In this document: piece after piece, positions 1-64,000 of the stretch | Position numbering within the stretch: the stretch's first letter is position 1 | How the letters are laid out: the number at the start of each line of letters is the position of its first letter | IMG/VR virus record: IMGVR_UViG_3300033067_000628 | Location: 9,705-73,704 of that record | Reading direction: 5' to 3' (one strand) | DNA from: a virus | Taxonomy: Duplodnaviria > Caudoviricetes | DNA: 64,000 nt | Program-made: the position numbers and the translations under genes | The notes under the pieces: model-generated | Database searches by the model: none | What the model was told of the DNA's origin: nothing | Seen by the model: only the letters and a program-made list of their open reading frames with translations

Positions 1-1049
1 TGTTGCAATCTAATGAGGAAGTCTGTGGCATATAGTATGTTCTTAGGAACATGAACTATTAGCTGTCTATAGTTAGACTGACTAAGGACAATTTCTATAT
101 CAGATGTATAGACAGTATCGAAGTTAAACTCTACCCAGTCCAAGCTTTCTTCAACAGAGAATCCTTTAATAGGATATCTAATCTTAGAAGAAGACGTAGG
201 ACGATATGTAATTTCTAATACTTTAACTGGTGCATTAGAAAATGGTAGAACTTTGATTTGATTAATAGCCTCAGCACCACTGAAGCTAAGTCTAAGAACT
301 ACAATAGGACCGTTAACTAATTCAGATATCTCACCATCTGCATTAGCGCCCCATCGGTTGTAGGTAGTTTGGATAGGGACATCAGAATAGATAACCTCAG
401 ACCAGAAAGTTTCTGGCTTAGAGTCAACAGCTTTCTCAGCAGTAAACTGCTTACCTAGCTGACCACGCTGTCCATTGAGAATGGTTGCAGTAACAGTTGT
501 AGTTCTATTACCACGATTCAATAGGTGAGCTCTACGCTTCAAGACATAAGGAAGCTTAAGGAGTCTTGAGTCTCCATCGATTACAGCGGATGGAGATCTA
601 GTAGAAACGTTCCTAGAGATGTTAAAATTTACAAGCTTGACATCATCAAACTCAGGCATCCTATTGCGAATAGCAAAGACCCGGGCATCGTTGATCAGCT
701 TTAAGATAGCTGCACGAGATTTACTATACTCATCGTCTAAGGAAGACTTATACTGAGTCTGAAGATTGCTAAGTAGATCAGTCTGTTTATATAAACCTTT
801 TAAGTCTATATAGGCAGATTCCATATTTGAGTTATGGTCCGCAGAACTGATCTTTGATTCTTTGTCAGCATACTTTGGATTGAATACCTGTTTACCGCTA
901 GAAATCAAAGATACCAATCTCTTGGCTTCGAACTCAATAGCTCTAGAGGTTCCTATTTCAGACCTCTTACGCATTATGTTGACAATAGACTTTACAGCTT
1001 CTGTATGGCCTACTCCAACGATATTAGCAATTTTATCTAAAAGATTCAT
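1..1049 (-). CDS. Partial gene (runs off the left edge): putative virion structural/baseplate protein
   Basis: Not in the ORF track because it is open-ended. I translated it by hand from the ATG at 1049, which overlaps the upstream TAA (TAATG). It reads MNLLDKIANIVGVGHTEAVK...TFWSEVIYSDVPIQ...INQIKVLPFSNAPVKVLEITYRP...LIRLQ, about 349 codons with no stop before the edge. Function is inferred from context. Confidence 0.75.
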   Translation of the reverse strand, partial: MNLLDKIANIVGVGHTEAVKSIVNIMRKRSEIGTSRAIEFEAKRLVSLISSGKQVFNPKYADKESKISSADHNSNMESAYIDLKGLYKQTDLLSNLQTQYKSSLDDEYSKSRAAILKLINDARVFAIRNRMPEFDDVKLVNFNISRNVSTRSPSAVIDGDSRLLKLPYVLKRRAHLLNRGNRTTTVTATILNGQRGQLGKQFTAEKAVDSKPETFWSEVIYSDVPIQTTYNRWGANADGEISELVNGPIVVLRLSFSGAEAINQIKVLPFSNAPVKVLEITYRPTSSSKIRYPIKGFSVEESLDWVEFNFDTVYTSDIEIVLSQSNYRQLIVHVPKNILYATDFLIRLQ

Positions 1050-4000
1050 TAGAGCCTAGGCGCTATCTTTCCAGTTATTGCAGAGTATTGATCAACAGTC
1101 CATGACCCCGTATAGGCTGCTAGCAGAGAAAGATATCCCATAAGAGGTACAGACCCAGGATCACCAGCAGGGGAAATAGAATATACCGGATTATAAGGAT
1201 AACCACCAGACAGCGAATAAAGAGCTTCAGTTGTTCTGAAGAGTCCTTCTGCAATGCTAGTCCACTTCCTAGCCTGAATAGTGTTACCTGTTAGGGTATA
1301 GTACTCTATGGCTTTAGCACAAGCACTGAAGAGTTCTGATGGGACAGATCCAGAATATGGTGCCTGTTTGTTTTTAAACGAACCACCTTCTATTAGTATT
1401 CCGTCTTGATTGAGACTGCCTTTTAGTACCGCAGCCATGCTAGTTTCAAAGGTACTTACTAGTCTGTCAGTATCAAAGCTAGTAAACATTGGGTCTTGTT
1501 TAGCTTTGTGAATTGGAAGCCACATCAAATTCTTGATAGCAGTTATAGAGCCTGGTGGGAAGATACCACCACGAGCAGCGCCTACTGTTAAGTAAGGTTC
1601 TATAGTCAGCTGGTTAGAGTACACACCAGATATAGCCAATGGGAATAGATCTGTCATGGTTCCATTAGAACCATTAGGCCAACTAAGGATATCAGTTCCC
1701 CAAGACAAGTCGCCACTTAGGTTGAGATCTGGACTAAAGGTCTCTTCATAATAGATAGGGTCTTTGGCTTGATAGCCAGTATACCCAGCCCAACATCTAT
1801 TGCCATAGTAGAGATCATCCATAGCAGTACAGACATTGTCAAAGTGATGAGCTGCAAGCTTAGATATACGGTTGTATTTTGTAAGCCAGGTATCTGGAAG
1901 AGCAGTACCAGTATAAGTAGGGCTGTCAAAGTAACTATCAAAGTAATATGTAGCATTACTTATGCCCGAGAAAGCAATGGTCTTCGGGTTATAGTTGACG
2001 TTCATTCCAACTCTACCGCTATATAAAGCCCCGTTGACTGGGCTAACTTGCATAGAGTACATAGCAGCAAAAGACTTAATGTATTCTGTATTAAGATACT
2101 GGTTATTGCCAGTAGAGATCTCAGAGTTAGAATAGCCAGTAAGGATCGGGACTACTGAATCAGTAGATGGAATATAGTATACAGGTATGACATCGCTATT
2201 GATAAGCGAAGATCCACTAAATGGATTAAGGTTCATAACCTTATTAGCTATCTTAATAGCACCAGAGTATGCATTAAGAGCAGTAGCCCTAGTAGAAGTA
2301 TTGAGCCATGAAGCAGCGCCAGTCAAGTTAATAGCTTGTGTGTTAGAGCTGAATAGATCTAGACTTTCATTTACCTTATGCTTAGCAAACGTAGAGTACA
2401 GATAGATATCTCTTAAGGCATTATATTGTCCAGTATAAGGTGTATCATAAGCAAAAGTATTATAGTTCTGGCGTCTTGGGAAAGTAGCTGTACCAGTTAA
2501 TCCACCATAAGTAGCAAGCATTTGACCATTGGCTACTATATAACCAGTCATTATATTCTTAGGATACATTGAGCCATAGTATTTATATATAGGCTCAACT
2601 AATGGAGTAGTGCCAACACCAGAGATTGCTGGAGCTGTAATAGCAGTAGTAACGTCTGGTATGTAACCAGTAAATAGTCTTGTTTGGTTACCAGTAGTAA
2701 GCTCTTTAGCAAACATCATTATGCTAGAAGTGCTATATACCAGATCATCCCAGAATGTACTTGATGGTACATATGCAGCCAAGCCTGTAAAGTTTCGTAT
2801 CTCTTTGTAGCCATACTGAGAGTCTATAGATACAGAGTTAGCACTGAGCTGACCAGTACCTACTACAGTAGTGTCACGAACGGTAACTTGATTCCACTGG
2901 CCGTCTTGAGTACGTTCTTCATAAGAGAAGATTGGCTCAGGAGAAGAACGGATATAAGTATGCTCAAACTTTTGACCAGGGCTTAGCTTAAGGACATTGC
3001 CTTCGGTATCTGGATTGGATAAGAAACTAGTACCACTATATATACCAGTAGTATATAAGCTATCTGGCAAAGCCATAGAAGGATTAATCCAACCTGCTGC
3101 TTCGCCAGAGTTACCAAAGACAGATATGTCACCAGAAGCATTGGACTCTGCTATTGTATAGCTAGCTAAAGAGATATCAGCTGTATAGTCTGTAGGTTCA
3201 AACTGAGAAGTGTATTCATTAGTATTGAATCTAAAGATTGGATATACACCAGCAGCTATAAATTTATTAGCCCTATCTTTAATGTCACTTACAGACATTA
3301 CTTCTTTAAGCTCAGAAGGTAACTCAACTACTATTGCTGCAGATCCTGGATATGGTATACCATCGATCTTACCAATATCAAAGAAGTATTGTGACTCTTT
3401 AAACTTCTTCTCTGTAGCTTGACCAAGTTCATCTTCTCTTAAGCCACCGCCATAAGATCTTGTGTCAGTAACATTAACAGTGTCAAGGCCACCAAATGGC
3501 TTAACGTTAACGGCACCAAGTATTGCTATTGGCTCAAATGGATTCTCTACTTCTATTTTAAAGATAGCATCTTCTATTGAAGATCCAATAGAGTGATATA
3601 TAGACCTTGATCTATTAATGCCAGAGTTGCTCTTATATGGCAAGGCATAGAATAGAACATACTTATCTAATACGAACGGGTTCTGTAAGAAGTGCCCATT
3701 GAGATTTATATCTTTATAGACTAAGCTATTCTCAAGATAAGTATAGTAGACAAACGAATCTTTAGGAAGCTGTATACCTTCTTTGATATATACTATTCCA
3801 TTGATAGTATCAACATCTTTAATAATAGAAGATGGATATACCTTATCAAAGCTAGAGCTAAGGAATTGTATATTGTTATTCTTGAATAGAACTGGGAATC
3901 GAGATAGCTGTATTGAACTCTGAGTTATAAAGTTAGCAGGCTCACCTTCTACATCAGCAAAAGGTTTGCCCCATAAAGAAGACCAAGTCTGGTGTATATA

Positions 4001-4528
4001 CTCAGGAATACCAAAGTGATATATGATACCTTTGTAGGTCTGTAAGAAGGTACCGTTAGTTATAGGAGCCCACCAAGGTAAGGCTGCACCTTCAAGATAA
4101 GGAGCCTTGACTCCAATAGAAGAGGTCTTGTTATAGACAGCGGACCATCTTGTGCATCTAACTATTACAGACTTGCCGTCATTAGATATATCCTCGATAT
4201 CAAACGATGCAGGTATAGAAGTACCAGAAGCCTTAAGTTCGTCAGCGACTAAGTTAGAAACTTCAGCTAGCGAGATGATATCAATAGGATACGGCGAGTT
4301 AGATAGCTCTAGTGCTACTTGCCTTACAGACTTACCTACATAGGTAATAGTATATGGTGTAGTACCATTAGTTATACCAACAGTAGTAGATGTAAGAACC
4401 AAACTATAAGTTACAGTAGTATCTGGGTATAGTCTATTCTTGAATAGCAATACACCAAGCGGCCTGGCAGTTTGAGTGCCAAGCACACCTCTCATGAACT
4501 CAATAGTTTGTTTAGATAAGTTTGACAT
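1049..4528 (-). CDS. Large virion structural protein (baseplate/tail-associated), 1159 aa
   Basis: Long ORF coupled by TAATG at both ends. The segment DTRSYGGGL...YFFDIGKIDGIPYPGSAAIVVELP resembles baseplate-region proteins of large myoviruses as I recall them (unverified). The C-terminal part looks helical. Confidence 0.6.
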   Translation of the reverse strand: MSNLSKQTIEFMRGVLGTQTARPLGVLLFKNRLYPDTTVTYSLVLTSTTVGITNGTTPYTITYVGKSVRQVALELSNSPYPIDIISLAEVSNLVADELKASGTSIPASFDIEDISNDGKSVIVRCTRWSAVYNKTSSIGVKAPYLEGAALPWWAPITNGTFLQTYKGIIYHFGIPEYIHQTWSSLWGKPFADVEGEPANFITQSSIQLSRFPVLFKNNNIQFLSSSFDKVYPSSIIKDVDTINGIVYIKEGIQLPKDSFVYYTYLENSLVYKDINLNGHFLQNPFVLDKYVLFYALPYKSNSGINRSRSIYHSIGSSIEDAIFKIEVENPFEPIAILGAVNVKPFGGLDTVNVTDTRSYGGGLREDELGQATEKKFKESQYFFDIGKIDGIPYPGSAAIVVELPSELKEVMSVSDIKDRANKFIAAGVYPIFRFNTNEYTSQFEPTDYTADISLASYTIAESNASGDISVFGNSGEAAGWINPSMALPDSLYTTGIYSGTSFLSNPDTEGNVLKLSPGQKFEHTYIRSSPEPIFSYEERTQDGQWNQVTVRDTTVVGTGQLSANSVSIDSQYGYKEIRNFTGLAAYVPSSTFWDDLVYSTSSIMMFAKELTTGNQTRLFTGYIPDVTTAITAPAISGVGTTPLVEPIYKYYGSMYPKNIMTGYIVANGQMLATYGGLTGTATFPRRQNYNTFAYDTPYTGQYNALRDIYLYSTFAKHKVNESLDLFSSNTQAINLTGAASWLNTSTRATALNAYSGAIKIANKVMNLNPFSGSSLINSDVIPVYYIPSTDSVVPILTGYSNSEISTGNNQYLNTEYIKSFAAMYSMQVSPVNGALYSGRVGMNVNYNPKTIAFSGISNATYYFDSYFDSPTYTGTALPDTWLTKYNRISKLAAHHFDNVCTAMDDLYYGNRCWAGYTGYQAKDPIYYEETFSPDLNLSGDLSWGTDILSWPNGSNGTMTDLFPLAISGVYSNQLTIEPYLTVGAARGGIFPPGSITAIKNLMWLPIHKAKQDPMFTSFDTDRLVSTFETSMAAVLKGSLNQDGILIEGGSFKNKQAPYSGSVPSELFSACAKAIEYYTLTGNTIQARKWTSIAEGLFRTTEALYSLSGGYPYNPVYSISPAGDPGSVPLMGYLSLLAAYTGSWTVDQYSAITGKIAPRL

Positions 4529-7500
4529 TATACAGAGCCAGTCCAGCCAGTTGTATCACCATGCCATATATTGATATCATATGATCTTAGTGTGGCGTTT
4601 AAGTTCATGCTATACCATCCTGACTGTCCAGAGAACTTACCATCAGGATAGACATCATCATAAGACACCTGTTTCATTAACGGTATCGGATTATATATTT
4701 CAGTATCTTGTAGATTGACTACCGAGTTATCATATGATAATGACGGATAGTTAATAAAGACTGTCTTACCTATTGTTTGATATGGCGAGATTAGTATTGA
4801 GGTATATACTCTATCGGTATTGACTAACCCAGAATTAATTACTGTATTGAATCCATAATAGTTAGATACACCAGTAAGAGGTATAGAAGGATTATATGGG
4901 AAGGATACTATACGATATGGGAACTCGTCGTATGTCAAGTTATTACCTTGAGCATCCTTGATTACAATAGCCTTGTCAATCTTTGTTAGATTGTTATGGT
5001 ACTGATCATAGTCACCAGTAACCTGGCTGTGCGGTAGAGCATTAGGTACATAGATGCCTTTTGATTCACCACCTATAAGGTGCATGAAGTATCCTACATA
5101 AGAATTGGCATTGTCATTCCATACTGGGAACGAGCTGAGTCTTATGTCTGTTGAGTCAAACTGACCAGTAGCTCTGATACCTTGACCTGATGGATTGTAG
5201 ATAAAAGTTCGAGCAGTGAAGTCACCATAGAACTTGTTAGTTATGTTAGCATAGTTTTTATCAGATAGATCGAATGCTACAGTAGAAGAATCACTAGTCC
5301 ATTCTTTATTATTGATAAGGGCTAGGTTAACACCTTCAGGTGGAACATTACTACCTATCTGTATTGGGCTATCAGTAGAACCAAACGATTGAGTAGCGCT
5401 ATCGTTCTCATACATTGCATAGTATGACTCAGCATTGATAAAGACTGATTCATCAAAGAGAGCCAGGCCAGCCTTGTTGAGACCTTCATAGTCATTACCC
5501 ATATTGGATGTACACCATAACAGGTGCTCACCAGCACCAGTGAATGGAGTAGCAGGATAATGAGCTATACCGTAATAGGGCTGCTGTGTGGGTGTACCAG
5601 TACCAACAATGTAATCGATTATTGTATCTGTGTTCTTAACAGCTACGTCACTTAAGCCAGAGAAACCAGAAGCACCAGTATGTGCTAGTTGCTTCCATGG
5701 CCATATATAGCCAGAGAATGGGAAGCCAACAAAGAGCTCGCTGACACCAACGTCAAAGTATCTAAAGGACTGAGCCGCTGATATAGAGGCATCTCTAGGA
5801 TGCTCACCACCAAATATGAAGTTGGATCTATTAGTAACGTTATTCAAAGAGCTGCCAAGCAGGCCCTGATAACCTACGCATCTACCAGTTGTAGAGCTAA
5901 GCCAGCCGGTCTCTGTTAAATAGACTGGAGTATTTGAATCAAGATCCCCAGAGATATATGACTTAAGATAACCAGAGCCGAGTCCAAGATTGGCATCTAT
6001 GCCGATGTGACACCAAGAGCCAGTAGGAACAATGCCACCCGTGAAAGGGCCAACTACATATTGACTAGTAGTACCTATGCCTTCTCGTGTACGACGAGTG
6101 CCATATACTAATTGTGCACCAGAGTTAATACCAATATAGGCGCTAGCTAGTGCATAGCTATTGATACCATTTACTTCTTCATAAGATACTAAGTCTGCAA
6201 CCTCAAGAGCTCCAGTTGGCAGGTTAAAGATCTTAAAGAAACCACCAGCAACAAACCGAGAGTTTGAGTTAGTACGCTGATAACCACTTAAGCCACTAGC
6301 CCATTTGTCTAGGTTAGCATGCGCAAAGGCAGAGTTGTTAGAGTAATATCTATCACCGGCATTAGCTACACCAGCTTGTGTCATCGATGCAGAGCCAGTA
6401 CCATTAAAGATACGCTCGTCATATGCAGAGAATGGTATTACTAAATTAGCTGAAGGACCAAGGCGCCTAGCGTATCTACCCTTAGGACCAATTATCTTTT
6501 CAACAAAGAGTTGATGTGTCTTAATGCCACGACTAGAAAGCTCTTGTGTTACAGAGGCATTGTTAGGAATCTTAAGATGGGTTATACCAAAGCCTTCATC
6601 CCATTCAAACGCATCTTCTTGTGCATCAAGTCTGTAGATGTGTGACCACTGTAAGTGATTATAATCACCAGTAGATGGAATAGGAGGCTTAATGGAATTC
6701 CAAGGAGTAAAGGTTGGAGGAGAAGTTTTAGCTCCAAACACAGAGCAAGAAGCTCTAGCATCTACTCTATCGCGTATACCAAATCGTAAGTGGTCCATGT
6801 CACATAGAACATATTGACCAATTGTAGTTTGACGTGAGGTACCAGTTAAAGCGTAAGATGGAATCTTAGGCCAGGTATTGACATAGGTAGTAGAGGCAGG
6901 ATAAGATGCAGCTACAGAGCCAGCCAAGAATCCAGTCTCTCCATATGGATCAATTGCAAGACCAACTGAATTGACTGGTCTACCGTTGATTTCTAAAACC
7001 AATCTAGATGTACGTGCACCGTGATATATCTTATCACCAGCTGCAACCAAAGGCTGATCTGATGCAGTCTGTATATCACCAATAGCTCTAGTATCTTGGT
7101 AGACACCAATGTGATTCCAGTTACCAAAGCTAAGTGTATTGCTCTCAGAGGTAACAGAAACCTGACCGCTTCTCCCGGTAATCACAGAACCATTAGTTCT
7201 AGGCCCGGCAACTTGCCAGCTATCTCCTGTGATACCCATTGCAGAAGAGTGAACGTTTAAATCTATAGTAGCTCTAGGCTCACCACTTCTATTTAGATAT
7301 AAGAAGAGACCACGACCATCAGAAGACACACTCTTTAGTAGCTCTACTTCAAAGCCTGTAATTGTGCTAACGAAGCCATGTGGCCTTATCCATCCTTCGA
7401 ATAGCACTGAGCTTCTAGAGACAGGACTATATGGAACAGTGTCATATACATCATAGTCTCTAAGTGGAGAGCTATTTCTAGATATAGCACCAGTAGAAGT

Positions 7501-9711
7501 ATACTGTACGAAGTTATGGTCTACGATAGAACCAGTAACAGAGTATAGAATAAACTCATCTACGTCTTCGTTAAGAAGCTTTTCTTTCCAGCTACCCCAT
7601 CTATTAAGGATCAAGCCAGAAGGCTTAGTAAGTCTTGGCACAGATCCGAATGATATAGTTGTATCTGATCTATCGCCAGTATAGGTAACAGCACAGCTAA
7701 ACGGCTTAGGCTGTCTATATTGATAACCATCAAGGTAGTATCTAGTGCTAGTAGATGTATCCTTCAGAGTAACCATTACACCAGGGCCGCGAGGTATTTG
7801 TATTACACCCTGTATTACACCAATCTTAAGTTGGCCTGTAGGCGGTTTGATACCAGTCATGCATATACCGATATCTTGAGTACTCGAAGAACTATACCAG
7901 CTATCAACTACAACTCTCTGTGCAAAGATAGTAGAGTTATCAGGAGTAACATATGGCTCTACAATATACTGAACAGCAGCTATACCTGTGGCAGCAGTAG
8001 GAGGGCTAGCTGGATATGGTGAGTATGTACTTAGTAGTTCACCATAGAATATATTGCCAGTAGCTAATAAATTACCAGTCATCAATGGAGATGAAGCATT
8101 AGTACTCCATACACCAGAGTATGAATCTTGTATATTGAAGTTACGCCAAGCATTACCATAGAAGCCATCTTCTATTCTTACCAAGCCTTGGCCTGTATAA
8201 GATGAAGATACCAAACCTGGGAATAGGTTTGTCTCTGGTGCTGGGACATAAGAACCAACAGCGACCCGTGGTATAGAAAGCTCGTTGTGTAGATAGATCT
8301 CATCCTGATAGTGAGGAGGAGGTATTAGAGCTTGGTGCTTATCTTTGTCTATAGCAAAGAATATATCTTTAGGAAGAGATGACATCTTCCAGTTAGGAGT
8401 GATGTCAACTAATGTATAGCTACTCTTGGCTATTGTAGTTATATCATCTATCTCAGGCACATTGCCACTAAGAGAATTGGCTGTGAGCTTAAACCTTATT
8501 GCGTTTGGTATACCATTAAAGACTGGTATAGAAGATAGATCTATGTAGCTTGTAGGGCTTTGTGTGCCATTGAATGTTAAAACTGGAGCAGCAGAATCTT
8601 GCCATGCTGTAGATCCAAAGGACCCAGATGGCGTAGCATACTGTACAGCAACTGTGGTACTACCACCATTGTATTGGTTAGCTTTAACAACAGCACCAAC
8701 ATAGTTAGATATAGAGTGGCTAGGATACCACGGAGCTGTATAGATACTCTTAGAGCCACTAGGATATGTAACAGCATATCCACTAGGATAAGATACAGCA
8801 GACAGTCCAAAGGTTATCTTAACGTCATCCCAAAGGACAGTACCTTCATAGCCAGCTATGCCGGTTAAGCCTTTAGAGTCATAGAAGAATGGAGTACCAG
8901 TATTACTCTGGAAGAATCCGTTAGTACCAGTAAAGTTAGCACCACTGAAGAAAGGTGGAGCACCGAAAGCAATGTATCTACAAGACTGTGTAAATGGTAA
9001 AGCTGACTGGCCAGATGGAACATAGAGACTTGTATTGTCATCAGCTTGAATGGTATAAGAGTTAACCTCTTTAACCAATCTAATACGTCTCATCCTAGAT
9101 GAGTAATCACCAGGAAGAATAGCGCCAGTTGTGCCGTGAACTTTCAACCCAGACGGGTGGACTTCTATAAAGCCCCAGTTAACTGTATTACCAAAGTATA
9201 TACCATGGCATGTAACGCCACTAAGAGACTCTGGACCAAGCTGGTGTGTTACGCCTTCAGGTAAAGATCTCACACTAAGCTCAATGGTCATCTTACCATA
9301 TTGCAAAGTAGTCTTACTAGATGCATTATAAACAAAGCAGCTATGGTTGCCGCTAACCCAATTACCATTAGCACCAGTAACAGGCGTTGTTGTAGATGTA
9401 AAGAACGCCGTTTGTGAAGTATCTCCAGTGTTACCATAGATACCAAGCGAGGTGCTTTGGTAACCAGTAGCAGTAACAATAGAGAAGTTACCAGTAACTA
9501 TAGGTATAGAGTCAAGAGTGTTATTGACATCCCAAGTAGTAACTGGTGGCCATGGTGCATCGAATGAATATGTTTGTCCAGAGAAGTAGGCGGGGAGCAA
9601 CTTAGCTACCCCGTCTACTATCTCATATTCACCGGTATTGGTGTATATAGCACCATCAGAGCTAGAAAAATCATCCTTAGCCCAGGTGCTATACTGCGGT
9701 AGAAAAGTCAT
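4528..9711 (-). CDS. Tail fibre/adhesin-like protein with two LamG (ConA-like lectin) domains, 1727 aa
   Basis: LamG-type motifs: FEGWIRP...GNWNHIGVYQD...LEINGRPV (about 6900-7420) and AGGFFKI...GSWCHIGIDAN...KSYISGDL...YFDVGVSELFV (about 5720-6260). Rich in S/T/G/Y, consistent with beta structure. Confidence 0.7.
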   Translation of the reverse strand: MTFLPQYSTWAKDDFSSSDGAIYTNTGEYEIVDGVAKLLPAYFSGQTYSFDAPWPPVTTWDVNNTLDSIPIVTGNFSIVTATGYQSTSLGIYGNTGDTSQTAFFTSTTTPVTGANGNWVSGNHSCFVYNASSKTTLQYGKMTIELSVRSLPEGVTHQLGPESLSGVTCHGIYFGNTVNWGFIEVHPSGLKVHGTTGAILPGDYSSRMRRIRLVKEVNSYTIQADDNTSLYVPSGQSALPFTQSCRYIAFGAPPFFSGANFTGTNGFFQSNTGTPFFYDSKGLTGIAGYEGTVLWDDVKITFGLSAVSYPSGYAVTYPSGSKSIYTAPWYPSHSISNYVGAVVKANQYNGGSTTVAVQYATPSGSFGSTAWQDSAAPVLTFNGTQSPTSYIDLSSIPVFNGIPNAIRFKLTANSLSGNVPEIDDITTIAKSSYTLVDITPNWKMSSLPKDIFFAIDKDKHQALIPPPHYQDEIYLHNELSIPRVAVGSYVPAPETNLFPGLVSSSYTGQGLVRIEDGFYGNAWRNFNIQDSYSGVWSTNASSPLMTGNLLATGNIFYGELLSTYSPYPASPPTAATGIAAVQYIVEPYVTPDNSTIFAQRVVVDSWYSSSSTQDIGICMTGIKPPTGQLKIGVIQGVIQIPRGPGVMVTLKDTSTSTRYYLDGYQYRQPKPFSCAVTYTGDRSDTTISFGSVPRLTKPSGLILNRWGSWKEKLLNEDVDEFILYSVTGSIVDHNFVQYTSTGAISRNSSPLRDYDVYDTVPYSPVSRSSVLFEGWIRPHGFVSTITGFEVELLKSVSSDGRGLFLYLNRSGEPRATIDLNVHSSAMGITGDSWQVAGPRTNGSVITGRSGQVSVTSESNTLSFGNWNHIGVYQDTRAIGDIQTASDQPLVAAGDKIYHGARTSRLVLEINGRPVNSVGLAIDPYGETGFLAGSVAASYPASTTYVNTWPKIPSYALTGTSRQTTIGQYVLCDMDHLRFGIRDRVDARASCSVFGAKTSPPTFTPWNSIKPPIPSTGDYNHLQWSHIYRLDAQEDAFEWDEGFGITHLKIPNNASVTQELSSRGIKTHQLFVEKIIGPKGRYARRLGPSANLVIPFSAYDERIFNGTGSASMTQAGVANAGDRYYSNNSAFAHANLDKWASGLSGYQRTNSNSRFVAGGFFKIFNLPTGALEVADLVSYEEVNGINSYALASAYIGINSGAQLVYGTRRTREGIGTTSQYVVGPFTGGIVPTGSWCHIGIDANLGLGSGYLKSYISGDLDSNTPVYLTETGWLSSTTGRCVGYQGLLGSSLNNVTNRSNFIFGGEHPRDASISAAQSFRYFDVGVSELFVGFPFSGYIWPWKQLAHTGASGFSGLSDVAVKNTDTIIDYIVGTGTPTQQPYYGIAHYPATPFTGAGEHLLWCTSNMGNDYEGLNKAGLALFDESVFINAESYYAMYENDSATQSFGSTDSPIQIGSNVPPEGVNLALINNKEWTSDSSTVAFDLSDKNYANITNKFYGDFTARTFIYNPSGQGIRATGQFDSTDIRLSSFPVWNDNANSYVGYFMHLIGGESKGIYVPNALPHSQVTGDYDQYHNNLTKIDKAIVIKDAQGNNLTYDEFPYRIVSFPYNPSIPLTGVSNYYGFNTVINSGLVNTDRVYTSILISPYQTIGKTVFINYPSLSYDNSVVNLQDTEIYNPIPLMKQVSYDDVYPDGKFSGQSGWYSMNLNATLRSYDINIWHGDTTGWTGSV

Positions 9712-9714
9712 TTT

Positions 9715-11013
9715 TTAGTTGCCGCTAGAAATCAAAGCAGTCATGTTGTCTAAGATATCTTGGTATATGACTACCTGATCCGGGGTTAATGAATCAATTA
9801 AGTTATTGACTTCAGTAGGATCGTCATCAAGCTTATAAAACTCTTGAGCTGAGCCAGTAACTATTAACTTGTAAGGCCATTTGATCATTGTCTCTGCAGA
9901 AGAGGTATGAGGTACTAAACCAGATGGCTTAAACATTTGAGCAAACAAATACTGACGTGGAAGTATAGAGCTTGTATCTTGAATAACAGGCATGATGTCC
10001 ATACTATCAAGATGTCTTGTAGCTGTTACAATGGCTGTATTAGCTCCTGTGCATTCAGCAATAAAACCAAACAAGTCAACTACAGATACAAGCTGATTGG
10101 TGAATCTACCTGGATTAACTACAATAGGACCAGATATAATTAGTGGTACTCTAATGCCACCTTGGTATACACTTCTCTTGTACTTACTTGGATCAGCAGG
10201 CGGCTCTACTGCACTAGACTCAGTACCATTGTCACCTACGATAATGAATACTGTATTAGCAAGCTTGACTGAGTCCATCTCAGACATGATCTGACCTATC
10301 AAAGTATCAACTGATTCTAGGTTAGCATCATAGTAAGAGAAGATCTGCTCTGGCGTAGTAGGTAGAGTGCCAGGTGCTGGTAACCCAGCTACTGTATGCA
10401 AAGTAGATGGCGGTACGCTATAGTCAGCATGAGGTGGATTAAAACCTACATAAGCGAAGAACTTATTAGGTTGCGCATTGATCCAGGTTACAGCATCACG
10501 TTTAGCATGTGAGGCAGACCAGGTAGTCTCATCATAAGGCGGGGCAGATATGTTAGTAGATACGCCATTATTTACCTTACGCCATATCCAGTGGCTAGGA
10601 AGGTCATTAGACATACAGCCATGGAATTCATGGAAGCCATTACGCAATGGATGTAGGTCATCACTTGTAGCTGTACCAGAGTGCCACTTGCCAAAAGCAC
10701 CACATTTGTATACGCCACTAGATGTGGTACGACGTATCATCTCAGGTATTAGAATCTCTGAGTCAGGAAGCTCATATTCATTAGCAACTATATTGCAGCC
10801 ATGGCCATGTCTAAATGGGTTTCTACCAGTAAAGAGACTGGTTCTAGTTGGGCCGCATATAGGCATAGCATAGGCATTACGGAAGACAATGCCATTAGCT
10901 GCTAAGCTATTCATTACAGGGGTATTAGCGCATACTGTGTCTTCTTCATAGAATGACAACTTGCTAGGGCTAATATCATCGAGCACTATTAGGACAACAT
11001 TATATTGAGTCAT
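9715..11013 (-). CDS. Type I (formylglycine-dependent, Cys-type) sulfatase family hydrolase, about 432 aa, no signal peptide
   Basis: All canonical motifs appear in order: VLIVLDD (metal), ICGPTRTSLFTGR (CxPxR at 10843-10857), FGKWHSG, FNPPH, IVGDNG, KRSVYQGGIRVPLII. I moved the start from 11034 to 11013, where the ATG overlaps the upstream TGA (ATGA). Confidence 0.93.
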   Translation of the reverse strand: MTQYNVVLIVLDDISPSKLSFYEEDTVCANTPVMNSLAANGIVFRNAYAMPICGPTRTSLFTGRNPFRHGHGCNIVANEYELPDSEILIPEMIRRTTSSGVYKCGAFGKWHSGTATSDDLHPLRNGFHEFHGCMSNDLPSHWIWRKVNNGVSTNISAPPYDETTWSASHAKRDAVTWINAQPNKFFAYVGFNPPHADYSVPPSTLHTVAGLPAPGTLPTTPEQIFSYYDANLESVDTLIGQIMSEMDSVKLANTVFIIVGDNGTESSAVEPPADPSKYKRSVYQGGIRVPLIISGPIVVNPGRFTNQLVSVVDLFGFIAECTGANTAIVTATRHLDSMDIMPVIQDTSSILPRQYLFAQMFKPSGLVPHTSSAETMIKWPYKLIVTGSAQEFYKLDDDPTEVNNLIDSLTPDQVVIYQDILDNMTALISSGN

Positions 11014-12029
11014 TCTATTGATACCTCTGTCCATGCGGACATTTCACTTAGTTCACCAAACTCACCTTGGAATCGTACAGCGTAGCCGTAACGCCTTCCA
11101 CTCCTTATATTTCTGTCATACATTGTTTTCCAAGGTTCAGAAGTCCAGTCTTTCCAAACCTGAACATTATCGACATTATTTTCATATCTTAGTACTTGAT
11201 ATTTAACCTTTAACTTGTCTATTAAAGCATTGTTCTTACTAAGATAGTACATCGAAACCTGGACGTGTCTAGGATCAGACATAACTAATACAGAAGGAGA
11301 AGCAGGTACAACATTAACCATAGCATGTATATTCAACATACTTTGATTACCAATAGTATCTGCAAAGGTTACAACTACATCAGTAGGGTCACCAAAGATA
11401 GAGTTGGCAGTGATAGATATCTCTTGTATCTCATCTTCACAAACAGTTAGGCTGAAGTCATCTGTAGTAGGCGTAGTGCAATTTATTGCACATAGACATG
11501 GCCCTGTGCCAAGGTCAGAATATTGAATCTTAAGCTGTTGGGTTACGCTATAAAAGTATATCTTATATGGAGTAGGCAGTAAGCCCTTCTGTAGAGTGTA
11601 CTGTGCTGATGGGTTAGAGCTTACAAAGACATTAGCGTCTTGTATTATACTACTGAAGTTAAGATTACCAAGCGTACCAAACAACTGTAGGTCTAGATTT
11701 AAAGAAGCTACGCTGGCATAGTTATCGATCAATGAGCCAACTGAGTAGGCAAGCACGATAGCTTTAGTAGAGCAGTTAGTTACTATAGGGAACTCAGCAA
11801 CGCCGATTCCTTTATACTCAGGTATATATCCTGCGCTAACATCTACACCATTTATCTTAAGCACAGGTACGTAATCATATACGCCAGTAATGACAGCTCT
11901 GACATAGACAATGTCGAGGTTGTCTCTATCTTGGCAGCACTCTACTATATACAAACTCTCAGGTACAACCACGCCACCAACGTTAGCTGCTAAGCAAGAG
12001 AAGTTACTGTCATCGATTTCTGTAAACAT
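11010..12029 (-). CDS. Cys-rich protein with a C-terminal fibronectin type III-like domain, 339 aa
   Basis: The C-terminus (YQVLRYEN...MYDRNIRSGRRYGYAVRFQGEFGELSEMSAW) fits the FN3 pattern. Eight Cys residues. Coupled at both ends. Confidence 0.6.
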   Translation of the reverse strand: MFTEIDDSNFSCLAANVGGVVVPESLYIVECCQDRDNLDIVYVRAVITGVYDYVPVLKINGVDVSAGYIPEYKGIGVAEFPIVTNCSTKAIVLAYSVGSLIDNYASVASLNLDLQLFGTLGNLNFSSIIQDANVFVSSNPSAQYTLQKGLLPTPYKIYFYSVTQQLKIQYSDLGTGPCLCAINCTTPTTDDFSLTVCEDEIQEISITANSIFGDPTDVVVTFADTIGNQSMLNIHAMVNVVPASPSVLVMSDPRHVQVSMYYLSKNNALIDKLKVKYQVLRYENNVDNVQVWKDWTSEPWKTMYDRNIRSGRRYGYAVRFQGEFGELSEMSAWTEVSIE

Positions 12030-14506
12030 TATGTACCCTTAATCCAAACTATAGTCCTCTGTGCCAATGACACAGACTGCGGATTTCTTAGTGCTACACC
12101 TATATATGAATACCTTGGACATGCAATTGAAGTTATCAAGAACCCATTAGATATAGTAGTTCCAGCAACTTCTACTGCATCAGTAGGTGTAGACTTGTCA
12201 GAACCAGCATGGTATATCGACATATCAGTAGTATAGAATGGCGTAATCAAACTAATAGTATATGAGTTAGTAGTAGCGTTATAGCTCATACTATAAACAG
12301 ATATATCATTATAGGTTAAGTCTTTACCTATATATAGCGTTAGAGAATTGACAATAGGAGCAGTAGAGGATATCTTCAATATAGTGTCATTAAGATCAGC
12401 ACGCTTACTTTGATAAGACATAAGAGCACAGTAGTCTCCTACAGGAGAAATACCACCTTCTGTAATCTTACCAGTAGAATAATACTTAACAACATTGCCA
12501 TCCTGTAAGCTAATAGAATGCGTGATATCTTTATTGTCACATACAGTCATAGCTGTTAGATTGATAACTTCACTTGTACCAAGATAGCTAGTGATAAGCT
12601 TAATAGAATAGTCTGGCTCACCAAGAACCAATCTCATGGACTTATTAGGATCTACAAGACTAAAGACTGAGTCCTTATACGGTGCAGCCGTTGCACTAGA
12701 GATATTAAGAACTCCACCACGAATCGTGCCGCTGTCTAAGAACTTAATAGGTACCTTGACTACACCTTCGATATCACCTTGTTCAGTATAAGCTATAGCC
12801 ATTAAGTAGCCTACACCAGGCTTATACCGTATAGGGAACTTATCTGCAATCTTAATAGACCCAGCTCTGCTAATCGTTTTACTGGTACATAAGAGGTCGA
12901 GGCTAGAGTCAGTCTTAAGAAGGACAGCTAACGTATAGCGATATACTTTTGATGTACGTGGAGTTAGATAGCATTCAAAGAATGCAGCATCCCCGACTCT
13001 AACATTCTGTTGAGACTTAATATCAAATTTGAAGTTAGCTATGAAGTCATCTGTGTTCTTAGCATAGTCTACATTGGCTAAGATCTTACGTATTACACCA
13101 GAAGGACTTCTATTGCCAGCAGACATAAGACCTAAGTTGGAGTCTACACCTATTGGCCTGGCTTGAGCTAGACCTCTTGAAGATTGTGACTGTATCTTAT
13201 TGCCAGGATCTATAGATATTTCTTTTGGTGCAGCAACACTGATATGGTTTAATACATCATTCGATCCGTTTATGTTGATACGTGAACGTAAATTGTTACT
13301 GGATCTTATATAGACATTCTGTCCGACTGTCGTAATTGAGTCCATTACCTTAGTGCTTGGACTTACTGTCTTGTCTGCATTAGGTGTAATGTTTAGAATA
13401 ATGTCTGGCTTGTCCGGACTTCTAATACTATTGGGAGAAAGATTAAGCTGACTAGCTGTTGCACGCTTATTAATGATAGCATTGTTTTGGCTTAAGAACT
13501 CTCTAGCTTTAGCTGCTACCTTGGCATTAAGAGTACGTGACATACTTATCGAAGCACTGGCGCCTCCGTATGTAGTTCCTTTTAGCCTACCATGAAAGAC
13601 AGTACCAGGACCATATAGGCCTTCACTAGAAGACGCACCCAGAGTTCCGAATTCATATGAGTATATATTTTCTAATGGCGATAGAGCTGGATAGCCAAAG
13701 ACATTAGTAGAAGGCACACCACCAGGGCCTTCTGGACCAGGAGTAATAACAACCTGGCTTGGTTCGTCACCTGGCTCAAATGAACTAAAGATAAAGCTAG
13801 GAGTAGAAGGACCAGTCAATGGACTACTTGGGAAAGTAAATCCTGATGTACCAGTACCTATAGGACCGGTACCAAATACACCAGTCCCAGTAGCTAGGCC
13901 ACTAGAGGCGCCACCACTGTGAGGAGTGCCAGGACCTGTACCATTGCTTGGCTGGCTAAAGGTCCAGCCGCTATCAGGTTGGCTAACTCCATCGGATCCA
14001 GTAGGCGCATGATACTCACAGTATAGGCAACCGTTACTATCACTTCTTAGTATATAGTTAGGGCCACAGTTGTTGCTAGTGTTAAATGAATCACCAGATG
14101 TATTAACAGTGCCCTGAGGTGCTTGCCCGTACTGTGTAGTATAGTGAGCAGTACCACAAGGATCTACATAAGAACATGTAGGATCTGAAAGAACTAGCTG
14201 AACTAAATAAGAATGATTAGAGTCAAAGTCAGCAGGGCTCAAACCCTCTAGGCCGCCATAGTCCCATACAAACTTATAGTTACCAGCATACTTAATCACA
14301 GTAGAGTGAAGAGGATGCTGCGTATTGGGAGTCATTGTTATCCAGCTAGAAGAGCATACACTTCTATAGCCGCAATCTTCTAACACGAATTGCCAAGACC
14401 CAGCATCTGGATTAAAACAATCCTGACGCAAGTAGAAAGATATAATCAATCTACGCGCCCATGGTATGTTCTCTATAGAAGTAATATCTATCTTATGAAT
14501 AGCCAT
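12029..14506 (-). CDS. Putative virion appendage protein: Cys-rich N-domain, G/S/P/T linker, beta-rich C-domain, 825 aa
   Basis: Eight Cys in the first ~165 aa, then a low-complexity linker. TAATG coupling at both ends. Function is inferred from context only. Confidence 0.5.
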   Translation of the reverse strand: MAIHKIDITSIENIPWARRLIISFYLRQDCFNPDAGSWQFVLEDCGYRSVCSSSWITMTPNTQHPLHSTVIKYAGNYKFVWDYGGLEGLSPADFDSNHSYLVQLVLSDPTCSYVDPCGTAHYTTQYGQAPQGTVNTSGDSFNTSNNCGPNYILRSDSNGCLYCEYHAPTGSDGVSQPDSGWTFSQPSNGTGPGTPHSGGASSGLATGTGVFGTGPIGTGTSGFTFPSSPLTGPSTPSFIFSSFEPGDEPSQVVITPGPEGPGGVPSTNVFGYPALSPLENIYSYEFGTLGASSSEGLYGPGTVFHGRLKGTTYGGASASISMSRTLNAKVAAKAREFLSQNNAIINKRATASQLNLSPNSIRSPDKPDIILNITPNADKTVSPSTKVMDSITTVGQNVYIRSSNNLRSRININGSNDVLNHISVAAPKEISIDPGNKIQSQSSRGLAQARPIGVDSNLGLMSAGNRSPSGVIRKILANVDYAKNTDDFIANFKFDIKSQQNVRVGDAAFFECYLTPRTSKVYRYTLAVLLKTDSSLDLLCTSKTISRAGSIKIADKFPIRYKPGVGYLMAIAYTEQGDIEGVVKVPIKFLDSGTIRGGVLNISSATAAPYKDSVFSLVDPNKSMRLVLGEPDYSIKLITSYLGTSEVINLTAMTVCDNKDITHSISLQDGNVVKYYSTGKITEGGISPVGDYCALMSYQSKRADLNDTILKISSTAPIVNSLTLYIGKDLTYNDISVYSMSYNATTNSYTISLITPFYTTDMSIYHAGSDKSTPTDAVEVAGTTISNGFLITSIACPRYSYIGVALRNPQSVSLAQRTIVWIKGT
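13580..14010 (-). repeat. Low-complexity Gly/Ser/Pro/Thr-rich coding stretch (flexible linker)
   Basis: Encodes PNGTGPGTPHSGGASSGLATGTGVFGTGPIGTGTSG...PGPEGPGGVP. Boundaries are approximate. Confidence 0.6.
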
Positions 14507-17500
14507 TAGAATTCAGAGCTCAGGAATTGGTTTTCAAACTGAGACAGCTTGGGGTTCTGTAGTATGATTGGGAATGTAGCAACGAACTCTCTATTGAGTG
14601 GCTCACTGACACGAACCTCAAGCGCAAGTTCAGCATCGTAGTCTACTTGTATTGCACCAGAGTAATCATTGAATACTTGGTTGTGATGGAAGATAATCGT
14701 ATTCTTATTTACAGGATCAGGGTAAGCATACTTAGGTCTATACTCTACATAGAAAGTAGAGTCAATAGTACCAGCAGGAAGTTCTATCTGCCCATATGAG
14801 TAATTGATTCTATACTCATTAGACTGAGGATCAACCTGAGTCTCAGAGAAATTAATAACGCCAGCTTTAACTTTGACACTACCATTACAAGGCGGATAGC
14901 CTAATGTGATAATAGACTTATCACCATTGCTTTCGGCTACATATAGACCTGTTAAGGCTGTATCTGATAAGGTCTTATGTTGTTTACCGCTAAGACCAAC
15001 GACTGTTATATTACCATTGTTCTCTGTGCTTACATTGTATCTTGTAGAGATATACGATAGACTATCTACAACTCCTGATAGTCCACTTACGCTGAGCAAG
15101 CTACGAGGAACACTACCAACGTAAGACACCAAATGAGCATCAGGACATACAAAGCCACAAGAAAAACTGCCATTGCTATTAAGTGAGCCATAGATAGTAG
15201 AGCCTAACTGTTCTTTTGCACCATAGTGTTTTTTAGAAAGCCAGCCAGGGAAGTTCCCATTAGGATCGTATACATGTGCAACGTAGTTCCTGAGGCTGTA
15301 GGGATTATAAGAAGTATCCAATACTTGGACACTTAGACCTTCGGGAAGTTCTGCTTCTTGTGAGACTCTTAATACAGAAGGGCTCATTACAGCCTGTGCT
15401 GCATTCTTAGGGAATACATATGGAGAGATAATATTCTGAGGCTCACCAATTGTATCGCTATCAACAGAGCGTTGATGTAGCTTATCTTTACCGTAGAGTC
15501 TAGCCCAAGGAAGAACGCTCATTCTGCCATGAGGCCAGCGATACTCATGCAAGGTAGTGACTTCAGGATCTGAAGGACCACCCCATATGGTAGCAGGCAT
15601 ATCAGCTATATACAAGAACCCATTTGGGTTCTCGTTAAAGACCGGGCTAATATTCATTCTCTTGTCAATAAATATACCAGACTGATCAGTCTCAAACTCC
15701 ACAGTCATATCAGTGAAGCTAGGCTTAGGATGGTAATAGCTTGGCTCAAGAGAGTACTCGGCTTGTACTGCATCAAGTGCAAAGAAAGCACCTGTAGACA
15801 TTAGTCCAGAATAGTTATAGCCAGATAGAGTTAACTCAACCTTAGTAACGTTATCATCTAGTACTGCTGCACCAGTCTTAAGATAAACTAGAGGAGCACT
15901 AGCGAGTCCCGGCTGTGATAGATCTATTATCTGATCAGCAGGACCAAGAGGTAGATAGTATCTCTGATAGCTAGGACCTACAACGAAGTCACCTTCTATA
16001 CGAGCTGGGATCTCTTCATCATAGTTATTAAATTGAGTTACTATATACTTACCACTAAGGCCTGTAATAGATTGACCATTAGTACCAGTGATACCAGTAG
16101 GCAACATAGCATGCCAAGTAAAGCATAAGTTCTCATTGCTATGTATATCTATTTGTGGAGACGTAATAAAGCCTGGGTCTGGAGATACAGACAAGCCTAC
16201 AGCTTTATCACCCCAATATGAGAACTGATTCCATAGTATAAATACAGACCTAGGGTTGCCTTGAATCTTAGAGATCCAATCTCTAGGTGTATTACCAGAA
16301 TAGCTATAGCAGAAGTCGCTGTTCTCTAATAGGTTAGAGTTGCCACCAAATTGTATATGACTCTCGTGAGTCTTATGATCTAAGACAACTTGGAAGTCTC
16401 TATATACAGCATCAATAGGATTAGTAAATGCAATTCTGTCATCAGTAATAACTACAGGGGCACCAGCTTGATAAGACTCTGGTAAGATAAAGCTAGTAAT
16501 ACCATCTTTAATCTTAAAGACATAATAGGCATTCTCATTAGTGAATGAGTTGTCATACCATTGACGTACCTTACCCAGGATTTGAATCTCATCATTATAT
16601 GATGTGATGTTGTTATTCCTATGGTAGATAGTTAAGTTCATACCAGAAAGGTCCCAGTCCTTTTCGGATATCTCTTTATCTCTAATACGAATAGAGAGTG
16701 GCTGCTTTGTATCTAAGATACCAGGAAGCTTAAGAACTGTCTTAGCAAGATAGCCTAAGTTAAAGGCACCCTTCTTGCCATATAAATAGAATGGTCTTTC
16801 ATGAGACCAGAAGTATCCAGCTTTGATAGCAGGATAGGTCATAGTCAACTCTTGAGCTGATATAACATCAAGAGGATCTATATTACATTTCTTAGATGGA
16901 TCAAGCTCTAGTGGGGACGTAAAGATATCTTGACCAAAAAAACCATTAAGAGACTTCTTGTCGTTAGCACCAATAGCAGTTAACGGGAACTGTCTAGTGT
17001 TAAGAAGAGAGTCTACAGATATAAGTGTGGTGTTAAAGTCAGATGGTATATAGAAGCTATCAGAGCTATAGAACCATGAGGGAACTTTACCGAGAAGCGG
17101 GCTATTATCTATGATATTCAGATTAACAATAGACGAAGATGTATTGCTTAATAGCGATACGTTCTGTATAAACACTGGGTGTATAGATACAGAGTGCTGA
17201 TCAATTAAAGCTGCATTGCTAGAACCAAGAGGACCCGCTTGTCTCCAGTCTAGTATATTGACATAACTTTTTCTTACTATCTCCTGCTCATCTTGCGGGA
17301 GAGTGGCATTGTCAGAACGTAACTGAACAGGGCATGTTTGAGAATAGAAGTCATTATAGTCACTGAGCAATCTATTGTTCTTAAGATCTTCTTCATAGAA
17401 GATTGCAGCAGGACATCCAATTGTATATACTAAGTTACCAAGGCAGTAGACTGTGCTAGGATTGGAGTTACCATATGTACGTTCGCCCTGGAGTATTAGA

Positions 17501-18153
17501 CCAGCCTTGGAAGCTCCATTGAGAGCTGTAAGACCATCAAGGAAGATAGTATTGTGATAGCATCTAATATTCTTTACATACTTAACAACGATACCATACT
17601 CACCACCAACTATAAGGTTATTAACCAGATAGAGGCCTTCTATATTGTGAATATAGATCTGAGCATTCTTATTGTTAGTAACAAAGCATCTATTGATATA
17701 TAGATTATGACAGTTAAAGCCAGCTGATATACCAATCAAAAAGCTTTGAACTCTTATACCTTGTATCTTAACATTAGGATTATTAGATCCTATATCTATA
17801 CCTATTAGCCTATTGGAGATATCTTGATCACCAGATTGATTCGCTGCAGGTGTGATTACTGGTAAAGCATCAGATATTATGTTACCATTATCACCTACGT
17901 CTTGTCGTCTAATAACAAGATATCTCCCTTGTGCTTTAATAGGAGGTGTTAAGTTATCTGGTATCTTAATAGCAGAAAACTTATCATTGCCAACAAGTAC
18001 TATGTTAACATTCCCACCATCTGGAGCAGAGGTAGAAGGTAACTGATAGTTACCACCTTGCAATAGTGTAGCTATTGCATTGATGGCTTGGTTAACAGTA
18101 GCATAGGGTTGCCCCTTGCCAACATAGTAATTGTTTTCAATCAATAAAGACAT
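14506..18153 (-). CDS. Tail-spike-like protein with an N-terminal right-handed parallel beta-helix and a CBM-like domain, 1215 aa
   Basis: Starts YYVGKGQPYATVNQAINAI, a typical beta-helix cap. Asn-ladder repeats follow (NNLIVGGEYGIVVKYVKNIRCYHNTIFLDG). A later CBM-like segment runs NLLENSDF...ALDAVQAEYSLEPSYYHP (about 15730-16340). Confidence 0.7.
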   Translation of the reverse strand: MSLLIENNYYVGKGQPYATVNQAINAIATLLQGGNYQLPSTSAPDGGNVNIVLVGNDKFSAIKIPDNLTPPIKAQGRYLVIRRQDVGDNGNIISDALPVITPAANQSGDQDISNRLIGIDIGSNNPNVKIQGIRVQSFLIGISAGFNCHNLYINRCFVTNNKNAQIYIHNIEGLYLVNNLIVGGEYGIVVKYVKNIRCYHNTIFLDGLTALNGASKAGLILQGERTYGNSNPSTVYCLGNLVYTIGCPAAIFYEEDLKNNRLLSDYNDFYSQTCPVQLRSDNATLPQDEQEIVRKSYVNILDWRQAGPLGSSNAALIDQHSVSIHPVFIQNVSLLSNTSSSIVNLNIIDNSPLLGKVPSWFYSSDSFYIPSDFNTTLISVDSLLNTRQFPLTAIGANDKKSLNGFFGQDIFTSPLELDPSKKCNIDPLDVISAQELTMTYPAIKAGYFWSHERPFYLYGKKGAFNLGYLAKTVLKLPGILDTKQPLSIRIRDKEISEKDWDLSGMNLTIYHRNNNITSYNDEIQILGKVRQWYDNSFTNENAYYVFKIKDGITSFILPESYQAGAPVVITDDRIAFTNPIDAVYRDFQVVLDHKTHESHIQFGGNSNLLENSDFCYSYSGNTPRDWISKIQGNPRSVFILWNQFSYWGDKAVGLSVSPDPGFITSPQIDIHSNENLCFTWHAMLPTGITGTNGQSITGLSGKYIVTQFNNYDEEIPARIEGDFVVGPSYQRYYLPLGPADQIIDLSQPGLASAPLVYLKTGAAVLDDNVTKVELTLSGYNYSGLMSTGAFFALDAVQAEYSLEPSYYHPKPSFTDMTVEFETDQSGIFIDKRMNISPVFNENPNGFLYIADMPATIWGGPSDPEVTTLHEYRWPHGRMSVLPWARLYGKDKLHQRSVDSDTIGEPQNIISPYVFPKNAAQAVMSPSVLRVSQEAELPEGLSVQVLDTSYNPYSLRNYVAHVYDPNGNFPGWLSKKHYGAKEQLGSTIYGSLNSNGSFSCGFVCPDAHLVSYVGSVPRSLLSVSGLSGVVDSLSYISTRYNVSTENNGNITVVGLSGKQHKTLSDTALTGLYVAESNGDKSIITLGYPPCNGSVKVKAGVINFSETQVDPQSNEYRINYSYGQIELPAGTIDSTFYVEYRPKYAYPDPVNKNTIIFHHNQVFNDYSGAIQVDYDAELALEVRVSEPLNREFVATFPIILQNPKLSQFENQFLSSEF

Positions 18154-18498
18154 TTATTTTACTTTACGTTCTAGGTCCAATAGTCTAGATTGCATCAATA
18201 GGATTTCTGCTCGCATTGCCGAATCACTTTCTTTTAAGTGACTTATCTCTGAAAGATAAAAAGACTTATCAGCATTAGCCTGTGTGCCAGTATATCTATC
18301 AGCGCTAGCAACCTTGAGCTGTTCTTTTACAGCATCCATATTAGCGTTTAAGACTGCCAGACTAACATTAGTCTGCATTGAATTGCTACCAATCCATCCT
18401 ATAGATCCAACGATCAATGCTATAAATAACGTAGGTGCCACCTTCGCTAAAAAGGCAATGACCCAGTGTCTTCCATCTGTAGTTTCTTGCTCAGCCAT
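18154..18498 (-). CDS. Small membrane protein (one N-terminal TM segment plus coiled coil); holin-like candidate, 114 aa
   Basis: Hydrophobic WVIAFLAKVAPTLFIALIVGSIGWIG followed by heptad-like C-terminus. Purine-rich AAGGGGA upstream of the start. Confidence 0.45.
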   Translation of the reverse strand: MAEQETTDGRHWVIAFLAKVAPTLFIALIVGSIGWIGSNSMQTNVSLAVLNANMDAVKEQLKVASADRYTGTQANADKSFYLSEISHLKESDSAMRAEILLMQSRLLDLERKVK

Positions 18499-18507
18499 AT
18501 AGTCCCC

Positions 18508-20499
18508 TTATATGTTAACTGCAATATCTTGTATTGCATCTGTTGTAAAGTCAATCAAATCTTTAGCATCAACAACAATAGGATTAAGATTAACTCTACT
18601 CGTAGCAGATGATACAATATTAGATGAAACAGAAACTACGCAGTCTCTCTTATATCCAACACCAGATCTAAATGCATTTTGAGGGAATCCTATGTTCTTG
18701 ATAAGATTTTGATTATAGTAATATCCCATTCTAAAAGCTTCCCATGGATCAAATTCTTGATCATGATTAGCAATTGGAATAGAGGTTACGAATCTAGAAA
18801 GTCTAATATCAAAGGCCAATGGTAAGCTATTACGGCCATACCATTCGGCGTCTATTGTATCCCAATAGTCCTTATCAGCAATCACAAACCCCCACTCGAT
18901 ATTAGTCTTGCTCTTTAACTCCAAAACGAATTCGTAGAACTCACTGTCAAAGAAGGTAGAGTCGTCATTAGAAAATGACCACTTGTATTCTTCATCAGCT
19001 ATTGAGAAGAGTCCTACACGGGACCACCCTAGAGAGGCCTTAAGGTTATTTTGGTTAACAGAAAAAGAGGTTTTATATATCAGCTTAGAAAGCTCTGACC
19101 CAGACATAGTTCCATCGAGTGTAGCCTTGACAACAATGAGGCCTGATGGGTTAGCCAAAGTATTCAGTTGATATACGACATCAATAACAGTGGGATACTC
19201 AGAATAGTATATGTCTTCATAGTATTGATAAGTTATCTTTACTATGCCAACATAACTAGGATCAATGTATATTTCATTACCTGACAGGCTAGGATAGCTA
19301 TCATGCAATTTGTATTTAGTGACAGGCAGTTCTGTATTAGACTCTGTCTTGATTGAGATAATTTCTTTGATTCTTTTAGATACTGTAATTACATTATAGT
19401 ATACATCTAGGTGAGCTATCTCATCATAGATGACAAAAGAAGGAGCACTAACACTAGTTCTAGTATGGGTGCTAACTACATCAAGGGATGTTTCTATTGG
19501 CTGTGTATTGGTGCCAACGGCTCGTTCTACTTGTATAGCATTGTCTTTACGTCCAAGGCCAAGCTCTCTATTGATACCGTTAATAAGGCCAACATAATGT
19601 GTGCCACCCTTATTTGTAAAGGCATCTATAATACGAGACTTAAGGCTTGCATTAGTTTCATTAGGGAGTCTTTGTAAGCTAGCAAGTAAAGCAAACCCAT
19701 CGAATGCATTCCATACGTGGGAGCTGTATTGGTTAGCAAGATTATACTCTAGCGATATAGGATAGGTGGCTATTGCAGAACCACCTTCGTCAGTAGCAAT
19801 TATATTGAATACGATTTTAGGTCTATCGATATTGAATATAACTTTCCAGGTTGTATTAGTCTGTTCGACTATTATATTAACATCATTAGCTGCGCTGGTA
19901 CTTACACTTACTCTAGAGTTCTTAGTACCAGAGATAACCTGTATAGCCTTATTAGTTTCTTTGACAATAGGATCTACAGTGAACTGTAGCTGTTCAATAC
20001 TAGACACCCATGTGAAAGAAGCAGGCAGACCACCAAGGCCGGGATTGCCTTGAGCCCAGGGGACAGCACGCCATAAATAAGACGGGAACTGATCTATTAC
20101 AGCGGACTGTATCTGCCCACTTGTGAGCGTAACATATACAGAGTTATCAGCATTATCAGTAAGGGTACCATTCTCTATAGAGAAGGGACCTAAGTTCTTA
20201 AGGTGAGGGTTATGAATGTTTGGATTCTTACTCTCACCAAACATAGACATAACATCATGCCAACCAAGATCTGGTGTTATCTGCAACAGATAATAGTCTG
20301 GCATTACAAAGTCTAGGACCGCACCAGATTGAACAGTAGTCAAGTCTATTGAGACTTCACCCCATCTAAAGACACGATCATTAATACCACGTTGGCTAAC
20401 GTTCTCAGAATACAAATAGTTATTGACCGGGGGCACCCAGTCAATTGAAGAGTCTCCATACAAGGAGACCCAGTATCCAGGAAGTTGACCACTTACCAT
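18508..20499 (-). CDS. Baseplate wedge protein (gpI/DUF2313-like segment), 663 aa
   Basis: FDGFALLASLQRLPNETNASLKSRIIDAFTNKGGTHYVGLINGINRELGL matches the baseplate gpI-type pattern LD..G...G..R...E.D..LR.RI. Confidence 0.65.
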   Translation of the reverse strand: MVSGQLPGYWVSLYGDSSIDWVPPVNNYLYSENVSQRGINDRVFRWGEVSIDLTTVQSGAVLDFVMPDYYLLQITPDLGWHDVMSMFGESKNPNIHNPHLKNLGPFSIENGTLTDNADNSVYVTLTSGQIQSAVIDQFPSYLWRAVPWAQGNPGLGGLPASFTWVSSIEQLQFTVDPIVKETNKAIQVISGTKNSRVSVSTSAANDVNIIVEQTNTTWKVIFNIDRPKIVFNIIATDEGGSAIATYPISLEYNLANQYSSHVWNAFDGFALLASLQRLPNETNASLKSRIIDAFTNKGGTHYVGLINGINRELGLGRKDNAIQVERAVGTNTQPIETSLDVVSTHTRTSVSAPSFVIYDEIAHLDVYYNVITVSKRIKEIISIKTESNTELPVTKYKLHDSYPSLSGNEIYIDPSYVGIVKITYQYYEDIYYSEYPTVIDVVYQLNTLANPSGLIVVKATLDGTMSGSELSKLIYKTSFSVNQNNLKASLGWSRVGLFSIADEEYKWSFSNDDSTFFDSEFYEFVLELKSKTNIEWGFVIADKDYWDTIDAEWYGRNSLPLAFDIRLSRFVTSIPIANHDQEFDPWEAFRMGYYYNQNLIKNIGFPQNAFRSGVGYKRDCVVSVSSNIVSSATSRVNLNPIVVDAKDLIDFTTDAIQDIAVNI

Positions 20500-20500
20500 C

Positions 20501-23236
20501 TTACTTTTGCTTTCTCATTATTACACGGATATAGCCAGCCTTGCGGTTGCCTTTACCGAGGAATTCATTTGTATCACCATCAACGTCTATACTCAAAAGG
20601 GCAAATCTTGTATCAATATATCTCAACAGTACGAACTTAGATATATCTTTCAAGAAGCCTCTAGTGCCAACTTGCGGTGTAGACGCAAAGGAGTGAGCAC
20701 TAGCTACAGTGTTATACAGAGCTGAATGAGGTGTCCACAAGTTCTGTGCACCTTGTGCTTCTGATCTAAACGTAGAGCCACCATATGCACCAGTGATAGC
20801 TGGGTTAAGGTCAAAGTTATTAGTACCATAGTTGGCAATATATACCTTGATGCTCAAGTCTCCCATGTTCTGTATAGGGCCTAAGTTATGTTCAACATAG
20901 AACTGATGATCATAAACATCAGGCTCGTTGTCGTAAGCATTAGAAGAAGAGCCGCCCTTAGTGCTACCGTAGAATGGTAAACATCTTCCAAGATCAGAAG
21001 GTATGCTAGTTCTGATATAGTCTACCAATGGAACCCAGCATGAATCGTACATGCCGTTCTCTCTATAAGACACTGACTCTACTTCGGCCCAGTTAACACC
21101 ATCAGAAGTAGATGCTACGATCTCACCTACAGCTATATGCTGACCAGGTACGATATTAGGTGTAGCAGTCTGGACTCCTGCAGAGGCAATGCCAAACGGC
21201 GTTGGTGAAGCCTTGAGGAAGAAAGACTTCTCTCTTGTAGCGTATGTAGGATCGCCTACCATGTAGATATAGGCAACACCAGTTGTAGCAGCTGCTGGTG
21301 GTGTAGCACCAGTATAGCCAATATTCTTTTGAAGTGCCTCAGTGATTACGCATGCTATAGTAGCTTGAGGAAGGGTTCTCTTGATTAGAGAGTTGTTATT
21401 TGATACGTTGTTACCACCAAGCCAAGCTCTTTCTGTAGAGATAGCGAGAGAAGTATTAGGATAGTCTGAAGAACTGAAGTTACCAACGTGAGCAAATGGA
21501 GCACTAGATACTGTGAAGTTACCAGTAAGGTGCTGCATAGGAACGTTACCAGGCTGGTATAGTCTATAGGTCTTACCAGCAACGCTGCTCTGTAGAGCTG
21601 CATCGTCAGCAGCTACATAGACATTCAACCCAGTTAAGTTACCACCAGAGCCAAAGTATGGCTTATGGTAATAGATAGGATATGAATAAGCATCAGCAGC
21701 AGAAGCAGACTTGATCTCTATAAAGGTATCGCCGGGGTTAAACAAGCCAGTAGCATAGTGGCCATATGGCAATAGACCACTACCAAGTACAGAGCCATTG
21801 GTTGTGCTGTTTGTGCCTACACCGCTTATGTTTGTATTGAGTAGGAGAATGTTCTTGTCGTTACCAACCTTGGCGGCTTCGTATGCAATAGTACCTGTAT
21901 AGGTCCAACCACCAAGCATTGGATACATCTTATATCCATATAGCGGGTGAGACTTAGCACCAGAGACATATGGACTTCTATGTTGTGTAGAAACACCATA
22001 GCGTACAGACTGGATTATACATCCATCAACAGGGAACGTTTCTACAACTGCCTTAGCATAAGACGGGTCTAGACCATCTATCTTAGCAGGAGTAAAGTCT
22101 GGCTTATCATTTAAAGTAATGTCATTGTTAGTATAGAAGTAGCCAGGATAAGAAACACTAGTAGGACCATTAGCAGCTACAGTACCATTGAAGGTTGCAG
22201 CATTGCTAACAGTTAAAGTAGTAGCCAATAGCGCGCCTTCTACGTCTACTGCTTCACCGCTAGTAACTATAAAGGTTACGCTACCATTACCAGACAAGCC
22301 ACTACCGAACCATATACCACCATGGACAGCAAGCATTGCACCAGAATAGAAAGCAGCTGCACCAGTTGGAACTGCAGATTGGTACTGACCTAAGGCACCA
22401 CCAACCATGCCTATTACTGTTCTGGATGCAACAGTAAGGTTACCAGACATATTGACTGCATCACCAGTACCATTGCCTATTACATATAGGCCACCAACAG
22501 TACCGTTAGTTGTGGCAAGTGTAAACTGATCGGCATCGATCCATACGTTGTTACGTGTTACTGCACTTGGATTACCAATGTAGAGTGTAATACCAGTAGT
22601 ACCATACCCAGGTATGCCGGCTACATCGCTACTACCTAAGTAGTAATTGGAGCTAAGGTGTGCAGGCAAAACTATGTTTGGCAATATAGCTTGTATAGCA
22701 CTAAGCTCTGCTGCTGATTGAGGATCGAAGTTAACAAAGATAGGGAAGCTAACCAGACCCGAGCCTAATCCACTGACTGGAGTCTTAACTCCAAGCGTGC
22801 TCTGTATTGCCATTACAGTATTTTGTAAGGCATTAATGTGGCTATCTTGTACCTTATCGGCTACAGCATTATAAGATATAGTGAATGGTGAAGAGCTAGG
22901 AAGCGTTGTAAACTGAACAGTACCAGCAAAGACATCAGTCTGAGCAGGATCTATTACACCACCATTAGAAATAGAAAATGAACTTATACCACCAGTGGTA
23001 TCAACACTAGGTCTATGATCAAGATAAAGAGTTGATCCAACAAACTGACCCAGTGTATGCTGTTCTATTACAGAGTATCCACCAAGTGAAGAGTTCTCCT
23101 TATTAACGAAGACATCAAACTTAGTAGGGAATTGAGCATCTTCAGAAGATGTTGAGGCACTATTACTAGATACCCTATGCTTGATATCCTCTGGATATCC
23201 TGAAAATGCATTAAGAGAATATTGTTCGTAGCTCAT
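20501..23236 (-). CDS. Tail fibre-like protein, 911 aa
   Basis: Fibre-attachment-type motif DSHINALQNTVMAIQSTLG, a Gly/Ala/Thr-rich shaft, and a C-terminal YDSCWVPL...VEHNLG segment. Confidence 0.6.
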   Translation of the reverse strand: MSYEQYSLNAFSGYPEDIKHRVSSNSASTSSEDAQFPTKFDVFVNKENSSLGGYSVIEQHTLGQFVGSTLYLDHRPSVDTTGGISSFSISNGGVIDPAQTDVFAGTVQFTTLPSSSPFTISYNAVADKVQDSHINALQNTVMAIQSTLGVKTPVSGLGSGLVSFPIFVNFDPQSAAELSAIQAILPNIVLPAHLSSNYYLGSSDVAGIPGYGTTGITLYIGNPSAVTRNNVWIDADQFTLATTNGTVGGLYVIGNGTGDAVNMSGNLTVASRTVIGMVGGALGQYQSAVPTGAAAFYSGAMLAVHGGIWFGSGLSGNGSVTFIVTSGEAVDVEGALLATTLTVSNAATFNGTVAANGPTSVSYPGYFYTNNDITLNDKPDFTPAKIDGLDPSYAKAVVETFPVDGCIIQSVRYGVSTQHRSPYVSGAKSHPLYGYKMYPMLGGWTYTGTIAYEAAKVGNDKNILLLNTNISGVGTNSTTNGSVLGSGLLPYGHYATGLFNPGDTFIEIKSASAADAYSYPIYYHKPYFGSGGNLTGLNVYVAADDAALQSSVAGKTYRLYQPGNVPMQHLTGNFTVSSAPFAHVGNFSSSDYPNTSLAISTERAWLGGNNVSNNNSLIKRTLPQATIACVITEALQKNIGYTGATPPAAATTGVAYIYMVGDPTYATREKSFFLKASPTPFGIASAGVQTATPNIVPGQHIAVGEIVASTSDGVNWAEVESVSYRENGMYDSCWVPLVDYIRTSIPSDLGRCLPFYGSTKGGSSSNAYDNEPDVYDHQFYVEHNLGPIQNMGDLSIKVYIANYGTNNFDLNPAITGAYGGSTFRSEAQGAQNLWTPHSALYNTVASAHSFASTPQVGTRGFLKDISKFVLLRYIDTRFALLSIDVDGDTNEFLGKGNRKAGYIRVIMRKQK

Positions 23237-23238
23237 GG

Positions 23239-24933
23239 TTATATTAGTTGAAGGTGCCCGTTCTTCTTAGTATAGTTTTCTCTGCAGTATACTTTACGAT
23301 TGACGAAGTCAGCATAGTAGTAGTCAAAGAAAAGCTCAAAGTATAATCTTCTATTAAGTGTAGTGTCGAGATATATTGTCCTCGGTACGTTCTTGCATAT
23401 ACCTATGCGGACTATGTCTTCATCTTCTGCGTCAATACCAAAGTTCTGACCAAGATCTATATCAAGCTCAAGGTCGCTTAAGCAGGGAAGATACACAGAA
23501 GAATAGTTAACCCTAATAGGTCTGACTAGCTTAAGATAGTATTTACTCTTGCTTGCATAAGTTTCTTTAGTAACAACATAAAGAAGGTTGTCTATTACAG
23601 ACACAGCCTTAACTGAGATTTGATTTCTATTGATTAGGTACAAGTCTAACTTAAGATCACCAGAGTCATCAAGTATAAGATCGGCAGGATATCTCATACC
23701 AAAGACATCTGGAGACGTAAGAGACGATTCTGATATAGCTCCATTAGAAGCTTTCCAGCTTGTAGGGAAGACTGTATTATAGAAGTCTATCTGTCTACTG
23801 TAGGAGTTATTGATTGTGTTTCTGGCAGGAGCTAATACTGTTGATGGCGCTATACGTGTTGGTATACCAAGGTTCTTAAACTCTTGCTCAGTACCTAATG
23901 GGAATAGCTCAAGCCGCTTAACTGGCTCAGAGTCTAGTGTATCAAAGAGAACTTGTAGCCCAGTAACAGTCTTGCTAGGCATATTAGAGTAGGGAAGAAC
24001 ATCAGACTGGCTTGGAGACCACTCACCTAATACTTGAGATACCTCAAGTAGCGGGCAGTCAACTACATAAGAGACAGCCTGGCGATTAACTATCATAGCA
24101 GTAATCTCAGCTATCTCATTGGTAGCACTTACGCTCAATGAAGCTCTTGCCCATTTGCCAAGAGTATTCATAGGGAGCCCAACACCAAAGCTTGCTACAG
24201 AATTATCTGCATATCTTATAGATAAGATAATCCCAGAAATATTTACATCATAGCTTTCAGATGTAGATAAGCCCGTGTCTGTAGTAGTCTTAACAAAGAT
24301 AGAATAGGTTAATGGTGATGCTGGTATTGCCACAGAGCGTGTTTGCTTAAGGTCTACAGGCCCTGTTAGGACTACGCCATGGTTGCCAAATATAGAGTTC
24401 TCTGGATCAAAGGTCAGAGCATCAATTGAGTTTCTATTAACAGTCCATCCTAATGGCTTCTGATATCTCTTAGGAGCAAGCATTGAGAAGGACGAGTTAA
24501 ACAGTATGTTATCAAGGTGAGGAGAGTATACCTTATTGCTATTAGTAGACAGCTCAGATACTGCTAACTGAATATCATAATACTGATCAGCAGTTGAAAG
24601 GAACTGATCCTTACGTACTGTATTGTATAGCTCTATTAAAGATTCTAGTTGTGCTCCCCATGCATTAACTAACTGACTACCGACAGAAGTATAGTCCTTC
24701 CGCATGTTCATCCACATAGGGAAGTTGTTTAGTATCTTCTGAGTACTTGCCGCCTTAGTAAAAACAATAGGAGAAGTGTAGTCAGAATCATTAAATGAAT
24801 CGACATAGGAGTAACCAAAATCTAAGTACTCAATAACTGGATCAATCGTATTGTAGGAATAGAGTATCTCTATCCCTTCAGCTATTGTAGATGAAAAGCT
24901 ATACGATTGAAATAATGAAGACAGATCACTCAT
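23239..24933 (-). CDS. Baseplate-associated structural protein with a CBM-like domain, 564 aa
   Basis: NILFNSSF...PLGWTV...LTYSIFVK...KWARASLSV...VDCPLLEV resembles CBM4/9-like phage tail domains. Located next to baseplate J. Confidence 0.55.
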   Translation of the reverse strand: MSDLSSLFQSYSFSSTIAEGIEILYSYNTIDPVIEYLDFGYSYVDSFNDSDYTSPIVFTKAASTQKILNNFPMWMNMRKDYTSVGSQLVNAWGAQLESLIELYNTVRKDQFLSTADQYYDIQLAVSELSTNSNKVYSPHLDNILFNSSFSMLAPKRYQKPLGWTVNRNSIDALTFDPENSIFGNHGVVLTGPVDLKQTRSVAIPASPLTYSIFVKTTTDTGLSTSESYDVNISGIILSIRYADNSVASFGVGLPMNTLGKWARASLSVSATNEIAEITAMIVNRQAVSYVVDCPLLEVSQVLGEWSPSQSDVLPYSNMPSKTVTGLQVLFDTLDSEPVKRLELFPLGTEQEFKNLGIPTRIAPSTVLAPARNTINNSYSRQIDFYNTVFPTSWKASNGAISESSLTSPDVFGMRYPADLILDDSGDLKLDLYLINRNQISVKAVSVIDNLLYVVTKETYASKSKYYLKLVRPIRVNYSSVYLPCLSDLELDIDLGQNFGIDAEDEDIVRIGICKNVPRTIYLDTTLNRRLYFELFFDYYYADFVNRKVYCRENYTKKNGHLQLI

Positions 24934-24934
24934 G

Positions 24935-25396
24935 TTAAACTATCGTACCCAATACTCTAAGCTGGAATGCTACGAAGTCATCGTCACCAGCACCGGCGGG
25001 AATAGTTTGTTTAATCCAAACAGGTATTATACTACCCGATGTTGTTACACCGTCAAGCGTTACATTGCCAGTGTAGTTACCACTAAAGGTAACACCTGCA
25101 GGTGCCACTGTAGATGATGCAGTAGAACTACCAGAGGTACCAGTACCAAATGATATATAGCCTGAGTGCTCTACGTTAACCATTTGGAGTGTGACTCCAG
25201 TAAAGGTTACATCATATATCTGTTTGATAAAGAACTTTCTATACTGAGTAGTATCTATACTATCAGATACAGTGGCATTGCAGAATAAGGTATTAAGTCT
25301 GGGCAATAGTATATCATTACTAATACCACCACCTACCGTGGTAGCTAACCCAGTAGGTGTGAATAAAGCCTTATAGAACTTAAAGTATTGGGCCAT
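24935..25396 (-). CDS. Small tail/baseplate structural protein, 153 aa
   Basis: LFCNATVSD...QYRKFFIK...PVWIKQTIPAGA resembles a recurring small phage tail protein family (recalled, unverified). Confidence 0.5.
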   Translation of the reverse strand: MAQYFKFYKALFTPTGLATTVGGGISNDILLPRLNTLFCNATVSDSIDTTQYRKFFIKQIYDVTFTGVTLQMVNVEHSGYISFGTGTSGSSTASSTVAPAGVTFSGNYTGNVTLDGVTTSGSIIPVWIKQTIPAGAGDDDFVAFQLRVLGTIV

Positions 25397-25599
25397 TATC
25401 TTCCGCGTCTTGTGGGAGAGTATTGCTGCATACGCTTATGGTTCATGCCCATTTGGTGTACTGGCATTCTCTTGCCCATCATATGAACTGAAGAGCTAGT
25501 GCCCTTCATTGCTTTAAGTGAGTTCAGATATGAATTAGCATTGTTGCTTCTAACGTTCATCATCTGTTTAGGTGACTGATTACGATTCATTCTTTTCAT
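25396..25599 (-). CDS. Met-rich, strongly basic mini-protein, 67 aa
   Basis: Fills the gap exactly (TAA-T-ATG upstream, TAATG downstream). Contains 11 Met, 14 Lys/Arg and no Asp/Glu. Confidence 0.7.
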   Translation of the reverse strand: MKRMNRNQSPKQMMNVRSNNANSYLNSLKAMKGTSSSVHMMGKRMPVHQMGMNHKRMQQYSPTRRGR

Positions 25600-25600
25600 A

Positions 25601-26728
25601 TTACACCACCTGTATTGCTTCTATATCCTTATTATTGTCTGGAGTAAAAAGTTCAGTCGACTTGAGTTTGTAGTTCCTAATGACATGGGGTCTATCATTT
25701 AAACATAGCTCAAGTATCTTGATGTCCTTGATTTCTGGTGGCAAAGCATTTATAATCTCTGCTCTAAGCTTATTGATTATAAGCTCATCACCAAGACGTA
25801 AGCCATCAAAATACGACGTAACAGCGTTCTTAGTTCTGATTATAGCTGAGTCTTTAGTACCAGCACCTGTACCCGATTGTGGGATAAGCTGAATAGTTAT
25901 TCTAAACCGTACATAGTCTGGCTCTCTAACCTTAGAGGATATACCAAAGGCCGAGACGTTTTCAATAGAACGCTTAACTAACTCAGCAGTCCTAAAGCTA
26001 ACAGTATTACCAACAGGAACTAATAGCGCATCAAAGGTACCGGCTCCTCTGGCAAACTCTTTAAGTACAACGTTAGAGATATCATTAGAACTAACGATTG
26101 CTAACTTAACAGCTATCTCATTACCAGTAGGACGAGAGGCTACGGAGTTTGTTAGCCTATAGCGATACAAGGCATCGGTCTCAACACCGGAGCCATTAGA
26201 GATAGGCTTAAGGTTAGTTACAGATACACCAGCAGGGCCGCTGTGTGAAGTAAGCCTACTTCGTCCTACGGAGTATTCAGATCCAGTACGGTCAGCCAAT
26301 ACAGGAACGAAGACTTCTTTAAGGCCTCGTGGGAAGTATACATTCTGAGAAACCTTATAAACAATACTACCGTCATCGGTAGTAACTGATAAGCCTTCTG
26401 GAATCTTGCCCTGGTTAAGATTACCAGGATCTGGGAAGTAGTCAGACAAAGATCCAGTAGCAACTGAGAACTGAACGTTCTGATCTTCAGCAGAAGAAGA
26501 CGCAGCACCAGCGTTCAATCTTCTGACACCAAGCATTTCACCTATTAGATCTAGATATATCGAGCTAGCGCTGTTAAGGAAAGTGTTAGCATAGCTTGAA
26601 GAGATATAGTCCTGAACTCTAGAGATCTCAAGGTTGGTAGCTTCTACTAAACCCCTAGCTATACCACCTTCGGATAGGTATGTAATATCCGTATTCTCTG
26701 CAAGATATTGCAGAGAGTCACTATTCAT
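25601..26728 (-). CDS. Baseplate J-like wedge protein, 375 aa
   Basis: YLDLIGEMLGVRR, VTNLKPISNGSGVETDALYRYRL and GAGTFDALLVP are Baseplate_J hallmarks. Follows the gp25-like gene. Confidence 0.85.
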   Translation of the reverse strand: MNSDSLQYLAENTDITYLSEGGIARGLVEATNLEISRVQDYISSSYANTFLNSASSIYLDLIGEMLGVRRLNAGAASSSAEDQNVQFSVATGSLSDYFPDPGNLNQGKIPEGLSVTTDDGSIVYKVSQNVYFPRGLKEVFVPVLADRTGSEYSVGRSRLTSHSGPAGVSVTNLKPISNGSGVETDALYRYRLTNSVASRPTGNEIAVKLAIVSSNDISNVVLKEFARGAGTFDALLVPVGNTVSFRTAELVKRSIENVSAFGISSKVREPDYVRFRITIQLIPQSGTGAGTKDSAIIRTKNAVTSYFDGLRLGDELIINKLRAEIINALPPEIKDIKILELCLNDRPHVIRNYKLKSTELFTPDNNKDIEAIQVV

Positions 26729-26742
26729 CTGAGGTAAGGACT

Positions 26743-26841
26743 TTAAATCTCTAATGTTGCACCTCTTAAGATCTTACTAAGATCTGATAAAGGTAAAATT
26801 TGCTTACAGTGAGTACAGGATTTTAAAGCTAAGTCACGCAT
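26743..26841 (-). pseudogene. 32-codon minigene; probable truncated remnant of an HNH/EndoVII-type endonuclease N-terminal zinc knuckle
   Basis: Hand translation gives MRDLALKSCTHCKQILPLSDLSKILRGATLEI*. The ATG lies 3 nt after the gp25-like stop. KxCxxCKxxLPLSx matches the N-terminal motif of many phage homing endonucleases. Confidence 0.5.
26767..26785. repeat. Perfect 17-bp palindrome AGATCTTA-C-TAAGATCT overlapping an 8-bp direct repeat (TAAGATCT x2)
   Basis: Read directly. Palindrome at 26769-26785; direct repeats at 26767-26774 and 26778-26785. Confidence 0.8.
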
Positions 26842-26844
26842 CTA

Positions 26845-27291
26845 TTAGCCTCCTAATAGTCTAGGCTCACCCTCAGCATAAGGAAATACGTAGGTTAAAA
26901 CCTCGGGTCTGGGGTCTGGATCTAGCAAATTTCCGCTTGTAGAAAGGAAGTCTCCGCCTACGACAGCAAAGACACCTGCGTCATTTGGACTCATTGGAAT
27001 GACATGGACATTGATGTCTGATCTATGCATTACGAATCTCGTAACATTATCCAGGACAGTATGTTCCATCGCTATCTGTGTAGCTTCATCGTTTTGCTTT
27101 CCAATGAAAGCTCCAAGATCACAGCCTACTCTTTTGTCAGGAGCATATTCGCCCTTATCGGTCCTGATCAAAAAATTGATAGCTGCCTTATGTGACTCAT
27201 AGCTATTGCCTATCTTGATATCTCCCTTGGCATCTACTTGGATATCACCTGAGAAATTAGTATAGATATCTTGTGCAATGTATATACTCAT
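26845..27291 (-). CDS. gp25/GPW-like baseplate wedge (sheath initiator), 148 aa
   Basis: GDIQVDAKGDIK...INFLIRTDKGEYAPDKRVGCDLGAFIG matches the gp25 family pattern. Size and position before J also fit. Confidence 0.85.
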   Translation of the reverse strand: MSIYIAQDIYTNFSGDIQVDAKGDIKIGNSYESHKAAINFLIRTDKGEYAPDKRVGCDLGAFIGKQNDEATQIAMEHTVLDNVTRFVMHRSDINVHVIPMSPNDAGVFAVVGGDFLSTSGNLLDPDPRPEVLTYVFPYAEGEPRLLGG

Positions 27292-27293
27292 AG

Positions 27294-28418
27294 TTACTCC
27301 TTGAATAGGAAGTCGCTAGTTTTTTGACGATCGACTATATTGGTTGTGTTCTTATAGATGTAAGTGTACTTAGAGCTGTCGTGCTTAAACAAGAAGCCCG
27401 CTATTCCTATTAGAGCACCAATGTAATTGATATCTACAAGGATCCTAGGACCAGCTAGGACTGAGCTATTCCAGTCCGGGTGTGGATGGAAGGAAGAAGA
27501 TGGATAAGCTGGATTGGCATTTCTAGCATAGCCATCTAAAGTAGATTTCCTAATCGTACCATCTTGTATGGTACTAGCTGTATTGGTAAATCTATCGTTT
27601 CCTATTTGGGCAGCAGGTGTCTGTCTTGTATCCCCTTGTGGAATGAATGACATAACACCATCCTGATTTACTAGATTACTTTCAAGTGGTAGTATATCAG
27701 CCGTAGCTCTTGAGTCTGTACCATATCTGTCCCTAGAGGTTGGGTCATAAGGAGCAAAGAGATTGTCTAGAGCTGCTTTGGATTCAGCCAAGACGGGGCG
27801 CTTAGGATTGCCTATATCTTTACTACGCTGCTGTATGGAAGAAGTCTTAACAAGCTCAGGGTGAGAAGCTGGAAGCTTGTGAGGAGCATTAGGCAAAGGT
27901 ACAGATCTAACACGTACAGATCCTGCTAGTGCAGAGTATTCTTGGGTTAAGATGTGAGTAGAAGGATCGTTAAGATGCTTTTCTTTGAACAGAGATATAC
28001 CAGATCTGCCAACAAAGAATTCATATGGCTCAGCTAGGGCTACGTTAGCAGCCAAGGTATCAGCTATAACAGATATCCTCTTAGATATATTCTCAAAGCT
28101 ATTATTCTGAATGCCATTTATATTAGACCAGACATTGCCATACTCTAATAGGAAGGCATGCATCTTGGCTATACCTTCTTCTCTTGATAAGAGTATTCTA
28201 AAGGTACCAGCATTATGAAGTGTGCAGATCCCAGTAGCCGGATCCCAGTCTACTGTATCACCAATGTTTTTACTAAGCTGTCCTAAGATCTTATCCCTAA
28301 GACCTGGATGGAAGATATTGTCGAGTATGTCCTTAGGCAATGGTGACCATACGACAACTCCTAGGTTGTCATACCTACGAGCGGGATTACCTTGGTTTTG
28401 TTGTGATACGGGTTTCAT
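27294..28418 (-). CDS. Hypothetical protein at the position of a baseplate spike, 374 aa
   Basis: Lies between the hub and the gp25-like gene. No recognisable OB-fold or PAAR motif. Hydrophobic INYIGALIGIAGFLF near the C-terminus. Confidence 0.45.
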   Translation of the reverse strand: MKPVSQQNQGNPARRYDNLGVVVWSPLPKDILDNIFHPGLRDKILGQLSKNIGDTVDWDPATGICTLHNAGTFRILLSREEGIAKMHAFLLEYGNVWSNINGIQNNSFENISKRISVIADTLAANVALAEPYEFFVGRSGISLFKEKHLNDPSTHILTQEYSALAGSVRVRSVPLPNAPHKLPASHPELVKTSSIQQRSKDIGNPKRPVLAESKAALDNLFAPYDPTSRDRYGTDSRATADILPLESNLVNQDGVMSFIPQGDTRQTPAAQIGNDRFTNTASTIQDGTIRKSTLDGYARNANPAYPSSSFHPHPDWNSSVLAGPRILVDINYIGALIGIAGFLFKHDSSKYTYIYKNTTNIVDRQKTSDFLFKE

Positions 28419-31400
28419 TATTTCTTATCTATCCCCAAAGAGCGTAGGGCTGTTTGTTGTGCTATCGGGCTCTTGTCACCGAAGATACCAGCAATATAAT
28501 TAGTCCAGTTATCTATACCAGTAATTAGATCTTGGTATCCCCATTGTATTTTAGAGGTTAAAGACCAATAAGAATTTTCCTGCCCATTGAGTCCTGCTTC
28601 AAAAGGGACACCTTTAAACATCAAAGGACTAATAAGAACCGGAGTCGTAAGATCTGCTACACCAGCATTCATATAGAAGTACCTAGTAAAGGCACCAGCT
28701 GCTATATCTGCAGTCTGGGTATACTGGAATGCTTTGAATGTAGTAAAGCCGTTAGTAGCCAAGATCTGACCAAGGGTACGAAGCTTAGCAGTAGTAAGCT
28801 GTTCTGTTGCTAACTTCTGGGCAAGTTTCTCGCCTATCTTTGTTTGAACACCCTTAGATACGAATGGCAGAATACTACGCTCTAAGGCAAACTGACCAGC
28901 CTTACCAGCAGCAGCACCAGCAAGACTAAAGGAAGCACCAAGTGTTGGTATAGCTGTCATAACAACAAGGCCCCACAGTGTGTAGTCTATTATAGAATAG
29001 ATCTTGTCCATTCTATTATTAAACACAGCCACCTGCATCATAGAGTTGCCCGGGTTAGCATGGCACAGAGCATGAGGTATAATGTTAGTTACCCACCCGG
29101 CGCTTACGCTATAGTGATGTACAACATTCTCAACCTCAATAGGGCCATTCATGTCAATATACTTATCATCAAGATAGATAACGTCCCATGGCTTGATAGC
29201 TCTACCTGTAAGCAAGATGTTATTACGATACATAGGACGTATCTGCTTAGCCATTATATTTGTAGCAACCTTAGCAGCTTGATCTCTACGTCTAACGTTC
29301 AAGTCAGTATGGACATACATCTTCTTATTCTCAAGAGAGATATGTTCATTAAACTGGAAGCCCATGTGGTCTGTCTCTTGCTTAGTAGGGAAGATAGTCC
29401 ACTCAACATCTTCTACTACACTCTCATCATAGTCTCCTTGGAATAAGCCGACCTTATACCAGGTATCATTATCAGTAGTAATAGAAGCTGGGTATCTAAC
29501 CAAAATAGTATTGCTCATCTCACGGACTGATGCACCTATATTGTTCTTAATGATATCGACACCACTAGAGATATAATGATAATCCCTAAATGGTTTCATA
29601 TTAAGAGCTGGTGGGAATTGACCAAAGCCACTATTCTTAATATCGCTAATACGATCCTTAACATTGATATCAATAGCAGAAGCCTGAATGTACTCTCTGA
29701 AGAAGTGCACATATGCTCTGAAGTATACCAATGAATCTATTATATAGTTGACAATATCGTCCTTCAAGAAGAATGATATGTTATGTATATCAAGGTGTAG
29801 CCTATTAGCCATTGCCTGGAAGATAGGATCGAAGACAGTTTGAATATTGACTGCATCGCCAACAGATGATATAGACTTAGATATAGAACCTAAGTTAAAC
29901 TTAGCTTGATTAAGCAGGAAGTTAAATCCATCTCTAGTCTTAAGCTTAGCAACAATCTCTTCTTGAGTCTTGCCAAGCTGTGCCAGTATAGATGGATACG
30001 CAGCAACTGCTTCAGTTAGTGCAGCAATAAAACGATCTGCCTTATTACGTTGCTCAAAGTTTAAACCACCTTGGAAGGTAAGGCCTTCAAAGAATTCTGA
30101 CACATCATCTATAAAGCTAGACTTCTGTGTAAAGCCTACAGAGGTTAGCGTTGTAACTGGTTCATATGTATTGAATACCATATCAGCTACAAGCCCATCA
30201 TTTAGATTATCTAGTAAAGACTTAGCGGCAGTAGAATCTATATTGGCTCTAGTAAAGATCTCATTACCACGATCGACATTGTCTAATGGTGTAATGCTTT
30301 CAATGAGAGATATTCTAAACTTATTAAGCTCTTGATTAGGCAATGGGCCTGTTATTGTATCTATAGTATCCATCAAAGGAGAGAAGTTCTTAGATAGATA
30401 GTCTGTAGAGAACCCATAGAACGAGGCTATCATTAGATAAGCAGCCTTGTCTTTATTACCTAAGACATTGGATATGTAATCCATATCGTCTTTAAATGAC
30501 CTAGCGTAGTTGGCTTTAATAGCCACCGCACCACCAACTCCTTCTGTAATAGAAGCATAGCTACTGGTATTTACATTTGGATGCACAAGAAGCTTGTACC
30601 CTAGATAAGAGAATCCTTCAGGATCGATTGTAACTAAATTGCCAGCCTTCTTATTTTTGACAATCAATGGCTGAGTTATAAAGTCTTGATCTTTTGAAAC
30701 TGTAACTATATTAGGGTCACCAAGAATCAAGTCCATAGAGTTATTACCAAAGTAATAACTAGAAACGAAACCATCAAAGACCCTTTGGAAATCTTCTACG
30801 ACTTCCTTCTCTTCTTTTGCTAGGACTTTTCTATACTCATAGTTTCTCTTAGGAGATCCTTTAGTGAAGTAATACAACTGGTCAGGCTTCCCATAGAATA
30901 AAGTAGCTTCACCGTCATAAGGAACTACTTGACATATATAGTCCCATGTGTAGTTTGTTGTATTGGCTAACAGATCCCAAGCTGGCTGTAGCGGTATTAC
31001 CCAGCTACGAGCTTCCCATCCTGTAGTGTCAACATCTGCTATTGGATTGAACCGTGACTTGTTAACATCGGGTACCCATATATTCTTTAGACGTAAGTCA
31101 ACACCAGCTTTACGGTTACCTAAGAAGTTCCAAGTACCAGCTAGTGTCAAACCTTCACCACCAGCATAACCAGATTCACCACCGAGTGTACCGTATTGGT
31201 TCTGTATAGACTTAGTAAGTGCACCGTCTAGTGCAACGTTTGCAGATACCTTTAGGAGCTCATTAGTTTCTTCTTGTGATAGTACCTGTCCCATACCGGC
31301 AGGATTGGCATCACGTATAGTTCTAACTACCAAGTCTTTGACAGAGCTATTCTCTATGCTGCGTAGTTCAAATGATACTTGTTTACCAAGTAGCTCTGCC

Positions 31401-34400
31401 TTCCAGCCTTGTGCTACAACAGTCACAACATCACCATAGATGACTTCAGCCACACGACCAGTAAAGACAATGTCAAGGTTCTCAGCATCAGCAGAATAGC
31501 CTGCACGTATCTGAATCTTCCTACCTTGCTTTAGCTCTAGTCTAGACAAGAAGTTATTAGAGGTAAGATCATCACCAGAGTTTGGAAGCACTAAGCCATT
31601 AACTTGGCCTTTATTCCAGCTAATCTTGTCACTGAAAGAAGAAGCCTGTAGAAGCTGTAGCGGATCAGCTATTCTAATAGTAGCTAAGTCAGCATCGTTT
31701 TTGTCAGACATAATGTCAATAGACTCTATAGCATTATAGCCATAGAAGTTATCTCTGACAAATATTCTATCTCCAGAGTTATACTCTATTAGATATAGCT
31801 TAAAGACAGGGAATGCTCTAATCATATCATGACGAAGGTCAGACAAGCTCTGTGTAATCTTCAGCATAGTATTCTGAGATTCACCATATACAGAGTTAGA
31901 TATTGTGACACCATCATCAAGACCAGCAGCGGCTTTAGTGATAGCATCTGTCATTACCTGGTCCCAAGTCTTACCAGATATTTGTGCAGACAGATTGATT
32001 GCTGTTCTAAATACAGCGCCACCTTGCAGTCCGTGGTTTCTCTTATAGGTAGCAACCTCTTTACCAAGGTGAGTAGTCTGAAAGATAGGAGTATTAAATG
32101 ACAGGGTATCAAGTCCATATGCATAAGATAGGAACTTAGTCTTCTCAGATCCATTACGCTTTAGTATTTGGACGAGCTCTGTGTCACTCATCTCATTGTA
32201 TATACCATTAGAGTAAGTCTTCTTAGCTTGCCTAAAGGCAGCTATGCTAAGGTCCTCACCTGCTTTACGAACAACTTCATTATTGAATACAGTGTTGTTA
32301 CGTATATAGCTAGGCATGCGTTCTATAATAGAAGCAAGAGTAAGCTGGTCTATTTTCTTGATAGACTCTACTGTCTTCTCTGTTACTTCATACTGACCAG
32401 AAGAATTTAATTCAGTAACTCTAGACTTAAGCTCACCATTAAGTCTACCAGCTTCTGTAACTAAATATTCTACGTCATACGGTATATTGATAGTAACACT
32501 ATCAAGCTGTGCAAACCATTCACTATACTCTTTACTTAGGTTGTTTCTAAGGTCTTCCAGTTCTCGCTCTCTATAGAAGAAGACAGCAGGAGATACAGGG
32601 GAGTTGGCCTTAGTGATTAACTCTAGCTGTGCACGTTGTACGTTATTATCCTTGAGAGATTCAGTAGGATCGTTAGAGTAGTCAGCAATATTAGGATTGA
32701 TTATACCATAGTCATGATAGGTATAGGCAAACAACTTCCAGTAGTCATCAGGGAAGTTAGGCTCTACAAGATCGAACAGCTCTTCGTATGTGATATAGAT
32801 AAAGTCAGGATAGCAAGTGGCTCTCTTCTTAGTTGTAGTAAGAGTGCCATCAGGTCCATAGGTAAGGGTATCGTCATTAGATCGACTCTTATCCAAGGCG
32901 CTGTTAGCATCCTTATTGATAATATCACCCTTGATTTCGATAGCACGTTCTAATGCATCAAAGGCATTAGCAACACTAAGTCTGCTATAGAGATAATCAG
33001 TTACTGGAACCTTACGCTTGTTTACTATAGTAGCAAATAAATGCTCAGCATATAGATTCTTTAATGTTACATCTCCATTGATTAGTTTATTATGGAGAAT
33101 AACATATAGGTCTCCTCTACTGAATTTGTTTGTAATCTTTTTGAATAGACCAAAGATTTGTTTCTTTTGTTCTTCGGTTACATTAGAGGAGAATACTAGC
33201 ATGCTGTTCATTAGCGCACCAGCTGTCTCATCATCTAATGTCATACCATTAAAAGTCTCTGAGTCTGCAACACCTAGTGAGACCAACTCTTTGAGTATAT
33301 CTAAACCTACAGAACCAAGCTGATCCAATGTAGGACCTATACCGATATTGGCAGACTGTACCTTACCACTAATAACCTTATCTTCAAGTATAGCCTTTAG
33401 GAACCTAGTAGCTACACCAAGCGGGTCTTCTACGAATGTACCTGTAGAGTCAGCACGTCCACCTTTAGAGTAGACATCTGGCTCTAGCAAAGCAGCGATC
33501 ATTGTATCAGGATTGAGTATACTGAACTGCTCATCATCAGCACCTTCACCATAAAATACAAACTGTGAATAGAAGTCATCTTTATTCTTTGAGTTCTCAA
33601 ACAGAGAAGCAAAGAAATCATGAGCAATAGTAACAGTAAGGCCATTGCTTAAGATAACAAACCCATAGTCAGTAAAGAAGTTCGGAGAAGTTTCTGCAAA
33701 GTTGATAGTAACATCTCTACCATTCGGTATCTCAGATACAGTAGAAGTTACAAAGCTCAACGGATAGAATAGCTTACCGCTATTAGATATCTTCTGATCT
33801 ATAGATAGATTATACTCTTGATCATTAAATAGATCTGTAACAATAGATCTTAGCTTCCATCCATTGAATCGTGTAGACCTATCTGATGCTCTGACAAAGA
33901 AGTCAGCAGCAGACTTATAGGTATTGATATCACGGAACATTTCAAGGTCATTAGTACGCAAGCTGATAGTTGCATTACCAGAAGACACGCCCATGTGCTG
34001 GGCAGTAGGATAAGACTCTCCCTGAAGACGCTTGAAAGAGAACTTGTTCCTAATAGAATATGACAACTGAGTTACAGAAGTGCCAGTACGGTCATCTTTA
34101 AAGATATCATTTTTAGGATTAAGGTTTAAGTCTACTAGCTTTTCATAAGCAACAAAGTACTTAAGCTGTAAGTCATCACCTTTAAATGACAAGGTCACAT
34201 CTGGTGTAACAAAGAAGTCTCTATAGTATCTATCCATGTACATAGTAATAGCTCTATTAAGCCAGAAAGCACGACGTGCATCCGGTGTAGCAGTGTTCTT
34301 AATAGATCTATACTGTAGAGAATTTCGTAGATAGTTTGAAACACTAATGCGCTTAAGTGTCAAGACTACTATTACAGAGTTAATAAAATCTGGATGGCTA

Positions 34401-35191
34401 GATGCTTGTATGCCAACGAAAGCAACAGGAACGTGGCCTGTATTGTCATAGTTCTTTATACCATCAGCTAAAGTAGCTTCAGTAGCAAGTCTAGAATCTA
34501 AGTTGGCAACATCAGAAGTTTGAATAGCTAGCTTACGTGCTAAGTTAGCTTGCCATTCGTCATAGGTACTTTCTTTAATATCAGCTCCATAAGACTTAGC
34601 TAAGTTAAAGTCTTCAGGACCAATTGGACCAACGCCACCAATGACTTCACGTATCTCTTGGTTGGCTTGAGCTATAATAGATTCATTAGCAACTCGTATA
34701 GACTTTTCAATCAAAGCCTTATCAGGAGACTTAGCATTGTTCTCTGTGAACTTATTATACAGAGCATCATTAATTACATTATTCTGAACAGATGTAATAG
34801 GAGATACTCTAAAGAGCGCTATTAAAGGGAGCAGACCTTTCTTGATATGCTCAGTGCCACTGAATAGCATTGTGACTTGTATGTCAGCATAACCAGTACC
34901 ATCATCGGTCAAGAAGTCTGTACTTGTTCTAGCACCTTGTACGGCTATGACAGCCTTACTTTCAAGTATCTTAATGTCCTGTACTTCACCACCGTATATG
35001 TGAGGACCTATCTTAAACTTAGTAGACTCAGTAGACTTAGAAGTATAGATATGTCTATTATACTTCCTAATGAGAGACTCTTCATCAAGACCAGATACAG
35101 TATTAGCGTTATCACTCTTTGGGTTCCAAAGGTAATTAACGAATGATGTTACATCTACATCAGATGTATCGTCAGTATATTCTAGAGTCAT
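28418..35191 (-). CDS. Giant multidomain baseplate hub protein (gp27/Mu gp44-like module plus tube-fold-like N-domains), 2257 aa
   Basis: Hub-type segment NAIESIDIMSDK...LKQGRKIQIRAGYS...VFTGRVAEVIYGDVVTVVAQG, and later GRAIKPWDVIYLDD...IEVENVVHHYSVSAGWVTNI. N-terminal FSFKRLQGESYPTAQHMG. Hydrophobic C-terminus. Confidence 0.7.
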   Translation of the reverse strand: MTLEYTDDTSDVDVTSFVNYLWNPKSDNANTVSGLDEESLIRKYNRHIYTSKSTESTKFKIGPHIYGGEVQDIKILESKAVIAVQGARTSTDFLTDDGTGYADIQVTMLFSGTEHIKKGLLPLIALFRVSPITSVQNNVINDALYNKFTENNAKSPDKALIEKSIRVANESIIAQANQEIREVIGGVGPIGPEDFNLAKSYGADIKESTYDEWQANLARKLAIQTSDVANLDSRLATEATLADGIKNYDNTGHVPVAFVGIQASSHPDFINSVIVVLTLKRISVSNYLRNSLQYRSIKNTATPDARRAFWLNRAITMYMDRYYRDFFVTPDVTLSFKGDDLQLKYFVAYEKLVDLNLNPKNDIFKDDRTGTSVTQLSYSIRNKFSFKRLQGESYPTAQHMGVSSGNATISLRTNDLEMFRDINTYKSAADFFVRASDRSTRFNGWKLRSIVTDLFNDQEYNLSIDQKISNSGKLFYPLSFVTSTVSEIPNGRDVTINFAETSPNFFTDYGFVILSNGLTVTIAHDFFASLFENSKNKDDFYSQFVFYGEGADDEQFSILNPDTMIAALLEPDVYSKGGRADSTGTFVEDPLGVATRFLKAILEDKVISGKVQSANIGIGPTLDQLGSVGLDILKELVSLGVADSETFNGMTLDDETAGALMNSMLVFSSNVTEEQKKQIFGLFKKITNKFSRGDLYVILHNKLINGDVTLKNLYAEHLFATIVNKRKVPVTDYLYSRLSVANAFDALERAIEIKGDIINKDANSALDKSRSNDDTLTYGPDGTLTTTKKRATCYPDFIYITYEELFDLVEPNFPDDYWKLFAYTYHDYGIINPNIADYSNDPTESLKDNNVQRAQLELITKANSPVSPAVFFYRERELEDLRNNLSKEYSEWFAQLDSVTINIPYDVEYLVTEAGRLNGELKSRVTELNSSGQYEVTEKTVESIKKIDQLTLASIIERMPSYIRNNTVFNNEVVRKAGEDLSIAAFRQAKKTYSNGIYNEMSDTELVQILKRNGSEKTKFLSYAYGLDTLSFNTPIFQTTHLGKEVATYKRNHGLQGGAVFRTAINLSAQISGKTWDQVMTDAITKAAAGLDDGVTISNSVYGESQNTMLKITQSLSDLRHDMIRAFPVFKLYLIEYNSGDRIFVRDNFYGYNAIESIDIMSDKNDADLATIRIADPLQLLQASSFSDKISWNKGQVNGLVLPNSGDDLTSNNFLSRLELKQGRKIQIRAGYSADAENLDIVFTGRVAEVIYGDVVTVVAQGWKAELLGKQVSFELRSIENSSVKDLVVRTIRDANPAGMGQVLSQEETNELLKVSANVALDGALTKSIQNQYGTLGGESGYAGGEGLTLAGTWNFLGNRKAGVDLRLKNIWVPDVNKSRFNPIADVDTTGWEARSWVIPLQPAWDLLANTTNYTWDYICQVVPYDGEATLFYGKPDQLYYFTKGSPKRNYEYRKVLAKEEKEVVEDFQRVFDGFVSSYYFGNNSMDLILGDPNIVTVSKDQDFITQPLIVKNKKAGNLVTIDPEGFSYLGYKLLVHPNVNTSSYASITEGVGGAVAIKANYARSFKDDMDYISNVLGNKDKAAYLMIASFYGFSTDYLSKNFSPLMDTIDTITGPLPNQELNKFRISLIESITPLDNVDRGNEIFTRANIDSTAAKSLLDNLNDGLVADMVFNTYEPVTTLTSVGFTQKSSFIDDVSEFFEGLTFQGGLNFEQRNKADRFIAALTEAVAAYPSILAQLGKTQEEIVAKLKTRDGFNFLLNQAKFNLGSISKSISSVGDAVNIQTVFDPIFQAMANRLHLDIHNISFFLKDDIVNYIIDSLVYFRAYVHFFREYIQASAIDINVKDRISDIKNSGFGQFPPALNMKPFRDYHYISSGVDIIKNNIGASVREMSNTILVRYPASITTDNDTWYKVGLFQGDYDESVVEDVEWTIFPTKQETDHMGFQFNEHISLENKKMYVHTDLNVRRRDQAAKVATNIMAKQIRPMYRNNILLTGRAIKPWDVIYLDDKYIDMNGPIEVENVVHHYSVSAGWVTNIIPHALCHANPGNSMMQVAVFNNRMDKIYSIIDYTLWGLVVMTAIPTLGASFSLAGAAAGKAGQFALERSILPFVSKGVQTKIGEKLAQKLATEQLTTAKLRTLGQILATNGFTTFKAFQYTQTADIAAGAFTRYFYMNAGVADLTTPVLISPLMFKGVPFEAGLNGQENSYWSLTSKIQWGYQDLITGIDNWTNYIAGIFGDKSPIAQQTALRSLGIDKK

Positions 35192-38100
35192 TAGTATAGG
35201 TCTCCCATGTCTGGGTGTGTAAAGTCACTGTTCTCATATGCGCTAGCTAGTCGATCTTGGACCCAGCCATTTCTATAAGTCCTGTCGTCCTGGATAGTTA
35301 TACTACCATAGTTAGGAGCATAGACAGATGTAGCTATTTCATCACGGATGTCTTGGGTATTGACAGAAGCATAGCTTGCATTAGTTTGAGTATAGCTTGC
35401 ACCTGGAGAGGCAACCCGAACAGTAGGAGGCCTCATGTTAATAGGATTGATATACGAGTTGTCATTCTCCTGAGTAACCATAGGCTCAGGAGGCAACGTA
35501 GTAGATCTCATTCTAAAGGCATTAGAAGACTTAAGTGATGGCCTGTCTAGTTCATCAGAAGTGAACATACTAGACAAGGCACGTAAGCCTACTACAGCAG
35601 CACCAACACCAGCTACTAGTTTCCAATTCTTCTTAAACCACTGCTTTGACTTGCCAGCTACTTCACTAGTAACTTCAGCAGCTTTACCTTCTACTTGAGC
35701 AGCCTTAGCCTTAACAGCTTCGTTAGCTTTAGCAATCTGGTCTTGCATAGAAACCCGGCTATCTCCCTTAAGGAGCTTAGCAGGATCAATACCTTCATGC
35801 TGGAACATCTCAGTTATCTTCTCTAGGTCACCAGGACCAGAGGTAGCTCTACGGTAGATATCAGGGAACGAGCTAGCATTCTTTAAGCCTTCAGGTGTAA
35901 AGATAGAAGCTCTCATGTGTGCCATAGCACCATAGATACGACCCACCTGTTGGCTCATTGTTTCGATAGCTTGTTCTGGTGTAGCTACTTTAGGACCATA
36001 GTAACGCAGCTTACCAACTTCATTCATCTTAGTGAAGAATCTTCTAGCAGAGCTAGTGGCTTCTTCAACTGCCATCTCTGGCGTATAGGCATCACCAAGC
36101 TTATCAATTTGTTGCTTGACTCTATAGCCTACACCAAGGTAGTCTTTAACTAGCATCTCAGCTAAGTCACCACCCTTTTGAATTGGTGCTTGCAGGATGT
36201 TATGTTGGAATAGGGATACGTTACGCATCAATACTTTCTTATCGATGCCACCATCTGATAAGATTTTTTGATACTTAAGTATGTCACTCTCTGTGAAGGA
36301 TTGCCCAATAGGGCGCTTCTTAAAGTTACCTTTGTTCTTTAATAGCTTGTTGAGATTATCAGCTATAGTCTTAGGATGAGCATCAGACATTAGCTCATGA
36401 GAGAAGCCGAAGGTAGGATACTCAACCATGTAAGACACAGCAGGAATCTTACCGAAGCTAAAGAACTTCATGGCATATTCCATCGTGTTCTGATGAGATA
36501 GCTTCTGCTCTTTCATGAAGTCAGTAAGCAACATATCCTTGCCACTCTTCTCAGCAGCAGCCTGTAGCTCTTTTTGGTAAGACTGATATTCTGCAGAAGC
36601 ACCTTTTATTTGTGCTTGGAAGAACTCATGCATAGCAGCATCATCTGCTTCACCATACTTCTTAGGATCCATCATTAGTTCGATAGTATCCTTGTCGTTG
36701 TCTCTATGCATTCTCCATGTCAAGAAAGAGCCAACCAAAGCACGGGGTTCATGCAGAGCATTAATGCCAGTCTTGGTTACTTGATCTTCTGCCATTGGAT
36801 CAAACACCATCTTAACAACGTTAACGTGACCACCACCGTGTGTAGGGTTAGGGTATGCTACGCCCCAGATAGGCTCACCAGCTAAGAACTTGTCAAGTGT
36901 TTCTTGTGCAGCCTTCTCAGTATAGCCAGATCTATTAGGCATCTTAGAGAAAGCTTGTCTAGCCATATTCTCGGATATACCAACAGTGAAGTCCTTCTCA
37001 GTCAAGTTAGATGCAGACTCCATAGCTTCTGATACAGTCATACCTTTAGGCATTGGTCTGACTCTCATGCCACCAGGCATTGAAGCTGAAGATAAAACGT
37101 TCTTCTTAAGGAAGCCTCCGCTCTTACCAGTTCTAGCGTACTCTCTATATACACCTTGAACATATTGTTCTAGTGTACCTTTAACTGTACCCTTTTCACC
37201 AGGCTCATTACCAAGTGCAGATATAGCACCTAGTGTCTTGTACTCTAACGTATCAGAGCCTATACTCTTAGGAAGACCTGGAGTTAGATTCTGTAATGAA
37301 GGTGCAAAGTTTTTACCAATAGCCGGGACTGGAAGATATTTAACCTTAGCAGCATTCTCTGGCATGCCTGGTTCTTTAACCTTACCAAGCAATGGAACAT
37401 GGACCTCTTCACCAAGGTCTATATAGAATCCCTTTTGCAGATGTTGAGGACGATTACGTGAGCTGAATAGTTTACTATTGCTAAGCTGTTCTTCTAAGAA
37501 AGTACCTCTAGTTAAGTCCATTGAAGTGGACAGATCGCCAAAGGTTTCCATTGCTTCTTTACGAGACAAGACAGGAAGGCCTGTAGCCTTAACGGCATCA
37601 TCTCCAAGTAGAGGAGCAGTGATCATCCTGAAGTGACTATCTTTAGCAACACTCAAAGAGTTACTAGTAATGAATCCAGTATCAAAGAAGTCTTTATCAA
37701 TATTGAAGCCAGTCTTATTCTGCCACCAGCTAGCCATACGCATAAAGATAGGATTGTCCTTTGGCTTGATACCAGTCAACGACTCCATACCAGATCCATA
37801 TCTCTTGATAAGGTCTAGTCTTACACGGAAGGCGTTTTGTTGCCGCATGATATCGTCTGTTTCAGCAGCACGTTCCCATAGAGAATCTATAAAGGTTCTA
37901 GCACCAGGAGTGATACCAGAATCAGAATAGCCTAATAGGCTAGCCATACCTTTCTCAGAAGGACTATCAGTTGTGTATCCCTTAATCTGTCTGCTAGTGA
38001 AGCCCATCTTTTTAAGAGCTACATCACTAACCTTTTCAAACTCTGGTATGAAGTCCATATCTTCATACGGAGTATTTGGTATTAGATACTCTAACCCATC

Positions 38101-40578
38101 TTCTGACTTCTTTAGAATGAGCTTATTCTTAATGCCCATTTCTGAAGCTGCCTTCTCATATTCTCTATAGAACATAGAAGGACCAGATCCTTCACTAGAA
38201 GGAACAGACAAGCCAGCTAAGCCAGTACGGTGACCGAATATCTTCTCAGCATAAGCTTGAGAAGTTAAAGATTCTTCACTAGATATAATATCAGAGAAGT
38301 CAAATATACTTGTACCTTCAAGTACATCTTTACCAGGATTGAGCAAGCTAACTCTTTGATTGCCATGGTAAACAGATACAGAGGTAGGCGTACCACGAGC
38401 AGCAAAGTTAAGAGTTACATTGTCATCAAAGCTAGAGAAGTCAGCGCTAGTAAGGTAAGCAGCATGATATGGCAAGCCTTTAAAAGCTTTGCCAAGATTC
38501 TTGTATTGCTCTGGGTTAATCTCAATACCAAGGCCAGGAGCTTGATATCTCTTGTTTTTATTTAGAGACTCAAGTATATCAGCATAAGGTGTATCAGTCA
38601 AATCATCAGAGCCGGCTAGAGTTTTAAATACCTTCTCTAGGGATTGCTTACTAAATGCTTTCTTTAGGTTAGTAGTAGGACGTATAACATCCTTAAACAA
38701 CTCTGCTCCACTATGCGTAAGTATAGCACCAGCATCACCAAAGAGATTTTGGTTAACACCTAAACCAGCAGATGGAATATAGGTTGATACAACTGGTATT
38801 TTGGTAATAGGATTGACAAGACCTCTACCGAGTATCTTACCTTCTGCACCTCTAGTAGCCTTAATGCCTGCTTCATAGGAGCGGAAGTCTCCCATGCTCA
38901 TGCCTACAGTTTGAACTCTGGCTTCGCCAAATCGCTCTACTCTACTAGCAGCTATACGCTGTATACGCTCAGCATCTGTAATTTCACGAGGCTTACCAAA
39001 TTGAACGCCCTTCTTGCGCATAGCAGAAGAAGTGCTGCCAGGTATTAGATGCTGTTCTATTCCTTCAAGAGGAACCGTGCCGTCTTTAGGTTTAACTAGC
39101 CAGTCATAAGGGGACACACCTTGTGCCCGCATATCTAAGGCTTGCTGTGTAGCTTTCTTATATGCTTCCCATATAGGCTCAGGGTCAGTCATATTCGAAC
39201 CAGCAAAGATAATATCTCTGATGGCATTATTACGACCAAGCATCACACCAGAGTCTATTGCCTCGTAAGACATATAGAAGCCCGGCGTCATCGCTACTTC
39301 ACCTCTAGAGCTAGGTGAGCTTAGCAGATTACTTAAAGACTTACGAGATCTATTTCTGCCAGTCTTAAGAGCTATTGGTATATTGCGCCTACCAAGACCA
39401 GAGTAAGGATCGAGTACACCCTTTTCAAATTCACTAAGTGCTATCTCGGCAGCAGGTACAACTTTATGATCAACTACCTGTTGCTTGGCAAGTCTAAGTC
39501 TATCACTGACATTAGCTGTGCCTCTTCTAAAGCCCCACTTGGTTACGTCTTCACTTACGTTCTCAGCATAGATAGGCTGGAACGAATCAAGCAAACCATG
39601 TTGACCAGCGTATATACCACCAGTCTCTGATATAGTAAACGCTAGGTTTTCACCACCAGCAGCAGACAGCTTATTGACTGTAGCTCTAAACCGTTCACCA
39701 TATTGTTCACCCCAGAAGTTCTTAACTCTACTAATGAACTCTTCAGGGCTAGCACCAGCTCTGGTGCCAGAAAGATAATAAGACTTAGAGTCCTTGCTGA
39801 TACCTTTGAGAATAGTACTGATACCAAATGGATCAGACTTAGATCCAACTGTATCCGCTAGTACATCAAGACCCGTGACGCCTGCTCTGTTAAGGATCTG
39901 TTTGAACTCAGGAAGTCTTCCTTCAGAAGCAGCCTTCTCATATGTAGCTTCGAAGACACCTTGTATCTGCTGAGCAACATTAAGTTCAGTAACGGGCTTG
40001 CCAAGTCTTTGGAATGACCTATTAAGGAAGTCAACAGTAGTGCCAGGCTTAGCTGTCTTACCTACGAGACCTACTATATCTTCAAGCTTAGTACTTGGTA
40101 CTAGATCATTAAGGTCTGTAAAGAAAGCTCTAGACAAAGACTTAACATCAACGAAGCCAGCTTCATCAGCCCTGAACGCACTAGGGCCAGGACCTTCTCT
40201 AAAGGTAAAGCCCTTAGTCTTGGCAGCGTTCCAAGACAAGATAGCATTGCTTGTATCTGGGGAGTTCATACCCCAGCGCTTGGCTAGATAGTTTACAACC
40301 TTAGGATCTCCAATGAGACCTTGATCAAGCATACCTTTGCTTGCTCTAAGAGGTTCATCACCAGTCTTCTTAAGAGTTGAGAATGGTAATCTATATAGCT
40401 CAGAGGTTTGTAAGGTAGCACCAAGTGCTAGTTGGTCTCCAACCTTATCACTCTCAGCAGCTAGACCAGGAGTATGTGGTAAATGAACGAAGCCCAGCTT
40501 AACAGTCTTTTGACGATTGAGCAAAGAACCGAAAAGGTCCTTCATCATTTGCTCTCTAAACTGCAGCGGCTCTTCCAT
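35191..40578 (-). CDS. Single-chain two-barrel (DPBB) RNA polymerase-like protein, probably virion-associated, 1795 aa
   Basis: Collinear beta'-like motifs: GKSGGFLKKNVL (aa 1151), VGISENMARQAF (G1200), LDKFLAGEPIWGVAYPNPTH (Y1242), RALVGSFLTWRMHRDNDKD (D1293-D1297, nt 36688-36702). Upstream beta-like motifs: NLFGDAGAIL (D615) and YHGNQRVSLLNPGKD (H738). Confidence 0.72.
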   Translation of the reverse strand: MEEPLQFREQMMKDLFGSLLNRQKTVKLGFVHLPHTPGLAAESDKVGDQLALGATLQTSELYRLPFSTLKKTGDEPLRASKGMLDQGLIGDPKVVNYLAKRWGMNSPDTSNAILSWNAAKTKGFTFREGPGPSAFRADEAGFVDVKSLSRAFFTDLNDLVPSTKLEDIVGLVGKTAKPGTTVDFLNRSFQRLGKPVTELNVAQQIQGVFEATYEKAASEGRLPEFKQILNRAGVTGLDVLADTVGSKSDPFGISTILKGISKDSKSYYLSGTRAGASPEEFISRVKNFWGEQYGERFRATVNKLSAAGGENLAFTISETGGIYAGQHGLLDSFQPIYAENVSEDVTKWGFRRGTANVSDRLRLAKQQVVDHKVVPAAEIALSEFEKGVLDPYSGLGRRNIPIALKTGRNRSRKSLSNLLSSPSSRGEVAMTPGFYMSYEAIDSGVMLGRNNAIRDIIFAGSNMTDPEPIWEAYKKATQQALDMRAQGVSPYDWLVKPKDGTVPLEGIEQHLIPGSTSSAMRKKGVQFGKPREITDAERIQRIAASRVERFGEARVQTVGMSMGDFRSYEAGIKATRGAEGKILGRGLVNPITKIPVVSTYIPSAGLGVNQNLFGDAGAILTHSGAELFKDVIRPTTNLKKAFSKQSLEKVFKTLAGSDDLTDTPYADILESLNKNKRYQAPGLGIEINPEQYKNLGKAFKGLPYHAAYLTSADFSSFDDNVTLNFAARGTPTSVSVYHGNQRVSLLNPGKDVLEGTSIFDFSDIISSEESLTSQAYAEKIFGHRTGLAGLSVPSSEGSGPSMFYREYEKAASEMGIKNKLILKKSEDGLEYLIPNTPYEDMDFIPEFEKVSDVALKKMGFTSRQIKGYTTDSPSEKGMASLLGYSDSGITPGARTFIDSLWERAAETDDIMRQQNAFRVRLDLIKRYGSGMESLTGIKPKDNPIFMRMASWWQNKTGFNIDKDFFDTGFITSNSLSVAKDSHFRMITAPLLGDDAVKATGLPVLSRKEAMETFGDLSTSMDLTRGTFLEEQLSNSKLFSSRNRPQHLQKGFYIDLGEEVHVPLLGKVKEPGMPENAAKVKYLPVPAIGKNFAPSLQNLTPGLPKSIGSDTLEYKTLGAISALGNEPGEKGTVKGTLEQYVQGVYREYARTGKSGGFLKKNVLSSASMPGGMRVRPMPKGMTVSEAMESASNLTEKDFTVGISENMARQAFSKMPNRSGYTEKAAQETLDKFLAGEPIWGVAYPNPTHGGGHVNVVKMVFDPMAEDQVTKTGINALHEPRALVGSFLTWRMHRDNDKDTIELMMDPKKYGEADDAAMHEFFQAQIKGASAEYQSYQKELQAAAEKSGKDMLLTDFMKEQKLSHQNTMEYAMKFFSFGKIPAVSYMVEYPTFGFSHELMSDAHPKTIADNLNKLLKNKGNFKKRPIGQSFTESDILKYQKILSDGGIDKKVLMRNVSLFQHNILQAPIQKGGDLAEMLVKDYLGVGYRVKQQIDKLGDAYTPEMAVEEATSSARRFFTKMNEVGKLRYYGPKVATPEQAIETMSQQVGRIYGAMAHMRASIFTPEGLKNASSFPDIYRRATSGPGDLEKITEMFQHEGIDPAKLLKGDSRVSMQDQIAKANEAVKAKAAQVEGKAAEVTSEVAGKSKQWFKKNWKLVAGVGAAVVGLRALSSMFTSDELDRPSLKSSNAFRMRSTTLPPEPMVTQENDNSYINPINMRPPTVRVASPGASYTQTNASYASVNTQDIRDEIATSVYAPNYGSITIQDDRTYRNGWVQDRLASAYENSDFTHPDMGDLY

Positions 40579-40585
40579 TTATAAC

Positions 40586-43500
40586 CTATCTTAAAGCATC
40601 CTGGTAGAACATAAATCTATTGTTTTTCCGTTGATCTGAGTAATGACCTTCATACCAGTCAATACTTTGATCACTACCTCTTTGAGAGAATTTAGTAGCT
40701 GACCCAAATGGGTTCTTAGTATTAAACATTGCCTCTAGATTTAGTCTTACGCTAGCAGCTGTAGGATCAGTTATAGACACAGCGGGACTGGTAAGGCCCG
40801 GGAACCTCAGGTCAGCCTCTCTCGCTTGTCCTGGGTAATAGCCGAACCTGTGGAGGTTATCTGATACACCATTGATACCACCCTGTATGGCTTTGATTCT
40901 AATAGCTGTATCAGGGACAGAAGGATTCCAGCCCATCCAATCTTCTGCTGGTAGGCTGTGCTCCTTAAAATAATCAAGTGTAGTTTGGTCTGCTACCATC
41001 TGTGCATTAGTACCGGTATCACCAGCATTGTTTTGCCACACTGCCGATAAGACTTGCTTCATTCTGTCAGGCACTACAGCAAGGATCTTCTGTCTCTTAT
41101 CGGCAGGAGCATTAACGAACTCATCATAGAATGGTCTATCGTATCTATTGAGTGTAGCTTTGTATCTAGTGTCATCACCAGTAGCCTGGAACTGAGCTAA
41201 GCCATAGACCTGAGTTCTCTTTGCTTCTCTAGAATAGATCATAGCAAGCTTCATGTTGCCTTGCTTCTCCGCCATATCTTGTAGAGATCTATCCTTTACA
41301 TACTTCAAGTAATCAAAGTAATCCTCTGTCTCACGTTCCTTCTTGACATGCTCAGGAACAAATCCATGCTCTAGTGTACCAGTAGACACTGCTCTAGCAG
41401 TAGACCCTGCAAGACCTATCAATCCAAAGACAGCAGTTGTAGATGCAGGGTTATCCTTTAATGCAGGGAATGGACTTAAGAAGCTAGCAAAGTTACTAGT
41501 GGCAATACTACCAATAGCTAATGCCTTGGTGGTTGCCGTTAATGGGTCTTGGCCAATAACATCATAGAAGGCAGGACGTACAATGCTTTCGTATGGATTA
41601 TCCCAGTCAGCATATGTCTCACCCTCAACTCTATTCTTGACATAAACTCTATATGGATCTGTGAATGGGAATAGCTTAGATCCAAGTATTGGCTTCTCTG
41701 ATAAGAAGCCTTGAGTTACTTTGTTCCATCCAGTTCGGACTGTAGTAGTGAAAGCGTTTTCGTTTGCTCTAGCAGCTTGTTCTTGTGAGCTAGGTGTATA
41801 GCTCTTGAAGTTAAACTCATTCTCTTTAGCAGCTCTTTGCTCTGTAGCCTGTGCTACCTTACTCTTCCAGTAAGGAGACAAGTCCATCTGATTTACCTTT
41901 TGCTGATAAGCAAAGTATGCAGATGAATAAGGAGCTACGTCAGATAGAATTAAGAATCTATCTACGTCACTATATACTCCAGTTATACCAGACTCTAGCC
42001 TGTTAACTGATTCATATCCAGCACCAGGGAGTCTATACTCACCACCAGGTATCTTAGTATAGCTATCACCTTTAGTGAAGTCAGTAAAGTATGTTCTATC
42101 AGCTTCAAACTCAGAAGCACTACCAGGTAACCAAGTGGGTTGCGTATTACGTATAGGGTTAATCTGTTGATTGATCTTAGATGCAACACCATAGTCTGAT
42201 AAGATAAAGCGTCTTAGGAATTCAGTCTCACCAAGCAAACCACCTAAGTTCATATCATAGAATGATCTACTATAGCTTGCCATGTTAGTGGCATCTGCCA
42301 TCTTATAGCCTTGATCAAACTTGATACCGAATAAACCTAATGCATACTTCCAGACACCCGACGGTTCTAGTGCTACGTTAGTCCACTTATCTACTCTGTC
42401 TCTAATGTTATCTGGTCTATTATATGGTACTAAAGACTTAGGGACATCAGAGATACCAAGCTCTTTTGCAGCTGTTATTGGTATACTTTTATCAGCTATA
42501 TTAGAAGCAACAACTGCATCAGTTTGTTCTTCTATATGCATCTGCTTAGTTGGCTTAATAATTTCACCAATCGTATCTGCTAGAACAGGTCCAAAGATAG
42601 GGACCTCTTCAAACATCTTAGCAGTTACAGGATATGGTCTATCGTAATAAGTCTTACGCTCTAATGCATATGGGTCAACAACATTACGTAAGCCGAACCA
42701 GTTACTGAAGTTAGGAAGCATAGAGCCATACTTCCAATAGCCTTCTTCAGAACCATAGAGGTTTGTATTATATGGCTGTGCCTTAAGTTTAGCATACCAG
42801 CTAGGCTCATAGTGATCTATAGCTCCACCTTCGAAAGGTTGATAACCTAATGTCCACCATCTACTTTTTTTGATAGGGACCTTATCCTCACCAGAGTATT
42901 CTCTTTTGAGAGATTCAGAAGACTGTCCTGGTTGTGGACCACCAACAGCAGCATATATAGAAGCTGCAAAGGCAAGACCTTTGCCGACTTTGCCAGTCTT
43001 CTCCCAAGCACCTAGTGCTTTAACACCAGCAGCAATAGTACCAACTACACCAACACTAAGTCCTGGTGTAAGATCATTCTCAACATAATCAACAGCTTTG
43101 GTAATACCAAGAGATTCACGAACCTTCTGTTGACCTACTCTTAGATTAACATAAGCATCAGCAGCTAACTCAGATGGTTTCTCTCCTATTACTTTGCCAG
43201 CAAGATAGTCAGTATACTTGACTGCTTCTGTGCCAAGCATGTATGCTGTTGGTATAGCAGCTACACGTAAGGTATTAGCTAATAGGTTACCAGATGGTTT
43301 AAATCCTATCCCTAACAAGCTAGCACTGGCTAGCTTATTGAGACGGATCATCATATAGTTAGTAAAGTCGTATGCCTTATCTAGATTAGATGCACTAGCA
43401 GCATAATGCTTAGGACGTATATTAAAGTCCTTATCGCCAGTGATTGTAATACCAGTAGGACCATCAGATGGCAATCGCTTACCAGCAGTAGTCTCAAGGC

Positions 43501-44992
43501 TTTGAATACCACCTCTGCCGAAGCCAGCATATAGATCGCTCTTATCGATCTTACCTTCAACACCGGCACCCTTGTTTACAAGAACAGCATCTTCATTAGT
43601 GCCAGTGTAAAGCTGGAATCTGTTCCACCATCCACGTAGACCTTTAAAAGGTCCAGTCTTAGGTGTAAGCTCACTAATGTCAATTATCCCTTGACCCGAG
43701 TAACTACCTTTGGTTATCTCTTTACCAGAGTCTAATACAGTCTCAGGTATTACAGGAGATAAGATACGACTATAGAATGAGTCGTGGGTATACTTATAGT
43801 TCCTAGCATATACCTCAGCGTCACCTCTACCAACAGCACCAGAGTTCTTAATACCCTGTAAGACAGTCTGTATAAATCCACCACGCTTCTCGTGGAACTT
43901 AGGACCTACACCAGTCTCGTCTTGTAGAGTTTGGAACCATGTCTTATCAGGAACAGGTTCGCCCTCTTTAGGTTCTCTAACCTTAGGAGGTTCTTCTCTT
44001 AGCTTAGCTGCAACGAATCTAGCATCATTAACTTCGCCAAGCGTTTTGCCTGTTGCTATCTTCTCTACATTAGTACCAAGAGATTTGTATACATCTCCAC
44101 CAATGAATATCTTCTGTGCAGCAGTACCAGACTCAACACCAAGAGAGGCGACCTTTCTTGGATTCTCAAAGAAAGATTTAGCTGTACTTAATAGGCCAAA
44201 CGGGTTAAAGGTTTGAGATACAGTATCAAGGAAATCATATGGCCTTGTTATTCTAGTATCTATTAATCTGCCATCTTTAGCCTTGAATAGCTTAGAGTCA
44301 ACTATTTGATCAGTCTTAACAAGACCTTGATCAAGAGCTCTTTGTACGATACCAATCTCAAGACCACCACTCTTAACAGGGCCTGCAGCTCTGCTAATGA
44401 AGTCACCTTGTCTAGCTATTAACTCACCAAAGGTAAGAGGAGTTAAGTCCTTCTGTAAGAAGCCTAAGCCCGCTTGCTCTGGGTTACTGCGATATAGCTT
44501 ATCAAGATTACCCTTAAATAGTCTTTCAAGGTTAGGCCTATTAGTAGCATTACGTGGATCGTATATAAAGCTTAGAGCAGAACCTAAGTCTTGTATACTA
44601 GAATAGCTATCGAGTCTAGCAGAACCCTGGGCCGTTTGTATTACAGCTCCACCAGAGTCTTTAGGCAATGACAGTAGCCTATAAAGACCATCTGCTATCT
44701 CAGGCTCTATGTTTGCTTTAGACCCTTGCTTACTGAGACTACCTAAGAATCTAGCCCCAGATCCAGCTAGCTCTGAGAGTTCACCAAATAGGTTTCTATT
44801 AAATTGCTTGCCTAGTATCTGTGCGCCAATGGCAATGACACCAAGCTTAGCCATCCATTCAGAATCTCTTCTGTTGGATTCTTCTACTGACTTTTGATAT
44901 ACCTGTTCGCTATTGTCACGACTAAACGAAGACGGTGCTATATACCGTTCTGGTAAAGGGCGTGACTGTTCACGATCTGGTATATCAGTCAT
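40586..44992 (-). CDS. Tape-measure-like / ejected internal virion protein, 1468 aa
   Basis: Directly follows two tail assembly chaperones. Long and largely helical, with several Gly/Ala-rich hydrophobic segments (e.g. GLSVGVVGTIAAGVKALGAW). No enzymatic motif recognised. Confidence 0.6.
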   Translation of the reverse strand: MTDIPDREQSRPLPERYIAPSSFSRDNSEQVYQKSVEESNRRDSEWMAKLGVIAIGAQILGKQFNRNLFGELSELAGSGARFLGSLSKQGSKANIEPEIADGLYRLLSLPKDSGGAVIQTAQGSARLDSYSSIQDLGSALSFIYDPRNATNRPNLERLFKGNLDKLYRSNPEQAGLGFLQKDLTPLTFGELIARQGDFISRAAGPVKSGGLEIGIVQRALDQGLVKTDQIVDSKLFKAKDGRLIDTRITRPYDFLDTVSQTFNPFGLLSTAKSFFENPRKVASLGVESGTAAQKIFIGGDVYKSLGTNVEKIATGKTLGEVNDARFVAAKLREEPPKVREPKEGEPVPDKTWFQTLQDETGVGPKFHEKRGGFIQTVLQGIKNSGAVGRGDAEVYARNYKYTHDSFYSRILSPVIPETVLDSGKEITKGSYSGQGIIDISELTPKTGPFKGLRGWWNRFQLYTGTNEDAVLVNKGAGVEGKIDKSDLYAGFGRGGIQSLETTAGKRLPSDGPTGITITGDKDFNIRPKHYAASASNLDKAYDFTNYMMIRLNKLASASLLGIGFKPSGNLLANTLRVAAIPTAYMLGTEAVKYTDYLAGKVIGEKPSELAADAYVNLRVGQQKVRESLGITKAVDYVENDLTPGLSVGVVGTIAAGVKALGAWEKTGKVGKGLAFAASIYAAVGGPQPGQSSESLKREYSGEDKVPIKKSRWWTLGYQPFEGGAIDHYEPSWYAKLKAQPYNTNLYGSEEGYWKYGSMLPNFSNWFGLRNVVDPYALERKTYYDRPYPVTAKMFEEVPIFGPVLADTIGEIIKPTKQMHIEEQTDAVVASNIADKSIPITAAKELGISDVPKSLVPYNRPDNIRDRVDKWTNVALEPSGVWKYALGLFGIKFDQGYKMADATNMASYSRSFYDMNLGGLLGETEFLRRFILSDYGVASKINQQINPIRNTQPTWLPGSASEFEADRTYFTDFTKGDSYTKIPGGEYRLPGAGYESVNRLESGITGVYSDVDRFLILSDVAPYSSAYFAYQQKVNQMDLSPYWKSKVAQATEQRAAKENEFNFKSYTPSSQEQAARANENAFTTTVRTGWNKVTQGFLSEKPILGSKLFPFTDPYRVYVKNRVEGETYADWDNPYESIVRPAFYDVIGQDPLTATTKALAIGSIATSNFASFLSPFPALKDNPASTTAVFGLIGLAGSTARAVSTGTLEHGFVPEHVKKERETEDYFDYLKYVKDRSLQDMAEKQGNMKLAMIYSREAKRTQVYGLAQFQATGDDTRYKATLNRYDRPFYDEFVNAPADKRQKILAVVPDRMKQVLSAVWQNNAGDTGTNAQMVADQTTLDYFKEHSLPAEDWMGWNPSVPDTAIRIKAIQGGINGVSDNLHRFGYYPGQAREADLRFPGLTSPAVSITDPTAASVRLNLEAMFNTKNPFGSATKFSQRGSDQSIDWYEGHYSDQRKNNRFMFYQDALR

Positions 44993-45597
44993 TATATCTT
45001 ACCTATCTCATCCCAGTCTATTTGATCTGCAGACATCATATCAGTGATGTCATCAGTAGAAGACATACCAGGCGCTACTGGGTATACTTCAGGATTGATT
45101 AGCTTACCAAAGTCAATAGGCTTGCCAAGTGCTTCTTCTGCTTTAGCAAACAATTCTATCTGTTCTTCCAGTGTCATCTTCTGTACATCAGAAGGAGTAT
45201 AGGCCCTGAAGGCTGTACATATATAAATCTCTATTATAGTTTGAGCTTGTTGGGCAACTTGTCTTTTCTCTTCTAGTACCTTAAGGAAAGTTTCTGCATT
45301 TTGGAATCCAGACAATACCAGTATATGTTCTGCTATATGATCTGCATGGATTGCTTTGCTATGAGATAAGTAGTAGTCTAATCCTCTTGGTGCATCATTA
45401 TATAAGGTTGCTATTCTAATAAGAGTATCATTGATAGTCACACCATCTAGATACTTCTCTAATGATATCACTGTATTGTACTCATCAAAAGTAAGGGGCC
45501 TGACTATGAAGTCAAGGCCCTCTACTTGTATCAAATACAGAGACTTATAACCATCAGCTTTAAGGCTGATTATCTTGTCTATTGTATCTACCTTCAT
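44992..45597 (-). CDS. Tail assembly chaperone (second), 201 aa
   Basis: GLDFIVRPLTFDEY motif; acidic and helical; sits between the tube genes and the tape measure. Confidence 0.65.
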   Translation of the reverse strand: MKVDTIDKIISLKADGYKSLYLIQVEGLDFIVRPLTFDEYNTVISLEKYLDGVTINDTLIRIATLYNDAPRGLDYYLSHSKAIHADHIAEHILVLSGFQNAETFLKVLEEKRQVAQQAQTIIEIYICTAFRAYTPSDVQKMTLEEQIELFAKAEEALGKPIDFGKLINPEVYPVAPGMSSTDDITDMMSADQIDWDEIGKI

Positions 45598-45600
45598 TCA

Positions 45601-45963
45601 TTATAGCTTCACTGGTTCTGCATCAAGGCCACCGAAGCCTGAGGCTACGAGAATGGCATCACTAATTAGCTGTACGGTACCAGCGGGGAGTTTCTCTATT
45701 GGATCTGTTGAATAGATCAGGCAGACTTCAAGAAGACTCTCTATTTCTTTCTCAGCTACTTCAAGCTTAGCTTGATCATCAATAGCTTGAGCCATTGCTT
45801 CGTTACGAGCTTTAAGCAAGGTACGCCATTCAGATCGTTCTACGAATCGATAGACGAATTCCTTACCAGCTATTTTAACGTATAGCGGTTCATAGCCTTG
45901 TTCTTTGGCACCTGCTGATGCTGCTAAGGCTGCTTCACTCGGACCTTTAACTTCTGTATTCAT
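45601..45963 (-). CDS. Tail assembly chaperone (first), 120 aa
   Basis: GKEFVYRFVERSEW...LPAGTVQLISDAILVASGF. Typical size and position. Confidence 0.7.
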   Translation of the reverse strand: MNTEVKGPSEAALAASAGAKEQGYEPLYVKIAGKEFVYRFVERSEWRTLLKARNEAMAQAIDDQAKLEVAEKEIESLLEVCLIYSTDPIEKLPAGTVQLISDAILVASGFGGLDAEPVKL

Positions 45964-45964
45964 A

Positions 45965-46744
45965 TTATGGATATCTCTCTACAACTAAATCTCTTGCAAC
46001 GAATGGGTAGACTTCTAAAATAGGCTGGGAGCTGGATGACATATCGCCACCAACTCCAGCCGACGCACTTACTGTTTCGCTTTCACCAACGATAAAACAG
46101 TCTTTAAACGTTCTAATATATCCACCCACAATGTTTTGAAATCCGTACCGAACTGATAAATTGAAAAATTGAACATCAGGCTCATCGAGTACGGATCTAT
46201 AAAATTGATCGGCAGTATTTTGTCCAGTATCAGGTATACGTTCTTCAACCGGTATGCTGCCATTTATTTTCCGCATATCTGACTTGAGCTGGGATATTAA
46301 AGTGTTGACAGATCCAGCCTTGGCGTTGACACTCTTATTGACGTTGTTATTGTTTTGAGATCTAACTATCTCATTAGCCAATAGCTTAGCTTTCTCTTCT
46401 AATGATACAGAAGATATAGTTTGAAAGAACTGCAATGTTCTTTCGGTACCATCTGCTGCATTCATTCTATCGTCAACCATCTTCTTGGTTTCTTTACCAG
46501 CTATGCTAGGCTTGACTATTACGTTACGTAGATAGCCAGGATACCGATAGTTGATTATAAGGTTGCCACTTATGATCTGCTTGCCTTGAGCAACAAAGTC
46601 AAAGTTCTTACTGTCATAGCCCCAGATGGGCTGATCAGTCTTACGTCTTTGGAAGTCTACCCTATACATATCATCAATTAAGATGTCTCCTATGTAATAG
46701 GTAACACTAGCAGGCGTAGGATAGAAGCGTACATTCTGAGCCAT
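45965..46744 (-). CDS. Tail-tube-fold protein (tube initiator-like), 259 aa
   Basis: QPIWGYDSKNFDFVAQGKQIISGNLIINY parallels the tube motif APIYTMG...RSFSRGKRGIAGSLIF. Confidence 0.7.
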   Translation of the reverse strand: MAQNVRFYPTPASVTYYIGDILIDDMYRVDFQRRKTDQPIWGYDSKNFDFVAQGKQIISGNLIINYRYPGYLRNVIVKPSIAGKETKKMVDDRMNAADGTERTLQFFQTISSVSLEEKAKLLANEIVRSQNNNNVNKSVNAKAGSVNTLISQLKSDMRKINGSIPVEERIPDTGQNTADQFYRSVLDEPDVQFFNLSVRYGFQNIVGGYIRTFKDCFIVGESETVSASAGVGGDMSSSSQPILEVYPFVARDLVVERYP

Positions 46745-47508
46745 TATGGGAGTCTTTCATTAGGAGTCCAGATACCTGGGGCTTGTTTATTCTTATCTAT
46801 CTCAGTAGCTAAGCCATAAGGTACACTAGGATCTGTATAGCCTGCAGACTTCCAGGAGACAAAGGTCTCACCTCTATTAGGCGTAGGTAAGCTACCAAAA
46901 GAAAGCTTATGACGATCTACAGTAGATAGCTTATCTGGGAAAGCTAGATCATCCGGCGTCTTAGTCTTAGGGAAGTTAGCCAATAGCTTCTCTACATTAG
47001 AAGCTAAGAAAGGGGTGACGCTTTCTGCTACGTAAGTATATGTATACTCTTGATACATATCATCTACGGAGTAAGCAGTACCCCAGTTGATTATTCTGAC
47101 ACCTTCAATTACTTGCGCAGCTACTCCACCTGTTTCATTTTGAGCTGTGAGTATTATATCAAAGGCAGGCATACCATCTATATGCCAAGTGTCATCTTGT
47201 GTAGAGGAAGAGCTTAATGCGTCCTGAGCGAAGATCTCAGCAAAGGGATCCTCTTCAGCTACAATAAAGATGAGTGTACCTGCTACTGTTCGTGCACCCT
47301 TACCAAAAAAGCGGGGCCTTGATTCGCCACATCGTCTTACAGGTGATATAGAAGCAGTAGAGCTTACGGTTATAGTGTGTACGTTACTTGATAGCTTGAA
47401 TGGCTTTCTAGCTATAAGCGTAGGTTCAGATATAGGTATACTAAATATAACACCTATATCAGTACCATTAAAGGTCTGTAACTCAGAGTTCTTGGGAAGG
47501 TTAGCCAT
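46744..47508 (-). CDS. Tail tube paralog (minor tube protein), about 254 aa
   Basis: TFNGTDIG...SPVRRCGESRPRFFGKGARTVAGTLIFIV...AAQVIEGVRIINWGTAYSVDD aligns by eye with the major tube. I placed the start at MANLPK (47508) because the 47535 ATG lies inside the terminator. Confidence 0.75.
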   Translation of the reverse strand: MANLPKNSELQTFNGTDIGVIFSIPISEPTLIARKPFKLSSNVHTITVSSTASISPVRRCGESRPRFFGKGARTVAGTLIFIVAEEDPFAEIFAQDALSSSSTQDDTWHIDGMPAFDIILTAQNETGGVAAQVIEGVRIINWGTAYSVDDMYQEYTYTYVAESVTPFLASNVEKLLANFPKTKTPDDLAFPDKLSTVDRHKLSFGSLPTPNRGETFVSWKSAGYTDPSVPYGLATEIDKNKQAPGIWTPNERLP

Positions 47509-47512
47509 AGGT

Positions 47513-47548
47513 ATAAAATAAAGGCAGGGTGGCAAGAACCACCCTGCC
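47513..47548 (-). terminator. Rho-independent terminator after the tail tube gene
   Basis: Perfect 10-bp stem (GGCAGGGTGG 47523-47532 / CCACCCTGCC 47539-47548), 6-nt loop, then TTTATTTTAT on the minus strand. Confidence 0.85.
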
Positions 47549-47582
47549 CCACTATGAGGTTACAACCAAGGTAGCGGCCCTA

Positions 47583-48254
47583 TTAGGGCTTGTCGGCCTG
47601 GCCGATTGTAAAGCCAGGTATTTCAACTGGAGCAAACGCTTGCCATGGTGTGATACCACGAGCGATGAATGTGCAGGCTTCATCTGTAGTGATATCATCA
47701 ATGCTCATACCAGAGCCACAGTTGAGTATTTCTACTCCGTGGACTCTCATTACGGCATTGTTACCATACTCGCTAACAGCAGTGATAACTATCTCGAATG
47801 GCAGGATCTGGTCATGGTACATAGGACGAGCTAGTACCTTGTCCAGGCTGATTTGATTAAGACCATTGTTGCCAATGGCAGAACCGAATGTACCTGCAAG
47901 AGATGTTAAACCACTGACAGTAAGGGCAGGGACAGTTGCTCTTACACCAATCGTATCTGCTAGGATACCTGCTGGTTCGTTTACCCAGGCGAGGAAGCCT
48001 GTGTCACCGAATGCATCAAGCATTGCTGATCTATCAAATACCATGAAGATAAGAGAGCCGGCTATGCCTCTCTTACCTCTTGAGAAAGAACGAGGGTCAG
48101 CAGCACCCATTGTGTAGATCGGAGCCTTCTCTCTCTGAACAGTATAGCTGATCCCCTGGATCTCACCAACAAGGTGGCCACCGAGAGTGACCATCATGTC
48201 TGTGCCAGAGAAAGAGTTATATGTCTTAGAGAAGCTCGACATTGTATTAGTCAT
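47583..48254 (-). CDS. Major tail tube protein, 223 aa
   Basis: SFSGTDMMV...EIQGISYTVQREKAPIYTMGAADPRSFSRGKRGIAGSLIF. Immediately downstream of the sheath, with a strong SD and its own terminator. Confidence 0.85.
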   Translation of the reverse strand: MTNTMSSFSKTYNSFSGTDMMVTLGGHLVGEIQGISYTVQREKAPIYTMGAADPRSFSRGKRGIAGSLIFMVFDRSAMLDAFGDTGFLAWVNEPAGILADTIGVRATVPALTVSGLTSLAGTFGSAIGNNGLNQISLDKVLARPMYHDQILPFEIVITAVSEYGNNAVMRVHGVEILNCGSGMSIDDITTDEACTFIARGITPWQAFAPVEIPGFTIGQADKP

Positions 48255-48260
48255 ACTTTA

Positions 48261-48267
48261 CTCCTTT
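48261..48267 (-). promoter_or_regulatory. Shine-Dalgarno (AAAGGAG) for the tail tube gene
   Basis: AAAGGAG lies 6 nt upstream of the ATG at 48254. Confidence 0.75.
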
Positions 48268-48273
48268 ACTAGC

Positions 48274-49803
48274 TTATAGTTCCTTGGCTAGTGAGATATT
48301 AACGTTAATATTGGTAAGCTCGAATGCCGGAACGAGAGTCAAGTCTACCGTGGACTCACCCAAGACCTGTTGGTCTGGTGAAGCCGAAACGAAGAATCTA
48401 TAAGCTGTGATAGCTCTAGCTTGCTTCATTTGTCTAAGTGCCTTGTCAATTTCAGCTGACAAAGCATTGCGTGATGGAGCAGTGTTTGGCTCACCAATAA
48501 ATCTATCACCAATAGAACGTATGATCTCGATAGTAGCATCTACGATACGTTGTGTTGATAGAAGATTAAAGTCTGAGCGTACGTACTTGCTAACATTGTG
48601 AGCACCAGTTACACCCTTAGACACAACGAAGCCGTTTGATCTTGTTTGGAAACAAGTTAAACGTCTACCAGTCAATCTGTTGCACTGTGATGCAGACAGG
48701 TTATTGGCAGGAGCAAGGTTTGGAATTTGCTTGTTCGTTGTAGCTGATTGAGGTGGAAGTGTGCTAATCAAGCCAGCATAAGCTGCAGCACCGTTTGTGT
48801 TATAGCGTGTTTCATCTGCACCAGCACCAAGAGTCAATGCCATTCTTGGTGTTGTTACTGAAGCTGTCTTCAAAGGTGAAGCAATAACGACGAGTCTGTT
48901 ACCAGCATCGACTCTATTGTTTCTTTGGTCAACTACTGGAGAGCCAGCAGTATCCTTACCTTGGAAGTATGTCCAGTAAGCAGAGTTAACTGCAGTAGCA
49001 GAGTTGGCTAGGGTTAGCCAAGACTGATAACTACCATTGGTATCTTCTGATCCAGCTAAGAAGCCAGAGAAGGTTGGTATAGCAGCCAAGCTAACGAGAG
49101 GTGTGCCGCCTGTTCTTGTTAGATACCTTTCCCATTCTGCAACGAGTGCAGTAGAGGTATCACCAAAGAACAAGGTAGAGTTAGCTGTGTTGAGTGCAGT
49201 TACCTCACCGCTCAGTGCAGCAGAGATAGAAGCACTACCTGTTAGTGTGGTCTTGTATGTTGCAGCCCAGTGTATTGGAGGCATTACACCTATTACACCA
49301 ATGCATGGGTTGTCTGTGTTTGAAGCAGCACCATAGCAGAACTGTGCAAGTTGATCAGTGAACTTGCCAGACACACCAGTCGCGTCTGCCCATGCGTTAA
49401 CAGGGACAACTACGTCTAGAGGTCTGTCTGCTATTGCGTCGTATGCCAAAGCTAAGTCAGCGTAACGTAGAGAAGCACCATTGCCAACTGGACTGATATA
49501 TGAGTCCAGAGCAGCACCACTATAGTTACCAATGACTACAACTTCAACAGTACCAGCACCGGCCCCGTATGCTTCTTCAATTGCAAGTGCGAGCTCACCA
49601 GGGAAGACCCCAGAAGCACCACTAAAATATAATGCAGCAGCGGCTGCTCCTACGTTTGACACTATCTGAGGTTCTCTCAGAGCTATACCTGTGTTAGAGG
49701 TAACACCAAGTAGTGTAACTTTAGGACCAGCGGGAGGCGGTGCAATCTGTAAGCCAAGGTCATTGAGTGTTACCGCAAGACCCGGAATGTTCGGATAAGC
49801 CAT
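48274..49803 (-). CDS. Contractile tail sheath protein, 509 aa
   Basis: N-terminal MAYPNIPGLAVTLND. C-terminal LLSTQRIVDATIEIIR...RNALSAEIDKAL...VDLTLVPAFELTNINVNISL sheath domain. Confidence 0.92.
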   Translation of the reverse strand: MAYPNIPGLAVTLNDLGLQIAPPPAGPKVTLLGVTSNTGIALREPQIVSNVGAAAAALYFSGASGVFPGELALAIEEAYGAGAGTVEVVVIGNYSGAALDSYISPVGNGASLRYADLALAYDAIADRPLDVVVPVNAWADATGVSGKFTDQLAQFCYGAASNTDNPCIGVIGVMPPIHWAATYKTTLTGSASISAALSGEVTALNTANSTLFFGDTSTALVAEWERYLTRTGGTPLVSLAAIPTFSGFLAGSEDTNGSYQSWLTLANSATAVNSAYWTYFQGKDTAGSPVVDQRNNRVDAGNRLVVIASPLKTASVTTPRMALTLGAGADETRYNTNGAAAYAGLISTLPPQSATTNKQIPNLAPANNLSASQCNRLTGRRLTCFQTRSNGFVVSKGVTGAHNVSKYVRSDFNLLSTQRIVDATIEIIRSIGDRFIGEPNTAPSRNALSAEIDKALRQMKQARAITAYRFFVSASPDQQVLGESTVDLTLVPAFELTNINVNISLAKEL

Positions 49804-49810
49804 ATCTTAT

Positions 49811-49815
49811 CTCCT
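49811..49815 (-). promoter_or_regulatory. Shine-Dalgarno (AGGAG) for the sheath gene
   Basis: AGGAG overlaps the upstream TAG and lies 7 nt before the ATG at 49803. Confidence 0.7.
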
Positions 49816-50896
49816 AAGAAAGATTGCCATCGTTTATTGTTAAATCACCAAATAAGTAATTGCCATTAGAGTCTCTGAACAACGCATTGTATTCTTGATC
49901 TGAGATCGGGCCAGCAATCTTTTGATCAGCAATATAACGTTCGGTATCATCACTGATACCTTCTGAAAGATCAATATTATAATCTATCTTTGTCAAATCT
50001 CTACGAACAACTTCATCAATTTCTTCGGTTCTAAAATAGAACTGTACCGTTCTTACTACGAGATCTTGCCTCCACTTCGAAACAGTAGCATCTTTCAGGC
50101 GCTGCCAATAGATAATCTGCTGGACGCCATTCTTCTTCAGGACCCATTGATAAAGATTCATAAACTTCTCAAACCAATTAACCAGACGATTGGCAGTGAA
50201 GTTATCGAGCGTGCAGCAGTCGAACTGCACTAGGTTGTCAAAAGATTGTGCGTATATCTCTACAGTATGAGCTGGGTTAGAGTCAAACTTAACAGATTCA
50301 CGCAATCTCTTTCGGTAGTCTTTTTGAGGACCAAAGGGTGTTTTCCCGATGCTCCCAGGTTCTTTCCGTACTAAAGAATATACTATTGTGGGCTGCATAG
50401 GCCCCTTGTCAATCATTATACCAGCAGAGGTTTGGCCTTCATTGCCAACCATGTTAGGTGACTCTTCAGTGAAGCGAACTCTATGAGTGCTATCTAAGAG
50501 CTCAAGCTTTTCAGACTTAAGAGTCTCTGGCGGTGTGATACAGACAAGACGTACTAAGCCTTCCCATTTCTTTGTAATGGGATTGACTATTGTTTCTTTA
50601 ACGGTATAGATCTCGCCTGTGGTTTGGTTTTTAATACGTTCACCAGGCTGAGGTTCATGAAACAGATTAGGCATTAACAATAATGACTTATCTGACTTAT
50701 TAGTAACGTATGTTGATTGATACTTATTAAGCAGTATAGAGATGAGTATCATTGACTCATCAAAGTTAACTACCCTATCAGCCCGCATCTTGCGTAGTGG
50801 GTAGCTATAATGTGAACTTACCCTGTAGGCTGCAATGAGATCTACAGGGTCTTCTAAGTTAGAAGGTCTACCAAAGCTATCGTTTGATTGTGACAT
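49814..50896 (-). CDS. Tail terminator/completion (neck) protein, 360 aa
   Basis: Directly upstream of the sheath. QSFDNLVQFDCCTLDNFTANRLVNWFEKFM...VRTVQFYFRTEE fits a terminator-type fold. Confidence 0.6.
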   Translation of the reverse strand: MSQSNDSFGRPSNLEDPVDLIAAYRVSSHYSYPLRKMRADRVVNFDESMILISILLNKYQSTYVTNKSDKSLLLMPNLFHEPQPGERIKNQTTGEIYTVKETIVNPITKKWEGLVRLVCITPPETLKSEKLELLDSTHRVRFTEESPNMVGNEGQTSAGIMIDKGPMQPTIVYSLVRKEPGSIGKTPFGPQKDYRKRLRESVKFDSNPAHTVEIYAQSFDNLVQFDCCTLDNFTANRLVNWFEKFMNLYQWVLKKNGVQQIIYWQRLKDATVSKWRQDLVVRTVQFYFRTEEIDEVVRRDLTKIDYNIDLSEGISDDTERYIADQKIAGPISDQEYNALFRDSNGNYLFGDLTINDGNLS

Positions 50897-51387
50897 TAAG
50901 GCCTTTGAAAGTTCTTCTCTGATACATTACAATGCCAATACTCTATACGACCATTGTTATCACCAGGCATTGGCAATGCATTCTCTATCTTGAAAGAACG
51001 TATAACTTTGAATGGCTGTACAGGTTGGTTATTGGCATTAAGCTCTAGCTCTAATATCCAATCAGTATTCTTTGGCTCTGCTTGGTACTGTAGTATATAC
51101 ACCTGTACTTGGGTATTGATTATACCAACAGGCGTTCTGAAATCAACCCCAGGCTGTAATTCAAATCGATAACCTTGTACTAAGTTATCAATGAAGCTAT
51201 AGCCTATATTCATACAGGACTTGCAAGTAGCCCGGGGCTGATTATGAAACTCATCGTTAACCTGGGTACACTCAGTGCATGGTTTCGTTAAGTCAGCTAT
51301 TCTAATAGCTACCCAACGATGGTGCAAGCCTAGCTTCTGAAGAAGCTTAAGCTCTTTCCTAAAGTCTATCCAAGTTAAACGAGTCAT
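50896..51387 (-). CDS. Head closure (stopper)-like neck protein with a CxxC...CxxC zinc site, 163 aa
   Basis: KPCTECT...TCKSCMNIGYSF, then beta-rich EPKNTDWILEL...RIEYWHC. Neck position. Confidence 0.6.
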   Translation of the reverse strand: MTRLTWIDFRKELKLLQKLGLHHRWVAIRIADLTKPCTECTQVNDEFHNQPRATCKSCMNIGYSFIDNLVQGYRFELQPGVDFRTPVGIINTQVQVYILQYQAEPKNTDWILELELNANNQPVQPFKVIRSFKIENALPMPGDNNGRIEYWHCNVSEKNFQRP

Positions 51388-51587
51388 TACTGAGCAGTCT
51401 TACCTAAGATTTTAATCTCTGGTGTTAGAGGTGCTATGCCAACTCTCTCTTTGTTAAGAGGATTGATTGGAGCAACAAAGCCTTGAGGACCGCCAGGTTG
51501 GCCTGCTGCTTTATTTTGATTCATCTCTTGCATGACCTGGTTAATTATCTTGAGATGTTCTGGATTATTTTGTGATTGTGGTATCAT
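51387..51587 (-). CDS. Hypothetical Q/N/P-rich small protein, 66 aa
   Basis: Fills the gap exactly; TAATG coupling downstream. Confidence 0.6.
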   Translation of the reverse strand: MIPQSQNNPEHLKIINQVMQEMNQNKAAGQPGGPQGFVAPINPLNKERVGIAPLTPEIKILGKTAQ

Positions 51588-51589
51588 AG

Positions 51590-52948
51590 TTACATTGGGT
51601 ATTGGTAAGGGACATTGGAAGCCTGACGGTTCAATAGCGTATTAGACATAGGTATGTTTTCTTGCCAGTACTTAAATCTAATATCACATATAGCAGGGTG
51701 AACACCATGCCACAACCGATCAGGCGTATATGGTATATAGATTGCATTATCTATACGAGCTATAAGCTTCTTAACAGCATCAATAGCATCCAATGCATCT
51801 TGTGCTTCTTCTAAGGCACGCTTGTACTTAAGAGCTTGCTGACCTACTAAGTAGTCTATAGATATATCAAAGTCACCAAGGCGTCTTCTAGTACCGGCAA
51901 CTAAGGCTTTCTCTAGCTCCTTATCGTCAAGGATATCAAGTATAGTTTGGTTAACTACATACTTGTATGCTATATACTGTGGAGAGCCAGGATTAAAAGC
52001 GGGCCATCTTTGAATGACTATGATTGTGTTCTTCAAAAGCAATGATGCAATATACTCATCATTGAGCTCATCAGATGCAGCAGACAGTTCATTCCTTAGG
52101 TAGTTAGGTCCAGATATCTTAGGATATCTATCAGTAGTAAATGAAAGCTTATAAGCATTAGGGCCTAGCTGTGTGCCAGCAGTAGAGGTTATACTCTCAC
52201 TGAGCTTTACTTGAACAGCAGCATTCTTTGGAATCTCTGCATCAAAGTTAATATACAGATACTGTCCTGATACAGACAAGCCTGTCATATTAGGTATGGT
52301 ACCAGTACCAAAGGTTGTACCACTAGCAAGGTACAGATCCATATCCATCATTGGATATACATTGACTGAAGCCCAGTCCTGTGTAAGGCCAGATAGAGCT
52401 GTATTAAACTTTATGTAGCATTGGTTATATCCATTAATGCTACCGGATACATCTGCTGTATGGTTCTTAGGAAAGCTAGTCTCTACTGCTAGATCTCCAA
52501 GAGCTTTTACGTTAACTGGTAACCTTAGGTCACCTTCAAGAGAAAGGTCGGCCGAGTCTTTATCTACTCTAGAGTCATCTATATAGATTCTAGTACCAGT
52601 AGTAAATAGAACTTCTAGTGTATCAGTAAGTACATCACCAGAACCAGATTCAGTTATAACGTAGCTAGAGCTGATAGCAGCATCAGTACCAGGGAACCGT
52701 ATTGAATAGACTGTATTCTCAGCTAATACACTTAGCTGTGTAATAGTCACAACTCTAGTTGTGGTATTATAAGATACATCTATAGGTACTACACTTTGTG
52801 TAGCTACATTATATAGCTGTACAGAGTTAAGGGTAATTGAAGAGGATGTCAGTCCTGGAGAAGCAAACGTAACATACAAAGGAACGTTAAGGAAAACGTC
52901 ACTAGCGTTTGCTAAAGGATTGCTTGTAGAGATTACAGGTACTGACAT
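51590..52948 (-). CDS. Probable head-tail adaptor with N-terminal Ig-like (Big_5/SbsA-type) domains, 452 aa
   Basis: SNPLANASDVFLNVPLYVTF...SYNTTTRVVTITQLSVLAENTVYSI fits a Big_5-type domain. The helical C-terminal part contains RRRLGDFDISIDY. Confidence 0.6.
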   Translation of the reverse strand: MSVPVISTSNPLANASDVFLNVPLYVTFASPGLTSSSITLNSVQLYNVATQSVVPIDVSYNTTTRVVTITQLSVLAENTVYSIRFPGTDAAISSSYVITESGSGDVLTDTLEVLFTTGTRIYIDDSRVDKDSADLSLEGDLRLPVNVKALGDLAVETSFPKNHTADVSGSINGYNQCYIKFNTALSGLTQDWASVNVYPMMDMDLYLASGTTFGTGTIPNMTGLSVSGQYLYINFDAEIPKNAAVQVKLSESITSTAGTQLGPNAYKLSFTTDRYPKISGPNYLRNELSAASDELNDEYIASLLLKNTIIVIQRWPAFNPGSPQYIAYKYVVNQTILDILDDKELEKALVAGTRRRLGDFDISIDYLVGQQALKYKRALEEAQDALDAIDAVKKLIARIDNAIYIPYTPDRLWHGVHPAICDIRFKYWQENIPMSNTLLNRQASNVPYQYPM

Positions 52949-52957
52949 CGTTTAGCC

Positions 52958-53614
52958 TTATGCTCCGAGGAAGTCGTCTATTGCTTTATTCTTTTGAGCA
53001 GCAGTAAGAGGAGTTTCTATTTCAGATATATCTTTACCCTTACCTTTGCCTTTTCGTTTATCAGCAGGACGGCTATCACTCTGGATAACTTTTGTAGTTG
53101 GATCTATTGTAACTACGTACGCTTCTGGGTCATCTTCACGATCTTCTACTACATAGTCTGGACCTTCATATGCACTAAGGCCAGCTTTAAGGAAGGTAAT
53201 CCAATCAGCCCGGTTTCTTACCTTCTGCTCATCAGCTATACAAGCTGAGAGAATCTCTTTAGCAGAATAGTTGCCTTCAGACTTCTTATGTACAAGATCA
53301 ATAAATGGTGCTTTGTTAGGAGGAGTTAAAGTGCGTCTCAATAGGGCTAGATACTTTGGTATCGTATTGTCATCCTTTTGCTTAGCAGGTATATATACCT
53401 TACCCGGGACGAGAGTGCCAGTATTGATTGCACCTTGAAGCTGCATTGCTTCAGTATCCGTAAGGCCTTCTGGAATCACAAGGCACCAAGCCTTTGCCGT
53501 AAACCATACCTTAGGCTGCTTATCGCCTATACCAAGTATAGATGCCTTACGTTGATCGAGGGAAAAGATGGCACCTGCAAAGTTTTTAATGTTACCTAGT
53601 TTTTGTTCAGTCAT
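52958..53614 (-). CDS. Hypothetical protein downstream of the MCP, 218 aa
   Basis: ORF fits the operon; no motif recognised. Confidence 0.65.
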   Translation of the reverse strand: MTEQKLGNIKNFAGAIFSLDQRKASILGIGDKQPKVWFTAKAWCLVIPEGLTDTEAMQLQGAINTGTLVPGKVYIPAKQKDDNTIPKYLALLRRTLTPPNKAPFIDLVHKKSEGNYSAKEILSACIADEQKVRNRADWITFLKAGLSAYEGPDYVVEDREDDPEAYVVTIDPTTKVIQSDSRPADKRKGKGKGKDISEIETPLTAAQKNKAIDDFLGA

Positions 53615-53625
53615 AGTGTTAACCT

Positions 53626-53665
53626 AATAGAAGAAAGCCCCTGGGAGGATTTCCTCCCAAGGGCT
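53626..53665 (-). terminator. Rho-independent terminator after the major capsid gene
   Basis: 13-bp stem at 53636-53665 (minus-strand RNA AGCCCUUGGGAGG-AAAU-CCUCCCAGGGGCU). Its single irregular pair is a G-U wobble in this orientation. Followed by UUCUUCUAUU. Confidence 0.85.
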
Positions 53666-53697
53666 ACTTTTTACGTTACTCTATGTCAGCTCAGGGC

Positions 53698-55092
53698 TTA
53701 GTAGGTTGCGTTGAACAGAGCAGACTGGTTACCACCATAATCACCAGTGAAGCTATTTGTGAGACCAGTGAGGTCAATATTGGTTTGAACGTTGTGACCG
53801 TAGTCGAAGTTCTTACCGAGGTAAACACCTTTGATTATACCCATACCTTGACCGTTATTGATTGCAGCCATGCCATAACGTTCACGAAGTTTTGTCTTCA
53901 TGATATCATGGGCTGGATCGTTCCAGGTTTCTGTTTGGACAGTCTCGTCAACTACTAGCACACCCATTTCATTGGAATTGCACAAGATCATGTCTGTGAC
54001 GTTTTGTGTAGCGTCATATGGCATGTAAGGTGAAACAACAATTCTGAATGGATATGGGAACATAGACGGCATATTGGTATATGTCGTGGCTAGTTGCTGT
54101 GGTGCAGTAACCTGGGTGTTTTGGAGTAAACCATTCATTCCAGAGCTACGCCACTGAGGTGCATTACCTGGCATACCTTGCATATGACTCCACATGGCCC
54201 CGCCATTATGGAAGCCGAATACTCTTTGGAGAGCTTCGTCTGCGAAGATAGTCCAAGCGAATGGGTTCATGATGAGAGTATCAGGAATGAACCCTCTAGT
54301 GACCATGAGAGCATATGCCTTGAAGAAGTCATCAAGGGTTATGCAACCATTGTAACCACCATTGGCATTACGGCCAGTTGTGTGGAGATAGGTCGTGCTG
54401 TTTGCAGTGTTATCGAAGAGTGTGTTGGTAGAACCAGCAGTATCGAGAATGAGTTTGGCAACCTTGTATTCCTTCCAACGGATCAAGGCCTTACCCGCTG
54501 CGCGCAAGTGCATAGACATTACATCGTAGAGTGAGTAGCGAATCATTTCTTCTGAGAACTTGACTGCGACACCGCTCTTACCGATGGTTGCTACGACTTG
54601 ACCAGCGAATTCCAAACTACGTTCTGGGTATTCGCCACCTTCTGGGATATCTGATGCGGTGATGGCACCGACAGATGGGAAGGTTAGCTGACTACCGTGC
54701 TGGTAGGCAATTGTTTGCAACATAGGTGTTAAGACTATGTTAGGTTCAATTGCTTCCTTTACAACTTCAGAGATAACACGAGGGATCAGAAGTGGGTGGT
54801 CGTTTGAGAACGAGTCACGCATTTCCTTGCTGTGTTTGCTATCAATCTCGCAGAGGTCCTTATAGAGGACTCTCTTGCCACGAGCAAGACCCGGGATTAC
54901 ACCGTTGTCTTTCCAGAGCTGTACGGCCTTCTTAAGAACCTTGCTGTCTTTTTGGACAACATCATTCTTACCTTTGGTGTCAACTAACTCTGCATCGCCA
55001 AGCTTGGCTTTGAGACTGTTCAGTTCGTCTGTAAGGTTAACGATTACCTTTGCTTGATCGGTATCGAAAACTTCTGTTAATTTCTTTTCCAT
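53698..55092 (-). CDS. Major capsid protein (HK97 fold), 464 aa
   Basis: LLIPRVISEVVKEAIEP...IPEGGEYPERSL...GKSGVAVKFSEEMIR...PDTLIMNPFAW...TKLRERYG. Strong SD and a downstream terminator. Confidence 0.92.
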   Translation of the reverse strand: MEKKLTEVFDTDQAKVIVNLTDELNSLKAKLGDAELVDTKGKNDVVQKDSKVLKKAVQLWKDNGVIPGLARGKRVLYKDLCEIDSKHSKEMRDSFSNDHPLLIPRVISEVVKEAIEPNIVLTPMLQTIAYQHGSQLTFPSVGAITASDIPEGGEYPERSLEFAGQVVATIGKSGVAVKFSEEMIRYSLYDVMSMHLRAAGKALIRWKEYKVAKLILDTAGSTNTLFDNTANSTTYLHTTGRNANGGYNGCITLDDFFKAYALMVTRGFIPDTLIMNPFAWTIFADEALQRVFGFHNGGAMWSHMQGMPGNAPQWRSSGMNGLLQNTQVTAPQQLATTYTNMPSMFPYPFRIVVSPYMPYDATQNVTDMILCNSNEMGVLVVDETVQTETWNDPAHDIMKTKLRERYGMAAINNGQGMGIIKGVYLGKNFDYGHNVQTNIDLTGLTNSFTGDYGGNQSALFNATY

Positions 55093-55103
55093 GTTTATGT
55101 CGT

Positions 55104-55110
55104 CTCCTTA
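55104..55110 (-). promoter_or_regulatory. Shine-Dalgarno (TAAGGAG) for the MCP gene
   Basis: TAAGGAG lies 11 nt upstream of the ATG at 55092. Confidence 0.75.
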
Positions 55111-55989
55111 TTATAGGCGAACCAAGATGTTGAGTGCGTAGTAAGTACCAGCAGAGTCAGATCTTGCATCGAGTAGCCAAGTAGGGACACCCTTTGTACC
55201 GGAACCTGCGTTACCTAAGCCAGGTACAGTTTGAACCTTATCAAGGCCCTTAAACTCATTCTGACCTTCTGCAGTCAAAGAATAAGCTGTATCGTCCTTG
55301 AGCTTAGTACCAGCGACGGCAGTACCGCGAGAGAACGTAAGCTTGTTGTAGCAACGGCCAACAATGAAAGGAATAGAAGCGGTTGTACCGTCCCATTTCT
55401 GGAGACGACCCATTACGTTATCCAACTGAGATGCTGTTGCGAGAGAGTTTGGTCTACCTGCGTACTTACCAGCAGTGCTGACTTGTACAAGGTCACCAGG
55501 ACGTATTGCTCTTTCGTTTGCAGTAATAGCTGGGATCTGAATCATATAGTCAGTCAAGACACCAATGTTGTCGTTCCGTTTGTAGTTAACAAACTGAGCT
55601 TGGAGCATGAATGAATATACTTTGTTGTATATAACACCGAGTGGGTTAACTGGACCAGCAGTGATTGTTTGTGCAGTACCGCTGGTGTTGGCGCCTAGAA
55701 GGCCCCACTTGGTATCGTTTGAATCGAAGTAGAAAGACAGGTAGTCTGTACCTGTTTGTGTGTGTGCGGGGAATATCTTGCCTGATGCAGTGCCACCTGT
55801 TGCTAGACCTACGAAGGTTCCTGGCATTAGGACGACTGGGTCGTCGTGTATTTCATCAATTACGTGTGGAGGAAGACCTGTCCAGGCTTCCATAGGTATC
55901 GCACTTGCTTGCGTGCGCTTACCTTCCATGAGTTCTTGATACTGGGGTACATCTACGGCATAACCACGCGGGATACGAAAACTAGCCAT
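55111..55989 (-). CDS. Probable head decoration/cement protein, 292 aa
   Basis: Between protease and MCP, with its own SD. Gly/Thr-rich beta content; AIRPGDLVQV motif. Confidence 0.6.
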   Translation of the reverse strand: MASFRIPRGYAVDVPQYQELMEGKRTQASAIPMEAWTGLPPHVIDEIHDDPVVLMPGTFVGLATGGTASGKIFPAHTQTGTDYLSFYFDSNDTKWGLLGANTSGTAQTITAGPVNPLGVIYNKVYSFMLQAQFVNYKRNDNIGVLTDYMIQIPAITANERAIRPGDLVQVSTAGKYAGRPNSLATASQLDNVMGRLQKWDGTTASIPFIVGRCYNKLTFSRGTAVAGTKLKDDTAYSLTAEGQNEFKGLDKVQTVPGLGNAGSGTKGVPTWLLDARSDSAGTYYALNILVRL

Positions 55990-55999
55990 ATTAGGTTAT

Positions 56000-56004
56000 C
56001 TCCT
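56000..56004 (-). promoter_or_regulatory. Shine-Dalgarno (AGGAG) for the decoration gene
   Basis: AGGAG lies 10 nt upstream of the ATG at 55989. Confidence 0.7.
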
Positions 56005-56020
56005 ATAATATGTGTGAGGG

Positions 56021-57577
56021 TTATACTACGTTTAAGAAATCTTGAATGACTTCTTCATCGGACTTAGACTTCTCGGCATCCTTTTCGTCAGCCTTTTCTG
56101 GAGAAGTATCACTAACTGGAGACTCTAGCTTTTTATCTGCTACAACATTCTTAATGGGCTTGATGCCATTAGATTCTTGATATGCAGAAAGCTCAGTAGC
56201 TAGATCAGCTATAGAGTCCTTTAAAGAGTCAACTGAACGGCCGCAATATTCTGCGAGCTTAGCATTAAAGGCTTCAGCATCTTTAATGGTTGCTACTTGG
56301 GTCTTCTTAAGGAACATCTGAGAAGTTAACAAGGTTGTAGCATAAGACTTCTTTAAGTCTGTTATAGACTTGGTCTCGCTGTCACGAATTCTTGTTATCT
56401 CGTCATCCTTCTCCTTGAGAGAACCTTTGAGACGTTCAACTTCAGCCTTAGCAGAATCTGCTAGAGCTTTGGCATCTGTAAGTGACTTTGTCAATGCTTC
56501 AATAGAAGCACTCAAAGCTGCATCACTCAATTTGCCTTCATCACCCGCACCTTTGGTTTTATCTGCACTCGTCTCCGGGGCTACGACACCTTCCTTCGAT
56601 TTGTCAGCAGTATCAGCCTGAGCAGGCTTCTGAGTACCGCCGCTGGCCGCAGCAGTATCAGTGTTCTTTGTTTTATCTTCTACTTCTTTTTCTTTCATTC
56701 CTTTGTCCTCATTAGCTAATGATTTTATCATTGAAGGGTCAAAATTAGGGCTAACTGCGATAACTGTCTTACCGGTAAGTTTCTTTTTATCTTCAGCAGT
56801 AACCCTTGTCTTAATAGCACTAGCCATTAAGTGTACTTCATTTTCTCCATCGCTAAGGACTAAACTTTCAACGTTTGCCATCGAGGAATCAAGGCAGGAC
56901 ATTGAGTATTCATTCTCATTGTCTAGAGTTATTTCTTTAACTGCTGCTTGACTATCACCCGGTATGTTTACTACTGATACTTCACGATACTCAAGCGGGC
57001 CGGTTATACCGTAGCACTTGTACTTAGTATCGGAGCCTTCGACATCATACTCTTTACCTGGTATGTGCTCACACTCAGAAGAGTAGTCTGCCATGTTATC
57101 TCCACATATGCTGCATAGCATATATGCAGAATGTTGACGTGTAGAGACTGACTTGTATCTACCGTCAATGAACTTCTCAATGGCCTTAGGGTCTAGAACG
57201 TTAACGTCTAAACGAATAAACCCAGAACCGAGACCGGTACCTGGATTTAAGAAGTCATTATCGAAGTCATACCCATTCTTTAATTGAACGTAAGTAGCAT
57301 TTGTCACTCTACCAATTGCATCACCATCTTCATTGTGGTATCTAAGCAGAGGGCGTGGAGTTGGCTCAAGGAAAGTCTTGGCACTGTCTTTCATAAACTT
57401 ACCAGGATAAACCCGTAAGTTCGTTAATCGTCCAGAGTGTGTAGCATCTATTGATGCTTTAAGAATCGGCTTACGCTTAGCTGATTCCATATCACTAAGC
57501 AGAGAACGAGCGTCTGTAATCAAAGACTTAAATTCTAAGTCTAGATAGTCTTTAATCTCTACTTTTCTGGGGGCCAT
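56021..57577 (-). CDS. Prohead protease with fused C-terminal coiled-coil scaffold, 518 aa
   Basis: ATHSG, LLRYHN, RYKSVST, CSICG...CEHIPG, YREVSVVNIPGD. A charged linker and heptad-rich C-terminus follow. Confidence 0.85.
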   Translation of the reverse strand: MAPRKVEIKDYLDLEFKSLITDARSLLSDMESAKRKPILKASIDATHSGRLTNLRVYPGKFMKDSAKTFLEPTPRPLLRYHNEDGDAIGRVTNATYVQLKNGYDFDNDFLNPGTGLGSGFIRLDVNVLDPKAIEKFIDGRYKSVSTRQHSAYMLCSICGDNMADYSSECEHIPGKEYDVEGSDTKYKCYGITGPLEYREVSVVNIPGDSQAAVKEITLDNENEYSMSCLDSSMANVESLVLSDGENEVHLMASAIKTRVTAEDKKKLTGKTVIAVSPNFDPSMIKSLANEDKGMKEKEVEDKTKNTDTAAASGGTQKPAQADTADKSKEGVVAPETSADKTKGAGDEGKLSDAALSASIEALTKSLTDAKALADSAKAEVERLKGSLKEKDDEITRIRDSETKSITDLKKSYATTLLTSQMFLKKTQVATIKDAEAFNAKLAEYCGRSVDSLKDSIADLATELSAYQESNGIKPIKNVVADKKLESPVSDTSPEKADEKDAEKSKSDEEVIQDFLNVV

Positions 57578-57726
57578 TTTTTCTTTTCCTTATTCTTATC
57601 TTTTTTAGCTTGCTTAAGGTTTTTGTTCCTGCGCTTGCGTTTCTTTTCCTGGTGCTCGTAATACTCTACTGTATCTTTATCCAGGTCAGAATTTAGGATA
57701 ATATCATCTTTTTTACTTTCCGCCAT
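57559..57726 (-). CDS. Small protein with an acidic N-half and a Lys/Arg-rich C-half, 55 aa
   Basis: MAESKK... starts 4 nt after the portal TAG and overlaps the protease start by 19 nt. Confidence 0.5.
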   Translation of the reverse strand: MAESKKDDIILNSDLDKDTVEYYEHQEKKRKRRNKNLKQAKKDKNKEKKKWPPEK

Positions 57727-57730
57727 ATCT

Positions 57731-59995
57731 CTACTTCTGTCCAAGTCTTATGTCAAATTCACAATTAGAATGGGTAGCTAGGAGTGTCTTGTAAGACCCA
57801 TTCTTATCTATCAGCGAAACTTCAATCTCTCCTGATTCTTCACAGTCTTCACAATGCCAACCGTCCGGGAACAATACAATTGTAGTGTAGCCATGAGAGC
57901 GGGCAGTCTTAGCATATCCATATCTATAAGCTAGATCTATTTGCTTTAAAGATAAGGCTTTAAGTTCGCCAGAGATTTGATCAAATATAGAACTTACGAT
58001 AGTAGATAAAGGAGTTTCTGTAGCTATACCAGAGAGTGCATCATTGCTATTTATAAGATTGATAGCTACTTCTGATACTTTCTTAAATGACTTTTCAATA
58101 GAATTCTTATAGAACCGATCAATCATTTTTTTGTTGATACTAGGTTCACCTATAAGACCTAAGTCATTCAAGCATTCTTTTGCACCAAAGTCAATAACTT
58201 GATCTAGTATACTATGGGATTGCTGTGTAGCTTGGTTTATCCAAGACTCAAAAATAGCCTTAAGCTCTTCGTCTTTAGTTAGTGCCGTAGAGTCTTCTGA
58301 CACAACACCGCCTTGGTGCTTATCAACCCATGTAGCTACAGAAGCTTTAGTGTAGCCTAGGCCTGTATCTTGTAATACCAAGAAGGCATCCTTAGCTATG
58401 TCTAGAGAGTTCTTAGTAACTCTAGTCTTGCTGGACTTCTTGCCATGTTGATTAGCTGGTCGCGTTGTGTTACTTGACTTTTTTTTTGCAGCCGAAGCAG
58501 CTTTAGTAGCCTTGGCTTTAGCCACAGCCTGTTCACCAGCCAACTGTTGCACTTGCATATCACGCTCGTGTGCCATAGCAGGGTTGGTTTGGGCTTGCTC
58601 TTCTTCAGATAGTGGCTTCTTCTTGAGGAAACCTTTTCTGAATTCGTCTTGGGTAATAGTACCACCAAGGAACATATCTTGACCGTGGGCTTGGTGAGCT
58701 CTTTCTTCTTCTCTGTTGATCATAGAGAAGCTCCATTCAACTAAGTTAGTTGTTGGATCTACATCATATCCACCTTCCATACAAAGAGGAAGTATAAGCT
58801 GATATGTAAACATATCAGATATAACAGCTTGGAAGTCTCTAGCAGAGTCCTGTAGGCCTTGAGATACAGTAACGGCAGATGCCTTATTGGTTGCACCACC
58901 TCTACCTAAGTCTACTTCACTTAAACGCAATCCACCTAATACACGGCTTTCAAAATATTCAAGGTAGGGTACAATGTCTAGGGTATTCTTATCACCACCG
59001 AGTAAGTCACCCTCTACTCTATTAGAGGTAATGAGGCCACCAGTACGAGACATATTCTCTACTGCTTGTCTTACCATCTCTATTTCACTAGTTCCATCGG
59101 GGAACACCTGTGGACCTATTGTCTCTAGGCCTACTTTAAAGTGAAGCAATGGGAAAGCGTGTCTTTGGCCTATTAGCTCAGCTATCTCTTCTAGTCTACG
59201 TAGAGAGCGAACGTCATCTAATGTAGGAAGGATATAAGGTGTACCGAATATAAAGCCGGGTTTCTTATCTATAGTAGCAACTAAAACGTCATCAGCATCA
59301 AAGGTAATCTCAGTTTGACTACCTATTGGGTTAGCAAGCTTTTGACGCCACTTAATAGGGTGACCATAGTCATTTAAAGATACCGATACGCAGGTAGGAT
59401 CCAATGGGTATATACCAGCTATAGGCTCTCTATCCCTACCATACATACGAATAGTTCTACCACTAGAGCGTTCAGCATCTCGTTTAAGAACTAAGAATGC
59501 TGTACCGTATGCTACTAGGTTAGTAGTAAACTCTCTGAGTACTTGTTGGGTTGTTATACCAGAGGTGAGGGATATCTCAAAGAGGCGCTTCTTGCAATAA
59601 TCGACCATCTCCTGGTCTTCGCCATTTAAGCTATAGCCTTCTTTAAGGATCTGCTCTCGGTGCTTACGTACTGACTGATTGATATAAGGTTCAACGTCAA
59701 TAGCTCTACCAATCTCAGCTAGGTCATAGCCTGAGCTATAGTAGGTATAGTTAATATCCTTACGCATATCAGAACCCACAGCGGGGGTTCTATACATAAG
59801 GGGACGTTGTAAACTACGTCTACGTTCCTTGATAGCCTCTTCTATTTGACTAGCCTGAGATTGAGAAGAAGATACAGCAAGCTTAAGGTCTGACACTTCT
59901 TCAGCCATCTTAGCACGCTCAGAAGCTGCTTTATCTATATCCTCTTTGCGATATAGACGGAACGGTATCTTACCTAAAAAGTCTGATAGAGCCAT
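57731..59995 (-). CDS. Portal protein with a C-terminal extension resembling a Mu gpF/SPP1 gp7-like head morphogenesis domain, 754 aa
   Basis: Portal motifs AIDVEPYINQSVRKH, FTTNLVAYGTAF, IYPLDP, FIFGTPYILPTLDDVRSLRRLEE. The C-terminus has HCEDC (57842-57856) and HSNC (57761-57772). Confidence 0.85.
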   Translation of the reverse strand: MALSDFLGKIPFRLYRKEDIDKAASERAKMAEEVSDLKLAVSSSQSQASQIEEAIKERRRSLQRPLMYRTPAVGSDMRKDINYTYYSSGYDLAEIGRAIDVEPYINQSVRKHREQILKEGYSLNGEDQEMVDYCKKRLFEISLTSGITTQQVLREFTTNLVAYGTAFLVLKRDAERSSGRTIRMYGRDREPIAGIYPLDPTCVSVSLNDYGHPIKWRQKLANPIGSQTEITFDADDVLVATIDKKPGFIFGTPYILPTLDDVRSLRRLEEIAELIGQRHAFPLLHFKVGLETIGPQVFPDGTSEIEMVRQAVENMSRTGGLITSNRVEGDLLGGDKNTLDIVPYLEYFESRVLGGLRLSEVDLGRGGATNKASAVTVSQGLQDSARDFQAVISDMFTYQLILPLCMEGGYDVDPTTNLVEWSFSMINREEERAHQAHGQDMFLGGTITQDEFRKGFLKKKPLSEEEQAQTNPAMAHERDMQVQQLAGEQAVAKAKATKAASAAKKKSSNTTRPANQHGKKSSKTRVTKNSLDIAKDAFLVLQDTGLGYTKASVATWVDKHQGGVVSEDSTALTKDEELKAIFESWINQATQQSHSILDQVIDFGAKECLNDLGLIGEPSINKKMIDRFYKNSIEKSFKKVSEVAINLINSNDALSGIATETPLSTIVSSIFDQISGELKALSLKQIDLAYRYGYAKTARSHGYTTIVLFPDGWHCEDCEESGEIEVSLIDKNGSYKTLLATHSNCEFDIRLGQK
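58479..58487 (-). other. A9 run containing an in-frame A-AAA-AAG heptamer (possible slippage/frameshift site)
   Basis: Minus strand reads GCA AAA AAA AAG TCA (A503-K506). The -1 frame meets TAA at 58472-58470. Confidence 0.4.
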
Positions 59996-61920
59996 TAGAT
60001 AATACCCCGTAGCTGGTCAGCCAATCTTTGTCCTAACATGATTCCTTTTAGAGCTGAGGAGTTCTCTCCACATTCGCTCACTTTATTTTGAAGTATCTCT
60101 TCAGTACCGTCAGGGCCCCTACCGGGGACTTCTATACCTGAACCTTTTACTACAAAAGGCTTTATGTTGCTAAAATGTTTCCTCCTAGCATCCTCAGGCA
60201 TGTTCAACACAGGGAACATCTTAGGAAGATCTACAGCAACAAAGTCTAGAGTCTTATCAGATATGGTATCATTTAATAGATTGACATCACCATCTGACGT
60301 GTTACAGATAGCATTAGCAGTGTCTAGCTCTCTGATAAGCTTATCTAGTAAGCCTATTATGCTACCCATTGTTCTACGCTCTACTGTTAGGTGAGCAGTC
60401 TTACCACCACGGTTAGCTATTCTAGCTGTTAAGGCATGCAGCTCATCGAAGATAAAGTTTAGGTACTTGGCTAGTTCTAGTATAGATATATCTATTAAAT
60501 TTAGAACTATACCAAACCCTGCGCATAGCTTATCTGCGTCTAGTACGTCATTGGTATTGCAACCATTAAACTTTGCATATAGTCCATATGCTAGCTGATC
60601 TATGATTACTGAGCAGTAGTAAGATATAAGGTTAAGCAATACAGTGGTTGTAGTCTCACTCAAATAAGACAATAGGTCTTCTAGATTAGCGCTAAGTCTA
60701 AGTGTAGTGATCTTAAGTATATCAGAAATTTGCTTTAATGTAGCTGTGTCCATTGGACCTAATAGCCATACTAAGCAACACACAGTTCTTGGATCTACAC
60801 TAAAGGATAGAGCCTGGAATATCTGATCATACTGGTGATTGATTGTTATATTTATATTGGAGTAGTAAGCACCTAATAGGTTATTAACAGCAAAGGTTCC
60901 TACCTCATCTGATAGCGTAGGATCATCGTCTATACCATCAGCACTACCAGGACTGTTAAGCTTATAGTACTTTCTCCATTTGTTAGAGAAGGATGGTGCC
61001 ATCGAAGCACCAGATCTGACTATTAGCTGTGAGTCTACTACGTGAGAGTATGAGATCCAATGATCATAGTTTAATAGATCTTGGTGAGTCTTGATATAGT
61101 TAAACGCATAATGCTTAATAGCCTTATGGTCATTAAAGGTTTGGTTAGTCTTAAAGGTACTATAATCAAACCCGGCGTCTGTTAAGATCTGTTCTCTCTT
61201 AGAAGGAGAGTTACATAGCTCATCAAAGGTATTAGATATGTCAGATGGGAAGTTAGCATTCTTATAGAGTCTCTTGTATTCAAATACAGAAAGACCTAAC
61301 TCTAGCAACAAAGCAATTGCTACTGGAGAACCTTGAGCACCCCATGACTTAAAGGAGCCAGTTCCACCATTACTATCTACATCAACCTGTGGAGATAAAA
61401 GGAATGACAGGTCTGCCATTTTGCCGGCAATCAGCATACCAGCAAAAGGCATTAGCCCTTCTAGGAAGGTTGTAATCCAATCAGATCCATTACTACTCAT
61501 ACCTTTATGAGTAGTAACTACTTTGCTATGAGCTATTTTTGGATCAACGACATTAAAGCTAAGCAATGCATCTTCATCAAATGCAGAAGACCTACCTGCT
61601 ATAAAGTCGCATGCAGCTTGGAACTGTCCAAAGGTAATACTGTCATAGCTAGTGCCAGGATATAGTCTCTGTAGAGAAGCAACTACTGAAGCTTCTTGCT
61701 CAACAGGCACAAAGCCTGCCGGGTCCATATTGGCTATCGCAGCTTTAAGTTCTTCACCCTTAAGGAAGAGCTTAGTGAGATTATCAAAGACAACGTCTTC
61801 AGGAGGCTGCACTTCTGGTGCAGACTGAATGAAAGAGTCAGCAGTATTAGGATTGATAGTCCTAAGCCTGATGTCTCTTTGTCTATCGAAAGACGGTATA
61901 CCTTGATACTCTAGACCCAT
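59995..61920 (-). CDS. Hypothetical helical protein between terminase and portal, 641 aa
   Basis: TAATG coupling at both ends; several hydrophobic helices; no family recognised. Confidence 0.7.
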   Translation of the reverse strand: MGLEYQGIPSFDRQRDIRLRTINPNTADSFIQSAPEVQPPEDVVFDNLTKLFLKGEELKAAIANMDPAGFVPVEQEASVVASLQRLYPGTSYDSITFGQFQAACDFIAGRSSAFDEDALLSFNVVDPKIAHSKVVTTHKGMSSNGSDWITTFLEGLMPFAGMLIAGKMADLSFLLSPQVDVDSNGGTGSFKSWGAQGSPVAIALLLELGLSVFEYKRLYKNANFPSDISNTFDELCNSPSKREQILTDAGFDYSTFKTNQTFNDHKAIKHYAFNYIKTHQDLLNYDHWISYSHVVDSQLIVRSGASMAPSFSNKWRKYYKLNSPGSADGIDDDPTLSDEVGTFAVNNLLGAYYSNINITINHQYDQIFQALSFSVDPRTVCCLVWLLGPMDTATLKQISDILKITTLRLSANLEDLLSYLSETTTTVLLNLISYYCSVIIDQLAYGLYAKFNGCNTNDVLDADKLCAGFGIVLNLIDISILELAKYLNFIFDELHALTARIANRGGKTAHLTVERRTMGSIIGLLDKLIRELDTANAICNTSDGDVNLLNDTISDKTLDFVAVDLPKMFPVLNMPEDARRKHFSNIKPFVVKGSGIEVPGRGPDGTEEILQNKVSECGENSSALKGIMLGQRLADQLRGII

Positions 61921-63866
61921 TAGAATGTTTTTCTATTACCTAAGCTTGAATTTCTATTGATATTTCTCATACCAAAGTGCCTTTGAATAGCGGTTTTATC
62001 ACCATTAGATAAGGCTTTTCTAAGGCTTTCATGGGCATTTTTAGCCCCAAAAATGGTACTTAAGTCAGTAGTAATCTGATTAATCTTCTTATATCCAGCG
62101 TCAAGCTGTCTTGTTATTTCACCTAAAGACTCAGGATTAGTTTCTTTAGTTTCAGACTGTGGATTAAATGGCGAATCAATTGTGACTATATGACGTGAGA
62201 TGCTAAGCTTTCTCATGTCAGAATACTCAAGAACGAATGCAACAATGCTTAACATGAATGCTGTTAAGGTGTGATCTTCGCCTTGGCTGTATGTTGGTAA
62301 GCCTAATACAGACACACGTTCAATAGTGAAGTTACGCATCTGCTGTACAAGGCCTTGTGACTTGCCTTGAGCTTCACTGTCTTTAGATACTACAAGGATT
62401 TGGGTATCTTCAGATCTAGGTAATACGATTCTACCTTCTTCAAGCTGAAGCTGACAGACGTTAACCATGAATGGTTTAGGATGCTTTTTGATAATAGCAC
62501 CAGAGCGTGGGTCTCTAATCTCAATCTGCCTATTCATTGCATAGGGCACAACCTTGTCACGCAAACCGGTGAAAGGTTTATCAACACCAATCTTATGCAA
62601 GATCTCTATTTGGACTCTACCGTATCCTTCGTCAACATAAATATAGTCCACATTAAATGTATCATTGATCTCAAGGATTCTATCTATAGCAGCATGCTGA
62701 GTAAAGTCAGTATCCTTAACGATATCTTTTCTTAGGATCTTATACTTACCAGCCCAGAATTCTGTAACTACTAAGTGTACACCATTCTTCTCACCGTTCC
62801 AGTCAACACCTAGGCATACTCTAGACTGTGGGCTAGCACGTTCTTGTGGAAGAGAGTAGTCTGCTAATGCAGCATCAATCAAGTCGTTTCTGAAAACGCC
62901 CTTTTCCTGTACACCGAACTCTGCTAAGAACTCGTGTTCGAATGCAGTAGAGCCCCAGTTAGTTAAGAAGAACGTTTCAGTATCATCAGTCCAAGATGGA
63001 GACTCTGCTGATATATAATGGAACTCCTTAAATGCTAAGGACTTATCAGTGCACCATTGGTAGAACTTATTATGTGCACCCTTGGGGGTAGAAGAAGCCC
63101 AGAGACCACAGTTAGGATAAGAAGCCAAGATAGCAAGGATAGCTTCCAAGTCTGCGTCATCTAGATAGTCACATTCGTCTAGTACGATATAGTGTGCGTC
63201 TTGACCTCTAATCTTATCTGACTTAGATGCTGACTTACTACCAGAAGAGAAGCCCAGGATCGTAGACCCATTGTTAAGCTCTAGTCTTTGTGGGTTCTTG
63301 GTATTACGCTTGATTGAGCTTGATAGCTCAGGACTCATACTTAATAGCTTCTGCATTTCATCAAAGATCTTACTGACCTGAGATTGATATGGAGCGATTA
63401 CAAGAACTCTATAGTCTGCGTGAGTATATGCTGCCCATAAGGTTAAAATGCAAACAGCCGTGGTCTTGCCTACTCTACGGCCTGCTCTAATAACCTTCTT
63501 AAGAGAAGTGCAGCTAAGCATCTCCTCTTGGTACCATCTAGCTTCCCAGTTGAAGTTCTTAAGAGCCCAAGATACAGGGTCTGCATTGATTAGCAGCTCA
63601 TCATATTCTTGTGGGTTGTCAAAGTCTTCAGCACGTAATGACTTAAACTCATCAAGTACGTGACCCTTACAGGTAGGAATAAAGTCTTTGTTAGTTAACT
63701 TTAGATTATGAAGATCTTTATAGTAATGCTTGCAGTGTCCACATAGGTCTTTAAAGCCAGCACTAAAGGGCTTATAAGATGTAGACATGTAGTTACGCTC
63801 GGGGATATACTTCTTATATCCCTTTGACTCATCATCATACGACGTTACTTCTAATACATTTTCCAT
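61920..63866 (-). CDS. terL: Terminase large subunit, 648 aa
   Basis: EARWYQEEM (adenine binding), RAGRRVGKT (Walker A), YIVLDECD (Walker B), SSTPKG (motif III), CLGVDWNG and YVDEGYG (nuclease), EDHTLTA. Confidence 0.95.
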   Translation of the reverse strand: MENVLEVTSYDDESKGYKKYIPERNYMSTSYKPFSAGFKDLCGHCKHYYKDLHNLKLTNKDFIPTCKGHVLDEFKSLRAEDFDNPQEYDELLINADPVSWALKNFNWEARWYQEEMLSCTSLKKVIRAGRRVGKTTAVCILTLWAAYTHADYRVLVIAPYQSQVSKIFDEMQKLLSMSPELSSSIKRNTKNPQRLELNNGSTILGFSSGSKSASKSDKIRGQDAHYIVLDECDYLDDADLEAILAILASYPNCGLWASSTPKGAHNKFYQWCTDKSLAFKEFHYISAESPSWTDDTETFFLTNWGSTAFEHEFLAEFGVQEKGVFRNDLIDAALADYSLPQERASPQSRVCLGVDWNGEKNGVHLVVTEFWAGKYKILRKDIVKDTDFTQHAAIDRILEINDTFNVDYIYVDEGYGRVQIEILHKIGVDKPFTGLRDKVVPYAMNRQIEIRDPRSGAIIKKHPKPFMVNVCQLQLEEGRIVLPRSEDTQILVVSKDSEAQGKSQGLVQQMRNFTIERVSVLGLPTYSQGEDHTLTAFMLSIVAFVLEYSDMRKLSISRHIVTIDSPFNPQSETKETNPESLGEITRQLDAGYKKINQITTDLSTIFGAKNAHESLRKALSNGDKTAIQRHFGMRNINRNSSLGNRKTF

Positions 63867-64000
63867 TATGACATATACACTTTGCCATTAGCTATCAATT
63901 TATGATTTGTTATTAAATGCTGGGCCACAGAGAAGTCGGGCCCATCAAACTCAATGGTAGTAAAGCCATGTTGCCAGTCAGGATAGTTTGCATACTCAAC
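63866..64000 (-). CDS. Partial gene (3' end): probable calcineurin-like metallophosphoesterase
   Basis: Hand translation gives ...VEYANYPDWQHGFTTIEFDGPDFSVAQHLITNHKLIANGKVYMS*. PDWQHGF...NGKVY resembles the C-terminus of phage metallophosphoesterases. TAATG overlap with terL. Confidence 0.5.
   Translation of the reverse strand, partial: VEYANYPDWQHGFTTIEFDGPDFSVAQHLITNHKLIANGKVYMS

Follow-up and report, generated by a model that had tools for sequence, protein, structure and literature searches.

In the tail-appendage block of a myovirus, an open reading frame codes for an intact S1 sulfatase of the Cys type, an assignment borne out by all the sequence and fold criteria, and the gene sits as a lineage-specific insertion exactly between two neighbours, p339 and p1727. 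We regard as the best explanation that this captured sulfatase would be made late, together with the tail proteins, and would desulfate the host surface outside the cell; we hold this view tentatively, with a confidence that falls a little short of even.

The window, that is, the whole stretch of 64,000 nucleotides that was analyzed, corresponds to bases 9705-73704 of a linear contig of 73,704 bp (an IMG/VR virus record), which CheckV estimates to be about 38% complete and which is a fragment of a myovirus of roughly 180-190 kb. All the long open reading frames of the window are on the minus strand, and no tRNAs were found in it. Matches to PHROG profiles give the following landmarks:

61920-63866, minus strand: large terminase
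57731-59995, minus strand: portal
53698-55092, minus strand: major capsid protein
48274-49803, minus strand: tail sheath
28418-44992, minus strand: three giant proteins
25601-26728, minus strand: baseplate wedge subunit (phrog_6, 1.6e-32), with which the baseplate and appendage region begins

With the terminase, portal, capsid, sheath and baseplate genes all on one strand, the structural operon is that of a genuine phage. The phage is uncultured and contractile-tailed, and is known from the metagenomic contig alone. Downstream (3') of the baseplate wedge gene lies a series of genes for large proteins to which neither Pfam nor PHROG gives a function, and the sulfatase gene is found among them, in the following arrangement:

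14506-18153, minus strand: p1215, two genes upstream of the sulfatase gene
12029-14506, minus strand: p825, one gene from the sulfatase gene, with a conserved N-terminal part of about 160 residues and a variable remainder
11010-12029, minus strand: p339, a conserved, Cys-rich protein of the structural module
11010-11013, minus strand: ATGA overlap between the p339 stop and the sulfatase start (the sequence reads gaATGAct)
9715-11013, minus strand: formylglycine-type S1 sulfatase of 432 residues, identified from its translation, Pfam, alignment, AF2 and Foldseek
9712-9714, minus strand: 3-nt spacer (aaa) between the TAA stop of the sulfatase gene and the ATG of the 1727-aa gene (the sequence reads aacTAAaaaATGact)
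4528-9711, minus strand: p1727, a conserved giant appendage protein, immediately 3' of the sulfatase gene
1049-4528, minus strand: p1159, the last member, in the window, of a six-gene block

A first-pass annotation of this DNA had assigned a formylglycine-type sulfatase to positions 9715-11013; the coordinates are right, and the strand, which had been left unstated, is the minus strand. Translation starts at the ATG at 11013, and an alternative in-frame ATG at 11034 would add seven residues. All the motifs listed in that annotation are present in the translation, namely LDD (D12, D13), CGPTR, GKWH, PPH, GDNG and KRSVYQGGIRVP, and its numbering of the cysteine to be converted, Cys53, is correct. 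It had also noted that a signal peptide is lacking, and this stands, since β-strand 1 begins at residue 5 and there is no room for one even from the ATG seven codons upstream. The protein retains the CGPTRTSLFTGR signature, the C/S-x-P-x-R element followed by x4-T-G-R reading C53-G-P-T-R57-T-S-L-F-T62-G63-R64. Pfam matches PF00884 to residues 5-323 (2.3e-31; 109.7 bits against a cut-off of 25), and the C-terminal subdomain SGSH_C is matched as well. The set of ten catalytic and metal-binding residues is complete (D12, D13, C53, R57, K109, H111, H195, D261, N262 and K279), and thus includes the metal ligands of S1 enzymes, two N-terminal Asp residues plus an Asp-Asn pair, as well as the Lys and His residues of sulfate binding and catalysis; we take these ten positions to correspond to D29, D30, C69, R73, K123, H125, H229, D281, N282 and K302 of ARSA. 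In an alignment of 60 homologs, D12, C53, R57, T62, G63, K109, H111, H195, D261 and N262 are invariant, and D13 and K279 are conserved in at least 90% of the sequences.

The predicted structure is in line with this assignment. The AF2 model, computed with the 60-homolog alignment as input (pLDDT 95.4, pTM 0.95), has the alkaline-phosphatase-like α/β core and the C-terminal subdomain, and the catalytic fold, which starts at residue 5 and runs through to the C-terminal helix, takes up the whole 432-residue chain and leaves no anchor or fibre-like domain; neither an N-terminal anchor nor a structural fusion of the kind looked for in a tail enzyme is therefore present in the model. Foldseek returned S1_19 carrageenan sulfatases for the model (E 1e-28, TM 0.78-0.82), and further matches to S1_16, ARSB and ARSA, in agreement with a sequence search of the PDB. 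In that search the best matches, to S1_19 and S1_16 enzymes (E 2e-25 to 5e-24), are at 20-25% identity, too distant for a SulfAtlas subfamily, and none was assigned because identity to characterized sulfatases overall is only 17-25%. Relatives of the sulfatase fused to tail domains were sought and none was found. The longer, fused relatives that were recovered come from bacteria and not from phages, are joined to a multicopper-oxidase or a YHYH domain, and were set aside.

The low identity bears on the class of ester that is cleaved. Phosphonate monoester hydrolases share the formylglycine site with S1 sulfatases, and the protein could thus be another formylglycine-dependent hydrolase, a phosphonate monoester or phosphodiester hydrolase or a promiscuous arylsulfatase-like enzyme, and not a carbohydrate sulfatase. 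In keeping with this, a weaker, second Pfam match is to Phosphodiest (27 bits), and the NCBIfam matches, all of them sub-threshold, include the PehA phosphoric/sulfuric ester hydrolase. However, the best matches by sequence and by structure are all to carbohydrate or aryl sulfatases (S1_19, S1_16, ARSB, ARSA and GALNS) and the sulfate-binding Lys/His set is complete, both of which make a different ester class improbable.

The sulfatase gene is tightly built into its surroundings. The two junctions described in the first-pass annotation, the ATGA overlap upstream and the gap of 3 nt downstream, are both exact, and translation of the sulfatase is probably coupled to that of p339. Neither side of the gene has a consensus promoter or terminator site, and with its 4-nt overlap and 3-nt gap the gene does not have the organization of a classic moron with a promoter and a terminator of its own. 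The first-pass annotation was therefore right to regard the gene as a full part of the late structural operon and not of a metabolic island. Its placing "among tail fibre genes" is broadly right, in that the gene belongs to a block of large proteins 3' of the baseplate wedge, one of which resembles a tailspike depolymerase and has a carbohydrate-binding module (CBM), but the two directly flanking genes have no recognizable domains. Lacking its own promoter, terminator and export signal, the sulfatase would therefore be synthesized late and in the cytoplasm, alongside the tail proteins.

In composition the gene (GC 0.416, GC3 0.328, codon usage correlated with that of the rest of the phage at r = 0.90) is typical of phage genes of its size, and on these sequence grounds its arrival is neither recent nor artefactual. 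A sulfatase found on one contig only could, in principle, have come from bacterial reads joined into the phage contig during assembly. Such a chimera would hardly have a GC, GC3 and codon usage indistinguishable from those of the neighbouring phage genes; moreover, the junctions fall on an exact stop/start overlap and on a 3-nt spacer, with both flanking genes full length, unlike what is expected of a random chimera. We consider an assembly chimera very improbable and, on the strength of the composition and of the exact gene boundaries, have rejected it.

The nature of the neighbours is informative as to the part of the tail in which the sulfatase is encoded. Those closest to the gene are conserved but featureless: p339 has homologs at 30-60% identity in nine related contigs and no Pfam, PHROG or PDB match; p1727 is 37% identical over its full length to its counterpart in L053 and 58% to that in L056, and gave no Pfam or PDB sequence match; and p1159, at 33-56% identity to its relatives, has a weak match to PHROG 28704, a family of unknown function. 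For p339, p1727 and p1159, no Pfam match was obtained even at E values up to 10, nor any PDB sequence match, and p1159 also gave no Atlas lead. By contrast with its conserved N-terminal part, the remainder of p825 varies, its length in relatives ranging from 569 to 929 residues, and this sequence pattern is the one usual for a receptor-binding fibre. The protein p1215 belongs to a family of 37 members of constant length, and its AF2 model (pLDDT 78.6) predicts two glycan-related folds. Residues ~5-377 would form a right-handed parallel β-helix, like those of phage tailspike depolymerases and of pectin/rhamnogalacturonan enzymes; in VIA-align this region was matched to the tailspike capsule depolymerase of Acinetobacter phage Fri1 (6c72; Z 18.7, rmsd 3.6 over 234 residues), to a rhamnogalacturonan lyase (5olq; Z 18.5), to Klebsiella phage depolymerases (Z about 16) and to chondroitinase B (Z 13.5). 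Residues ~603-802 are predicted to form a CBM-like β-sandwich, which VIA-align matched to CBM16, CBM61, CBM4-2 and a porphyran CBM (Z 12.6-13.8). The same readings of p1215 were also seen with Foldseek and with Atlas leads. A p1215 profile found no match in 401 Planctomycetota genomes, a result that is uninformative on the host. From the β-helix and CBM folds of p1215 and the variability of p825 it follows that the sulfatase gene, lying between p339 and p1727 and two genes from p1215, is encoded in the tail/receptor-binding module and therefore in the host-specificity part of a glycan-oriented tail module.

Related phages were collected through the neighbours p339 and p1215; a search through the major capsid protein found no relatives, and in a metagenome scan the p339 family gave four loci and the p1727 family none. 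Nine related contigs were available for comparison (L053/L060, L056, L057, L058 and L061-L065), a tenth, L059, being a fragment of 1.4 kb too short to cover the junction; the set includes a complete genome, which is 189.7 kb long and has terminal repeats, and a record of 177.6 kb that is 92% complete. The order p663-p1215-p825-p339-p1727-p1159 is kept wherever these genes fall on the fetched stretch of the relatives, whose GC content ranges from 33% to 48%. In every one of the nine contigs the homologs of p339 and p1727 are directly contiguous or overlap, and this includes the closest relative found, L056, at 58-60% identity; a sulfatase was found in none of them (0/9). Likewise, tblastn detected no sulfatase in six related loci, and PF00884 was absent from the six larger related records, which were searched whole. 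Thus, the sulfatase is a lineage-specific insertion, placed exactly at a gene boundary, and its absence from the relatives means that the tail module works without it.

Searches outside this group did not bring up an ortholog in IMG/VR, either in peptide-pattern scans with the protein alone or with a 10-sequence alignment, and a search of 5.8 billion proteins recovered the sulfatase itself and then nothing above 43% identity. A tblastn search of GenBank phages gave 13 weak matches (22-33% identity); the sequences matched are faecal fragments without annotation or contigs of bacterial appearance, with no convincing phage tail-module sulfatase among them. A gene that is a singleton, both among its relatives and in the 5.8-billion-protein set, and for which no maturase is seen on the contig, may be a neutral passenger, acquired by illegitimate recombination, tolerated, and contributing nothing, for example because the protein goes unmatured in the host. 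We see only a slim chance of this: the reading frame is open and the catalytic residues are intact despite time enough for complete amelioration from any high-GC donor, and the gene boundaries are tidy and coupled.

The nearest homologs of the sulfatase, at 40-43% identity, come, together with the 52 loci of a genome scan, almost all from Planctomycetota metagenome-assembled genomes. The closest by identity are the sulfatases P0003-P0011 (loci L001, L002, L003 and L052), which are 438-444 residues long, are 40-43% identical over their full length and, like the phage protein, start directly at β-strand 1 with no signal peptide. Unlike the phage gene, they are chromosomal, in genomes of 67-72% GC, and lie in a conserved context of a DPP-IV-type peptidase gene, the sulfatase gene and a convergent HldE-like gene. 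The DPP-IV peptidase and HldE neighbours of the cellular homologs are not glycan-degrading genes. In a quick maximum-likelihood tree, the phage sulfatase is on a long branch within a 40-member clade that has 100% support and is mainly made up of Planctomycetota; in the same tree it is not nested in the cellular subclade without a signal peptide, and N-terminal extensions, absent from the phage protein, are found in 28 of the 40 members. With the phage protein inside a cellular clade, the donor was therefore a member of that clade. By its cellular origin and its patchy distribution among related phages, the gene is a host-derived auxiliary gene in the broad sense of the term.

Activity of a Cys-type sulfatase would depend on the conversion of Cys53. 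No gene for FGE (PF03781) or for a radical-SAM protein (PF04055) was found in the 73.7-kb contig, although, the contig being ~38% complete, the phage may still encode a maturase. The first-pass annotation had seen neither FGE nor anSME in the window and concluded that a host maturase would be needed, which holds within the limits of the contig. In bacteria, both FGE and anSME work in the cytoplasm, where Cys53 would be oxidized to formylglycine by the host FGE or anSME, or by a maturase encoded in the unsampled ~60% of the phage genome. The genomes that code for P0003-P0011 have 7-20 FGE-domain genes each.

Under the explanation that we favour, one lineage of a ~180-190-kb myovirus would have captured the sulfatase gene from a cellular source in the Planctomycetota-dominated clade, the insertion falling exactly between the p339 stop and the p1727 start, inside the conserved tail-appendage block. 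The matured enzyme would act outside the cell, either set free when the cell lyses or in loose association with the tail, and would strip sulfate esters from a sulfated capsule, exopolysaccharide (EPS) or envelope glycan of the host. S1 sulfatases work with glycoside hydrolases and lyases that are otherwise blocked by sulfation, as in the degradation of carrageenan, fucoidan, glycosaminoglycans and mucin; in an analogous way, desulfation would open the polymer to binding or cutting by p1215, the depolymerase-like, CBM-containing appendage, and by the fibres, and might also stop progeny from being trapped on cell debris. A surface role, already proposed in the first-pass annotation, is made plausible by the presence of p1215 two genes upstream and of the receptor-binding-like, variable p825 one gene away, and by the absence of a signal peptide, whereas most members of the clade carry N-terminal extensions. 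It is nonetheless unproven: the gene is absent from all nine related contigs, the protein consists of the catalytic core alone, lacks an anchor domain and has no close ortholog in the 5.8-billion-protein set, and its closest homologs by identity are cellular enzymes, also without a signal peptide, in a non-phage and non-glycan context.

These same features are what recommends the main rival, in which the sulfatase is an intracellular auxiliary metabolic gene product that would act in the cytoplasm on imported sulfated oligosaccharides or small sulfate esters and supply sulfate or carbon for phage production, its site in the tail operon being an accident of insertion that results in late transcription. 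The sulfatase has neither a signal peptide nor an anchor domain; the homologs most similar to it by identity are cellular enzymes that likewise lack a signal peptide; all the relatives do without the gene; and sulfur-related auxiliary metabolic genes, FGE included, have been reported in phages (PMC10232697). However, late co-expression with the tail proteins would leave little time for a metabolic benefit, the site of insertion is no metabolic island but the host-specificity part of the tail module, beside a depolymerase-like protein, and in the tree the phage protein falls outside the cellular clade without a signal peptide. On balance, we consider an intracellular metabolic role somewhat unlikely.

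Within a host-surface role, a more specific arrangement can be envisaged, in which the sulfatase, matured by the host, would dock non-covalently on p339 or p1727, or would act beside them, and would desulfate capsule or EPS for cutting by p1215, the two enzymes making up a virion-associated machine. Strict association of the sulfatase with the virion is in our view doubtful, and so, to the same degree, is the two-enzyme machine.

If the host-surface role is correct, removal of sulfate esters would join the glycosidase, lyase and deacetylase reactions as a chemistry by which phages cross the coats of their hosts, and would suggest hosts whose envelopes are sulfated. Such envelopes are frequent in marine and particle-attached bacteria and are unexplored as phage receptors. 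A virion-associated machine of p1215 and the sulfatase, if it exists, would be the first use of a sulfatase for phage entry; in the searchable full-text literature we found no published case of a phage-encoded or tail-associated sulfatase, or of sulfate ester hydrolysis by a phage tail. Should the gene prove to be a metabolic passenger, it would extend the known range of phage auxiliary genes only modestly. In both cases, the presence/absence polymorphism within an otherwise fixed six-gene block is a natural experiment on the role of the sulfatase, and a compact enzyme free of a signal peptide is a possible tool.

As compared with the S1 sulfatases of known structure (6bia, 6b0j, 6psm and 9hh2, of S1_19; 9fo1, of S1_16; 1fsu, human ARSB; and 1auk, ARSA), the phage protein has the fold in common (TM 0.77-0.82), together with the C-x-P-x-R-x4-T-G-R element, the metal ligands and the sulfate-binding Lys and His. 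It differs from them in its identity of only 17-25%, and in being encoded by a phage, without a signal peptide and outside any polysaccharide utilization locus. Viruses do carry genes of the sulfatase family or for sulfatase maturation, as here: the archaeal tailed virus DNTV-1 has two ORFs of the sulfatase superfamily, with a sulfatase-maturating enzyme in its gene map (preprint, bioRxiv 10.1101/2025.02.15.638363), and FGE is found in Pseudoalteromonas phages (PMC10232697). The sulfatase folds in BFVD are from giant viruses only, with no full sulfatase fold from a tailed phage. These viral sulfatase and maturase genes have been treated as metabolic, with their substrate unknown and, unlike the gene described here, none has been described in a tail-appendage block.

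It is in this last respect that the sulfatase resembles the glycan enzymes of phage tails, such as gp49 of Fri1 (6c72) and the Klebsiella phage depolymerases (7vz3, 9qrm), which are likewise encoded in the tail module near receptor-binding genes. Tail-borne O-antigen deacetylases and esterases are also among the phage enzymes that modify surface glycans. The β-helix fold of Fri1 gp49 and of the Klebsiella depolymerases is shared by the neighbour p1215, and the known tail enzymes are, or are fused to, trimeric virion fibres with an N-terminal anchor, whereas the sulfatase is a free-standing globular protein with no anchor. What the sulfatase would have in common with them is the proposed logic, by which the removal of a substituent from a surface glycan gives access to the receptor or allows it to be cut.

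The tail-appendage genes, named here by the length of their products in amino acids, keep the order p663-p1215-p825-p339-p1727-p1159 unchanged across phages with GC contents of 33% to 48% (related phage loci L060-L065, L057 and L058). The genome size of the clade is set by one complete relative (n = 1), which is 189.7 kb long and has terminal repeats. The features concerned are:

Window 1049-20499, minus strand: the six-gene appendage block, its order compared with L060-L065, L057 and L058
Window 18154-18498, minus strand: small gene of 114 aa between p663 and p1215, with weak homologs in L057 and L058
Window 14506-18153, minus strand: p1215, conserved, 1215 aa, with a predicted beta-helix and CBM-like domain
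Window 12029-14506, minus strand: p825, N-terminal part conserved, length variable

Among the related phage loci, homologs of the 114-aa gene were detected only in L057 and L058, and these are weak (26% identity); at the p663/p1215 position of the other relatives the gene is absent. It is thus a second presence/absence polymorphism within the six-gene block. The p1215 family comprises 37 proteins that differ little in length, and the contigs that carry them reach 196 kb; residues 5-377 of p1215 are predicted to fold as a tailspike-depolymerase-like beta-helix, and residues 603-802 as a CBM-like domain.

Another gene is an outlier in codon usage:

Window 53698-55092, minus strand: major capsid gene

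Its GC3 is 0.47, as against about 0.32 elsewhere in the phage, and its codon usage correlates with that of the rest of the phage at r = 0.62, a departure that probably reflects expression-linked codon bias.

On the same contig, outside the window, a further gene lies among the distal appendage genes:

L054 2167-2862, minus strand: 231-aa protein with a lipoprotein-like N-terminus

This N-terminus consists of a hydrophobic stretch followed by a Cys, and the protein had no match in Pfam.

As for the cellular relatives of the sulfatase, the loci in Planctomycetota MAGs (L001, L002, L003 and L052) show conserved synteny, the sulfatase, without a signal peptide, being preceded by a DPP-IV/S9 peptidase gene and convergent with an HldE-like kinase/cytidylyltransferase gene. 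In other relatives (P0160, P0162 and P0164-P0170; 1,600-2,150 aa) the sulfatase forms one protein with multicopper-oxidase and glucodextranase-N domains, and one of these relatives is named as a Verrucomicrobiaceae MAG protein.

Between relatives, conservation of p825 is limited to the N-terminal ~160 residues, and its length ranges from 569 to 929 aa. Judged from sequence, this pattern, an N-terminus kept and a variable length, is that of a putative swappable receptor-binding fibre.

Follow-up and report, generated by a model that had tools for sequence, protein, structure and literature searches.

This locus raises the question of what a large phage encodes in a giant gene lying after its tail assembly chaperones and before its baseplate hub: a tape measure protein or, as the original prediction proposed, an RNA polymerase (RNAP). 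The window, a stretch of 64,000 nucleotides, comes from a phage of the Bacillus phage 0305phi8-36 lineage, and the source contig (73.7 kb) contains structural genes only, with no terminal repeats and no early region. The gene in question, P0001, occupies 35191..40578 on the minus strand, starts with ATG and encodes 1795 amino acids (aa), as originally called, and is the second of three giant genes in a tail operon. Upstream lie the tail assembly chaperone pair (44992..45963, minus strand; 120 aa and 201 aa), whose products have an N-terminal domain in common (BLASTP E 4e-5 over ~100 aa), as do gp143/144 of 0305phi8-36 (PMC2147016), and the giant gene P0003 (40586..44992, minus strand; 1468 aa), which is a homologue of the 0305phi8-36 virion protein gp145 and ends 7 nt before the start of P0001. 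Downstream, the P0001 stop codon and the ATG of the third giant gene, P0002 (28418..35191, minus strand; 2257 aa), overlap by one base (TAATG), in agreement with the proposed translational coupling. On the basis of PHROG 20474 and 8809, the annotation of gp147 and of vB_AbaM_ME3 gp037, and published work (PMC2147016), P0002 is the positional counterpart of the 0305phi8-36 hub gp147, whose product line, "endolysin", recurs in the phrog_20474 label. The original tape-measure label for P0003 was not supported; in 0305phi8-36 that role is assigned to the gene at the P0001 position.

That gene is gp146, annotated as "hypothetical tape measure". Like gp146, the P0001 gene is one gene removed from the chaperone pair, following the chaperones and a gp145-like gene and preceding the hub, which is the position of a tape measure gene. 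The order sheath, tube, chaperone pair, first giant gene, P0001 gene and hub was conserved in eight loci (L001-L008), and in 8/8 the P0001 gene was on the same strand as the tail genes and overlapped or abutted them. Judged from gene arrangement, P0001 would be expressed late, with the structural genes, as is characteristic of virion RNAPs. A related-locus search with five family sequences returned only two IMG/VR loci.

All six polymerase-like motifs quoted in the original prediction were present in P0001 (aa 611-620, 738-751, 1151-1162, 1199-1210, 1228-1247 and 1279-1301), and the DxDxD reported as intact was found as DNDKD at aa 1293-1297 (36688..36702, minus strand). An exhaustive search of representative sequences yielded ~30 metagenomic homologues of ~1750-1800 aa; a word-indexed protein search, with either the single sequence or the alignment as query, gave no match beyond P0001 itself. 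Conservation of DxDxD, which had been proposed as a check, was complete: R-D-x-D-x-D was invariant in 26/26 homologues. At 21-35% identity, R1292, D1293, D1295, D1297, P1245 and H1247 never varied among 26-27 homologues, and K523 and R742 (both 25/25), Q1463 (26/26) and K1468 (27/27) were likewise invariant. Ranked by conservation, the top five 9-mers of the core were HRDNDKDTI, FGHRTGLAG, PNPTHGGGH, FGDAGAILT and LQAPIQKGG, with the DxDxD window in first place.

Several of these conserved elements have plausible counterparts in known RNAPs. FGDAGA (aa 613-618; 38725..38742, minus strand), in which G614 was found in 25/25 and position 615 is occupied by 23 D and 2 E, is a candidate counterpart of the acidic loop of the second double-psi beta-barrel (DPBB-B; NFEDS in E. 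coli, GDGATG in phage P23-45), as judged against the structure-based alignment in Suppl. Fig. 8 of PMC10770324. The basic residue R742 (38353..38355, minus strand; 25/25 R), which belongs to the HGNQRV motif of the original prediction, falls in model strand E242-247 of the beta-like barrel. PNPTHGGGH (aa 1243-1251; 36826..36852, minus strand; strand E738-744) is the counterpart of beta' NRAPTLH with Pro replacing Arg/Lys; P1245 and H1247 were found in 26/26, and position 1243 is occupied by 24 P and 2 A. DNDKD, a putative Mg-binding Asp triad (R1292 and the three Asp in 26/26), lies in the model in a loop joining a helix to the last barrel strand. QAPIQKGG (aa 1463-1470; 36169..36192, minus strand) may be a trigger-loop base, resembling in sequence NAPVDNAKQ of phi14:2, VDQSKQG of QDE-1 and the corresponding element of P23-45 gp96 (Suppl. 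Fig. 9 of PMC10770324).

The P0001 sequence by itself does not take the resemblance beyond chance. Given its size and Asp content, one DxDxD is expected 0.31 times, and two other proteins of the window also carry one. A Pfam scan, including RNA_pol_Rpb1_2, Rpb2_6 and RdRP, matched neither P0001 nor any of 21 family members; a PHROG scan of P0001 was likewise negative, as was tblastn against 50,697 GenBank phages. Searches of PDB sequences by phmmer and profile, with P0001 or the family, were empty, and 8H2M/8H2N were not recovered. When the family profile was aligned with E. coli RpoC by hhalign, the top alignment fell exactly at [22 protein letters not shown], with an E of 0.17; E. coli RpoB (beta), 0305phi8-36 gp99 and Moorella phage CDS0027 gave no match. 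The expected number of DxDxD motifs and the lack of a significant sequence match to RNAPs would both suit the idea that a conventional, largely helical tape measure protein carries RNAP-like motifs by chance. It is conservation, together with the predicted fold, that lifts the resemblance above chance.

A template-free AlphaFold model of aa 500-1520, built from an input alignment of 29 sequences, had a mean pLDDT of 79.6 and a pTM of 0.77. Among the top 50 Foldseek matches in the PDB, only RNAP large subunits were found. An unbiased comparison with 48,161 chains by VIA-align, a tool with a stated background Z of 7-8, matched aa 501-910 (37849..39078, minus strand) to beta/Rpb2-type subunits (Z 9.9-11.2) and aa 977-1520 (36019..37650, minus strand) to beta'/Rpb1-type subunits (Z 8.3-9.7). 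The first module, which includes the DPBB-B barrel, aligned with plastid RpoB (9epc_C; Z 12.2, 284 aa, rmsd 5.0) and with vaccinia Rpo132, ASFV and Rpb2 subunits (Z ~11), and the second with Drosophila Rpb1 (9mu7_A; Z 9.7, 339 aa), human Pol I A190 (Z 9.5, 382 aa) and M. tuberculosis beta' (Z 8.3, 377 aa). Within the latter, stand-alone DPBB domains aligned with aa 1167-1333 (36580..37080, minus strand), namely 7dbo_B (Z 7.3, 84/86 aa, rmsd 2.6), the designed DPBB 7dvc_A, CDC48-N and VAT-N; the model thus predicts a DPBB-A barrel holding DNDKD as its metal-binding loop. The closest ESM Atlas models were fused Rpb2_6+Rpb1_2 proteins of 900-1000 aa (TM 0.43-0.50, 548-594 residues aligned), and matches in BFVD included many RNAP subunits and crAss-like giant proteins. 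TM-scores against known RNAPs were low (0.14-0.50), and Z values of 8-12 are moderately above background.

The neighboring protein P0003 served as a control. Folded by the same procedure (pLDDT 79.4), it reached no better than a Foldseek E of 0.16 and a Z of 6.1, and neither Foldseek nor VIA-align found a known fold for it. The long alpha-helical ruler of a tape measure protein was not seen in the model of aa 500-1520, which is a globular, mixed alpha/beta fold with two barrels and no long helix, and a helical or membrane-associated look is confined to the last ~300 aa of P0001. The purely helical, tape-measure-like structure that would have spoken against the original prediction was thus not observed. 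As the unbiased search returned RNAPs for both halves and in the right order, but nothing for the control, chance resemblance is extremely improbable and, as far as a predicted structure allows, is already refuted. Fold and DxDxD conservation, both positive, support the two-barrel, RNAP-like reading.

Whether such a domain would still be catalytic is a separate matter, and some motif residues are non-canonical: PxPTH replaces [RK]xP, the canonical Gly separating the last two Asp is Lys, and a Lys of beta is replaced by Arg. These substitutions would fit an exapted pseudo-polymerase, in which the domain has lost catalysis and serves a structural or DNA-binding role, for example gripping the DNA end or plugging the tube. 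DxDxD was also absent from the slot proteins of 0305phi8-36 and of a further locus, L014, so the slot functions without a polymerase site there. However, in proteins that share 21-35% identity, the Asp triad and the Arg before it, the GD loop, the two basic residues and the Q/K pair are invariant and more conserved than any other part, as purifying selection on a catalytic site would produce. Furthermore, the active crAss and P23-45 enzymes deviate from NADFDGD too. We consequently consider a dead domain unlikely. The deviations have another consequence. The survey signature [RK]xP-x(20-100)-DxDxD (PMC10770324), which serves to filter searches and does not define a structure, does not match P0001, in whose family position 1243 is Pro or Ala and never Arg/Lys; the sole [RK]xP upstream of the P0001 DxDxD, KMP at 1212, is not conserved. 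Surveys using this signature would miss the P0001 family because its motif is PxPTH.

Known two-barrel enzymes share features with P0001 to different degrees. Multisubunit RNAP large subunits were the best structural match for each half, and non-virion chains of AR9 and phiKZ were among the matches; unlike P0001, these enzymes consist of separate, Pfam-detectable subunits (split into 4-5 polypeptides in the jumbo phages) with canonical NADFDGD and K-x-x-K. YonO-type RNAPs (SPβ YonO, gp99 and the Atlas PF00562+PF00623 clusters) resemble P0001 in carrying both barrels in one chain, beta-like and then beta'-like, but are ~900-1250 aa, non-virion and Pfam-recognisable, contain cysteine and lack a membrane helix. 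A search of 0305phi8-36 with PF00623 gave no match. Single-chain enzymes spanning both halves of the model were QDE-1 (Z 8.5), P74-26 gp62 (Z 7.7), RDR2 (Z 7.2) and P23-45 gp96 (Z 6.8 over both barrels, 291 aa). Since QDE-1 and RDR2 are RNA-dependent, their presence among the matches could be taken to indicate a virion-delivered two-barrel enzyme with another main task, such as replication priming, RNA-templated synthesis (QDE-1/RDR) or acting mainly as a motor that pulls in the ~200-kb genome. T7 and N4 are established examples of genome entry powered by transcription. On the other side, the best structural matches are DNA-dependent RNAP subunits, and every phage virion two-barrel enzyme characterised so far transcribes early genes; a different main task is accordingly unlikely.

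The remaining regions of P0001 bear on its location. The N-terminal region (aa 1-500; 39079..40578, minus strand) has conserved columns in the family alignment A1 but no Pfam match, and an Atlas feature search gave only unnamed clusters below 0.85. The connector (aa ~910-1170) overlaps the beta'-like module as aligned (977-1520). A hydropathy scan predicted a transmembrane helix at aa 1654-1672 (35563..35619, minus strand), with the family pattern NWKxxAGxxGGLxGLR. This helix belongs to a C-terminal module (35194..35631, minus strand) that continues with a Pro-rich linker and an I-x-D-S/D-R...N-W end and that hhalign and HMM comparisons also detected in slot-2 proteins from 0305phi8-36 and vB_BceM_WH1 (for gp146, hhalign E 1.6e-3 with probability 16% and HMM E 4.6e-5; for WH1 gp095, HMM E 6e-4; both HMM values in tiny search sets). 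By mass spectrometry gp146 is a virion protein, of which only the last 60 aa are reported to be conserved (PMC2147016). It resembles P0001 in its C-terminal membrane helix, its end motif and its lack of cysteine, but it is 2537 aa long, carries no DxDxD and is not matched by the polymerase-core part of the family profile; a DIETTG of gp146, considered as an exonuclease motif, had no Pfam support.

Cysteine was absent from P0001 and from 20/20 full-length homologues, where ~11 would be expected, and from all slot-1 and slot-2 proteins of the lineage; the 0305phi8-36 hub and the non-virion RNAP gp99 contain 10 each. P0003, which is also cysteine-free and carries a glycine-rich hydrophobic segment (aa 644-662), is probably a co-ejected partner; it is not a paralogue of P0001, and its Atlas feature search returned only unnamed clusters below 0.85. 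A similarity of P0003 aa 1149-1205 to sigma-factor domain 2 was discounted as background (Z 4.3-5.8 over ~47 residues).

Non-virion two-barrel RNAPs, such as 0305phi8-36 gp99, occur in many phages, and the presence of P0001 in the virion is something that we infer, so that P0001 might instead be an active polymerase that is not virion-delivered, either a late non-virion RNAP or one acting in the producing cell. This would leave unexplained why its gene is coupled within the chaperone, giant 1, giant 2 and hub block in every locus, why its C-terminal membrane helix and end module are common to the virion protein gp146, and why it has no cysteine, as opposed to 10 in gp99; we regard it as unlikely. 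The tail operon, the gp146 slot, the C-terminal membrane helix and the absence of cysteine lend circumstantial support to the packaging and ejection originally proposed.

Cultured relatives seem to carry the same unannotated polymerase feature. It appears to be present in gp095 of Bacillus phage vB_BceM_WH1, which is annotated as a virion structural protein, and probably in gp036 of Acinetobacter phage vB_AbaM_ME3, where hhalign of the family profile placed the top alignment on the catalytic block (E 0.18); BLASTP of P0001 against ME3 gp036 was not significant.

The nearest published analogue is gp96 of Thermus phage P23-45, a tape-measure-fused virion RNAP (PMC10770324; PDB 8H2M/8H2N). It shares with P0001 a single-chain two-barrel RNAP in a giant tail-lumen protein at the tape-measure gene position, membrane segment(s) C-terminal to the polymerase and a GDG/GDA-like DPBB-B loop. 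The two differ in that gp96 has 5002 aa, an N-terminal RNAP, a metallopeptidase domain and DFDGD, against DNDKD and no peptidase Pfam domain in P0001, and in that gp96 is clamp-less, whereas P0001 aa 977-1520 aligns from the Rpb1/beta' N-terminal end (chain residue ~20). The non-contractile tail of the siphovirus P23-45 measures 800 nm, whereas P0001 lies in a contractile-tail module beside a second giant protein; sequence similarity between P0001 and the gp96-like TMP-fused RNAP family was undetected. The crAss-like phi14:2 gp66 (PDB 6VR4) is likewise a giant virion protein whose core has two barrels; its Asp motif is non-canonical, given as DFDxD in a preprint (10.1101/2020.03.07.982082), its trigger-loop motif is similar to that of P0001, and it is encoded beside other giant virion proteins. 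In contrast to the P0001 phage, phi14:2 is a podovirus, and gp66 is virion-packaged with its gene lying outside a tube/sheath tail operon; 6VR4 was absent among the top 50 VIA-align matches to the P0001 model. The coliphage N4 virion RNAP is, like P0001, giant and devoid of cysteine, and is known to be ejected (PMC5795418), whereas ejection of P0001 is proposed here; it differs in its T7-like single-subunit fold and in belonging to a podovirus.

As a whole, we consider it somewhat probable that P0001, from a large 0305phi8-36-like myovirus, is a single-chain two-barrel (DPBB) RNAP built into a tail-lumen or ejection protein, and that it probably enters the cell with the DNA to initiate transcription; catalytic activity, a DNA template, packaging, ejection and timing are what we infer for it. 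Its predicted layout would run from the N-terminal domain (aa 1-500) through the beta-like module with DPBB-B and the connector to the beta'-like module, where DPBB-A with the invariant RDxDKD Asp triad would be followed by helices including the trigger-loop-like QAxIxKG, and then by a helical stretch, one membrane helix, the Pro-rich linker and the small conserved end module. In the mechanism that we propose, P0001 would be synthesized late, together with the tail, and the two-gene chaperone would help to load it beside the cysteine-free 1468-aa P0003, either within the tail tube or at its base. Upon sheath contraction, P0001 would exit the virion in an extended form, ahead of or with the DNA, and its C-terminal helix would serve as membrane anchor. 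The core would then refold on the cytoplasmic side and transcribe the first-entering genes without host RNAP, and might also assist genome uptake. A point against this scheme is that the folded core, of ~115 kDa, could not pass the tail tube without unfolding.

A broader and more tentative proposal is that the "tape measure" slot of the whole lineage encodes a cysteine-free ejected carrier, with a C-terminal membrane/hub module and an exchangeable enzymatic middle, that arose independently of the P23-45 fusion. The middle would be a two-barrel RNAP in the P0001 clade, the L013 clade, WH1 and probably ME3, and something else in 0305phi8-36 and L014. If this is true, P0001 would be the first RNAP delivered through a contractile tail tube, threaded unfolded and refolding in the cell beside a second conserved giant partner of the P0003 type.

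Virion RNAPs allow the phage programme to start without the host enzyme and to escape host-directed shut-off. Four forms are known: T7-like (N4), multisubunit (phiKZ, AR9), two-barrel cargo (crAss-like podoviruses) and, since 2024, tape-measure-fused (a Thermus siphovirus). An RNAP at the tape-measure position has so far been published only for one long-tailed Thermus phage, and the P0001 family would extend this form to contractile-tailed jumbo phages. Motif and profile surveys would miss the family, which suggests that the delivery of polymerases through tails has evolved more than once and is more widespread than supposed. The absence of cysteine from both giant proteins across the lineage offers a simple general marker for finding other ejected proteins, and the cultured relatives, WH1 and probably ME3, make directly testable how a core of ~1000 residues passes a tail tube and refolds.

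The gene for the RNA polymerase (RNAP)-like protein P0001 is a single ORF (35191–40578, minus strand) and the middle one of three giant genes in a row, which encode proteins of 1468 (P0003), 1795 (P0001) and 2257 aa (P0002, the hub counterpart). The giant genes are located downstream of the terminase, portal, major capsid and sheath genes and two tube-like genes, and are followed by a baseplate-wedge gene, all on one strand; the gene order was the same in all eight loci examined. The stop codon of the P0001 gene overlaps the ATG of the next gene (TAATG), and its start lies 7 nt after the end of the P0003 gene. This spacer (40579–40585; GTTATAA on the coding strand) contains no Shine-Dalgarno (SD)-like purine run, which may be a hint of a host not dependent on SD pairing. 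Directly upstream of the giant genes, two small ORFs of 120 and 201 aa have an N-terminal domain in common (E 4e-5), an arrangement like the two-gene G/GT-like tail chaperones described in Bacillus phage 0305phi8-36 (PMC2147016). The 73.7-kb contig carries structural genes only and has no terminal repeats. In one metagenomic locus, a 138-aa Endonuclease_7 gene (PF02945; L008:15481–15897) separates the hub gene from the polymerase-like gene; its product is probably a homing endonuclease, comparable to the inteins of the adjacent giant gene.

All motifs on which the original prediction was built were found in P0001 at the positions reported, including DNDKD at aa 1293–1297 (36688–36702). From the P0001 sequence alone, the resemblance to RNAP is not significant: searches against Pfam, PHROG, PDB and GenBank phages gave no matches, the chance expectation for one DxDxD in a protein of this composition and length is 0.31, and two other proteins of the window carry one. 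When the profile of the P0001 family was compared with the real E. coli β′ by hhalign, the top alignment fell exactly on the NADFDGD segment (E 0.17); the same profile gave no match to E. coli β.

HMMER, run exhaustively over 1.84 billion representatives, yielded 30 P0001 homologues, all metagenomic, mostly of 1700–1890 aa and with 21–36% identity. Conservation was counted in alignments of 21 and 29 family sequences. The aspartates singled out in the original prediction proved to be conserved, since R1292, D1293, D1295 and D1297 were invariant (26/26). P1245 and H1247 (in PxPTH) were also invariant, as were K523, G614, R742, R903, R1174, Q1463 and K1468, and column 615 contained 23 D and 2 E. 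The five most conserved 9-mers between aa 500 and 1520 were HRDNDKDTI, FGHRTGLAG, PNPTHGGGH, FGDAGAILT and LQAPIQKGG. Comparison with the structure-based alignments of PMC10770324 suggested plausible counterparts for four of the five among known two-barrel RNAP elements, all of which, except the Asp loop, we infer: the candidates are the Mg loop and the first strand of DPBB-A (the double-psi β-barrel of the β′-like module), the acidic loop of DPBB-B (that of the β-like module) and the trigger-loop base. A polymerase-like core carrying these invariant residues could be a dead, exapted domain; we consider it likely that P0001 is a catalytically active, putative polymerase.

The region of aa 500–1520 was modelled using AlphaFold2 without templates from a 29-sequence alignment, giving a mixed α/β model with a mean pLDDT of 79.6 and a pTM of 0.77. 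In a Foldseek search against PDB, the best 50 matches were all RNAP large subunits (best E 3.3e-4), among them the AR9 and phiKZ non-virion RNAPs, E. coli β′, vaccinia Rpo132, and ASFV and Pol III subunits. VIA-align on these matches placed plastid RpoB on aa 501–910 with Z 12.2 (284 aa), and other second-largest subunits at Z of about 11. An unbiased VIA-align comparison with 48,161 chains returned just 26 chains with Z ≥ 8; ranks 1–7 were of the β/Rpb2 type on aa 501–910, and β′/Rpb1-type chains aligned on aa 977–1520 (Z 8.3–9.7, 230–380 residues). Both halves were spanned by the single-chain enzymes QDE-1 (Z 8.5, 375 aa), P74-26 gp62 (7.7), maize RDR2 (7.2) and P23-45 gp96 (6.8), and the stand-alone DPBB domains (VAT-N, CDC48-N and designed DPBBs) aligned on aa 1167–1333 (Z about 7.3, 84/86 residues, rmsd 2.6), where the model places DNDKD in the loop before the last strand of the barrel. 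The closest ESM-Atlas models were fused proteins with PF00562 and PF00623 (TM 0.43–0.50, 548–594 residues). As a control, P0003 folded in the same way (51 sequences, pLDDT 79.4) matched nothing in PDB, with a best E of 0.16 in Foldseek and a best Z of 6.1 in VIA-align. Because of these Foldseek, VIA-align and ESM-Atlas matches and the matchless control, P0001 very probably belongs by its predicted fold to the two-barrel polymerase superfamily, with the β-like part first, and chance resemblance is effectively excluded. The modelled structure thus bears out the proposal of a single-chain two-barrel RNAP-like protein, with RNAP matches for both halves and DPBB domains on the DNDKD barrel.

Relatives of P0003 and the sheath protein were found in only eight GenBank phage records, corresponding to six phages: Bacillus phages 0305phi8-36, vB_BceM_WH1, Edson and KLEB27-3, Moorella phage MTATph1 and Acinetobacter phage vB_AbaM_ME3. 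Their genomes are 177–235 kb, and metagenomic relatives occur on contigs of up to 279 kb, including ones of 159–279 kb. In 0305phi8-36, the chaperonins gp143/144 are followed by gp145, a P0003 homologue and virion protein by mass spectrometry; gp146 (2537 aa), likewise detected in virions by mass spectrometry and annotated as "hypothetical tape measure protein"; and gp147, which is annotated as "endolysin", with peptidoglycan-degrading domains, and has been described as a gp27-like hub (PMC2147016). This gene order and the gp146 annotation therefore place the P0001 gene in the assigned tape-measure slot of the 0305phi8-36 lineage (slot 2; that of P0003 and gp145 is slot 1). P0001 and gp146 have in common only the C-terminal ~115 residues, comprising a membrane helix, a linker and an I-x-D-D/S-R...N-W end (hhalign E 1.6e-3, probability 16%; HMM E 4.6e-5 in a set of 8), in agreement with the published remark that conservation of gp146 is limited to its last 60 residues (PMC2147016). 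No DxDxD was found in gp146 (L009:18419–26032). At aa 1223, gp146 contains YLDIETTGL, which we take to resemble the ExoI motif of DnaQ-like exonucleases; because Pfam gave no match for this reading, a different slot-2 enzyme in 0305phi8-36 is only a lead.

The slot-2 protein of WH1, gp095 (L016:14691–22238; 2515 aa, no cysteine), annotated as "virion structural protein", has the same C-terminal module as P0001 and, at aa 1958–2000, an almost canonical NRYPT-x38-KADHDGD, which was the top hhalign match to the P0001 family profile (E 0.0022, probability 13%). gp095, from a cultured phage, is likely a two-barrel RNAP that occupies the tape-measure slot and is not annotated as such. Among the BFVD matches of the P0001 model, the best was the unnamed A0A7R7G2L5_2 (E 1.2e-12), which may be gp095 or a similar protein. 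ME3 gp036 (L011:14367–19178), a hypothetical slot-2 protein of 1603 aa with a C-terminal hydrophobic helix and no cysteine, contains a single DxDxD, with REP 43 residues upstream (REP at aa 1174-x41-DHDQD at 1217). Two uncharacterised ME3 proteins were among the BFVD matches (one segment with E 4e-3, probability 0.99), with the accession unmapped to gp036. In a more distant metagenomic clade, the family HMM matched the slot-2 protein of L013 (1477 aa; E 3e-20), which contains ERDIDRD, whereas the L014 slot-2 protein has no DxDxD-type motif. Since gp095, gp036 and the L013 protein carry the motif and gp146 and the L014 protein do not, some branches of the lineage, as judged from sequence, have the core and others lack it. 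On the 190-kb contig of L013 (L013:13362–20993), the short slot-2 gene is separated from the hub gene by two extra genes (558 and 515 aa), an arrangement that may represent a split version of the longer slot-2 form.

The upstream giant P0003 (40586–44992, minus strand) belongs to a family of conserved virion proteins like gp145, with 69 homologues and no cysteine. It is more conserved than P0001, with identities of 48–63% versus 29–35% in the same phages. The model of aa 500–1468 (40589–43495, minus strand; pTM 0.76) is confident and mostly helical. Several relatives (P0037, P0062, P0066 and P0100) contain an intein (PF14890, Hint_2, LAGLIDADG_3); in L003 (4299–10004) it is flanked by LGGLFGE and TELIRRF, which puts the insertion point near aa 922 of P0003. 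Intein insertion points usually mark functionally critical sites.

Besides the gene order common to the eight loci, two features of P0001 bear on its delivery. It has a single predicted membrane helix near the C-terminus, and neither P0001 nor any of its full-length homologues (20/20) contains cysteine, where about 11 would be expected from the window average of 0.62%. Cysteine was likewise absent from P0003 and 15 homologues, and from all slot-1 and slot-2 proteins of WH1, 0305phi8-36, ME3, MTATph1, L013 and L014. Cysteine does occur in the 0305phi8-36 hub and in gp99, the non-virion RNAP of this phage (10 each), and in E. coli β (7) and β′ (15). The ejected N4 virion RNAP, noted for its lack of cysteine (PMC5795418), is similar to P0001 in this respect, and by this analogy the absence may be a circumstantial marker of passage through the envelope in an unfolded state. 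P0001 could be an active enzyme outside the virion, or an ejected enzyme with another main task; we favour its putative delivery with the virion, somewhat less firmly than its activity. P0001 would be synthesised late, and its loading into the tail would involve the chaperone pair and the upstream partner P0003; sheath contraction would expel P0001, the C-terminal helix would anchor it, and the refolded two-barrel core would transcribe the first-entering genes, a role modelled on that proposed for P23-45 gp96 (PMC10770324). The whole chain of two-barrel fold, catalysis and virion delivery has, in our estimate, slightly more in its favour than against it.

In the searchable literature, tape-measure-fused two-barrel RNAPs were found only for P23-45 and its Thermus relatives. 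For 0305phi8-36, jumbo-phage reviews mention only the gp99-type RNAP; nothing on WH1 was found in this literature, and the ME3 paper examined (PMC5795418) makes no mention of a polymerase-like slot-2 protein. The P0001 family is a new sequence family, and because it has PxP it would escape the published survey filter, [RK]xP...DxDxD (PMC10770324). P0001 would apparently be the first two-barrel RNAP of a contractile-tail module, where a second giant protein, also conserved, accompanies it as a partner. BFVD matches of the P0001 model also included "Minor tail protein [Siphoviridae sp. ctnpt50]" (E 7e-11, TMq 0.39) and a protein of Microcystis phage MaMV-DC that is uncharacterised (E 1.3e-4). 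As these proteins share the predicted fold, other phage lineages may also have two-barrel polymerases annotated as tail proteins.
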